A stretch of 64,000 nucleotides of DNA from the human T2T-CHM13v2.0 reference genome, Homo sapiens, in the NCBI RefSeq assembly GCF_009914755.1, contig NC_060930.1. One strand, 5' to 3'. Position numbers and translations under genes: made by a program. Below the pieces are notes generated by a model. The model searched no databases and was not told the origin of the DNA. It saw only the letters and a program-made list of their open reading frames with translations. This document shows, piece by piece, positions 1 to 64,000 of the stretch (positions within the stretch are counted from its first letter, which is position 1; each line of letters begins with the position of its first letter).

Positions 1-137
1 GCCCTCCAAACTGTTTCAACCTCTGCCTGTTACCCAGTTCCAAAGTGGCTTCCACATTTTCGGGTATCTTTTTAGCAATGCCCCACTCTCTTGTTACCTA
101 TTTTCTGTATTAGTCCATTTTCATACTGCTGATAAAG
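1..137 (-). mobile_element. THE1 (MaLR) internal sequence plus ~32 bp of LTR, truncated
   Basis: ccaaactgtttcaacctctgcctgttacccagttccaaag...ttccacattttcgggtatc is the THE1/MST-int end; tgtattagtccattttcatactgctgataaag (106-137) is the LTR terminus, after which similarity stops. Confidence 0.8.
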
Positions 138-846
138 CGCTTAACAAAATAAACAAAAATGCTTAGAACAAAAGCACTAGAAACTTCATTTTACTTTTTT
201 GCAAAGGAAATTATATTCATGTTGAAATTCTATCAAAAGTATAAATATGGTGCATGTTCTCACCCCTCTGAAAGCAAGTGTTGGAATGCAGACTCTATCT
301 AAAACCAAATCCCCTAGATAGTTTAACAAAATATAAATGGGGAGAAAAATAGGTATTATTCAGAGGAAAATTGAAATTCAACTTGTACTATACTGCATCG
401 AGGTGGCAGAAACAGCTGTGGAACAGCTTAATCCTCGTGACAAGCCCAGAACTCTACAATAACGGCTGGCACTGTCTGATGAAATTTCCAAGGACCCAGA
501 TGCCACAGCTGGGAACATTATCCTTGTGTTTCAGATCAAATTGATACAGCAAATGGCATTTCATTCTTAACTCTTTGGTATCTACAATGAACTTTCCTCA
601 AAGAATTGAAATATTCTATTATATAGGATAAGTTGCCAAGGGTAATGGGGAGGGATGAATGAAAAGAATAATACTTTTATTAGAAAAAGAAAGTGAAGAA
701 GAAATTGTAACTATGGCTCAAAGAAGGAAAAATAGAAAATAAGAGTGATTTTTTAAAATGATAAACTACAGAGGGATAGAGGAGTTGTAACAACATCAGG
801 TTGATGGATGCCCTAAAAATTACAGGACTATTTATATTTCCTCTAA

Positions 847-3497
847 AGGTTGTATGTTTCTATGAATTTATTCATTTCCTCTAGGTTTTCCAGTTTGTTA
901 GTTTATAGCTGTTCATAAATATCTCTGATGATCTTTTTTATTTCTGTGGTTATCAGTTCTAAGTCTCCTTCTTCATTTCTAATTTTGTTTATTTGGATTT
1001 TTTCATTTTTTAGTCTAGCTAGCAATTTATGTATTTTGTTTATCATTTCAAAAAATCACATTTTTGTTTTGTTGATTCTTTGTATTTTTTTCCATCTCTA
1101 CTTTGTTTAGTTCTGCTTTTTTCTTTATTATTTATTTATTTGTATGAATTTTGGGTTTGTTTTGTTTTTGCTTTTATAGTTCATTGAAGTACATTGCTAG
1201 ATTGTTTCTTTGAAATCTACCGTTTCGATGTTGGCATTTATTGTATTGTTCCAAACTTCCCTGTTAGCACTGCTTTTGTTGTATCTTATAAGCTTTTGTA
1301 ATGTTGTGTTTTTATTTTCATTTATTTTTAATAAATTTTTAAATTTCCTCCCTAATCCAGTGGTTAGGAGCATGTTTTCATGTATTTGTAGTTTCTGAAG
1401 TTCCTCTTTTTAATTGACTGACTTATAGTTTGATTCCATTGTGGTTTGAGATACTTGAGGTACTTGATAAGATTTCAGTTTTTGAAAATTTGTTGAGACT
1501 TATTATGTGACATAACATGTGTTTCATGTGGCAATGAGAAGAGTGTGTATTCTGTCATTGTTGGATAAAATGTTCTCTAAATGTTTTTTAGGTCCATTTG
1601 GCCTAATGTGCAGTTTAGATTCAACGTTTCTTTGTTAATCTTTCATCTAGATGATCTATCTAATGCTGAGAGTGGGTCATTAAAATCCCCTACAAGATTG
1701 AATCAGGAAAAAAAAAAGAAAACCTGAACAGAACAATAATAATTAATGAGATTGAATTAGTAGTAAATAGTCTCCAAACGAAGAAAAGTCCAGGACTGGA
1801 TGGCTTCATTGCTTAATTCTACCAAACTTTCAAAGAATGTGTTGGAGTCTGTCTTTCCTTTTAGGTCTAATAATATTTATTTTACATATCTAGGTGCTCT
1901 GGTGGTGTTTGCATATATGTTTAGAATTATCATATCCTCTTGCTGAATTAACCCCTTTATCATTACATATTAAAAATTACCTTCTTTGTTTATTTTTACA
2001 ATTTATGACCTAAAGACTGTTTTATCTAATATATGCATAGCTACTTTTGCTCTTTTTTTGTTTTCATTTGCATGGAATATCTTTTTTCATCCCTTGATCT
2101 CAGTCTGTGTGTCTTTATGAGTAAGGGGTACTTGTTGTAGGGAGCAAATATAAATATAATCTATTTTTTAAATCCATTCAGCCAATCTATATCGTTTAAA
2201 TAAAAAGTTTAATTCACTCATATTCAAGATTATTATTGATATGTGAGGGCTTATTTCTATCATTTTAGTAATTTAATTTCTGGTTGTTTTGTATATTCTT
2301 TCTTCCTTTTTTTCTCTCTCATGTTTGTCACTGTTTTTTGATGGTTTTCTATAGCGGTAACATTCAAATCCTTCTCTTCCTTATTTGTGTGTTGTCTCAA
2401 CCAATGATTTTTATACTTTCATGTGTTTTCATGATGGTAGATATCATCCTTTTGCTTTTGTATGTAGGACTCCCTTAAACATTTGTTGGGCTGTTCTAAT
2501 GGTGATGAATTCCTTCAGCTTCAGTTTGTCCAGGAAACATGTTATGTCACCTTCACTTATGAAGGATAATTTTGCTGGATATTGTATCCTTGACTGGCAT
2601 TTATTTTTCCTTCTCCAGGCTTATGAAGTGTCTGCTGGGAACTCCACTGTTAGTTTGATAGGGGTTCCCTTGTAAGTGACTAGACACTTTCTCTTGCTGT
2701 TTTTAGAACTCTCTGTCTTTTGAGAGTTTTGCTATAATATACTATGGATAAGACCTTTTTGAATTGTATCCATTTGAAGTTCTCTGAGTTTCTTGTATCT
2801 GCTATTATTTTGTGAAATAGGTTTTTTATCCTTTTTGTTTTATCTTTAACTTCTGGGACACCAAAAATTGAATATTTGGTAATTTATGATGTCCTATATG
2901 TCATATAGACTGCTTATTTTGAAATTTTTTTCTTTTATTTTTGTATGACTGGATTATTTCAAAAGAAGTGTTTTCAAGTTGTAAAATTCTTTCTTTTGCT
3001 TAATCTACTGTTTTGCTGAAGCTTTCAACAAAAGCTATTTCAACTCCTTTTTTATTGGAAGCTGTTGCTATAGAATTATTATGCTTCTTTGGAGGTGTCA
3101 TATTTCCTTGCTTGTTCATGTTGCTTATGCCCTTGCATTGATAATTTCGCATTTGGTGTAACAGTGTCTTCTTCAAGTTTTTAAAATTAGCTTTCACAGG
3201 GGAGGACTTTTTCCTGAGGATGTATTGATGGTGTTAGTTGGGCAGGGTACTTTGGCTTTGATTCTGGATACGTGCAGTTATGTAGTCTCCATATGATTTC
3301 TTTAGCTATAAACAGCATCAGTGGTGTCTGTGGTTTCCTGAGTGGCTTAGGGTCCTGTTGTCAGTGGAGGCTGTGGTGAAGTTTTTCTGGAGATGGTGAT
3401 GCCAGGTGGACGTGTTCTTGTGCCCAAGTGGTGGCTGTGGTGGGTGGCATGTGCCTGTCTTTGAACTTCAGGGAGGCATATGCTGGCGCTGGTGTTC
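847..3497 (-). mobile_element. Old L1 (L1M/L1MA-type) fragment: 5' region, ORF1 and N-terminal ORF2, degenerate
   Basis: Antisense ORF2 (atttcctctaggttttccagtttgttag), ORF1 3' part (ccttcacttatgaaggataattttgctgg); ORF 3000-3197(-) contains NMNKQGNMTPPKKHNNS, typical of the L1M ORF1 N-terminus. Confidence 0.8.
1694..1837 (+). mobile_element. Inverted L1 ORF2 fragment embedded in the minus-strand L1M
   Basis: aagattgaatcaggaa...aaagtccaggactggatggcttcattgcttaattctaccaaactttcaaagaa is sense ORF2 (KKSPGxDGF region); minus-strand L1 resumes at 1838. Confidence 0.85.
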
Positions 3498-3575
3498 ATT
3501 GAAGTGTAATTTACACATAGTAAACTCTACCTTTTTTAGTTAGTATATAATCCTGTGGGTCTTGACAAACATAAT
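3498..3575 (-). mobile_element. Short old L1 3'-end fragment (L1MB/MC/ME-like)
   Basis: attgaagtgtaatttacacatagtaaa...cttgacaaacat resembles the antisense L1M 3' terminus. Confidence 0.4.
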
Positions 3576-5935
3576 CATCTTCTCAGATTGGCTTATTTCT
3601 ATCCCCTGATCCTCTTATTGCCCCTCCTGCTGCTGTTCTTCCATTACTCTTCTGAACCCCACCCAACATTCCTGTGAATATCTGAAATACATGGATAGGT
3701 GCTTTTATAAGTTTCATAGTATTATACCTAATATGAAAAGAAACTGCTCTCTGGCAGATATAGAAAGATGCCAACTCCTTTCTTAAAATTTGATTACTAG
3801 GCTTGAATTTGTGGGAGAGTCTTTTGGATTTGCTGCAAACTACAGCATTTCTTTTTAATGTTTATGCTGTGATCTCTGGAGCCGTTGTATTTTATGTAAT
3901 TTAGTAACCTGCACACTGCAATGCAGACATGGAAGCCATAGAGCCATGTGATCCTTATATACTGTGAATCCTACAGCTCATCTGTTATGGGGGGAGGGAG
4001 GATCTTTTTCTGTTTTCTTATGATAGTGTTATTTTCCTACTTTCTCCTGTGACCTTTTTTTTCTCTTTACAGAGAGTTTCAGAATTTCTCCCCAGCAATC
4101 CTCTGAGGGGCTCTCTTAACCCTCTCACCTACTCTGCGCCTCAGTAAATTTCTGTTTTACAGCCATGTTACATATATGACCCCAAAGAGAAGAGAGGAGT
4201 GAAATAAAAAATAGTATGTTGGCATTTGCATTTAAAAGGGAAATATAAATGTGCCGTATAATGAATACTTTGTGCATTTATCTTAAGATAAACTTGTGGA
4301 ATTGCTGGATCTAACAGTATTATGGTCACAAAGACATAGCCCCCAAATTGTTCTCCTGAAAGTCTTCACTCTTAAATACCAATCAGTGTATGAGAAAAAA
4401 AATTTCACAACTTTCTTGCATTTCTTTGCTTTTATGTTTGTAACTTCCATGTTTAATACAGTTCTGATTTTCAGTAACTACAGAATAAACATTTGCTAAG
4501 CTGACTTGAACTAAAGATATCTTTGCCAAAGATATGCTATTTAAGGTAGATATGCTTAATTAAAAGAATAGATAACTTCAAATGAAATGGATATTATTTT
4601 CCTGCTAGTCACTATACTATACTATGAAGAAAAATTGCTTAAGATAAAAATTAAGAATCCCAAATTGTGCTGACATAGAAAATACAATTTAGAATAAAAT
4701 GCTATGTATAAAATGTTAAAGTGATGATTCCCACATAAGAATAAGAGTTTGGCACCATTTTACTAAAATAATTGCTCAGCCTCTGCCGGTACACTTTTCT
4801 ATTTATGATGACAGGTGTCAATTCCCATTCATTTCTCATACATGTACTTTGGGGATTTTTCTAAAAGTTGATACCATTTTATCATTCAGTGCAATTGTAT
4901 TCCTTGTAAACACAGTCAACAAAAAAGCTCTACACTAAAAAAAGAATGTCTAACAAAAAGCATAAGATTATTGAACATCATGAGAGTTTGCAGATTTTAT
5001 GAGCAGTAGTTAAGGACAAGTCCATCTGATTACATTTTGATGAGTTACTCACGGTTTGTGTGGGAGCTCCAGCCTGCTCAATCTTACCTGCTGATAATAC
5101 CAATTGAATGGCTAGATCCTTATATAGAATGGTTTCTGTTAAGAAAGACTAGGAAGGAAGTTCAAATCCAGAGAGATGGCCAAATTATCTCTGATAAAAT
5201 GGGACAACTTCGCTTAGTGAGAAAAATCATAGATTTTAAAATTCAACTGTGATTCTGACTTTAGTTGTAGGAATATATGCACCACATGAAATGAAGGGCT
5301 GATTTACATGCCATGAAAATTGGAACTCTAAATGCTTTTGTTTAAATTACTGAGGTGGAAGGAGAGAAATAAATGACTGAGGTAAATCCACGTGAACATA
5401 TGTGTATAGCGCCAGTTTACTATATATTTGTCTCAGGGCTTAAATTGTGTATGTATGTACAGAAATCAGAGTATTATAAAATATAATGGCTTTACATAAA
5501 GAATGCTTTACTACAGAAATAAATGAAAAAGTGCTTTTGGGAAAACGTCCAATGTTTTATTTTAAAAAAATCTGTATGAAGTAACTAAGGAGAAACAGAT
5601 TTTAAGCTTCTAAAGTCTCTTTGCTTCAGTAGCTTTAGCCACAAAGGAAAATAAAACCTGAGGTAAGAAAAGCAGTCAGACTCAATTTTTAATTTTCAAA
5701 CAATCTTAGGTTTGGTTCTCTGTTCAGTTTGATAACAGAAATCATCTTTACTTTTGCTTATGCCAGACACCTAACAGAAAATTCCTTTGGAGTCTCTTAA
5801 TCTCCCTTTTGTGCATTCTTTTCTGTACATTACTTGTTTAAAAGAGTTAACTTTCCTTTTTGTAACCAGGTAACTTCCCTTTAGTACTTTTATAAGCATA
5901 GCTATTCTGTGAGTCTGTTGCAGTGACAACCCATT

Positions 5936-5960
5936 AAAAAAAAAAAAAAAAAAAAAAAAA
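5936..5960 (+). repeat. Poly(A)25 tract
   Basis: 25 consecutive A; a second A11 run at 5998-6008. Confidence 0.95.
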
Positions 5961-6329
5961 GACTGAAGACTGATGTTAAACCAAGACTGAACAGTAGAAA
6001 AAAAAAAATCAAGAAACCATGAACCTCCTGAGACACAACCTCCTTGTCTGAACTATGACTATTAATTTCATTTTATATTTTATTCAGATTATAAACTCCC
6101 AGGGCAGAAAGAGTAATGTTTAAATAATACATTTCTAAAGAAAATTGGAAATACTTACAAATTGGCTTGTGTGTTGTTATGTTCAACAATATGAACAATT
6201 TTATAAATCATTTCAGTTTTGTTACTAAGAAACTTTGGCTCCACACAGCAGATTTCAGTGTCTTCATTACTAATATGAATTTATATTAATTCTTTTATCT
6301 AAGTTATACAAGCACATGGATGAAAATTC

Positions 6330-7975
6330 AAATACCACAGAAGAGCTGATTATGAAAAAAATGTTCCTGAATATACCAATTCCCATCTATTCCTATCCAG
6401 GCCTGTTCCCAGGGGCAATAGCTCTAGCTGATTTCCTCCAGTACCCATACAGTTTAGTTATGTTCTTATCAACTCCAGACATTATCCATTTCCTGTAACA
6501 ATGCATCTGATTTGGCTCATTTTCTAATCCCCCCATGTTTATCTCCCCTGCTTAATGATACTATTTTATTTCCTCAGTTGTCAACCTGTATAACCTTGAC
6601 ACGTTGTTTCATTACCTACAGCCAATATTTCTTGACTCCTTAGTTCATCAAGTGAGAAAATTAGGGCCCCTACCTGTTTATTTCCTTTTTCTTCCCTCCT
6701 TCTGCCTCGTACTTCTGTCACTCCAGTTTTATTTTTAAATTAGCAAGTTTGAAAACATTTGCTGTCTGTTCTGTAATCACATTTAATGTTTCTATATTTT
6801 TCTTCAAGTTGATGGCTGGTAATTGACATTTATATATTATGACCGTGGAGTATTCCTCATTGGAGAGCCAAGCTGTGTGCTAGGATTTGTTTTCTTTCTC
6901 TAGGGTTTGATAACTCTGTTTCACTCAAAGACAGTTGTTCAAATGGGTTTTTCTTTCCTTCTGCAAATCATTTCACATTAGCATTTGCCCCATATTCAGA
7001 CTGTGTCTACTTTTACAGTCTCTACTGCCCTGGAACCCTGTGCTGGTTTTCCTGCTGATTTCTTATTAGGGAAAGAACTAAGGTTTTTGTTTTTGTTTTT
7101 GTTTTCCCCACTAAAACTTAATGCTCTCAGCTGCTTGTTCATTCTGGGTCTTGCTTAAAATCCATTCCATTTTTCTTAAAATTCATTGATTTCCTTTCAA
7201 AATTTGGATTCACTGTGGTTTTATATTTCAAACATAGTTTTATTTTATAATGCCTGATTTTTCATAATTGAGTTTTCTTCTATTATTTTGTGCCTTTTTT
7301 ATATCCCCAAGTTGTTCCAAGTTGTCAGTCTTACCATATGATCTCCTTGGTCCCTTTTTGGCAGATCTTCCTCCCAGAGTCTGCTGCTTTCCTCTTGTCC
7401 AGACTGGTCACTGCCAGCTGTCATCTTGGTTCTTTCCTTCACTGCTATTCTGGTTTGCCTCTTCTTTCCAGAATCCTATGTTGGCTTCTCGTATTTCACT
7501 TACTAGTTTTGTTGGGTGCTTTCTCAAGTAACTTCCAAAGAAGAAGTGTTAGAGTCTTGTGTGTCCCAAAATATCTTTAGTCAAAGAGAGAAATGAATCG
7601 ATGATTTGGCAGCTAAAGAGATTTAAAGGTCAGCAAAATCTTTCTTCACAACTTGCAGGGGATTGGCCCGTTGCTCATTCCCCCCATTTCAGTCTAGCAT
7701 CCCTTTCCATTCTGAATCTAGAGCTTCTTCAAGGATCCATAGGGTAAGCTCATTCTTCCCTTGACCTTATCCTCTTCTATGCATATTTTGAAGATTTTAT
7801 CCCATGGTTTCCTCTCCTCAGCTTCTGTCACTTCTTTTCTACTTACTTTCTGTCTTGAAATTTCAAATCTGCTGATGATTCTACTCCCATTCTATTTGCT
7901 CTTGGGGGTTTCCAACTAAAAAAATAATTTACTATCATTTTTAGGAAGAAGAGAGGAAATAAATATAATGGCAGG
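6330..7975 (-). mobile_element. Highly diverged HAL1/L1ME-like relic
   Basis: Pyrimidine-rich + strand; 7650-7975 resembles the antisense 5' end of L1ME/HAL1; boundaries approximate. Confidence 0.35.
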
Positions 7976-8059
7976 CCTCAATATTTCAATATTTTAAAAT
8001 ATTTTAATTTAAAAAATTTAATATCTAATGACAAATATATTGGTTTATATTTTTGCCTT

Positions 8060-8228
8060 TAACCCTTACAACAGCTTCCTGAGGTATGTTCTTCATATGT
8101 CTAGATGTGAAAACTTGAGAATGGATAGATAACATAATGTGCCAAACTTTTCTCAGGTACTGTTGGGTGATGTTTACAAACCTGGATATATCTGGTTTGA
8201 AATTCCATGCTCATTCACTCTGCCTTGC
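8060..8228 (-). mobile_element. Degenerate MIR
   Basis: aacccttacaacagcttcctgaggta...agatgtgaaaacttgag...tccatgctcattc MIR-like core. Confidence 0.4.
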
Positions 8229-8260
8229 TGGTTCATATGCTATTCTTATATTAGTAACTA

Positions 8261-8623
<363 letters not shown>

Positions 8624-9294
8624 TCAAAATGGAAAAGAGAAAGAAAAGCAAACTTCTCAATCACATTCACATAAATCTCTACTTCTCAGGGAGATTATAG
8701 TATAATTAGAATATAGTTAGATACATTGTTGCATGATGATGATTTAGGATTATTTGAGATTTGGAGATGACTTCCTAGGTCTCTTCAAAATGTAGATATT
8801 GGTGGAAATATTTATATTATTTTAATATAATTAATAAATATGTAATAATAAATATATATCAGGTATCTAATATGGGTAGAACATTATAGTTCATGCTGTG
8901 TTAAATACAAAGATGAGCAAGGTGTGCTCTTTGTCATTGATTTAAAGAAAAGTACAAAAATAGTTATAATGGAAAGCAATGTATAGGCATCATAAGAGAC
9001 ATACGATATGCCAAGAAAATTCAGGAAGAGAAGAGAGATAAGCAAGGACCAGGGAGGGACGGGAGAGGGAATGGAAGAAGATTTATGAAGATGCTATCCA
9101 AAATGAGTTTTGTTAGATGTAGGAATTTAACAGAAGGGAATGTCTGAGGGAAGAGTATGAGTAAAAGCACTAGTAAACCACAAACATAGTTAGGAAAGAG
9201 AAGAATACCCAGGTTTTGTTTATCACTTGGAAAATGCACAACATAAAAAATCAGGGCACTGTACAGAGTAGGCAATCTTTTTTTAATAAGAAGT

Positions 9295-9623
9295 TATTGA
9301 TTTATTACTAAGTTATGGGGGGATGCAACAGTGAACCAAGATGACATAGTCACTGCTCTTATTGAGCTCACCATATGTAAAGTGACCAAATAAGGGAATA
9401 AACACAAAATGAGTGCACATTATGCTAGTGCCATGAAGGAATAGTGCTGATCTCATGGAGTTCTGTGGAGTACCTGTGCTAACATATGGAAAGCACCTAG
9501 AACCTTGCCTTTATTATTTTTGTGATAATTTTTGTTATATTATTAAGAAGTAAATAAACAGTGTGCTACATAGAATAACAAGGACCACCAGCTTTATATA
9601 CAGGGGTTAGGAATGGTCTTTCT
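9295..9623 (-). mobile_element. L2 fragment (left part, split by L1PA insertion; short MIR-like piece ~9450-9520)
   Basis: gggatgcaacagtgaaccaagatgacatagtcactgctcttattgagctcac is the antisense L2 3' region; continues after the L1 at 12315. Confidence 0.55.
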
Positions 9624-12301
<2,678 letters not shown>

Positions 12302-12314
12302 GAATGGTCTTTCT

Positions 12315-13200
12315 GCTAACATAGTATTTATAAACTTGAAATCTGAGAAGATGCTAAGCCATGCATATAAATGTGGGAAAGAGTGAACTGAAGGAATGGA
12401 GGATCAAATGCAAGAAGGCAGAACATTTGGGGAGAGGCATACAGGAGGTGAATATTGATCCTGTTGGCTGCAGCAATTAGGTAGGGGAGATATTTATGAG
12501 ATAAAGTTTTAGAGGCAGGGAAAAGTATAGTATGTACATCTTTGTAGCCCATGATAACATTTAATAAAGATTTATTGTATGGATAAAGAAATGAAAGAAT
12601 AAAGATCTACTGAACTGTGCCGTAGTTGACAAGTCAGGAGAAGCCTATTATAGCCATGTGTAAGACCCTGAATGCTGGTTTGGAATGAATATCATCAGTT
12701 TAATAAACAATGAAAATGTGCTGTAAATATTCCAAACAAGGAAGTGGCGTGGCTATGCTGTCTACATCATTTGAAGAGCTCAGTGCAAAATAAAAGTGGT
12801 GACTCTTGTTCATTAATTAAAAATTATAAGCAGGGAACAGCAGAACATTGAACAAAGCATGGGCTCTTATTAGTGTGGAGGCTTATGTGACTGCATAGGT
12901 TGTATACCCATGAAGTTGGCTCTGGACACAGCCAATAATCTTTTAGAAGGTTAGTCTTTCAAGACACAGTGTGTCTACAGGCAGACTACCTAACAAATAA
13001 TTAAAATACTCTTTGTGTGAAGTAACAGGGAGTAGCTCAGTGGTAGCAGTGAAAAGGATAAGAAAGGCACCAACGGAAAAGCTGTGGCAGAAAATAGACT
13101 TTAGAAATGATGATATTGGTTGGGTAGGTGGGGTAGAGTTAAATAAGGAAAATGCGAAGGTGATTTAGATATTAAAGCTGAGTGTCCATGGAGAATAGAA
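12315..13200 (-). mobile_element. L2 continuation, diverged, interrupted by MER45A
   Basis: Purine-rich L2-like sequence directly after the L1 TSD (gaagatgctaagccatgcat...; attaaagctgagtgtccatggagaatagaa). Confidence 0.5.
12753..12924 (-). mobile_element. MER45A-like hAT non-autonomous DNA transposon
   Basis: ctacatcatttgaagagctcagtgcaaaataaaa...tgtgactgcataggttgtatacccatgaagttggctctg matches reverse MER45A. Confidence 0.75.
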
Positions 13201-13204
13201 ACTA

Positions 13205-13985
13205 CTACTTGTTAAATTGTTTACTATATGCCAGAATCTTGAAGGAGTTTAGGAAATGGCACCCCAAAATATGCCACTTTGGTACACGGATTACTTTGAG
13301 CTCAAAGCACTGAAAATATAGCACACACAGGGAGAGACTTTGTCTGAACTCCACTTATCTACCTAAAGCCACATACTCCAGAAAGAATTCACTTGTCATA
13401 CATTGGGATCCATAAGAATTTTATCAACCAGGAAAGTTGTACCCTTATCACATGATAGATAGACAAGAAGTCAGCACCACACCCTGATAAACTTTGTCAT
13501 AAACAATCATCTATTATTAGGGCCGATTTATTTTTTCCCAAACCATTTACTGGCATTTAAGGTACCTAAATCCCTCCTCTTCTTCCCCCACTATGAAAAG
13601 GGCATATAAGCTCCTAAGTATCACTGAGTTTTTGGGTATTTACTTTTCTGTGATGACCTCCATGCACATAATAAATTTCTATACACTTTCTCCGATTAAT
13701 CTGCCTGTTTTCAGTTTATTTCATAGACTCAGTTATTGAACTTTCTGAGGGTAGATTGAAAGTCTTTTCAATCCAATAATCTCTTTGGTACTTTATGAAC
13801 ATTTTATTCTCAAAACAACATATTTGTGTCAATTATAATTATTGTAATTTTAAAGATAAAGAAACCGTGGTTTAAAGAATACAAGATGGTTGTCTAAGGT
13901 CATAAATTTAACAGATGGTGTTGCTATAAGGATTTCATCTGTAAGTCTGCTTCTAAAAGCCTGTGCTCTTTACACTGTATTACAT
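13205..13985 (-). mobile_element. MIR split by the MER34 LTR
   Basis: ttactatatgccag before the LTR; attttaaagataaagaaaccgtgg...ttgtctaaggtcata...aaagcctgtgctcttt after it. Confidence 0.65.
13240..13778 (+). mobile_element. MER34-family solo LTR (ERV1)
   Basis: Starts tgaaggagtttaggaaatggcaccccaaaatatgccactttgg; TATA-like catataag and aataaa; 4-bp TSD atct at 13236-13239 and 13779-13782. Confidence 0.8.
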
Positions 13986-14519
13986 TTCCTCTTTTCACCA
14001 AAAAGGCAAATTAGTGGTATTCCTTGTTTGAAGTATAGGTGGGTATTCTCTGGATCTGATTTCTTTATCACTCATTTATGCAATATATCCTTGCCTAGTG
14101 CCACCTATATGCCTAGGTTCGGTGCTTGGTAATGGTGATAAAAAGATAAAAGAATTTATTTTAGCAACTCCTATGTGATGAAGAATACAATGGTGATGCC
14201 TCTCAAAAATATAATTTATTTTAATACTTCCTCGTTATTATGATTTTACTTCTGGACTGTACTGCTGACAGTTTTATACCGGTGATTAGAGTGTTTGCCA
14301 ATCCTAACATATTTTATTATTTTATACTACATATATAGTATGTATTATGTATATGTATATATTTGTGTATGTGTACGTATATACACATATGTGGCATCAT
14401 AGCGTAGTTGCTTCAATTATGGAGCCAAATTCTCTGTCACTTACTAGCTACCTGACCTTGGGCAAATTGCCTAACCTCTCCACATCTCCATTTCCTCAAA
14501 AAAAAATGGGGATAGTAAG

Positions 14520-15121
14520 TGTGATGGTTAATTTTAGGTGTCAGTTTGACTGGATTAAGGAATATCTAGAGAACAGGCAAAGTGTTATTTCTGGGTGTGT
14601 CCCTGAAAGTATTTCCAGAGGAGAATGTTCCAGTGAATCTGTGGACTGAGTGGTGGAAGATCTACCCTCAATGTGAGTGGTAACCATCAAATCGACTGAG
14701 GGCCCAGACAGAACAAAAACAGCAGGGGGAAAACTGGTGTTTTCTTTCTTTCTTTCCTTTTTCTTTTTTTTCCCCTCTCTCTCCTGGATCTGGAACACTC
14801 TTCATCTCCTACCTTTGGACATCAGAACTCCAGGCTCTCCCGCCTTTAGATTCCAGGATTTACACCAGCAGTTCCCTGGGTTTTCAGGGCTTCAGCCCAG
14901 TCCCAAGAGTTACACCATTGGCTCCTCTGGTTCTCAGGCTTTCGGACTTGGACTGAGCCATGCTACTCACATTCCAGAGTCTCCAGCTTATAGACAGCCA
15001 GTTGTGGGACTTCTCAGCCTCCATAATCACATGAGCAAATTATCTTAATAAATCCCCTCTCATCTATCTATACATTCTTTTACCATTTGTTCTGTTTCTC
15101 TGGAGAACTCTGACTAATACA
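14520..15121 (+). mobile_element. MLT2B-type solo LTR (ERVL)
   Basis: tgtgatggttaattttaggtgtcagtttgactggattaagg...tctggagaactctgactaataca; TSD gtaag/gtcag. Confidence 0.88.
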
Positions 15122-15188
15122 GTCAGGGTGCCTACCTTGAAGTACTGTAAAGAGGCTAGTGAGTAAAAACATTAACTACCTTTAACAG

Positions 15189-15571
15189 TGTATTAATCGG
15201 TTCTTGCATTGCTATAAAGAAATACCTGAGATTGGGAAATTTGTAGGGAAAATAGGTTTAATTCGCTCATGGTTCTGCAGGCTATACAGAAAGCAGATGG
15301 TGGCATCTGCTTCTGGGGAGGCCTCAGGGAGCTTTTACTCAAGGTGGAAGGCAGAGTCCCAGCAGGAGTCTTATATGGCAGGAGCAGGATTGAGAGAGGG
15401 GAGGTCACTTTTAAATGACCAGGTATCATGAGAACTTACTCACTATCACTAGAATACCAAGGGGGAAATCCACCCCCATGATCCAGTCTCCTCCTACCAG
15501 GCCCACCTCTAACATTGGTTATTACAATTCGTCATGAGACTTGGGTGGGGACACAGATCCAAACCATGTCA
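15189..15571 (-). mobile_element. MSTA-type solo LTR (MaLR)
   Basis: tgtattaatcggttcttgcattgctataaagaaatacctgag...ttgggtggggacacagatccaaaccatgtca; TSD aacag/aacac. Confidence 0.88.
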
Positions 15572-17529
15572 AACACTATCTAGCACATAGTCAACACTCA
15601 ATAAATGTTAACTCTTTATATGACATTGGCCCATGCTTATTTTAGACGAGTCCTAGATTTCAAGCTGGTAAATTTTATGGCCAATATAAAGAGTAGATGA
15701 AAATGCATCAGGATAAAATAGGTTTGTGATTTTTATTCATTATAATGTAATAAATTATCAGTGGAGCTTGTGGTAAGGAAAAAAATAAATTATGTTATTT
15801 TCAGACCAGTAAATCATAAACAACCAGAATCTAGTTTGTTAGTAATTATTCCACTAGGCGTTAGCATGCTTTACCAGTTAGTCAAATAGTACTATCCATA
15901 TATATTTTATGTGCTGAGGTACACATATACATATAAGGGCAGATATATTTTGGATGCTAACTCAGCAGTGTAGTAAGTGGTGATAATGATTATTCATGCA
16001 GTATTCTCTAGAGTTTTCTACATAAGATTAGAGAAATATTACTAATTAAGCCATAAACCTGTGTTTGTAAACTTTATTAGAGTTGTATAATATGTACTTG
16101 GTAATTTTCATTTCTCCTGCATTATACTTTATCTTATCTGTCTAGTCAAAATCAGACTATTTCAGTAAGAGTAAATTAATGGTAGTGTTATACAGTTCCT
16201 AAAAATAGTGCAGTAGTTTTCCTTTTTATGCCCCTTCCACTGAAGAATTAATTTGTTATGAATGTGTTTCATTAATTTTATCACAAAAATAGAGATAATT
16301 GATTATACTTTTAACTGCATTGCCAGTGAGTTATTTGAAAAAAATCAGTGTCTGTGGACCATTTTTTGACTATTTTAGCTCTAATACTTCCTATTCTTTA
16401 TTATTAATAAAGCTTCCACACTGATCCCCCCCAACCATTTTCCTCTCATAGGGTCCCCTTTTTCTTGAGTGCCTTGCCTTTCCATCTCTGTAACTGCAAA
16501 CATTTACTTAATTACTTTATCTTAAAACAATTTTTTATTTTTCTATATTCCCAATATTAGCATTTCTGTCTGCATTTGTCTTTTAGCACTTATCACTTTA
16601 TATCGTATAAATATTTGGGAAAGGGGCAAAGGCCAAACTCCATACTTATAACATATTATATGACATCAACTTTGACTTATTGACTCAACTCTGAGGCTCT
16701 TGGAAGTTCTTTGCACCCTATAAAGCAAATCTAATGCATAAATTATTATTAAAAATGAGTCAGGGGCTTCTCTATGACTCTTGTGCCTTTGAGGGGGTTA
16801 GTAAGGGGCAAGAAAATGTCAAATTTGTTTTTACATGACAAGTGCTGAGATAAGAAAACAAAAATAATTACCTGGTTTCAGGTAGTTACTATGAATCATA
16901 TGCTCTCTTGCTAGTATTAAAGAAAATCTTGCTGGGCAAAATACAAATTGATCTAATAAAACTTAGTGATCCATTTCCAATGAGAAAGTCTTAAGAATAA
17001 ATAAGCTGGTGGAAAGTAGGCCCCCACTTCTGCCACTATCATTTTGGTGAGCCTTTAGCAAGAAGGAATAGGCAAAATGGACCTGAGGCAGCAGTGGCAG
17101 GGAAAAGCCAGAGGAATGGCCCTGAACTATGGGGTGATAAAATTGTCAACCCCCAACTTGACACCTTTGCTTCTGCTCTTAAACAAAGACCTAGAAACTG
17201 GAGCCCAAGAGGAGTCAAATTCTGGGTGGAGGGGAGTCACCAAGAGCACACACATCATCACCTGAAATGAGTGTATAGCCAATCCTGTGGTCCCACTCAC
17301 GCCTAAGCCTGAAGATTAGAGGAAGAACAACTAGGATTACTACCTTCCCTTGTTTATTGTTCTTAGTTAAATGGAGTTTATTCTATGCTGGGAGCATGAT
17401 GTGCTATAAGGCCTTGTTAAGAGGTTAAGAGTAGCTTAAATCTATGTGGATTAGTTATGGAGAAACAGAATAAGCTATTTACCCCTTTCTTTAAAGTCTT
17501 TCAATTATGGGATAGCTTAAACAAGGAGA

Positions 17530-17990
17530 AGAAGGGACAGACAGTTACCAGGTAGGGAAAGTCTCTAGAAACTGGGTCAGAAAAGAAATAGCTGAATAAA
17601 CTGGTTGTTTAATCTAGAAAAGAGGACTTAACAGGTATCATGATAACTTTTCAAATAATTACAGACCCTTTATATGGGAAACTATGCTTTTTTGTTTCAA
17701 CTAAAGAAGCAGTCCTAAGACTAATGAATATCCTATATTAAGAAGTAGATTTTAGGATAGTGGAAAAAAAATCAGTCAATCACCAACTAACCAACAAACA
17801 AACATAAACTTTTACTACAAGAGAAAAATGCTTTCTTATGAATTAATGAGTTCTGGGTCATTAAAAGTGTTCAAGTAGAAACTGAATGACCACATTTAGG
17901 GAACAGTGCAGAAAAGAGTCTAACATCTGATAATGGTTGGGTTAAATGACCTGTAATATTTCTCTGAAATCTAACATTTTATGTTTCTTA
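17530..17990 (+). mobile_element. L3/CR1 3' fragment
   Basis: gtttaatctagaaaagagga...ataacttttcaaataatt...gtgttcaagtagaaactgaatgaccacatt...ttgggttaaatgacct...ctaacattttatg resembles the L3 3' end. Confidence 0.6.
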
Positions 17991-18216
17991 GAATGTACCA
18001 AATTTAATGCCTTTAGATATAAGATTCAGGAAGCCATAATATTTCTAAGCAATTTCTCATGTCCCATTTAGTAAAAAATAAAGAAATGAACTAGTTCCTG
18101 AATGAGAAAGGAATAGACTTGGAGCTTTGTAAAATTTTCTGATCAAAAGAGGCCTTCAAAATCTTTTGTCCTATGGAATCTAAGAAAATAATGCACTAAA
18201 TTCTAACAACTTTCTC

Positions 18217-18288
18217 ATATATACATATATATATACACACACACACACACACATACACACACACTATATGTATGTGTGTGTGTGTGTG
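18217..18288. repeat. Compound (TA)n(CA)n...(TG)n microsatellite
   Basis: Read directly from the sequence. Confidence 0.9.
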
Positions 18289-18367
18289 AAAGCTACTTTC
18301 ATTTCTCATCTTGTGAGGAGGTGTCATCTCTAAGATTTATCACTTTTTATGATCCCATTCACCTCAG

Positions 18368-18560
18368 AGAGCAGTTTCTCATGTGCAATCAGAGCACCAT
18401 TTAATTAGACTATCCTGGGGTGCTGCTTTAAAATTTAGATTTTTGGCCCTACTCAGGCATAATGAATTAGAATCTTTTTGATAGTACTTTTTGAATCTTA
18501 ATATTTAACAAATACCATTGTGATTCTTATGCATATTAAAGTTCAAGAATATTTTCTGTA
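18368..18560. mobile_element. MER5A/B-like hAT-Charlie MITE
   Basis: cagtttctca...ttaaaatttagatttttggccctactc...gaattagaatct...tttaacaaatacc...gtgattcttatgcatattaaagttcaagaa. Confidence 0.7.
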
Positions 18561-18994
18561 GGTCTTCAAGATTTGAGGTTTCAGTATATAAACATGTTTT
18601 ATTTTCATGATATCAAATATCCAAAAACCCACTTCTTCTTAATTTCAGGGGATAAAACTCTTGACAAAAATCAATAATTACTCTCTAAAAATATTTTTCT
18701 TGATGTAGATTTTTTTCTTGCTTTCATTCATCAACTTTAGAAAAAGAGAAAATCATAATATATTTATTTTTACATATGAGCATGTACTTCTAATAGGGGA
18801 ATCACATCAGATAATTTTCAAAAGAAGGAAAAAAATTTATGTTTTGTTTATTCATGTAAAAATAGTTGGTAGTGGGTTAGCTTATTATTTACAACAGCAT
18901 GCTACTGAATTCAAAGATATGCCTGTATTCTATGTGGTCAGTAATAATATTTCATTCCATGGTCTTAAAAATTCATGTTCTTATTTGAAGGGGT

Positions 18995-19920
18995 AACTGT
19001 GTTTACCAAGACTTTTTTAAAATTGCCAGTTACAGAAATGATACTCAACCCATCTAAAGAAAATGAAATAAACTCATAACTGGAAAGGATAGGATTAAAC
19101 TTCAGGTATGTCTAGAGCTGGGGCTCAAATAATGTCATCAGAAGTTTGTCTTGCGCCATCACTTAACTCTGAGATTTTTCTGGATTAACTTCGTTCTTTA
19201 AGTGCTCCCTATGTGGTCACAAAGATGCCTGTCACTGAAACCAGCCCAATTTCTCCATAGAACTGATATTTACAGGTTTTTTGAATAAACAAAGAAATTG
19301 ACCCTTCCGGTCTTAAAACTTGAAACTTAAATTTGTCTTGCCTGAGATCTTCCTCAGAAAAGGGACTGAGTCACTAGATCACCGCATCCAGCCAGGTCCC
19401 TCCCTAATTTCTCTTTACCAACTCCTCTTCCTTACCCCTTCCTAATTTCTGTTTTCCATCATGTAGTTAAATTTCTTCCCTGCTATATAAACCTCTAGAT
19501 TTATCTGAGTTGACATCACTGAAATAAAAAGACTTCTTCCCTGGCAATACTTATTGGCTCAATGACTGGCTTTCTGTATGGGGAGCAACAGGACCTAGAC
19601 CAAACCCCTGGCATTTTTGTAACATCATCAGCATTAGGTTCGTATTGTTCTTATACCTAACGGTCAAAGAGAAAAAGAAAAACTCCCAGGATGGCCTCCT
19701 TGGCCCAGCCTGAGTTGTACACCTATTCCCGACTTACTCGCAGTGGCCAATAAAATGAAGTACTTGGAGTTCTCTAATTTTTTCATTCCTGTGTCACACA
19801 TCCAACTTTGAAGCCAAGGTTTGTGTCACCTAATGGGAATCTAAGAGTATGTGTGAGCAGGGGCTTGGTTCTCCCAAAGAAGGAGATGTTGAGCAGAAGA
19901 AAGTAGATGATGTCCCCCAG
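18995..19920 (-). mobile_element. Old MLT1-type LTR (MLT1J/K/L) split by LTR26
   Basis: cataactggaaagg...cttcaggtatg...gggctcaaataatgtcatcag...cacaaagatg, resuming after 19624 to ttctcccaaagaaggag. Confidence 0.55.
19236..19624 (+). mobile_element. LTR26-like solo LTR (ERV1), internally deleted
   Basis: tgaaaccagcccaatttctccatagaactgat...aaattgaccc...tatataaacc...aataaa...caggacctagaccaaacccctggcatttttgtaaca; TSD tcac/tcat. Confidence 0.78.
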
Positions 19921-20884
19921 TGGAACTACTTAAAAGTCCTTTCAATATATATTCATTGATTACAAAATATTGGAGCTATAGAGGGAAATCCCACACTGAT
20001 CTCCTTTCATTATGCTCAACCCAGTGGATGGGATTAGTCTTTGACAATTGCTTTGTAAAGTGGTAAGGGCTATGGTGGAAATAGAAGTTCTGAGGGAGCC
20101 AAGAGGAGTTTAGCTAAGTGGGACTCAGTAATTTGAAGAGAAAACACCAGAGGTGACAGGTGAGCTGGATCTGGAGATACAGTGGGAGGGAGAACCCTGG
20201 AAGAGGATCATAATTTAAAAAGGAAAGTAAGTGAGAATATCATCTTCTTGTATGATAGCTGGTATTTATATTATAGTCAAAGTAGACATTTAAGCAAGCA
20301 GTTTGAGGAAAAGTCCTCAGTCAGGGTAAAATTTGAGTTGTTTGTCCATTTTGGCTGGGAGCCAGTGTAATCTAACCTAGATAATTTCTACTAAAGCGAA
20401 CTGTGATTCTACTTGTAAGGAAAGTCCTATATTGGGAATAAAGATTTTTTTCCAGATCATGTTGTTAAGATAAAATGATAGAAAGCTCTTAAAAGCAATT
20501 TCAGTGATGTTTAACACTTTTCCTTCATACTGAAGGAAAAAATGTGGCAGCAATTCAGGAAGGGCATGCTTAAAATTCAGTGAAATGCAGAAAAACACTG
20601 GAAGTTAAAAGTGAAACAATTCTCTGTAGATTTTGTTTGCTTTTAAAGATAAGGACAAGTATTCCATGAATGTGTCACTGGTGATGATTTAAATATGGAA
20701 TACTCTGAATACAGTATTGATTCAAAATATAAAAACAAAAATAGTCGTAATTATTTTGGAGTGGAATGGAGTAAAGTGGAGCCAGGAAAGAGACAGTGTA
20801 ATAAGGTGGCACAATTGCAAAACTATATTTGGATATAATTAGCTTCAGAGAGACCAAGCAATCCTAGAATGATAATGCAGGTGA

Positions 20885-21315
20885 TGATATTAAGAACACT
20901 GTTTTAAACTCTGTTCCTATATTGTTGTATTTAATCTTCAGAATGACCCTTTATGTCGGCTGCAGTATTTTAACCATGAAATAACAAGACAAAGGTAAAC
21001 TGAGTAACATAGCCAAAGTCAGGGATCTGGTATTAGAGCTGAGATCATGACATATGCAGTGACACTGGAGTCCAACTTTGGATAATATTTGTTAGTATTT
21101 ATTAAACATCTACTGTGAGTCCAGACTTATATTTGCATCTTCTGTTCTTCACAGATGCTTGATGAATAGATATTATTTTATACCCCATTTTACAGATGAA
21201 GAATGACTGAGAAGCTGAGAAAATTGTCCAAGTAGAATTAATAAATGTAAAAATCTTGACTAAAAATAGATCTTCTGGACTTCGCAGACTGTACTTGAAT
21301 CACTACTCTATATGA
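20885..21315 (-). mobile_element. Two adjacent degenerate MIRs
   Basis: atttaatcttcagaatgaccct...agtaacatagccaaagtca; tattattttataccccattttacagatgaagaa...ttgtccaag. Confidence 0.6.
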
Positions 21316-22124
21316 TCTCTTTCCTATGCTAGATACAATGATAATCATAAACAAGGGGTAATCTAGACTTTCATTATCTTTGGTAAATTCACAGAAAATG
21401 CCCATTTAATTACAAGATACTACTATACTGAGATTTTAATAGTAAAGAATTAATGAAGAATTTAAATATTCTAGTTACAAAAATAATTAATTTAGAACTA
21501 TGTGTAGCAGTTTGAGATTTAAATTTATTTATGAAAAATTACATTAAAATATGTTTCATATATTCTCAATACCTCTCTGAACTTTTTCTTATTCTTAAGA
21601 TATTTCATTGAATTGTGATACTGATTTCAGATATAACATTGTTAGAACTCTGGTTAAATACACTGGTAACATTTGTTAGCGGTTAAAAATTTAACACGGG
21701 CTTATGGTTCAATGTAGTAGATTGAGCATATGCTGATGTCTACTGCTTTGTTCCAAAACTCATTTTAATAGGAATACAAATATAGAAATAAGAAATGGAG
21801 GAAGAGTGTCAATGGGGTATGAAAGCATTTGTAAAATCTTATGGGAAGTAATTAGTGGATGAAGGAATAGAAATACAGGAAACCACATCTTAGAAAATGT
21901 CCAAAGAGGAGCACATATCAGAAGAGCCTTACCTTGCGTTTCAAATACCAAGAGGTCATATGGGACTTGGAAATTCCAGGTTAGAATAGACACAGGTGTC
22001 TGTAACTTTTTGAAAACAAGGGAGTGGAGGATAATGGAAAGCCTGTAGCTGCATAATGTTCACTTCTCCCACATCTTCCTCTCATTTGAACACAACCTGA
22101 AGCCAAAGAATGCCTCCAAACAAA

Positions 22125-22182
22125 CTATATATATATATACATATACATATATGTATATATATATGTATATATATATATATGT
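22125..22182. repeat. (TA)n-rich microsatellite
   Basis: Read directly from the sequence. Confidence 0.9.
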
Positions 22183-22191
22183 AAATTAACT

Positions 22192-22415
22192 AAAAATGGG
22201 CACAGAAAGTAGAACAGTGGTTACCAGAGGCTGAGAGGAGGAATGGGAAGTTACTATTTAATAGGTACGGGGTTTCAGTATGGGATGATGAAAAAATCTG
22301 GAGATAGATAATGGTGATGGTTGCATAACAATGTGAATGTACTTAAGACCACTGAAATTAGAAATGTTTTAAATGGTAAATTTTATGTTATTGGTATCTT
22401 ACTACAATAAAAAAA
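22192..22415 (+). mobile_element. L1MB 3'-end fragment
   Basis: cagaaagtagaacagtggttaccagaggct...ggtttcagtatgggatgatgaaaaa...ggtgatggttgcataacaatgtgaatgtactt...caataaaaaaa. Confidence 0.8.
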
Positions 22416-23207
22416 GTAAGGAGACTTCTTAAGTATACTAATTAAAATGATGATATGGTAAAACAAGGACAGTTAATGTGGGAATTGCTATCCTAGTGGG
22501 AAGGCTTTAGCATTTCAGCCAGTCATAGTGGTTGACTTGCTACTACAGTCTCAACATAAGGTTAAGGCTTCCAGTTGATAAACTCTTGCCCACGAATATG
22601 AAGACTTCAGCTAGATTTTCTGCTGTCTCAACCCTAAATACAAACCAGGAATCAAGGATGGCCAGACAAATGAGGAATGTTTAAGAGAAAGGGCAAGATT
22701 AATAATTAACAATAATAGTCTGATAGGAAATAGTTAATCTAGTAAGCAGAAAAGTACTTTAAAATTTTCTCTAATTAGTATCATTAGAGGGATGTTAGAG
22801 AGATATTTCATTTATTAAATCATAAAAGTATGCTCTAAAAAAACACATAAAAATGTAACCAATGTGAAAAAAGTAAACAATCTCTTAGAATAAAAGGAGA
22901 AAAAAAAAGCAAGAAAAGGAAAATGAGAATAAAGACAAGGATTAATTCAAAGTTTGCCACATAAATAATGGAAGTTCCTGAAAGAGAAAACAGAGAAAAC
23001 AGAGCAAGCAATTATCAAATAAATAAAGAAAGAGGTAACCTTGAGCTGAAGTATGAGTGTTTATGTTGAAAAGGCCCACTGTGTACTCAGCAAAGTGAAG
23101 AAAATGCATTTTCTGAGACATGTTATGAAAATTCAGAATATAAATGATAAAGAGAAGATGCTAAAGTTTTTAGAAAGAAAACAACAAAGGTAAAAACAGA
23201 TCACCTT

Positions 23208-23913
23208 ATAACTCAATAATGAAAAGACAAAAAGCCCAACTTAAAAATGAAGAAAGGATCTGAATAGACATTTCTCCCCAGAAGAGAGACTAATAGCCAA
23301 TAAACATGAAAAGATGTTCAATGTCAATAGCCATCAGGGAAATGCAAATTAAAACCTCAATGAGATATCACTTCACACTCTCTAAGATGGCTATGATGAA
23401 AGAGATAGTAAGTGGTGGAGAGGATTTGATATATTGAGACCCTGTTACATTGCTGCTTGGAATATAGAATGATGTATTGCTTTGGAAAAGTTTTTCAGTT
23501 TTATATGGCCAAACAATTCCACTCCTAGGTATATAACCCAAGAGAAATCAAACCAAATGTCCCTACAAAAACTTGTGCATAAATGTTTATAGAAGTATTA
23601 TTCATAAAAGCCTTAAAGTAGAAACAACTCAAATGTCCATCAACTGATGGATGGGTAAGCAAAACGTAGTATGTACATACAATGACATAATATTAGGACA
23701 TAAATAGGAATGAACTCTCGATACATGCTACAACATGGATGAACCTTAAGATCATTATGCTAAGTCAAAGAACCCTACATATTTGAGATTCCATTTTTAA
23801 GCTATGATCACAATGAAAATCTACAAAGATAGAATGCAGATTAGTGATTGCTGAGGGATATGGGGTTTGAGGGAAAATAGGAAGTGACTGCTTACTGGGG
23901 GCGGGATTCTTTT
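23208..23913 (+). mobile_element. L1MB 3' region, left part (continues 36280-36425)
   Basis: aactcaataatgaaaagaca...gatctgaatagacatttctcc...catgctacaacatggatgaacctt...gattagtgattgc. Confidence 0.82.
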
Positions 23914-25247
23914 ATTTTCTTCTTTAGATTTCAACTTTTATTTTAGATACAGGAGGTATATGTGCAGGGGTGTTACATGGGAATATTGGGTGATGTTGAG
24001 GTTGGGAGTATGGACCCCATCACCCAGGTAGTGAGCATAGTGCCCAATAGGTAGCTTTTTTCAACCCCCCACCCCCAGTAGTCTGCAATGTCTATTCCCA
24101 TATTTATATCCATGTGTATTCAATGTTTAGCACCCACTTTTAAGTGAGAATATATGGTATTTGGTTTTTTTATTCCTGTGTTAATTCACAGGATTATGGC
24201 CTCCAGCTCCATTCATGTTGCTGCAAAGGACATGATTTTATTATATTTATGGCTACATAGCATTTCATGATGTATATATACTGCATTTTCTTTATCCGAT
24301 ACACCATTGATGGGCACTTGGGTTGATTCCATGTCTCTGCCATTGGAAATAGCACAGCAATCAACATGGGAGTGCATGTGTCTTCTTAGTAGAATAACTT
24401 GTTTTCCTATGGGTATATACCCAGTAATGGGGTTGCTGGGTGAAATGGTAACTCTGTTTGAAGTTCTTTGAGAAATCTCCACACTGCTTTCCACAGAGAC
24501 TATAGTAATTTACATTCCCATAAACAATATATAAACATTCTGTTTTCTCTGCAGCCTCACAAGCATCTGTTAGTCATTGATTTTAATAGTAGCCACTGTG
24601 ACTAGTATGAGATGATATCTCATTGTGGTTTTGATTTACATTACTCTGATGATTAGTGATGCTGAGGACTTTTTCATGTTTGTTGGCTGCTTGTGTGTTT
24701 TCCTTTGACAAGTGTCTGTTCATGTCCTTTGCCCATTTTTTAATGGTGCTATTTGTATTTTGCTTGTTTATTTAAGTTCCCTATAGATTATATATACTAG
24801 GCCTTTGTTGGATGCATAGTTTGTGAATATCTTCTCCCATTCTATAAGTTGTCTTTTCCTATGTTGAGTTTCTTTTACTGCACAGAAGCTCTTTAGTTTA
24901 ATTAGGTCTCACTTGTTTATTTTTGTTTTTGTTGTGATTGCTTTTACGGACTTAGCCAAAATTTTTTTTACCATGGCTGATGCTGAGAAGAGTATTACCT
25001 AGGTTGTCTTCCAGGAGTTTGAGTTTTTTTTTAAATTATTATTATTATACTTTAGGTTTTAGGGTACATGTGCACAATGTGCAGGTTTGTTACATATGTA
25101 TACATGTGCCATGTTGGTGTGCTGCACCCATTAACTCATCATTTAGCATTAGGTATATCTCCTAAGGCTATCCTTCCCCCTCCCCCCACCCCACAACAGT
25201 CCCCAGAGTGTGATATTCCCCTTCCTGTGTCCATGTGTACTCATTGT

Positions 25248-29054
<3,807 letters not shown>

Positions 29055-29117
29055 TATGATGTTATCTGGTTATTTTGCTTGTTAGTTGATGCAGTTTCTT
29101 CCTAGCCTTGATGGTCT

Positions 29118-30134
29118 TTACATTTTGGCATGTTTTTGCAGTGGCTGGTACCGGTTATTCCTCTCCATGTTTTGTGCTTCCTTCAGGAGCTCTTTTAGGC
29201 CAGGCCTGGTGGTGACAAAATCTGTCAGCCTTTGCTTGTCTGTAAAGTATTTTATTTCTCCTTCACTTATGAAGGTTAGTTTGGCTGGATATGAAATTCT
29301 GGGTTGAAAACTCTTTTCTTTAAGAATGTTGAGTATTGGCCCCCTCTCTCTTCTGGCTTGTAGAGTTTCTGCCGAGAGATCCGCTGTTAGTCTGATGGGC
29401 TTCTCTTTGTGGGTAACCCGACCTTTCTCTCTGGTTGCCCTTAACATTTTTTCCTTCATTTGAACTTTGGTGTATCTGACAATTATGTGTCTTGGAGTTG
29501 CTCTTCTTGAGGAGTATCTTTGTGGCATTCTCTGTATTTCCTGAATCTGAATGTTGGCCTGCCTTGCTAGATTGGGGAATTTCTCCTGGATAATATCCTG
29601 CAGAGTGTTTTCCAACTTGGTTCCATTCTCTCCGTCATTTTCAGATACACCAATCAGATGTAGATTTGGTCTCTTCACATAGTCCCATATTTCTTGGAGG
29701 CTTTGTTTGTTTCTTCTTATTCTTTTTTCTCTAAACTTCCCTTCTTGCTTCATTTCATTCATTTGATCTTCCATCACTGATACACTTTCTTCCAGTTGAT
29801 CGCATCGGCTCCTGAGTCTTCTGCATTCTTCACATAGTTCTCGAGCCTTGGTTTTCAGCTCCATCAGCTCCTTTAAGGACTTCTCTGCGTTGGTTATTCT
29901 AGTTATCCATTTGTCCAATTTTTTTTCAAAGTTTTTAACTTCTTTGCCATTGGTTTGAATTTCCTCCTGTAGCTCGGAGTAGTTTGATTGTCTGAAGCCT
30001 TCTTCTCTCAGCTCGTCAAAGTCATTTTCCATCCAGCTTTGTTCCATTGCTGGTGAGGAGCTGCGTTCCTTTGGAGGAGGAGAGGCGCTCTGCTTTTTAG
30101 AGTTTCCAGTTTTTCTGCTCTGTTTTTTCCCCAT
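29118..30134 (-). CDS. L1 ORF1p (338 aa), reading frame intact
   Basis: MGKKQSRKTGNS...PLQKHAKM, canonical length; REKG and ARR motifs retained; expression unknown. Confidence 0.88.
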   Translation of the reverse strand: MGKKQSRKTGNSKKQSASPPPKERSSSPAMEQSWMENDFDELREEGFRQSNYSELQEEIQTNGKEVKNFEKKLDKWITRITNAEKSLKELMELKTKARELCEECRRLRSRCDQLEESVSVMEDQMNEMKQEGKFREKRIRRNKQSLQEIWDYVKRPNLHLIGVSENDGENGTKLENTLQDIIQEKFPNLARQANIQIQEIQRMPQRYSSRRATPRHIIVRYTKVQMKEKMLRATREKGRVTHKEKPIRLTADLSAETLQARRERGPILNILKEKSFQPRISYPAKLTFISEGEIKYFTDKQRLTDFVTTRPGLKELLKEAQNMERNNRYQPLQKHAKM

Positions 30135-31160
30135 CTGTGTGGTTTTATCTACTTTTGGTCTTTGATGATGGTGACGTACAGAAGGGTTTTTGGTGTGGAT
30201 GTCCTTTCTATTTGTTAGTTTTCCTTCTAACAGACAGGACCCTCCACTGTGGGTCTGTTGGACTTTGCTGGAGGTCCACTCCAGACCCTGTTTGCCTGGG
30301 TATCAGCAGCGGTGGCTGTAGAACAGCGGATCTTGGTGAATCGCAAATGCTGCTGCCTGATGGTTCCTCTGGAAGTTTTGTCTCAGAGGAGTACCCGGCC
30401 GTGTGAGGTGTCAGTCTGCCCCTACTTGGGGGTGCCTCCCAGTTAGGCTGCTTGGAGGTCAGGGACCCACTTGAGGAGGCAGTCTGTCCATTCTCAGATC
30501 TCCAGCTGCATGCTGGGAGAACCACTAGTCTCTTCAAAGCTGTCAGACAGGGACATTTAAGTCTGCAGAGGTTACTGCTGTCTGTTTGTTTGTCTGTGCC
30601 CTGCCCCCAGAGGTGGAGCCTACAGAGGCAGGCAAGCCTCCATGAGCTGTGGTGGGCTCCACCCAGTTGGAGCTTCCCAGCTACTTTGTTTACCTAAGCA
30701 AGCCTGGGCAGTGGCAGGCACCTGTCTCCCAGCCTCGCTGCCGCCTTGCAGTTTGATCTCAGACTGCTGTGCTAGCAATCAGTGAGACTCCGTGGGTGTA
30801 GGACCCTCCGAGCCAGGTGCAGGATGTAATCTCCTGGTGTGCCGTTATTTAAGCCCCTTGGAAAAGCACAGTATTAGGGTGGGAGTGATCTGATTTTCCA
30901 GGTGCCGTCTGTCACCCCTTTCTTTGACTAGGAAAGGGAACTCCCTGACCCCTTGTGCTTCCCGAGTGAGGCAATGCCTTGCCCTGCTTTGGCTTGCGCA
31001 TGGTGCACTGTACCCACTGTGCTGCACCCAACTGTCTGGCACTCTCTAGTGAGATGAACCCGGTACCTCAGATTGAAATGCAGAAATCACCCATCTTCTG
31101 CATCGCTCAGGCTGGGAGCTGTAAACTGGAGCTGTTCCTATTCGGCCATCTTGGCTCCAC
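30135..31160 (-). promoter_or_regulatory. L1 5'UTR internal promoter with YY1 site and the retained ~129-bp ZNF93-target segment
   Basis: ggccatcttg at 31144-31153 is the reverse complement of CAAGATGGCC (YY1); segment ~30262-30392, absent from L1PA2/L1HS, is present. Confidence 0.8.
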
Positions 31161-34100
31161 GAGTTTGAGATTTTATATTCAAGTCTTTGATCCATTTTCA
31201 GTTAATTTCAGTTAATCCATTCAGAATAGGTGAAAGTAGGCGTCTAGTTTCAGTCTTCTGTGTATGGCTAGCCAGTTGTCCCAGCACTATTTACTGAATA
31301 GAGTGTCATTTTCCCAATTGCTTTTGTCAGCCTTGTTGCAGATGGTTGCAGTTGTACAACTCTATTTCTGAGTTTTTAATTCTGTTCCATTGCTCTGTGT
31401 TTGTTTTTGTATCAGTACCAAGATGTTTTGATTACTGTGGCTTTATAGTGTAGTTTGAAGTGGGATAGTGTGAGGCCTCTGCCTTTTTTTTGTTGTTTTT
31501 GCTTAGATTGTTTTGGCTATTCAGGCTTTTTTGGTTCCAGATGAAATTGGGAATAATTTTTTTCTAATTCTGTGATAAATGCCATTGGTGGTTTGATAGG
31601 AATAGCATTGAATCTGTAAATTACTTTGGGCAGTGCTCCCATTTTAACAACAATGATTCTTCCAATCCATGAGCGTGGAATGTTTTTCCATTTATTTGTG
31701 TCATCTCTAGTTTCTTTCAGCAGTGTTTTATGGCTCTCCTTGCAGAGATTTTTGACCTCCTTGGTTAGCTGTATTCCTAGATATTTAATTTTCTTTGTGG
31801 CTATTTTGAGTTGAATTATGTTCTTGATTTCACTTTCAGCCTGGATGTTGTTGGTATGTGTAGAAATGCTAATGATTTTTGTACATTAATTTTGTATCTT
31901 AAAACTTTACTAAAATAATTTATCAGTTCTAGGAGCCTTTTGGCATAGTATTTACGATTTTCTAGGTATAGAGTTATATCATCTGCAGAAAGAAATAGTT
32001 TGACTTCTTTTTCTATTTAGATGCCTTTTATTTCTTTGTCTTGCCTGACTGCTCTGGCTGGGACTTCCAATACTACCTTGAATAGAAGTGGTGGGAGTGG
32101 GCATCTTTGTCTTTTTCCAGTTCTCTAGGGGAATGGGTTAAGCTTTTGCCCATTTGGTATGATGTTGGTTGTGAATTTGTCATAGTTGACTCTCACTATT
32201 TTAAGGTAGGCTCCTTCAATGCCTAGTCTGCAGAGCGTTTTTATTATAAAGGGATGTTGGGTTTTATTGAAAGACTATTCTGCATATATTAGATGATTAT
32301 ATGGTTTTTGCTTTTGATTCTGTTTATGAAGTTGATTGGATTTATTGTTTTTTTGTATGTTGAACAAGCCTTGAATCCCAAGAATAAAGCCTGCTTAATT
32401 GTGATAATATATCACACTAGTATTAACTTGCTGATGTGTTGCTGGGTTCAGTTTCCTAATATACTGTTGAGGATTTTTGCATCTATGTTTATCAGGGATA
32501 TTGGCCTGAAGTTTTGTTTTTTTGTTGTGTCTATGTCAAATTTTGGTATCAAGGTGATGCTGGCTTCATAGAATGAGTTAGGGAGGAGCCCGTGCTCCTC
32601 AACTTTTTTGGAATAATTTCAATAGGATTGGCATCAGTTCTTCTTTGTATGTCAGGTAGAATTCCACTGTGAATGTTTCTGGTCCAGGACATTTTTTAGT
32701 TGGTTGGTTATTACTAATTCTATTTCAGAAGTTGATATTTGTCTATTCAGGGTTTCAATCTCTTCTTGATTCAATCTTGGAAGATTGTATGCTTCCAGGA
32801 ATTTATCCATTTCCTCTAGATTTTCTAATTTATGTGCATAGAGTTGTACATAGTATCCTCTGAGGGTCTTTTGTATTTCTGTGGGATCAGTGGTAACATT
32901 GCCTTTGTTGTTTCTGATTTTGCTTCTTGGAGTCTTCTGTTTCTTCTTCTTTATTAATTTAGCTAGCAGTCCATCAATTTTATTTGTTTTTATTCTGGTT
33001 TAATTAATCTTTTGTATAAATTTTGCATCTCAATTTCATAAAGTTATTTAATTGTAGTTTTTTTTTTAACATTTTCTTCTGCTACTTTTGGGGGTTGGTT
33101 TGCTCTTTCACTTCTAGTTCTTTTAAGTACAAATTTAGATTGCTAATTTATGGTCTTTCTGACTTCTTGATGAAGGAATTTAGTGCTATAAACTTTCCTC
33201 TTAACACTGCTTTGGACTGCATGCAGAGCTTTTTGTAAATTGTTTCCTTATTTTCATTAATTTCAAAGAATTTTTTGATTTCTATCTTAATTTCAATTTT
33301 CACCCAGGAATTATTCAGTATTGAGTTGTTTGATTTTTATGTGTTTGTATAGTTTTGAAAGATCTTCTTGGTATTGATTTCTATTTGTATTGCGTTGTGG
33401 TCAAAGAGTGTGCTTGGTATGATTTCAATTTATTGAGGCTTGCTTTATGACTTAGCATGTGGTCTATTTTAGAATATGTTCTGTGTGCAGATGAGAAGAG
33501 TTTATACTCTGTGGTTGTTGGGTGGAGTTTTCTGTATATGTCTATTAGATCCAAATGTTAAGTTTAAGTTCAGAGTATTTTTTTATTCTCTGCCTTGATG
33601 ATCTGTCTATCACTGTCAGTGGGGTGTTGAACTCACCCATTATTATTGTGTGGTTGTCTAAGTCTTCTGTAGTTCAAGAATAATTTGTTTTATGAATGTT
33701 AGTCCTCCAATATTGGCTGTGTATATATCTAAGATAGTTAAGGCTTCTCGTTGGATTATACCCGTTATCATTATGTAATGCCCTTCATTTGTCCTTGTTT
33801 GTTTTCATTGATTTAAAGTTTGTTTTATCTGAGATAAGAATAGTGACTCCTGCTCTTTTTGGTTTTCCATTTGTATGGTATATCTTACTCCACCCTTTTA
33901 CTTTGAGCTTGTTGGTGTTACATGTAAGGTGGATCTCTTGAAGACAACATATGGTTGGGTCTTTTCTTTTTATCCAGACTGCCACCTTCTTTCTTTTAAT
34001 TGGGGGCATTTAGCACACTTACATTTAAGGTTAGCATTGATATGTGTGATTTTGATCCTGTCATTGTGTTGTTACCTGGTTGTGTATGCAGGCTTGATTG

Positions 34101-36279
34101 TGTAGTTGCTTTATAGTGCCTGTAACCTATGTGCTTTAGTGTGTTTTTTTGGTAGCAGGTGTCATTCTTTGAACCCATGTTTAGCATTACCTTAAGGACC
34201 TCTTGTAAAGCTGGTCTAGTTAAAATGTATTCCCACAGCATTTGCTCGTCTGAGAAGGATTTCATTTCTCCTTCACTTAAAAAGCTCAGTTTGGCAGGAT
34301 ATGAAATTCTTGGTTGGAATTTCTTTTTAAGAATGCTAAAAGTAGGCCCCCAATCTCTTCTGACTTGTAAGGCTTCTACCGAGCCATCTGTTGCCAGTCT
34401 GATGGGGTTCCCTGTGAAACTTACCTGCCTCTTCTTTCCAGCTGCCTTTAAGGTTTTTTTTCTTTCGCACTGACCTTGATGAATCTGAAGATTATATGCC
34501 TTGGGGATGGTTGTTTTATATAGTATCTTGCTGGGGTTCTCTGTTTTTCTTGGATTTGCATGTCAACCTCTCTAGGGAGATTTTCAGGGACTATATTCTC
34601 AAATTGCTTATTTTCTATTCCAATTCCAAGTTGCTTATTGTCTTTCTTTTTCTCTCAGGAATGCCAGTGAGTTGTAGATTTGGCCTCTTTACATAATCCC
34701 ATATTTTTGGAGCTTTTGTTCATTTTTCTTAATTCCTTTTTCTTTATTTTTGTCTGACTGAATTGATTTGAAGGAGCAGTCTTCCAGCTCTGGGATTCTT
34801 TCCTCAGCTTGGTCTGTTCTGCTGTTAATACTTCCAATTGTATTATAAAATTGTTGCAGTGATTTTTTTCAGCTCAAGAAGTTCATTTTGGGTCTTTCTT
34901 AAAATGGCTTTTTTGTCTTTCAGGTCTTCAGTCATTTTACTGAATTGCTTTGCTTCCTTGGATTAAGCTTCAGGTTTCTCCTGGATCTCAATAGTCTTCC
35001 TTGCCACCCAGGTTAGGAACTCCAAGTCTGTCACTTCAGACAATTCAGACTTGTTAAGCACCATTGCTGGGGAGCTATTGGGTTTCTTTGGAGGTAAGGG
35101 GACACTCTGGTTTTCTGAATTGCCAGTTTTTGTGCTAATTCTTTCCCATCTGTTATTCTTTTAACTCTGGAGTAAATTGAGTATAGTCAATTGACTTTCT
35201 TTCTGGAAGTTTTCAGAGGGCTAAGACTCTATAGTTGGTCTTTGTTTATTGTTGAATTCTTGTCCTTGGCTTTGCAGTGGGGAGAATTAGTAAAATGTTT
35301 CAAATTTCAGTTTGGGCTGCAATCCAGTACATGGGACTTGAGAGCAATGGGTCTTGGATAGGCTCTTACACAGCTACATGGCTTCTTTGTGTGACTTTGC
35401 ATTTGCAGGTGTGTTCTGTGGTGTGAGGAGGATAGTGCTGAATCCCTCACTGGGTCTGTACTCCTGGACCTTAGAGGAGCCACCTCCAGTCATTGACACT
35501 GAGCATGTGGCTTTGGTAGTTGTTGTTAGGTCTTTTGGGCTGTGGGGCTTCCCTGAGGAGAGATCTAGCAGGGAGATAGACCACACCCTTACCAGACCAA
35601 CCCTGTGGAGGGAGGCAAACCTAGGTCCCACACCAGCCTGAGAACCTGTGTGACTCACCTCTCTCAGTTTCTTGAGAATGCTGGCTCATCTCTCATTCAG
35701 ATGCTGAGCACAGATCATGGCTCAGCACTCCTAAGCCACAAACTGTGGCCCTGGTATGTCAGAACCTGGTCATGGCTCCCTCCTCTGGACCCTCTTCTAG
35801 GTACACTGGAGGATCCAAAGGTCTCCCAGGCTGCTGGAACACACTCAGGAGTAAGAAAGCTTCCAGACTGGGCAGCAGAGGCTGCACTGTGTACACCCTC
35901 CTATGGGGTGGCCAAATTGGGCCTCTAGGATGGGCTGGCATGCCGGGGGCTTTTAGGTAGATGTTCCCTTGTCCTGTGGAGAAGCAGATCCTGTTTTCTC
36001 CCTGGCAGTTAGCTGGAGCCAAAGCCTCTCAGAAGGAGACAGGTAGCCCTGCAGGGTGGGCACTTATGGCCAGGTTCCACTGAAGCTGACCTGCACTCAG
36101 ATGTCCCTGGTTCCATGCTTTTGCTGCATCTCCATTTCTGTCTAATCTCTGCGGAGATCCCCCTGCCAGTTCTCTTGTCCTAGGGGATGTGGGATCTCCT
36201 GCAGCTAGGATCCCAGAGGTCTGTGGCAAGAGTGAGCAGTCCTCCAGTCCCTTCATTCACACTTTCCCAGGCACCATCT

Positions 36280-36425
36280 GGGTTTCTTTTTTGGAGACAA
36301 AAAAATCCTTGTAGGAATGGTTGCACAGGTCTGTGAATATACTAAAAATTATTGAATTGTATACTTTAAGTGGGTGAATTGTGTGGTGTATGAATCATAT
36401 GCCAATAAGACTGATATTAGAAAAA
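36280..36425 (+). mobile_element. L1MB 3' terminus (right part)
   Basis: atggttgcacaggtctgtgaatatactaaaaattattgaattgtatactttaagtgggtgaattgtgtggtgtatgaat. Confidence 0.82.
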
Positions 36426-36481
36426 GTCACACTGTTATCAGTCTTATAAATAGCATTAATTCTAGAAGTCCATGTATAATG

Positions 36482-37070
36482 TGTCAATAAATAAAGACCA
36501 CCCAGATGAGAAAGCAAAGGCAGTCTATTCAGGGCTTTCTATAGCAATGGAGTTAGCCACCATTACTTGGTTTTGGCAGAAATTGAAAAGGGAGGCAGAG
36601 ATGTGGGAAAGTGTTATAGTGGAAAAAAGGGAAGGCTTCATGTATGCTGATTGGAAGGTGTTGGTGTAAGGAAGCTGTAGGTAGGCTAACTAGAAGTAGG
36701 GCATCATATGTGATTGACAAGCAGTGTATACTGTATCTGGCTTTCTTTGGCTTGTACTAAGTTGGAAGCAGGGACAAAAATTAGGGAACCTGCAGTTATT
36801 AATCAACTGACCATTTGGGATCCATTTTTTTTTTCAGGAACAAGCAAACAATCCAAAACCAAATAATAACCATTTAGTCTTCTTAGATTGTTTGCTAGAG
36901 ATAGTGGTTTGACTTTCTACAAGTCTAAATGTCAGATAGCAGCCTGGCTTCCTGGTCTGGTTACTGTAGATAAGGAATTTGTTCCCTAAATTTCTTGTTG
37001 CAGATTGTGAGTCAAAGCTGTATTTTTATATGTGGTCTGGTTATTGTTCATTTGTATATTTAACTTCTCA
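36482..37070 (-). mobile_element. ERV1-type solo LTR (MER90-like; subfamily uncertain)
   Basis: atgagaaagcaaaggcagtctattcagggctttctatagcaatggagttagccacc...atagtggaaaaaagggaaggcttc...ctgattgg...; ends ttctca. Confidence 0.55.
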
Positions 37071-37074
37071 GTAA

Positions 37075-37790
37075 AAATGCTTTTAAAATTATAGAGGAAA
37101 AAAGCCATTAAAAATATGTACCCAAGAATTAATAAAATATGATGGCCAAATAAAACGTTACCTATATGGAGGGATCCATAAACTTTACTTAGGAAGTGAA
37201 TTGAAGTTATATTTCAATAAATAAGCAAGAAAGAAGAAGAAACGACATTCAAAAAAAAGGTGATAGAATTCAGACAAGCAGGAACCTGAAGTTCTAGGAA
37301 GAGCATAGGGTGTCTCTTCCTAGAGAGCAGCCTAGAGACTAAGGATGCTAGTAAGGAATTCTATGTGGGGAAGGAAGGAAGGGAGTTTCTAAAAGAGTTG
37401 ATATAAAGGGATGTTTCCAAAGAAAATAGGGATATGTAAGGGTGTGGGGAAAGAAAGACAGTTACTTTAAAAAGGCATTAGATCCTACAGGAAAAACACA
37501 AATATATTTAGTGTTTGCAGTTTTATTATTTTGAATAATTGTTCACAGCAGAGCCTATAATTTTAAAGCTGCAATAATACCAACACTATTGTTTTTCAAT
37601 AAAGTTAAAATAACGTAGTTACAGAACAGATTGTATATATTATCATCCTTGGTAAAGTAAAAGTACAGGTGACAGAAGTGGGGAGGTAGAAAGTTGGGAA
37701 AAAGTGCAGGGACAGGCAGAAGTGCAGATCTCATTGTCATAAGACAGGAAGCCCTAGGGATACTATCCATAGTTAGGAAATGAAAAATAA
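37075..37790 (+). mobile_element. HAL1/L1ME-like relic, right part
   Basis: aatgcttttaaaattatagaggaaaa... A-rich ORF1-like continuation and 3' region; approximate. Confidence 0.45.
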
Positions 37791-38109
37791 GCAGATCAGT
37801 TAATTTTTTTTTATTTTCTAAAATCTTTTAAAATCTGAGATTCTCTAATTTTTTAAAAGAATATACTTTGAGTAGCCATCTACATATTTCTCCCCTTTTC
37901 TGACTAATCAAGTTTTGAGATCATAGCTTACTTTCACTGTTGCCTGTTTATCTTCCATTCCCTCTTCATCACAATCCTTTTCTCAATCATTGACTTTTAA
38001 TAGCCAAATCTGATGAATTCCTTTAGATTTTTCTGACATATTTGAGTCATTTGCTAATGAGAACTCATTTTTTAAAAACAGAGAGACTTTAGCTTTCCTG
38101 TTATTACTC

Positions 38110-41100
38110 TCCAAGGAGGATGATATTACTCCCAATATTGCAGGAGTTGTAAACATTTTGTGTGATATTTTTCCTAGTATCAAGAGGCAAGAGAGGATAA
38201 TATTACTCCCAATATCACAGGGGGTGTACATCCACCCTGTGATACTGTTTTTAATGCCCAGGGGAAAAGACAATGACATTACTCCCAATATCGCATGAGG
38301 TGAACTCACCCTGTATGATACTGTTCCTAATATTCAGAGTGGGAAAGGATGATATTAAGTCCAATATCTGAGAAGTGTACAAACCCCTGTGATATTGTTT
38401 CTTATATCCAGGGGGAGACAGGATAATATTACTCTGAATATCACAGGGGGTGTACACCCCCCATGTGATATTGTTTGTAATATCCAAGGGAGGAGAAGAT
38501 GATATTACTCTCAATATCTCAGGGAGTGTACACCCACCCTTTAATATTGCACATAATATCCAGTGGGGGAGAGGATATTACTTTCAATGTCCCTGAGAGT
38601 GTACATACCCCTTGTGATATTGTTCCTAATATCCAGGAAGGGAGAGGATGATATTACTCCAAATATCGCAGGGAGCGCACAACTTTCCAGAGATATGGTT
38701 CCTAATATCCAGAATGGGAGAGGATAATATTACTCCCAATATTGCAGGGGGTGTACACTCCCTCCTGTGATACTGTTTCTAATATCCAGGAAAAGAAAGA
38801 ATGCTAATAATGCCCAATATTGCAAGTGTACACTCATTTCCTGTGATATTGTTCTTAATATACGGGGCGGGGGGAGAGGATGATATTACTCCTAATATCG
38901 CAGATGGTTTACACCCCTTCTGTGACAATCTTCCTAATATCCAGTGAGGGGGAAAATAATATTACTTCCAATATTGCCGGGTGTATACGCCCCCCCACCG
39001 TGATGTTTTTCCCAATATCCAGGAGGGGAGAGGACGATATTAATCCCAATATCACAGGGGATGTACACCCCCCTGTAATATCGTTCCTGATATTCAAGAG
39101 GGAGAAGGATGTTATTACCCCCAATATCGCAGGGGGTGCACACCCTCTGTGATATTGTTCTTAATGTATAGGTTTGGAGGAAAGATATTAGTCCCAATAT
39201 CTCAGGAGGTTTACACCCTTTTGTTGATACTGTTTTTAATATACAGAGGGTAGAAGATGATATTACTCCCAGTATCGCAGGAGGTGTACACTCCCCCGTG
39301 ATGTTGTTTCTAACATCCAAGTAGGGGGAAAATGGTATTACTCCCAATATCGCAGAAGGTGTACACCTTCCCTGTGATATTGTTCCTAATATTCAGGGGG
39401 TAAGAGGATGATGTTACTTTCAATATTGCAGGAGGTGTACACCTTATCTGTGATGTAGTTTCTAATATCCAGGAAGGGAGTGGATTATATTACCACATTA
39501 TAGCAGGGGATGTACACGCCCTTGTGATATTGTTCCTAATATCCAGAGGGGGAGAGGATGATATCACTCCTAATAACGCAGGGTGTGTACACCCCCGTTA
39601 CATTGTTCCTAATATCCAGAAGGGGAGAGGATGACATTACTCCCAATATCTCAGGGTGGGTACACACCCCCTGTAATATTGTTCCTAATATCAAGGGGGA
39701 GAGAGGATAATATTACTCCCAATATCACAGGGGGTGTACACCTCCCCTGTGATATTGTTCTTAATATCCAGGGGGAAAGAGCATGATATTCCTCCTATTA
39801 TAGCAGGGCTTGTACACCACCCATGTGATATTGTACCTAATATACAGGAGGGGAGATGATTATATTACTTTCAATATCGCAGAAAGGGTACATCCCCTTT
39901 GTGATATTGTTCCTAATATCCGGGGGAAATAAGATGATATTACTCGTAATATTGCAGGGGGTGTACACCTTTTTGTAATGTTGTTCCTAATATCCAGGAA
40001 GGAAGAGGATGATATTACTCTCAACATAGAAGGGGGTGTACACTCGCCCTTTGATATTGTTCCTAATATCAAGGGGGGTGGGAATCATATTACTATCCAT
40101 ATCACAGAGGGTATAAAACCCCCCCATATGATATTGTTTCCAATATCCAGGGTGGAGAGGAAGATATTACTCTCGATATTGCAGGGTGTGTACACCCGCC
40201 CTTTGATATTGTTCCTAATATCAAGGGAGGGAGAGGATCTTATTATGTCCAATATTGCAGAACGAGTACACCCTCCATGAGATATAGTTCCTAATATCCA
40301 GGGGTGGAGAGGATGATACTACTCCTAATATCGCAATGGGTGTACACGCTCCCTGTGATATTGTTTGTAATATCCAGGAAGGGAGAAGATGATATTACTT
40401 CCAAGATCGCAGAGAGTGTAAACCTCCCTTGTGATATTCTTCTTAATATCCAGGGAAAAATACGATGATATTATTGTTACTATTCCAGGGGGTGTACACC
40501 ACCCCCTGTGATATTGTTCCTAATATCCAGAGGGAGAGAGGATGATGTTACTCCTAATATCTCAGGGAGTGTACACCTTTTCTGTGATATGGTTCCTAAC
40601 ATCCAGGAGGGGAGAGGAGGATATTACTCTCAATTTGGCAGGGGGTGCACATCTCCTGTAATATTGTTCTTAGTATTCAGTTTGGGAGAAAATGATATTA
40701 GTTTCAATATCGCTGTGGGTGTACACTTCCCCAGTGATACTGTTTTTAATATGTGGCGGTGGGGAGGATGATATTACTCCCAATATCGCAGGAGGTGTAC
40801 ACCACTCCTGTGATGTTGTTCCTAATATCCAGGCTGGGAGAAAATAATCTTACTCCCAATATTGCAGGGGGTGTACACACCCCTGTGATATTGTTCATAA
40901 TATTCAGAGGGAAAGAGGTTGATATTACCTTCAATGTCGCAGGGGTTGTACACCTTTCCTGTAACATAGTTCCTAATATCCAAGGGGAAAGAGCATGATA
41001 TTACTCCTATTATAGCGGGGGTGTACACCCCCCCATGATATTGGTCCTAACATTTAGTGGAGGGTGAGGATATTACTCCCAATATTTCAGGTGGTGTACA

Positions 41101-44100
41101 CCCTTCCTGTGATATTGTTCCTAACATCCAGAGGAAAAGAGGATGATATTACTCCCCATATTGCAGAGGTTGTACACACTTCCTCTGATACTGTTCCTAA
41201 TTTTCAGGGAGGGAGAGGATGATATTACATTCAGTATCGCAGGTGTACACCCCCGCTGTAATATTGTTCATAATATTTAGAGAAAAGGATGATATTACTC
41301 CCAATATCGCAGGAAGTGTACATCCACTCTGTTATATTTTTCCTAATATCCATGAGGAAAGAACATATTATCCTCCATTATCCAGAAGGTGTACACCCAC
41401 TCTGTGATGTTTTCATAATATCCAGGGGAAGAGAAAATGATATTGCTCTTAATATTGCATGGGGTGTACACTCCCTCATGATATTGTTCTTAATATCCAG
41501 GGGGAAAGGATTATATTACTTCCAATATCCCAGGGGTGAACACCACCCCTGGGATATTGTTCCTAATATCTAAAAAGAAAGATGAGGATATTAGTTTCAG
41601 TATCGCAGGGGGTATAAACCTCCCCTGTGTTATTGTTCCTAATATCCACTGGGGGAGGGGATGATATTACTCCCAATATGGCTGTGGGTGCACACCCCCA
41701 CTGTGATATTGTTCCTAATATAAAGGGGGCTGAGGATAATATTGCTCCCAATATCGAAAGGGATGTACACCCCTGCTGTGATATTGTTCCTAATATCGCA
41801 ATATCCTAACTCCCAATATTGCAGCAAGTGTACACCTCCCCAATGATATGTTTCCTAATACCCAGAAAAGGAGAGAATGATATTACTCCCAATATGCAGG
41901 GGGTGTACAACCCCCCACTGATATTGCTTATAATATCCAGGGGAGGGAGGATGATATTACTCCAAATATCACAGGGGGTGTCCACCTTCACGTCATATTG
42001 TTCCTAATATCCAGTGGAATAGAGGATGATATTACTCTTAATATCGCAGCAGGTGTACAACATTCCTGTAATATTGTTCCTAATATTTTTGGGGAAGAGA
42101 GGATGACATAACTCCTAATATCGCAGGGGGTGTACACCACCCCTGTGATATTGTTCCTAATATCTTTGAAGGGAGAGGATGATATTACTCCCAATGTCGC
42201 AAGGAGTGTATACTTTTTTTGTGATATTGTTCATATTATTCAGGGTCGAGAGGATGATATTACTTGCAATATCACAGGGAGTGTACACCCTCCTATGATA
42301 CTGTTCATAATATTTAGGGAAGGAGAGGATAATATTACAGGGGGTCAACACCACCCTGTGATATTGTTTGCAATATACAGAGGAGGAGAGGATGATATTA
42401 CTCACAATATCACAGGGGGTGTACACCTTCTGTGATATAGTTTGCAATATCAAGAAGGGAAGAGAATGTTACTACTCCGAGTATCACAGTTGGTACACAC
42501 CCCTCTGTAATATTATTCATAATATCCAGCTGGGGAGAGGATATTAATCCCAATATCACAGGGGTTATACACTCCCCTGTGATATTGTTGGTAATATTAA
42601 GGGGAGGGAGGATGATATTACTCCCAATGTCATAAACACCATGTGTGTACACCTTCCTGTAATCTTGTTTGTAATATCCTGGGAAGAAACAATGACATTA
42701 TACCCAATATCGCAGAGGGTGTCCACCCCACTGTGATACTGTTTGTAATATCCAAAGGGGGAGAGGATGATAGTACTTCCAATATGGCAGGGCATGTACA
42801 CCCTCCTGTGATATTGTTCCTAAAATCTAGCCAGAGTGGGGCGGGTAGAGGATATTTTTCCCAATATCACAGGGGATTTACACCCCCTGTGATATTGTTC
42901 CTAATATCCAAGGGGTAAAAGGATATTACTCCCAATATCGCAAAGGGTGTACATACACCCTGGAATATTGTTCCTAACATACAAGGAGGAAAGGATGATA
43001 TTATTCCCAACATGGCAGGGGATGTAAAATCTCCTGTGATATTGTTCGTAATATTCAGGTGGGGAGAGGATTATATTACTCTAAATATCGTAGGGTGGGT
43101 ACACCCCCCTGTGATATTGTTTGTAATATTCAGGGGGGAGAGAGGATGATATTTCTACCAATATCATAGATGGTGTACACCCTCCTGTGATATTGTTCAT
43201 AATATCTTGAAGAGGAGAGGATAATATTACTCTCAATATCGTAGGGGTGTACAAACCTTTGTGATAGAATTCAAAATATCTAGAAGCAGAGAGGATAATA
43301 TTACTCCGAGTATTGCAGGGGGTGTACATCCCCCTGTGATATTGTTTGGAATACCCAGGGGGAAAGAAGATGCTATTACTGCCAATATCACAGGGGGTTT
43401 ACACCCCTCTGTGATAGTGGTCGTTATATCCAGGAAGAGAGAAGATGATATTACTCCCAATATCGTAAACAACTTGTGTGTACACCCCTCTATGATAAAC
43501 ACCCTCATGGAATATTTTTTCTAATATCCAGAGGGAAAGAAGATTATATTACTCCCAATATCACAGAAGGTGTACACCCCCTCCTATGATATGCTTCATG
43601 ATATTCAGGGAATTGGAGGATAATATTACTCCAAAAATCTCAGGGGGTGTACACTCCCACTGTAATATAGTTAATAATATCCAGGGAGAGACAGGATGAT
43701 ATTACTCCCAATATCGTAGGGTGTGCCCACCCCTGCTGTGATATTGTTCCTAATATTTATAGGGGAGAGGATGATATTACTCCAAATATCGCAGGCGGTG
43801 TGCACCCCCCAGTGATATTGTTCCTAATATTCAGGGGAGGGGAAAGGATATGACACCCAATAACAGGGGTTATACACCCCCCACTGTGATGTTTTTTATA
43901 ATATCCAGGGGAGTAGAGGATGTTTCTCTTAATATCGCAGAGGGTGTACACCCCTCTGTGATATTGTTTGTAATATTTAGTGGGAAGGAGGATGTTATCA
44001 CTCCCAATATCACAGGGGCTGTACAACCCCCGGTGATATTGTTTGTAATAGCCAGGGTGGGAGAAGACGATATTATTGGCAATATCACATGGGGTGTGCA

Positions 44101-45409
44101 TCCCACTGTGATACTGTTCATAATATCCAGGGAAAAAGAGGACAATATTACTCCAAATATCGAAGGGGCTGTACACCCCCTCCCAGTGATATTGTTTGTA
44201 ATGTCCAGAAAGAAAAAGGATGATATTACTCCCAATATCCCAGAGTGTACACTCCGTGTGTGGTTGTTCATAATATCCAGGGAGGAGAAAATGATATTAC
44301 TCCCAATATCGCAGGGGGTGTACCCCTACCCGTGATATTGTTCAAAATATCCAAAGAAGGACAGGATGATATTACTCCCAATATCGCAGGAAATGTACAC
44401 CACCCCTGCAATATTGTTCTTAATATCCAAAAAGGAAAGGTTGATATTAATCACAATATCACAGGGGGTGTACACTACTCCTGTGGTATTGTTCCAAATA
44501 TCCATGGAGGGAGAAAATTACATGACTCCCAATATCGTCGGGGGTGTACACCCCTCCTGTTATATTCTTCCTAATATCAAGGGAAGAAGAACAATGTCAC
44601 AGGGTGTAAAACCCTCCTGTGATATTGTTTTTAATATTTAAAGGGGAAAGAGAATAATATTACTCCCAATATTGCAGGGGGTGGACACCCCCTCTGTGAT
44701 ATTGTTCTTAATATCCAATGAAAATGAGTATGATATTACTCCCAATATCGCAAAGCGTGTACACTCCTTTTGTGATATTGTTCCTAGTATCCAGGGGGGA
44801 AGACTATGATGTTACTACCAATATCACAGGGGGTGTATACGCCCCCTGTGATATTGTTCCTAATATTCAGAAGGAAATAGCATGATATTACTCCCAATAT
44901 GGAAGGGTGTGTACACCCCCTGCGATTTTTTGTTTTTTAGACAGAGTCTCGCCCTGTCGCCCAGGCTGGAGTGCAATGGCACGGATCTCTGCTCACTGCA
45001 ACCTCCACCTCCCAGGTTTGAGCAACTCTCCTTCCTCAGCCTCCAGACTAACTGGGATTATAGGCGCCTGCTGTCATGCCCGGTTAATTTTGTTATTTTT
45101 AGTAGAGACGGGGTTTCACGATGTTGGTCAGGCTGGTTTTGAACTTTTAACCTCAAGCAATCCACCCACCTCAGCGTCCCAAAGTGCTGGGATTACAGGT
45201 GTAAACGCCCCCTACCCCCAACACCGTGATATTGTTTCTAATATTCAGGGAGAAAGAGGATGATGTTACTCCCATTATCACAGGGGGTGTACACCTCCCC
45301 TGTGATATTGTTCCAAATATTCAAGGGGGGAGAGGATGATATTATTCTTAATATCGCAGAAGGTGTACATCCCCGCTGATATTGTTTCTAATATTTGGGG
45401 GTGGGGGGA
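38110..45409 (+). repeat. SATR1-type satellite, ~75-bp monomers, forward polarity (block 1)
   Basis: Consensus GGATGATATTACTCCCAATATCGCAGGGGGTGTACACCCCCTGTGATATTGTTCCTAATATCCAGGGGGGAGA; spacing ~75 bp over the first monomers. Confidence 0.92.
44926..45203 (-). mobile_element. AluS inserted in the satellite
   Basis: T-tail from 44926, agacagagtctcgccctgtcgcccaggctggagtgc...cccaaagtgctgggattacaggtgt; extreme 5' end degenerate, TSD unclear. Confidence 0.93.
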
Positions 45410-48400
45410 GGGGAGGGTGATATTGCTCCTTATATCATGGGGTGTGTACACCTCCTGTGATCTGGTTTATAATATCCAGAGTGGGTGAGGAGGGTGATAT
45501 TACTCCTAATATCGCAGACAATGTGCAACCGCCTGTGATATGACTTGTAATATCCAGGAGGGGAGAGAAACATGATGTTACTCATTATATCTTGAGGGAT
45601 ATATGACCCCCTGTGATATAATTCGTAATATCTATGGGGAAAAAGAAGGGTGATGTTACTCCCCATATCACGGGGGATGGACACCCTTCTGTGATATGGT
45701 TCATTATACCCAGGTAGGGAAAGGAGGGTGATATTACTTCCCAAACCCCGGGTGTGTACACACATCTGTGATACGGTTGATAATACCCAGGGTGGGAGAG
45801 GAGGGTGATGTTACTTTCAATATCCTGGAGGGTGTACACTTCCCTGTGATATGGTTCAGAATATCCAGGAAGGGAGAAGTGGGTGATATTACACCCCACA
45901 TCACGGGGGGTGTACATCCCTGTGATATGGTTTGTAATATCCAGAAGGGGAGAGGGAGATATTACTTCTCATGTCGTGGGAACCCTACACAACCCTGTGA
46001 TATGGTTCGTAATATGCGGGGTGGGGGGGGAGTGGAGAGGGTGATATTACTCTCCGTATACTGGAGTGCATACACCCCCCTGTGATATGGTTTGTAATAT
46101 CCAGGGGAGGGGGAGAGGGTAATATTACTCCGTGTATCACAGAAAGCGTGAAAGTGTGATAAGGTTCGTAATCTCCCAAGTTTGAGAGGCTGCTGTTACT
46201 CTCCATATAGCAGGGGGCATACACCACTCTGTGATATGATTCGTAATATCCCAGGGAGGAGAGGGTGATATTACTTCCCATATCGCAAGGGGCAAATACC
46301 CTCCTGTGATATGGTTTGTAATATCCCAGTGGGGAGAAGGTGATATTACTCTCCATATTGCAGGGACGTACACCCGCTTGTGATATGGTTTGTAATATTC
46401 TGGGTGGGAGAGGGTAATATTGCTCTCCATAGCATGAGGGGTGGACACCCCCCTGTATATGATTCTTAATATTCCAGGGGAGAGAGGATGATATTACTCC
46501 CCACATCACAGAGGCGTATACCCCCCTGTGTATACATACACAGTATACATACAAGCATACATACTTGGGCGTATACCTCCCAAGTAATATCTTGGGAGAA
46601 AGAAGTTGATATTACTTTCCATATCGTGGGGGCATACACCCCCTTGTTATATGGTTCATAATATCTTGTGGGGTGGGGGGAATATTACTCTCCTAATCGC
46701 AGAGGCGTACACACCTCTGTGATATGGTTCGTAACATCCCAGTGGGGAGAGGGTTATATTACTCCTTATACCGCGGGAGGTGTACACCCCCGTGATATGG
46801 TATGTAATATCTCGGGAAAGAAAGGGTGATATTACTTTCGACATCCTGGAATCTTACACCCCACTGTGACATGGTTCGTAATTTCCAGGAAAGCAGAGGG
46901 TAATATTACTCCCCATATTGCAAGGAGTGTACACCCCATGTGACCTGGTTCGTAATATTTCGGGGGAAAAGTGTGATATTACTTTCCATATTGCGGGGGG
47001 TGTACACCCCCGTGTGACATGGTTAGGAATATTCCAGGGGCGCGTGGGTGATATTACTCACCATATCGTGGAGGACGTACACTTCCATGTGATATGGTTC
47101 ATAATATTCTGGGGGGCATAGGGTGATATTACTCTCCATATAGCGGGGATCATACACACCCCTGTGATATGGTTCATAATATGCAGAGGGAAAGAGGGTG
47201 ATAATACTTTTCATATCACAGTGGGTGTACAACCCCCTACACCCCCTTTTGATAAGATTCATAATATTCCAAAGGGGAGAGGATTATACTACTCCCCATA
47301 GAGCGGGATGTATACACTCCTCTGTGATATGGTTCATATCCCAGGAAATAGAAGGTGATATTACTCCTCATATCATGGGAGGTGTGCACCCCTCATGATA
47401 TGGTCCGTAATATCTGAAGGGGCGGAGAGGGTGATATTACTCCCCATACTGTGGGGGATGTACACTCCGCTTTTATATGATTCATAATATCCAGGAAGGG
47501 AGAGGGTGATATTGCTTCCCATATTGAATGGGGAGTGGTGTACACTCCCCTGTGATATGGTTTGTAATATCCAGGAAAAAAGAGGGCAGTATTACTCCCC
47601 ATATCGTGGAGGGTGTGATGTGCCTCCTAATGTCTTGGGGGCAGAGGGTGATATTACTCCTATTACTCCCCGTATCACGGGGGTTGTACAACTCTTTGTG
47701 ATATGTTTCATTATATCCCGGGGGGGAATAGGGTGATATTACTCCCCATATCACAGGGGGCATACACCCACCTGTGATATGGTTTGTAATAGAGGGCAAA
47801 AGGGTGATATTACTCCCCATGTTGCAGGGGTTTATGCCCCCCTGTGACGTGGTTAGTAATATCCCGGGTGGGAGAGGGTGACATTGTTTTCCATATCACT
47901 AGGGGCATACACCCCCCTGTGATATGGTTTGTAATATTCCAGGGGAGAGAGGTTGATATTACTCCCCATATCGCTGAAGGCTTTTACCTTCCCCCACCCC
48001 GTGATATGGTTCATAATATCTTGGGAAGGAGAAGCCGATATTGCTGCCAATATTGGGGGAGGGTGGGGGGACGTACACCCCTCTGTGATACGGTTCATAA
48101 TATCACAGTGGGGAGAAGGGACTATTACTTTCCTTATTGTGGGGGCATACACACCCCTGTGATGTGGTTCGTAATATCTTGAAGGGAGAGGGTGATATTA
48201 GTCCCCATATCGCCCATGGTGTACACCACCTAGTGATATGGTTTGTAATATCCCACAGGGGAGAGGGTGATATTACTCTAGCTATCGTGGGGCATACACC
48301 CCCTGTGACATGGTTCGTAATTTCCAGCAAAGGAGAAGGTGATATTACTCCCCATATCGCGAAGAGCATACACTTTCCTGTGACATAGTTCGCAATATTT

Positions 48401-49415
48401 TTTGGGGGAAAGGGTGATATTACTTTCCATTTTGTGCCGGGTATACACCCCCCTGTGACATAGTTTGTAATATCTTGGGGAAGAGAGGGTAATATTACTC
48501 CCCATATCGTGGAGGGCATAAAACCCCTGTGATATGGTTTGTAATATTCCATGGGGGAGAGCGTGATATTACTTCCCAAATGGCGTGGGGTGGGGGGGAG
48601 GTACACCCCCTGTGATATCGTTCATAATATCTCGGGGAAGAGAGGGTGATATTACTTCTCATATCACGGAGGGCGTACACCCCCCTGTGATATGGTTTGT
48701 AATATCTTGGGGGGAGAGGGTGATATTATTCCCATATCACTGGGGGAATACATCTTCCTGTGATGTGGTTCCTAATATCCTGGGGCGGAGAGGGTGATAT
48801 GGTTTGTAATACTTCAGGAGAAAGAGAGTGATATTATTCTTCATATCACGGGTGGTGTACAGCACCCTGTGATATGGTTCATAATATCCCAAAGGGGAGA
48901 GAATGATGTTACTCCCATATCACGGGCAGGTACACCCCCTCCGTGATATGGTTCATAATATCTCGGAGTGGAGAGGGTGTTATTACTCTCTATATTGCGG
49001 GAGGCGTGCACCTCTTTGTGATATGATTTGTAATATCCCAGTGGTGGAGGATACTATTACTCCCTATATGGCTGGGGGTGTACACTCCTTTGTGTATGGT
49101 TTGTAATATCTCGGGGGAGCAGCGGGTGAAATTACTGCCCATGTCGCAAGGGGAGTACACCCTCTTTTGATATTGTACATAACATGCCGGTCAGGAGAAG
49201 GTGATATTACTGTCCATATTGTGGGGGGCGTACAGCCCCTTGTGATATCGTTCATAATACCCCGAGGGGGAGAGTGTGTTATTACTGTTCATATCGCCAG
49301 GGAGTACAACCTCCTGTGATATGGTTTGTAATATCCAGAGAGGGAGAGGGTAATATTATTGTCCATATCACAGAGGGCTTTCACCCCCTTGTGATATGGT
49401 TCATAATGTCCAGGG
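45410..49415 (+). repeat. Variant satellite block (probably SATR2-type)
   Basis: Monomers read GAGGGTGATATTACTCCCCATATC...GTGATATGGTT(TG/CA/CG)TAATATC instead of GAGGATGAT...CCCAATATC...GATATTGTTCCT. Confidence 0.88.
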
Positions 49416-52400
49416 GAGGAAGAGGATGATATTACTTTCAATATCACAGGGGGAGTAAACCTCCCTGTGATATTGTTCATAATATCCAGAGAAAAAGAAA
49501 ATGATATTACTCCCAACATCGCAAGAAATTTACACCTCACTCTTATATTGTTTGTAACATCTGGGAGTTGGGGAAAGGATATTACACCTAATATCACAGG
49601 GGTTGTACACCCACTTGTAATATTGGTCGTAATATCCAGTAGGGGAGAGGATGATGTTACTCCCAATATTCTAAACACCCTGTTTGTACACCCACCGTGA
49701 TATTTTTTGTAATATTCGGGGGGAGAGAGGATGATATTACTTCTAATATCACAGGGCGTGTACCCCCCACCCTGGGGTATTGCTCTTAATATTCAGGGGG
49801 GTGAGGATGATATTACTCCATATATCGCAGGGTGTGTACACCCCCTTTAATATTGTTTGTAATATCAAGTGCAAAGAGGATGATATTACTCCCAATATCG
49901 AAAATGGTGTGCACCAACCTGTTATATTGTTTGTAATATCCAGAAAGGGAGAGGAAGACATTACTCCTAATAAAGCAGAAAGTGAAAAACACTTTGTGAT
50001 ATTGTTCGTAATATCCAGGGAGGAAGATGATGATATTACTCTCAACATGGTAAACACGCTGTGTGTACACCCTCTCTGATATTGCTCCAAATATCCAGAG
50101 GAGGAGAGGATGATATTACTGCCAATATGGCACAAGGTGTACATTCTTCCTGTTACATTGTTTCTGATATCCAGGATGGAGCCGATGATATTACTCTTAA
50201 TATTGCAGGGGGTAACCCCATCTGTGATATTGGTCCTAATATCCAGGGTGGGAGAGGATGATATTATTCTCAATATCACAGGAAATGTACACCTTCCCTG
50301 TGATATTGTTCGTAATGTTTAGGGGGTGAGAAGATAATATTACTCCCAATATCACAGGGGGTGTACACCTTCCCGATGACATTGTTGCTAATATGGGGGA
50401 GAAGATGATATTACTCCCAATATTACAGAAGGTGTACACCCCCCTGTGATATTGTTCCTAACATCCAGAAGAAAAGAGGATAATATTACTCTCAATATTG
50501 AAGGAGGTGTACACCCACCCTGTGATATTGTTCTTAATATCCAGGAAGAAAGAGAATGATATTAGTCTTGATATTGAAGGAGATGTACACATCCCCATGA
50601 TATTGTTCCTAATATCTAGAAAAGGGGATAATGATATTGCTCCCAATATCTCAGGGGGTGTACACCTTTTCTGTAATATTGTTTCTAATATCCAGGGGGA
50701 GGAGAAATAGTATTATTCCCAATATTGCAGGGGTTGTACACACTTTCTGTGATATTGTTCATAATATCAAGGGGGAAACAGGATGTTATTACTCTCAATA
50801 TCACCCATTGTGATATTGTTTTTACTATCCAGGGTAGGAAAGGATAATACTACTCCCAATATCGCAGGGGGTGCACACCTGCCTTGTGATATAAAGGGGG
50901 AAAGGATGATATTACTCCCAATATCGCAGGCAGTGTACACCCCCTTTTGATGTGGTTCATAATATCCGAGAGGGGAGAGGATAATATAATTCTCCATATC
51001 GCAGTGGGTGTACATCACCATTTGATATTGTTCGTAATATCCAGGGGGAGAGAATGATATTACTCCAATGTCGCAGAATGTTTACACCACCCTGTGATAT
51101 TGTTCATAATATCGAGAGGGAAAGAGGATGGTATTACTCCCTGTATCTCAGGAAGTGTACACCTCTTTGTGATATTTTTCATTATATCCAGGAGGGAGAG
51201 GATAGTATTACTCCCAATATCACAGAAGATATAACCCCCCTGGGATACTGTTTGTAATACCTAGAGAAAGAGAGGATGATATTACTCCAAATATAGCAGG
51301 GGGTTACGCTCCCCTGTGGTATTGTTTGTAACATCCAGAAGAAAAGAAGATGATATTACTGCCAACATCTCAGGGGAGGTACACCTTTCTATGATATTGC
51401 TCATAATATGCAGAAGGGAAGAGGAAGATATTACTCCTAATATTGCAGGGGGTGTACATCCCCTTGTTATATTGTTCATAATATTCAGAGGGGAGAGGAT
51501 TATATTACTCCCAATATCGCAGAAGGTCTACCCCACCCTATGATATTGCTTGTAATATCCAGGCAAAGAAGAGGATGATACTACTCTCAATATCGAAGGG
51601 GGTGTACACCCATCCTGTGATATTGTTCCTAATATACAGGGAAGAGAAGATAAAACTACTACAAATAACGCAGGGGTTGTCCACTCATCCTGTGATATTG
51701 TTCCTAATATCCAGGGGCTATCCGCATTCCCTGTGATATTGTTTCTAATATCCAGGGTGGGAGATGATAATATTACTCCCAATGATGCAGGGGATGTACA
51801 CCCTCCTCCGTGAAACTGTTCTTAATATCCAAAGCGTGAGAGGATATTACTCACAATATTGCAGGCGGTGGAAACTCCTCCCGTGATATTGTTTCTAATA
51901 TCCAAAGGAAGAGAGGATATTACTCCAAATATAGCAGGGGATGAACACACCCCGGTGATATTGTTTCTAATATCTGGGGTAAAGAGGATGATATTACCCT
52001 TAATATCACAGGGGATGTATATCTACCCTGTGATATTGTTTGTAACATCCAGAATGGAATAAAATAATATTACTCCCAATATCGGAGGGGATGTACACCC
52101 GCCCTGTAATATTGCTCCTAATATCCAGGGGATAGAGGATAATGTTGCTCCCAATATCGCAGGATGTGTAAACCACCCCTGTGATATTGTTCCTAATATG
52201 CGGGGGTGGGGGGGAGGGATGATATTATGTCCAATATCACATCAAATGTACATCTCCCCTGTAATATTCTTTTTAATATACAGGGGAGGGGGAGAGGATG
52301 ACATTACTCCCAGTTTTGCAGGGGATATACACCCCCCCTGTAATATTGTTTCTAATACCCAGGGGGGTAGAGAACGATATTACTTTCAATATTGCAGGCG

Positions 52401-53713
52401 ATGTAAACGCCTTCTGTGATATTGTTCCTAATATCCAGGATATTACTTTCAATATCACACTGGATGTACACGCCCCCTTGATATTTTTCCTAATATCCAT
52501 GGGGAGAAAGGATGATATTATTCCAAATATTTCAGGGGCTGTAACTCCCCACCCCCCTGTTATATTGTTTCTAATATTCAGCAGGGTAGCAACTGATATT
52601 ACTCCCAATATCACAGAAGATGTACGCCCTCCCTGTGATCTTGTTTCTAATATCCAGGGGGAAGAGGATATTATTTTCAATATCACAGGAGGTGTAATCC
52701 TTTTCTGTGATATTGTTTCTATAATCAAGGAAAGAGAGGATAATATTACTCCCAATATCACAGGGAATGTACAAACCCCTCTGATATTGTTTTTAATATC
52801 CAAAGGGAAAGAGCATGATATTACTTCCAATATCGCAAGGGGTGTACATCCCCCCGTTATATTGTTCCTAATATACATGTGGGGAGAGGATAATATTACT
52901 CCCAATATCGCAGGGGATTTACATTTCCCTGTGATATTGTTTCTAACATTCAGGGAGGGAGAGGATGATATTAATCTTAATATCACAAGGGGTGTTCACA
53001 CCTCTGTGATATTGTTCCTAATACCCAGTGGGGGGAAGGTAAATATTACTCGGAATATTTCAAGGAGTGTACACACACCTTGTGGTATGGTTCCTAATAT
53101 ACAGGGGAGAAGAGGATGATACTACTCCAAATGTCGCAGGGGGGTGATATTGTTTTTAATATTTAGGGGAGGAAAGAATAATATTACTCCCAATATTGCA
53201 GGGTGTGTACAACCCCCTTTGATATTGTTCCTAATATTTAGGGAGGGAGACGATGATATTACTGTCAATATCGCAACGGGTTTACACCCCGCCGTGATAT
53301 TGTTCCTAACATCCAGGGAGGGAGAGGATGATATTACTCACAATGTACACCCTCCCATGATATTGTTTTTAATATCCCAGGGGAAGGCAGTGATATTATT
53401 CCCAGTATAGCAAGAGTTGTACACCTTTTGTGTAATATTTTTCTAATATCATGGGGGAAGAGAGGAAGATATTATTCCCAACATCACAAGGGGTGTGCAC
53501 CCACCCTGTGATATTGTTTTTAATATTGAGAAGAAAAGAGAATGACATTACTCCCAATATCACATGGGGTGAAGACCCCCTCTGTGATATTTTTTCTAAT
53601 ATTCAGAGGGTGAGAGGATGATATTACAGCCAATATCGCAGGGGTTGTACAAACTCCTGTGTTATTGATTCTTATATCCATAGGGAGACAGGATGATATT
53701 ACACCCAATATCG
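49416..53713 (+). repeat. SATR1-type satellite, forward polarity (block 3)
   Basis: Return to CCCAATATC/GATATTG monomers up to the fold-back point. Confidence 0.92.
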
Positions 53714-56700
53714 CAATTTTGGGAGTAATATCATCCTTTCCCCTCCTGGATGTTAGTAACAATATTACGGGAGAGTGTACACCTTTTGCAATATTGGGAT
53801 AAATATCATTCAATCCACCCCTGGTATTACAAACAATGTCACAAGAAGGGGTGTATATCCCCTGCGATATCGGGAGTAATTTAATCCTCTCGCACCCTGG
53901 TTGTTAGAAACAATATCACAAGGGGGTTTACACGCTTGCAATATTGGAAGCAACATCATACTTTCTTCGACGGGCTATTAGAAACAATCTCACTGGGGCA
54001 CTGCATACCGCCTGCGATATTGGAAGTAATATAATCTTCTCCCCACCTTGATATTAGAAACAATATCACAGGGAGCGTGTAAACCCTCTGTGATATTGAC
54101 AGTAATGTCATCCTTTCCCTCAATCTATATTAGGAACAATATCACCAAAGGGATGTACACCTTCTGTGATATTGAGGGTATTATCATCCTCTTCCCTCCT
54201 GGATTTTGGGAACACTATCACGTGGTGGGTCTACACCCCTGAAATATTGGGAGTAGTATCATCCTCTCTTCCAGTAGATATTAGGAACAATATCACGCGG
54301 GTGGGGGGCGTGTACAACGCCTGCAATATTGGGAATAATATCATTCTCTCTTTCCCTGGATATTAGGAACAACAACGAGGGGGCGGGGGGAATAAACATC
54401 TCCTGTGATATTTGAAATAACATCATTCTATCATCCTTCGGATATTAGGAACAATATCACAAGAAGATTGTACACCCTTTGCGATATTGAAAGTAATATA
54501 ACACTCTCCTCCTGGATATTATAAACAATATTACGGGGGGTGTACACCCCCTGTCATATCAGTGGTAATATTATCTTCTCCCCCTCTGGATATTTAAGAC
54601 AATATCAAAGCGAAGGTGTACACCTTTGCGTTATTTGGAGTAATATATTTTTCCCTCCCTGGAAATTAGGAACAATATCCCAGGTGGGGTGTACACTCCC
54701 TGCGATATTGAGAGTAATATCACTCTCTCCTTCCTGGATACTAGGAACAATTTCAAAGAGGGGGTGTACAACACCTGGACTAATATCATCTTCCCCTCCC
54801 CCTAATTAACAGGAACAGTATCACAGGGACGATGTACACCCCTGCGATGTTGGGATTTGTATCATCCTCTTCTCCCACTGTGTATTAGAAACAATATCAC
54901 AGAGGAAGTGTACACCCCCTGCAATCCTGGAAGTAATATCCTCTCCCCACTTTAATCTTAGGAAAAAATATCACTAGGAAAGTGTACAAAACTACAATTT
55001 TGAAAGTAATATAATCCTCTTCCTCCCTTCATATTAGAAACAATATCACAGGGCGGGGTGTAAACTCTCTGAGATATTGGAAGTAATATTATTCTCTCCC
55101 TCAGTGTATATTAGGAAGAATATCACAGGGGGTGTGTACACCCCTTGCGATATTGCAAGTAATATCCTCTCCCAACCTGGATATTAAAAACAACATCACA
55201 GGGCTGTGTACACGCCCTGCGATATTGGGAGTAATATCATCCTCTCCTCTCCTGGATATTAGAAACAATTTCAAAGGGGGAGCGTACACCCCCTGCGCTA
55301 TTGAGATTAATATCATTTTCTCTCCCCCCGATATTAGAAACAATATCACAGGGAAGGGGTACAGCCCTTATGATATTGGGAGTAATATTTTCCTCCCCCC
55401 TCTGGATATTAGAAACAATATCACAGGGGGGTGTGCAACCCCTGCAATATTGAAGGTAATACCATCCTCTCCTTCACTGGAAATTAAGAAAAATGTCACA
55501 CGGGGTTTGTAAACCACAAGTGATATTGGTAGTAATATTATACTCTCCCCCCTGGATATAGGGAACAATATTACGTAGGAGGGTACACCCCCTGCGATAT
55601 GGGGAGTAATATTATCTTCTCCACCCCTGGATATTAAAAATAATGTCACAGGGAAGTTGTATACCTGCTACGATATTGCAAATAATATGATCCTTGTTCC
55701 CCCGGATATTAGGAGCAATAAGCGGGAGGGTGTACATCCCCTAATATAGTGGGAGTAATATCCTCTGTGCTCCTCATTATTAGAAACAATATCACCGGGG
55801 GTGGTGTACTCCCTCTTCGATATTGGGTGTAATATCATTTTTTCCCAACTTAAATAATAAGAACAATATCACAGGGAGGTTTTCCCTCTTATGATATTGA
55901 GAGTGATGTCCTCTCCTCCCCTAAATATTAGGAAAAATATCAAAGTGGGGGTGCACAACCTCTGGGATATTAAAACTAATATCATTCTCTCTCCACCTAA
56001 ATATTAAAAACAATATCAAAGGGAGGGCATACACTCTTTTGATATTGGGAGTAATATTATTCTCTCCCCCCATATTAGGAACAATATCACAAAGCAAGTG
56101 TACACCCCCTGAATTATTAAGAGTAATATCATTTTCTCTCCCCACGGATATTAGAAAAAATAGCACTGGAAATGTGTACAACCCCTGCAATATTGAAAGT
56201 AATATAATCCCTTTTCTCCCTGCATATTAAAAAAAAATCACAGGAGTGGGTGTAAACTCCCTGCGATATTGAGAGTAATGTCATCCTCTCCCCACTTTAT
56301 GTTAGAAACAGTATCACTGGAGGTGTGTACATCCTGTGCGATATTGCAAGTAATATCCTTTTTCATCTTGGATATTAAAAACTATATCATAGGGGGGTGT
56401 ACATGCCCTGTGATATTGGGAGTAATATCATCCTCTTTTCTTTTGGATATTAGAAACAATATCGCAGGGGAAGAGTACACCCTGTGCGACATTGAGAGTA
56501 ATATTATTTTCTCTTCACCTAGTTATCAGAAACTGTATGACCGGGCGGGGGGGTTGTACAGCTTCTGCGATATTGGAACTAATATCTTATTTTCCCCTGA
56601 ATATTAGGAACAACAACACAGAGTTTTGTACACCCCCTGCCATATTGAAATAATATTATCTTCTTCTTCACTGAAATTAAGAACAATATCACAGGGGAAT

Positions 56701-59700
56701 GTAAATCCCCTGTGATATTGGGAGTAATATCATCCTCTCCCTTCCTGGATATTAGGAACAATATTACAGTGAGGGTGTACACCTTTTGTGATATTGGGAG
56801 TAATATCATCCTCTCCCCACCCGGATATTAAAATCAATATCACAGGAACGTTGTACACCTGCTGCGTTATTGGGAGTAATGTCACCCTCTCCCCACTCTG
56901 GATATTAGGAACAATATCACGGGGGTGTGTGTATACCCCCTATGTTATTGGGAGTAATACCATCCTCTCCACTCCTACATATTAGTAACAATTTCATAGG
57001 TGGGATGTACACACTCTGTGATATTTTTAATAATATCATTTTCTCCCCCCCTGAATTTTATAAACAATATCACAGGGTGAGTGTACACCCCCTGCGATAT
57101 TGAGAGTAATATCATCCTCTCACCCCCTGGATATTAGAAACAGTATCTCAATGGGGGTGGTACACTGTCTGCAATATTGAGAGTAATATCATCCTCTCTC
57201 CCCAGGATATAAGGAACAATATCACAAAGGAGTTTACACCACCTGCAGTATTGGGAGTAATATCATCTTCTCTTCCACTGGATATTAGAAATAATCTCAC
57301 AGGGAGTGTGTACACCCCCTGCAATATCGGGAGCAATATCATCCTCTTCCCTCTTGGATTTTAAAAACAATATCCCAGGGCTGTTGTACACCACTTGCAA
57401 TATTGAGAGTAATATCATTATCTTTTTTCCTAGATATTAAGAACAATATCACGACGGGGGTTGTGTACATACCCTGCGATACTGGGAGTAATATCCTCTC
57501 TTTCCCTGGATATTAGGAACAAAATCACAGGGGAGTTGAAGACTTCCTGCGATATTTGGAGTAATATCGTTCTTTCCCTTTCCGGATATTAGAAATAATA
57601 TCACAAAGGAGGTGTTCACTACCTGTGGTTTTGGGAGTAATATTAGTCTCTTAGCCTTTGGATATTAAAAACTATATCACAGCGGGGGTGTACATCCTCT
57701 TGGATATTGAAAGTAATGTCACCCTCTTTCTCCCTGGATATTAGAAACAGTATCACAGGAGGGGGTGTACACCCCCTGGGATATTGGAAGTAATATTAAC
57801 CTCTCCTTCTCTGGATATTAGGAACAATATCTCAGAATTGGTGTGCACCCCCTGAGATATTGAAAGTAATATTATCCTGTCCCTTCCTTCATATTAGGAA
57901 CACTATCACAGGGGTAGGGGATAAAGTCCCTGTGACATTCGGAGTAATATTAACCTCTCCCCCACTGTATAGTAGGAACAATATCACAGAAGATGGTGTA
58001 TACACCATGTGATATTTTAAGTAATGTCATCCTCTTTCAACATGGGTGTTATAAACAATATCACAGGATAGTGAACACGCCCTGCAAAATTGGGAGTAAC
58101 ATCACCCTCCTACCTACTGATTATTAGAAACAATATCCCAGAAGGAGTGTATACCTCCTGTGATATTGATAGTAATATTATTTACTACCATTCTGGATAT
58201 TAGAAACAATATCACACAGGGTTCGTACGGCCTCTGTGATATTGGGAGTAATATTATTTTCTCCCCCCCCCCGATATTAGGAAATATGTCACAGGTACAC
58301 CCCCTGCGATATTGAAAGTAATATAATTCTCTTCTTCACTAAATATTAAGAACAATATCACTGGGGGTGTGTAAACCCCCTGAGATATTGAAAGTAATAT
58401 CCTCTCCCCCCGGGATATTAAAAACAATATTACACGAAAATTGTACACCTTCTGCACAATTGGGAGTAATATCATTTTTTCCCTTGCCGGATATTAAGAA
58501 CACTTCCTTCGATATTGGGAGTAATGTCATCTTTTTCTCTCTTGCATATTAAGAACAATATTAGAAGGGGTTTGTACACCCCCTGCAATAGTGGGAGTAA
58601 TATCATCCTCTTCCTCCCTGCATATTAGGAAAAATATCACAGAATGGGTATACACCCTCTGTGATATTGAGAGAAATATCTTCCTATTCACTCCTGGGTA
58701 TTAGAAATAATATCACAAAGTTGGGGGTGTACACCCCCTGCGATACTGGAAGTAGTATTATTTTCTCGCCCCCTGGATATTAGAAACAATATCACAGGGG
58801 GGTTTACACCCATGAAATATTGGAAGTAATATCATCCTTTCTTCCACTGGATGTCAGGAACAATCTCACAGGAGGGGTGTACACCCCCTGCGATTTGGGG
58901 AGTAGTATAATCTCCCCCCTTGATATTAGAAACTATATCTCAGGGGGCTTATAACCCCCCTGTGATATTGACAGCAATAATCATCTTCTCCCTCATTGGA
59001 TATAAAAAAAGTCACAAGTGGAGTGTACACCCCCTGCGATATTGGGAGTAATATCATCCTCTTTTCTCCTGAATATTAGGAATAAAATCAAAGGGCAGGT
59101 GTACACCACCTACGATATTAATAGCATCTTCTCTTTCTCTAGACATTAGGGACAATGTCACAGTGGGGGCATAGACTCCCCCTGTGATATTGAGAGTAAT
59201 ATCATCATCTCTTTCTCTGGATATTGGGAACAATATCACAGAGGGGTTTTACACCCACTATGATATTTGTAGTAATATTATTCTGTCCTCTCCTGGATAT
59301 TAGGAACAATACCACAAGAAGGTTCTACACCCTTTGCGATATCGGGAGTAATATCATCCTCTCTTCCCCTGGAAATTAGGAACAATGTTACAGGGAGCGT
59401 GTACACCCCCTGCCATATTGGGAGTAATGTCATCTTCTCTGCCCTGGATATTTAACGCCATATCACAGGGGTGGTGTACACTACCTGCGAAATTGGGAGT
59501 AATATAATCCTTTCCTCTCTTGATATTAGAAACAATATCAAAAGGGGTGTATCACAATTACACCCCTTGCGATATTGGGAGTAATATCATCCTCTCTCCC
59601 CTTGAATATTAGGAACAATATCACAGGGGTGTGTACACTTTCTGTGATAATGGGACTAATGTCGTCCTCTTCCCCCCTGGATATCAGGCACAATATTACA

Positions 59701-62700
59701 GGGTGTGTGTACACTCCCTGCGATATTAAAAGCAATATCATCCTCTTCCCCCATGGTTATTATAAACAGTATCACAGGGGATGTCGTATACCCCCTGCGA
59801 TATTGAAAGCTATATTATCCTATACCCCTCTGAATATTAAAAATATTATCACAGAAAAAGTGTACACCTCTGGAATATTAGGAGTAATACCATCCTCTTG
59901 TCTAATGGATATTAAGAACAATATCACAGTGGGAGTGTACACCCCTGCGACATTGGAAGTAATATCATCCTCTTTCCCTCTGAGTATTAGAGACAATATC
60001 AAAAAGAGGTGTACACCCCCTGCAATATTGGGAGTGATATCATTTGTTCCCCTTATTTATATTAGAAACAATATCACATGGAAGGTGTATACCCCCAGCG
60101 ATATTAAGAGTGATATCATCCTCTTTCTCTCTGGATATTAGGAACAATACCACAGGGGAGGTGAACACCTCCTTCTATACTGGGTGTAATATCATCCTCT
60201 CTCTTCCTGGATATTAGAAGTTATACCACAGGGGTGTGTACAATCCTTTTGATATTGAAAGTAATATCATCCTCTTTCCATTTGGATATTAGGAACAATA
60301 TCACAGAAGGGGATGTACACCCCCTTCAATATTGGGAGTAAAACCATTTTTTCCCCGCCTGGATATTAGAAACAGTATCACAGGGAGGGGGCGGTGTACA
60401 CGCTCTGCGATAGTGGAAGTAATGTCATCCTCTTCACCCTCAGATATTAGGATCAATATCACTGAGAAGAGTGTACACACCCTACGATATTGGGTGTAAT
60501 ATCATTTTATCCCACCCTAAACATTAGGAACAATATCACAGGGAGGGTGAACACTCCTTGTTAAATTGAGAGTAATATAATCCTGTCCTCCCCTGGATAT
60601 TAGAAACAATTTCAAAGCAGGTGTGTACAACCCTTGTGATATTGGGAGAAATATCATCCACTCTCCTTCTAAATATTGGGAATAATATCACAGGGAGGAT
60701 GTACACTCCCTCCGATATTGAGAGTAACATCATCCTCGTCTCCACTGGATGTTAGGAACAATTTCAAAGCGGGGGGGTTTCGGTACGGATATTGGGAGTA
60801 ATATTATCCACTCTCCTTCTAAATATTAGGAACAATATCACAGGGAGGGTGTACACCCCCTGTGATAATGGGAGCCATATCATTTTCTCCCCTCATATGT
60901 ATATAAAAACAATATCACAGAGGGAGAATACACCCCCTGAGATACTGGAAGTAATATCATCCTATCCTTTTCTGAATATTGGGAAAAATATCACGGGGGG
61001 TGTACACCTTCTGCGATATTCAAAGTAATATCCTTTTCTTCCCTTCATATTAGTAACATATCACGCTGGGGGGGCATAAACTCCCTGCTATATTAGAAAT
61101 AATATCATCTTCTCCCCCCATATATGAAGAACAATATCACAGGGGGTTTGTACAACCCGTGTGACATTGCAGGTAATATCATCCTCTCTCAACCTGGATA
61201 TTAAAAACAATATCACAGGGTAGTGTACATCCCGTGCAATATTGTGAGTGATATCTTCTCTTCCCCTAAATATTAGGAAAAATATTACAGGGAGAGTGTA
61301 CACTCCCTACGATATTGAGAGTGATATCATTTTCTCCCCCTTTGTATATTAGAAACAATGTCACAGGGAGAGGGGTACAGCCTCTCCGTAGTTGGGAGTA
61401 ACATTATCCTCTCCCCTCTTGAATTTTAAGAAGAATGTCACAGAGGAATGTACACCCCCTGCGATACTGAAAGTAATATTATTCTCTCTTTCACTGGAAA
61501 TTAGGAACAATACAACGGGGAGTGTGTAAACCTTCTGCGATATTGGGAGCAATATCATCCTCTCCCCGTCTGGATATTAGGAACAATATTACAGGGGGGA
61601 TGTACACCCCTTGCAATATTGGGAGTCATATCATCCTTTTTGCCCCTGGATATTAAGAACAATATCACAAAGAAGTTGTCCACCTGCTGCAATAGTGGGA
61701 TTAATATCATCCTCTCCCCATCTGAATATTTGGAATAATATTACAGTGGGGGTGTACACAACCTACGATATTGAGAGTAATATCACTCTCTTCCCTCCTG
61801 CATATTAGAAACAATATCACAGGGGGTGGTCTACACTTTCTGCGATATTGAAAGCAATATCATACTCTTCCCGCAGAATATTAGGACTAATATCACGGGG
61901 TGGGTGTACAGCTTCTGCGATATTGAGAGTAACATTATTTTCTCCCCTTCTGGGTGTTAGAAACAATATCACAAGGGGGGGGTACACCCCTTGCGATATT
62001 GGGAGTAATATCATCCTCTTTCTGCCTTAATATTAAGAACAATATCACAGAAGGATTTACACCTCCTGAGATATTGGGAGTAATATCATTTCAACTAAAA
62101 TAAAAACAATATCAGAGGGTGAGTGTATACTCCCTGCAATATTGAGATTAATATCATCTTCTCTTCCCCGGGATATTAGGAACAGTATCAAAGGGGAAGT
62201 GTACAATCTCTGGGGTATTGGAAGTAATATCATCCTCTCCTCTCCCTCAATATATATTATGAACAATATCCAAAAAAGGGTGTACACACCCTGCGATAAT
62301 GGGAGTAATATCCTCCTCAACCCCTGGATATTAAGAAAAATATCACTAGGAAGGTGTAAACCTTCTGTGATATTGAAAGTAATATAATCCTTTTCCATCA
62401 TTTATATTAGAAACAATATCACGGGGGGGGGTGTAAACTCCCTGTGATACTTTAAGTAATATCCTCTCTCATACTGTATATTAGAAACAATATCACAGGA
62501 GTTGTGTACACCCTGTGTGATATTGCAAGTAATATCATTATCTTCCAACCTGGATATTAGAAACAATATCACAGGAGGATGTACACGCCCTGTGATATTA
62601 AGAGTCATATCATCCTCTCCTCTCCCAAATATTAGAAACAGTATCACAGGGAAAGTGTACACCCCCTGCAATATTGGTAGTAACATTATTTTCTCTCCCC

Positions 62701-64000
62701 CTGGAACAATATCACAGGGTGGTGTACACCTTCTGTGATATTGACAGTAATATTATCATCTCCCTTCCTGGATTTTAGGAACAATATCACAAGAAGGGTG
62801 TACACCCTTTGAGATATTTAGAATAATATTATCCTCTTCCCCTCTGGATATTACGAACAATATTACAAGAGGTTGTACACCCCCTGCGATATTGGGAGTA
62901 ATGTCATCTCCCCACCTGGATATTAGGAAAAATGTCACAGAGGAGGTGTGTACCCAAACTGCAACATTGGGAGTAATATCATTCTGCCCCCCCCAGATAT
63001 TAAAAACAATATAACAAGGGTGTGTACACTGTTCACGATATTGGCAGTAATAACACCTTTTCTCCCCATGGGTATTAGGAGCAATAACACAGGGGCTGTG
63101 TACAGTTTCTGTGATAATGGGAGTAATGTCATTCTCTCCCATCCTGGATATTAGAAATAATATCAAAAATTGGTTGTACACTCCCTGTGATACAGAATGT
63201 AGTATCATCTTTTTTCCCCTGAATATTATGAACAATATCACAGGGTGAGGTGTACAACCCCTGCGATAGGAAGTAATACCATCCTTTTTCTCCCTGGGTA
63301 TTAAAAATATATTACAAGGGGGGTGTACACCCTCTGCGATATTGGGAGTGACATCATTTATCTCCCCCTGGATATTAGGAACAATATCGCAGGGGGGTAA
63401 TAGACCCCCTTAGATATTGGGAGTGATATCATCCTCCCTCGCCCTTATATTAGGAAGAATATAACGGGGGTGTGTTCATCCCTGGATAATAGGAAAAGTA
63501 TTAAAGGAAGGGTCTACATCCCCTGGGATATTGGAAGTAATATCAAAGGAGGGGGTGCACACCCCTTTGGATGTTGCAAATAATATCATCTTTTCTCCAC
63601 CTAATTATTAGGAACAATATCAAAGGGAGGGTGTACACAGCTTCGATATTTGGAGTAATATTACCCTCTTCCCCCCTGTATATTAGGAACAGTATCACAC
63701 AGTGAGTGTACACCTCTTGCAATATTAAGAGTAATATCATCCTCTACCCCCCTGGATATTAGGAAACATATCACTGAGAAGATGAACAACACCTGCAATA
63801 TTGAAAGTAATATAATCCTCTTTCTCCATATTAGAAATAATATAATAAGAGTGGTGTAAACTTCCTGTTATATTGGGAGTAATATCATTTTCTCCCCCCC
63901 CCCCCTTATATTAGAAACAATATCACAGGGCTGTATACAACCCATGCCATATTGGAAGTAATGTCATCCTCTCCCAACCTGGATATTTAAAACAGTATCA
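53714..64000 (-). repeat. SATR1-type satellite, reverse polarity (block 4), continues past the window end
   Basis: Monomers read GATATTGGGAGTAATATCATCCTCTCCCCCCTGGATATTAGGAACAATATCACAGGGGGTGTACACCCCCTGC, the reverse complement of block 1. Confidence 0.93.

What the first reader, a model, noticed from the sequence alone, without database searches (positions are those of the whole stretch)
45410..49415. Compensatory double substitution preserves the monomer stem across a 4-kb satellite sub-block
Seen: outside this block the dyad arms are cAATATC...GATATTg (e.g. ~39720-39747). Inside it they are cCATATC...GATATGg (e.g. ~45663-45699, ~47746-47782). An A:T pair has become C:G at mirror positions in most of ~50 monomers. 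The change keeps the long central stem but removes the innermost pair of both small hairpins, indicating which fold matters. A linked spacer change (GAGGAT>GAGGGT) also marks the block. Inference: either selection on a hairpin or palindromic binding site, or arm-to-arm templated correction in a founder monomer before amplification. It may reflect only one founding event.
Basis: partly seen in the sequence, partly recalled or inferred. Interest (0 to 1): 0.8.

Follow-up and report, generated by a model that had tools for sequence, protein, structure and literature searches.

The report
Old satellite subfamily keeps its hairpin
The 4-kb block is a piece of an old, genome-wide subfamily of a 75-base hairpin-shaped satellite repeat, so its A:T-to-C:G swap is one inherited event; yet across subfamilies the founder repeats kept the hairpin intact while their copies decayed.

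Summary
In the 54 monomers of 45410-49420, 33 carry C at column 19 and G at its mirror column 54. None of 291 monomers elsewhere in the window do.

It is not a local event and not about 50 observations. The same type (T4) lies on at least 12 chromosomes. It arose in two steps: A19>C first, giving subfamily T3, which is about as common genome-wide (85 exact-pattern hits against 76). T54>G and A5>G followed.

The copies show no constraint. Mirror positions do not covary in 1221 copies (80 seen, 73.2 expected). The pair is no better kept than other columns, and copies fold about half as well as their consensus.

At the level of subfamily founders the whole-monomer dyad is kept more than chance allows. 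Mirrored complementary changes also occur at 18/55, 14/59, 8/65, 10/63, 24/49 and 25/48. Four of five subfamily steps keep hairpin stability better than random substitutions do (P 0.014-0.029, and 0 of 3000).

Best reading: founders keep the hairpin and copies decay. Hairpin-dependent expansion is favoured over templated repair, but this is not resolved.

The parts
38116..53715 (+). Plus-oriented arm of the 75-76-bp dyad satellite array (about 207 monomers)
   Evidence: TRF periods of 75-76 and multiples; profile hits, best strand per place
53742..64000 (-). Inverted arm of the same array (138 monomers; runs off the window end)
45410..49420 (+). The block: 54 monomers of subfamily T4. Markers: C19:G54, G5, column 41 missing, G/A59, and in part G27, C33 and C68.
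49422..50025 (+). Eight monomers of the older type T2 right of the block (A19/T54, A5, column 41 mostly missing, G/A59). Type T1 follows.
   Evidence: column strings
44927..45205 (-). Antisense Alu-like insertion that splits a monomer, three monomers left of the block. The Alu identity is recalled from its look (poly-T start and typical Alu words); it was not searched.
   Evidence: the 267-bp gap between monomers; masked stretch 44880-45208 in the hub note
53689..53760 (.). Head-to-head (fold-back type) junction where the array switches strand. The first third of a + monomer is joined to the first third of a - monomer over a short spacer.
   Evidence: the same junction is in the paralog L012
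47729..47803 (+). Well-kept T4 monomer. It folds as one nested hairpin: outer arms 7-13 with 60-66, inner stem 18-55.
   Evidence: -16.5 kcal/mol as single-stranded DNA, z -3.9
39703..39778 (+). Flank-type (A19:T54) monomer used as seed for the profile
   Evidence: -15.6 kcal/mol, z -3.8

Best explanation
The block is a 54-monomer piece of an old subfamily (here called T4) of a 75-bp interstitial satellite, probably the family that RepeatMasker calls SATR1/SATR2. Each monomer of this satellite is one long nested dyad.

The C19:G54 pair was made once, in the line of founder monomers, in two steps. T2 (A:T) gave T3 (C19 opposite T54, a mismatch), which was itself amplified and spread. T3 gave T4 by T54>G together with A5>G. 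All C:G monomers in the block carry it by descent (shown).

After amplification the copies drifted freely. There is no covariation, no extra conservation, and the hairpins are half decayed (shown).

Across the family, however, the founders of successive subfamilies kept or improved the whole-monomer hairpin through mirrored changes far more often than random substitution would (shown statistically, on few events). This is the pattern of a master copy under constraint with decaying copies.

The most likely cause (inferred) is that the hairpin helps the step that makes new arrays. Hairpin-prone units stall replication and promote slippage and fold-back, so variants with an intact dyad are the ones that expand. 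Short arm-to-arm templated repair may supply some of the mirrored bases.
For: Descent and spread:
- T4 exact-pattern hits number 76, on at least 12 chromosomes, with 0 control hits.
- The whole array, including block and inversion junction, has a collinear copy of about 96% identity at chr6:58.078-58.096 Mb.

Stepwise series from the consensus of 1864 pooled monomers:
- T1>T2: loss of column 41 and C59>G/A.
- T2>T3: A19>C only.
- T3>T4: A5>G and T54>G, plus partial A27>G and T33>C.
- The layers lie side by side in the order T2, T3, T4 at chr19:44.32 Mb and chr6:62.21 Mb.

Drift in copies:
- In 1221 A:T-type copies, complementary double changes on the long stem number 80 against 73.2 expected. 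Slid controls give ratios of 0.76-1.09. The inner palindrome gives 39 against 37.2, and the small hairpins 62 against 61.8 and 38 against 38.0.
- In 115 copies in T3 surroundings there is one CG.
- In 202 copies in T4 surroundings there are 144 CG and 52 single states. Conservation of columns 19 and 54 is 0.82 and 0.89, against a mean of 0.82 over all columns.
- Copies fold at -7.6 to -9.7 kcal/mol on average, against -13.5 to -19.7 for the consensus sequences.

Founder level:
- On the true dyad axis (column sum 73), 3-6 co-occurring run-level substitution pairs are complementary, against 0.4-1.3 in column permutations (P 0.0009-0.028). No other axis has more.
- A run of about 17 GC-rich monomers at chr6:64.006 Mb (T6) changed both outer arms and both inner arms in mirror fashion: 8/65, 10/63, 24/49 and 25/48.
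- C59>G in T2 pairs with C14.
- Against random sets of as many substitutions, drawn from the spectrum seen in copies, the observed descendants are unusually stable. T1>T2 P=0.029; T3>T4 P=0.014; T2>T5 P=0.029; T4>T6 0 of 3000. Only T2>T3 is destabilising (P=0.87).
- In an unsupervised clustering, the true subfamily clusters repeat this (P 0.004-0.055). Clusters that only capture recurrent polymorphisms do not (P 0.27-0.92).
Against: - The number of independent founder events is small: five transitions and about seven mirrored pairs, two of them (5/68, 6/67) near the poorly aligned monomer ends. If only 19/54 and 18/55 are accepted, the chance of two or more mirrored pairs is 0.025-0.17.
- T6 was noticed because of its mirrored pairs, and its consensus in the test rests on 6 monomers picked for one such pair.
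- The mismatched intermediate T3 was amplified about as well as T4. T5 is less stable than its ancestor (-13.5 against -18.4). So any advantage of an intact dyad is modest.
- Some founder-level changes weaken the stem and were never mirrored: A27>G, T33>C and G29>T.
- Only 24 sources (about 2100 monomers) of one human genome were sampled. I chose them from hits to block-type and related patterns, and no other species could be read.
- No experiment shows that these monomers form hairpins in cells.
Confidence: 0.55

Rival explanations
1. Templated arm-to-arm correction alone, without selection. A short template switch or hairpin-templated repair in the founder copied C19 across the dyad to give G54, and did the same at the other mirrored pairs.
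For: - Every mirrored change puts in exactly the complement of the partner base.
- In T6 the changes at 48 and 49 are adjacent, and one of them also mends the old G25/T48 mismatch. One 2-nt templated patch explains this more simply than two point changes.
- Template switching is known to fix stems in one event (PMC8794818: abstract and start of the introduction read; PMC5453318: search listing and start of abstract only).
- The arrays carry fold-back junctions.
Against: - If templating ran at a steady rate, the far more numerous mismatches in array copies would show it. They do not: 80 complementary double changes against 73.2 expected in 1221 copies, and 1 CG among 115 copies in T3 surroundings.
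- The asymmetric internal loops (columns 14-17 against 56-59) were never made symmetric, so only very short patches would fit.
- The 19/54 case is a single base, which a point mutation explains equally well.
Confidence: 0.2
2. Chance plus hitch-hiking. T54>G was one of a few neutral changes in the monomer that happened to be amplified, and the mirror relation is a coincidence.
For: - It is one event.
- The intermediate was viable.
- Given C19, the chance that T54>G is among 2-5 further substitutions is 0.4-1%. That is small, but the finding was picked from a scan of very many windows.
- One mirrored pair somewhere in the family is expected in 25-56% of simulations.
Against: - Three to six mirrored pairs lie on the true axis, against 0.4-1.3 expected.
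- T6 has 7 of 12 substitutions that keep or improve the dyad, and 0 of 3000 random sets were as stable.
- Four of five transitions are in the stable tail.
Confidence: 0.12
3. The hairpin matters as RNA. Master copies are transcribed and the fold is kept for a small-RNA or hairpin-RNA role.
For: - A SATR1-derived hairpin is listed as a microRNA precursor, hsa-mir-3683 (PMC3059204, passage read).
- The consensus sequences fold strongly as RNA, at -26 to -42 kcal/mol.
Against: - Both strands fold equally well, and G:T-type pairs do not favour one strand.
- No Rfam family matches window 38000-64000 at gathering score.
- No expression data were on hand.
- That this array belongs to SATR1 is itself untested.
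Confidence: 0.08
4. Ongoing purifying selection on every monomer in the block, for a cruciform or for a palindromic protein site.
For: The pair is present in 33 of 54 monomers and the long stem is the best fold of well-kept copies.
Against: - Column 19 is kept in 72% and column 54 in 85% of block monomers, no better than their neighbours at 85-93%.
- 16 of 54 block monomers are in single-change states at the pair.
- There is no covariation in copies.
- Copies have lost about half of the fold energy.
- Monomers are only about 65-75% alike.
Confidence: 0.03

Closest known systems
SATR1/SATR2 interstitial satellites of primates (RepeatMasker/Dfam names)
   Same: - Dispersed interstitial arrays on many chromosomes.
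- Mixed arrays of several variants, including a GC-rich one.
- Inverted cores.
- Links with segmental duplications. The passages read describe such mixed and inverted SATR arrays (10.1101/2025.08.04.668424), call SATR1 an interstitial satellite (10.1101/2021.07.12.451456), and place SATR1/SATR2 in the Xiao/DA duplicons (PMC2700803, PMC5088589).
- Pattern hits of the commonest type lie at chr3:75.4-75.7, chr3:128.4, chr7:7.18 and chr8:6.8 Mb. I recall these as regions of those duplicons.
   Different: The label was never tested: no Dfam or Repbase consensus was on hand. None of the passages read describes the monomer's dyad, the subfamily series T1-T6 or mirrored changes.
Compensatory base-pair change in structured RNAs, and the master-copy succession of SINE subfamilies (recalled knowledge)
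   Same: Both sides of a pair change and pairing is kept. The consensus of successive subfamilies keeps the fold while the copies decay.
   Different: - This is a tandem DNA satellite with no known transcript or propagation machinery.
- The mismatched intermediate is not rare.
- Both strands fold alike.
Template-switch (quasi-palindrome) mutation
   Same: The new base equals the complement of the mirror base. It can mend a stem in one step (PMC8794818: abstract and introduction start read; PMC5453318: listing only).
   Different: The change in the block is one base, not a multi-base patch. No excess of such events is seen in the thousands of mismatches in array copies.
Dyad symmetries and non-B DNA in centromeric satellites
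   Same: Short dyads in satellite monomers have been proposed to matter through structure and not through sequence (PMC5889037, listing and start of abstract only).
   Different: There the dyads are under 10 bp and centromeric. Here a nested dyad of about 60 nt fills the whole monomer of an interstitial or pericentromeric satellite, and the evidence is mirrored substitution, not enrichment.
Hammerhead-bearing satellite pDo500 of cave crickets
   Same: It was the only listed satellite paper that also contained the word 'compensatory' in my search (PMC2837043, listing and start of abstract only).
   Different: That fold is a known ribozyme acting as RNA. No known RNA family matches here.

Membership tests
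SATR1/SATR2 satellite | Sequence match to the curated consensus (Dfam/Repbase) | not testable with these tools
No repeat library is on hand.
SATR1/SATR2 satellite | Interstitial arrays dispersed over many chromosomes, mixed variant arrays, inverted cores | tested here: met
   Pattern hits on most chromosomes. Clear strand-switch junctions inside arrays in 11 of the sources examined (searches show the strand strings). A GC-rich variant run lies next to one such junction.
SATR1/SATR2 satellite | Part of the Xiao/DA duplicons | tested here: inconclusive
   Hits at chr3:75.4-75.7, chr3:128.4, chr7:7.18 and chr8:6.8 Mb. That these are Xiao/DA sites is recalled, not checked. The papers were read in passages only.
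Covarying base pair under selection for structure | Both partners changed and the Watson-Crick pair is kept | tested here: met
   A19:T54 became C19:G54 in 33 of 54 block monomers.
Covarying base pair under selection for structure | Several independent double changes | tested here: inconclusive
   Pair 19/54 has one origin. C19 arose in at least three lineages and only one gained G54 (by eye). Other pairs changed together in other subfamilies: 18/55 in T5; 8/65, 10/63 and 24/49 in T6.
Covarying base pair under selection for structure | Single-change intermediates rare | tested here: not met
   For 19/54: CT 85 and AG 23 against CG 76 exact-pattern hits. For 18/55: singles 69 and 62 against double 136.
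Covarying base pair under selection for structure | Pair conserved, and mirror positions covary, among present copies | tested here: not met
Template-switch mutation | Derived base is the complement of the mirror position | tested here: met
Template-switch mutation | Contiguous multi-base patch arising in one step | tested here: inconclusive
   It is a single base at 19/54. Columns 48-49 are adjacent in T6. No ancestral reconstruction was possible.
Master-copy subfamily succession | Successive subfamilies differ by a few diagnostic changes, and the copies decay | tested here: met
Master-copy subfamily succession | Fold kept in the consensus beyond chance | tested here: met
   (few events; see the caveats under evidence against)
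Master-copy subfamily succession | A known propagation mechanism that needs the fold | not testable with these tools
   Inference only

The most novel reading that the evidence does not exclude
This human interstitial satellite spreads by a hairpin-dependent step. Only monomer variants whose 60-nt nested dyad is intact give rise to new arrays. Founders therefore evolve like a structured master element, with at least seven mirrored base changes over four subfamily transitions, while the arrays they leave behind decay. Structure, not sequence, would be what this satellite inherits.
Probability: 0.4. Interest if true: 0.7.

Novelty: new variant of a known kind. Interest (0 to 1): 0.5.

Why it matters
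Whether non-B DNA structure matters for satellites has mostly been argued from enrichment. Mirrored substitutions are a direct evolutionary test, as they are for RNA.

If the founder-level signal holds in complete ape and macaque genomes, it would give a concrete, testable case in the human genome. The series T2, T3, T4 and T6 would serve as natural intact, broken, mended and rewritten hairpins.

It would also show that what drives a satellite's expansion is the fold of its unit. It could explain why these arrays are so often inverted and sit at breakpoints of segmental duplications.

If the signal does not hold, the block is an ordinary subfamily marker.

Tried and rejected
- A first profile build took insert columns as model columns. 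I rebuilt it with fixed columns.
- A first spectrum simulation used copies filtered on the very columns under test, which set their weights to zero. I discarded it and redid it with copies chosen by their neighbours.
- Strand-switch junctions at the dyad centre would have pointed to flipped-register exchange. The window junction and most others are fold-back type and lie off centre.
- Positional homology between T4 blocks of different loci: there are only register-free alignments of about 65%, so no collinearity is visible.
- Strand-specific (RNA-like) folding: both strands fold alike.
- Known RNA families: none match in 38000-64000.
- k-means clusters mostly caught recurrent polymorphisms. 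I used them only as an unsupervised check.
- Earlier findings were not open.
The sample therefore stayed at 24 sources, and the rest of this array (chr6:62.188-62.205 Mb) was not read.
- Other species could not be searched.
- Supplements of the bioRxiv papers are closed. Figure S17 of 10.1101/2025.11.03.686349, on single-stranded DNA signal over SATR1/SATR2, could bear on hairpin formation and was not seen.
Full report
**What is there.** From 38116 to the window end lies an array of 75-76-bp units. A 76-column profile built from the window cuts it into 345 monomers. A plus arm runs to 53715 and an inverted arm starts at 53742.

Each monomer is one nested dyad on the axis 'column i + column j = 73':
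- outer arms: 7-13 pair with 60-66 (GATATT... with ...AATATC);
- a 4-nt asymmetric internal loop: 14-17 against 56-59;
- an inner stem: 18-27 pair with 46-55;
- a G-run/C-run and a central palindrome around GTAC, with one or two extra C on the right.

The consensus folds as single-stranded DNA into that one long hairpin, never into the two small hairpins. Well-kept natural monomers do the same, at -13 to -16.5 kcal/mol and z about -3.8 to -5.3.

**The observation.** It holds as written.
- In the 54 monomers of 45410-49420, the states at 19/54 are CG 33, with 16 single-change states, one T:A and four with a gap.
- In the 291 other monomers, AT is 246, CG 0, AG 8 and CT 6.
- The block also has column 41 missing (93%), A27>G (52%), T33>C (46%), C59>G (54%) and A68>C (41%).
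- A27>G and T33>C lie in the stem and have no mirrored partner change.

**It is not a local event.** The window's assembly could be searched.
- The block has a 96% copy at chr6:58.087-58.090 Mb.
- The whole stretch 37004-55865 of the window is collinear with chr6:58.078-58.096 Mb at about 96% identity. That stretch includes the antisense Alu at 44927-45205 and the strand-switch junction.
- With four patterns of equal stringency (20 fixed bases), the genome holds A19/T54 1272 times, C19/G54 76, C19/T54 85 and A19/G54 23 times. Control hits were 0-1.
- The C:G type lies on chromosomes 1, 2, 3, 5, 6, 8, 11, 12, 15, 16 and 19, among others.
- T4 blocks of different loci align only at about 65% in any register. 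Monomers inside the block are about 65-75% alike. So both the amplification and the spread are old.

**A stepwise series.** I fetched 25 stretches of 10 kb and pooled 1864, later 2097, monomers from 24 sources, leaving out the two paralogous stretches. The consensus sequences form a simple series:
- T1 (n=507) to T2 (n=254): loss of column 41 and C59>G/A.
- T2 to T3 (n=109): A19>C only.
- T3 to T4 (n=130, the block type): A5>G and T54>G, with A27>G in 58% and T33>C in 32%.

T3, the mismatched intermediate, forms runs in 8 of the fetched sources, on chromosomes 14, 8, 7, 6, 9, 4 and 19. At chr19:44.32 Mb and chr6:62.21 Mb the layers T2, T3 and T4 lie side by side in that order.

By eye, the 85 C19/T54 hits fall into at least three lineages. 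About 49 are T3-like, 20 are copies of one monomer in acrocentric and pericentromeric duplications, and 16 belong to a 'GGC/GTC' type. Only the T3 lineage went on to G54.

**The copies drift.**
- In 1221 A:T-type copies, complementary double changes at the nine pairs of the long stem number 80 against 73.2 expected from the single frequencies. Controls with the partner slid by 1-3 columns give ratios of 0.76-1.09.
- The inner palindrome gives 39 against 37.2, and the small hairpins 62 against 61.8 and 38 against 38.0.
- In 846 copies in A:T surroundings, CT is 24, AG 15 and CG 1, against 0.5 expected.
- In 115 copies in T3 surroundings there is one CG.
- In 202 copies in T4 surroundings, CG is 144 and single states 52. 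Columns 19 and 54 are kept at 0.82 and 0.89, against a mean of 0.82 over all columns and 0.93 for the A/T arms.
- Copies fold at -7.6 to -9.7 kcal/mol on average, about half of their consensus.

So nothing keeps the pair in the arrays, and the many C:G monomers are one change counted many times.

**The founders do not drift.** I took as run-level substitutions the non-consensus bases held by most of 6-12 neighbouring monomers. I then asked on which axis co-occurring pairs of them are complementary.
- The true axis, 73, has 4 such pairs with windows of 8: 19C/54G, 18T/55A, 5G/68C and 6A/67T. No other axis has more than 2.
- Over seven settings the count is 3-6, against 0.4-1.3 in column permutations, with P from 0.0009 to 0.028.
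- With substitutions drawn from the site- and base-specific spectrum seen in copies, P(3 or more) is 0.0008-0.03 and P(4 or more) is at most 0.004. P(2 or more) is 0.025-0.17, which matters because 5/68 and 6/67 lie near the poorly aligned ends.
- Given C19, the chance that T54>G is among 2-5 further changes is 0.4-1%.
- The 18/55 pair defines a second widespread subfamily, T5. Exact-pattern hits are T/A 136, T/G 69 and C/A 62.
- C59>G in T2 pairs with C14, which also lies on axis 73.

The settings with smaller windows flagged a run at chr6:64.0062-64.0075 Mb, T6. It has about 17 monomers of 79 bp, is GC-rich and lies next to a strand switch. In it:
- the outer arms have become GCTCTT... and ...AAGAGC;
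- the inner arms have become CATATGG and CCATATG;
- so pairs 8/65, 10/63 and 24/49 changed on both sides, and T48>C mended the old G25/T48 mismatch.

Seven of its 12 consensus differences from T4 keep or improve the dyad. The small hairpins are abolished outright and the nested long hairpin stays perfect. This settles which fold is the one kept. The strict T6 pattern occurs only at that locus (3 hits). The one-sided patterns give 1 hit (a junction monomer) and 0 hits.

**A test on fold energy.** For each transition I replaced the observed substitutions by as many random ones from the copy spectrum and folded the result.

| Transition | Observed energy (kcal/mol) | P (random set as stable) |
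|---|---|---|
| T1>T2 | -16.3 to -18.4 | 0.029 |
| T2>T3 | to -15.0 | 0.87 |
| T3>T4 | to -19.1 | 0.014 |
| T2>T5 (8 substitutions and a 3-nt loss) | -13.5; random mean -7.9 | 0.029 |
| T4>T6 (12 substitutions) | -19.7; random mean -8.3 | 0 of 3000 |

An unsupervised k-means split gave the same answer. The true subfamily clusters gave P of 0.004, 0.011, 0.055, 0.046 and 0.014. Clusters that merely gather recurrent polymorphisms, and a T3-like cluster, gave 0.27-0.92.

**Reading.**
- Shown: descent from one founder, the two steps, the drift of the copies, and a non-random keeping of the dyad in founders.
- Inferred: why the dyad is kept.

A steady rate of arm-to-arm templating cannot be the whole story. 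The copies carry thousands of mismatches, have had as much time or more, and show no excess of mirrored repair. Selection on every monomer is contradicted by the same data.

What fits is a filter, or a burst of templating, at the step that founds new arrays. Units that form stable hairpins are the ones prone to stalling, slippage and fold-back. The fold-back junctions in these arrays would be a by-product.

The filter must be mild, because T3 and T5 also expanded.

The adjacent 48-49 change in T6 hints that short templated patches contribute. I cannot separate templating from selection on these few events.

An RNA role has no support here. Both strands fold alike and no Rfam family matches. 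One paper does list a SATR1-derived microRNA precursor (PMC3059204, passage).

**Known context.** Passages read describe the following:
- SATR1, a GC-rich SATR1v and SATR2 in mixed arrays, with inverted and forward SATR1 arrays inside the core units and inverted duplications flanking the arrays (10.1101/2025.08.04.668424);
- SATR1 as an interstitial satellite (10.1101/2021.07.12.451456);
- SATR1/SATR2 as parts of the Xiao/DA duplicons and at breakpoints (PMC2700803, PMC5088589);
- ZNF141 and ZBTB24 signal on SATR repeats (10.1101/2023.02.27.530095, 10.1101/2023.08.31.555516).

None of these passages mentions the dyad or mirrored changes.

A search for SATR1 or SATR2 listed 25 of 31 papers. A search for satellite DNA with 'compensatory', 'dyad', 'monomer' and 'secondary structure' listed 15 of the 91 papers holding at least four of the five terms. 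Among those 15, the only satellite paper that also contained 'compensatory' was the cave-cricket hammerhead paper. These two searches are my only basis for saying the pattern is not in print.

That this array is SATR1 was not tested.

**Verdict.** As evidence it shrinks to one old, two-step event in a subfamily marker. The wider idea behind it, that the dyad of this satellite is kept through mirrored change, gains support from other subfamilies. It deserves a full cross-species census.

Noticed in passing
window 37004-55865 and L011/L012 (chr6:58,078,001-58,096,429): The array with the block, the Alu and the strand-switch junction is part of a duplication of at least 19 kb that lies on both sides of the chr6 centromere, at about 96% identity. 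The copy lacks about 280 bp near window 48800-49084.
   Followed up: partly
window 44927-45205: An antisense Alu-like element is inserted into a monomer three monomers left of the block, and is shared with the paralog. The identity is recalled from its look and was not searched.
   Followed up: no
window 53689-53760: The strand switch of the array is a head-to-head junction of two monomer first-thirds over a short spacer (fold-back type). Clear strand-switch junctions occur in 11 of the sources examined.
   Followed up: partly
L024:1184-2460 (chr6:64,006,184-64,007,460): This is a GC-rich run (T6) of about 17 monomers of 79 bp, next to a strand switch. All four arms are rewritten in mirror fashion and the central GTAC has become GTCC. 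It may correspond to the GC-rich SATR1v of the macaque paper.
   Followed up: partly
L019, L021, L026, L028, L029 and many places: Subfamily T5 has a shorter unit (hits spaced 63 bp) and T18:A55. It has 136 exact-pattern hits on many chromosomes. On chr16 (14.8, 16.2 and 18.5 Mb) duplicated copies carry C18 with A55 on a T5-like background, a possible intermediate or revertant.
   Followed up: no
L022 (chr19:44.322 Mb) and L030 (chr6:62.205 Mb): Both arrays show the same order: about 7-8 T3 monomers, then three A:T monomers, then T4. This suggests that an already layered array was copied between loci.
   Followed up: no
L033:3022-3451 and 7388-7815 (chr9:42.18 Mb): AT-rich spacers of about 430 bp lie between minus and plus SATR-like blocks and recur with a period of about 4.4 kb. 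This resembles the core unit described for macaque mixed arrays.
   Followed up: no
columns 24-25, 26-27 and 33-34 of the monomer, e.g. window 45410-49420: The block keeps CG where the flanks have CA or TG (columns 26-27 and 33-34). These block markers could be retained or regained CpG sites, not new changes, which bears on which state is ancestral.
   Followed up: no
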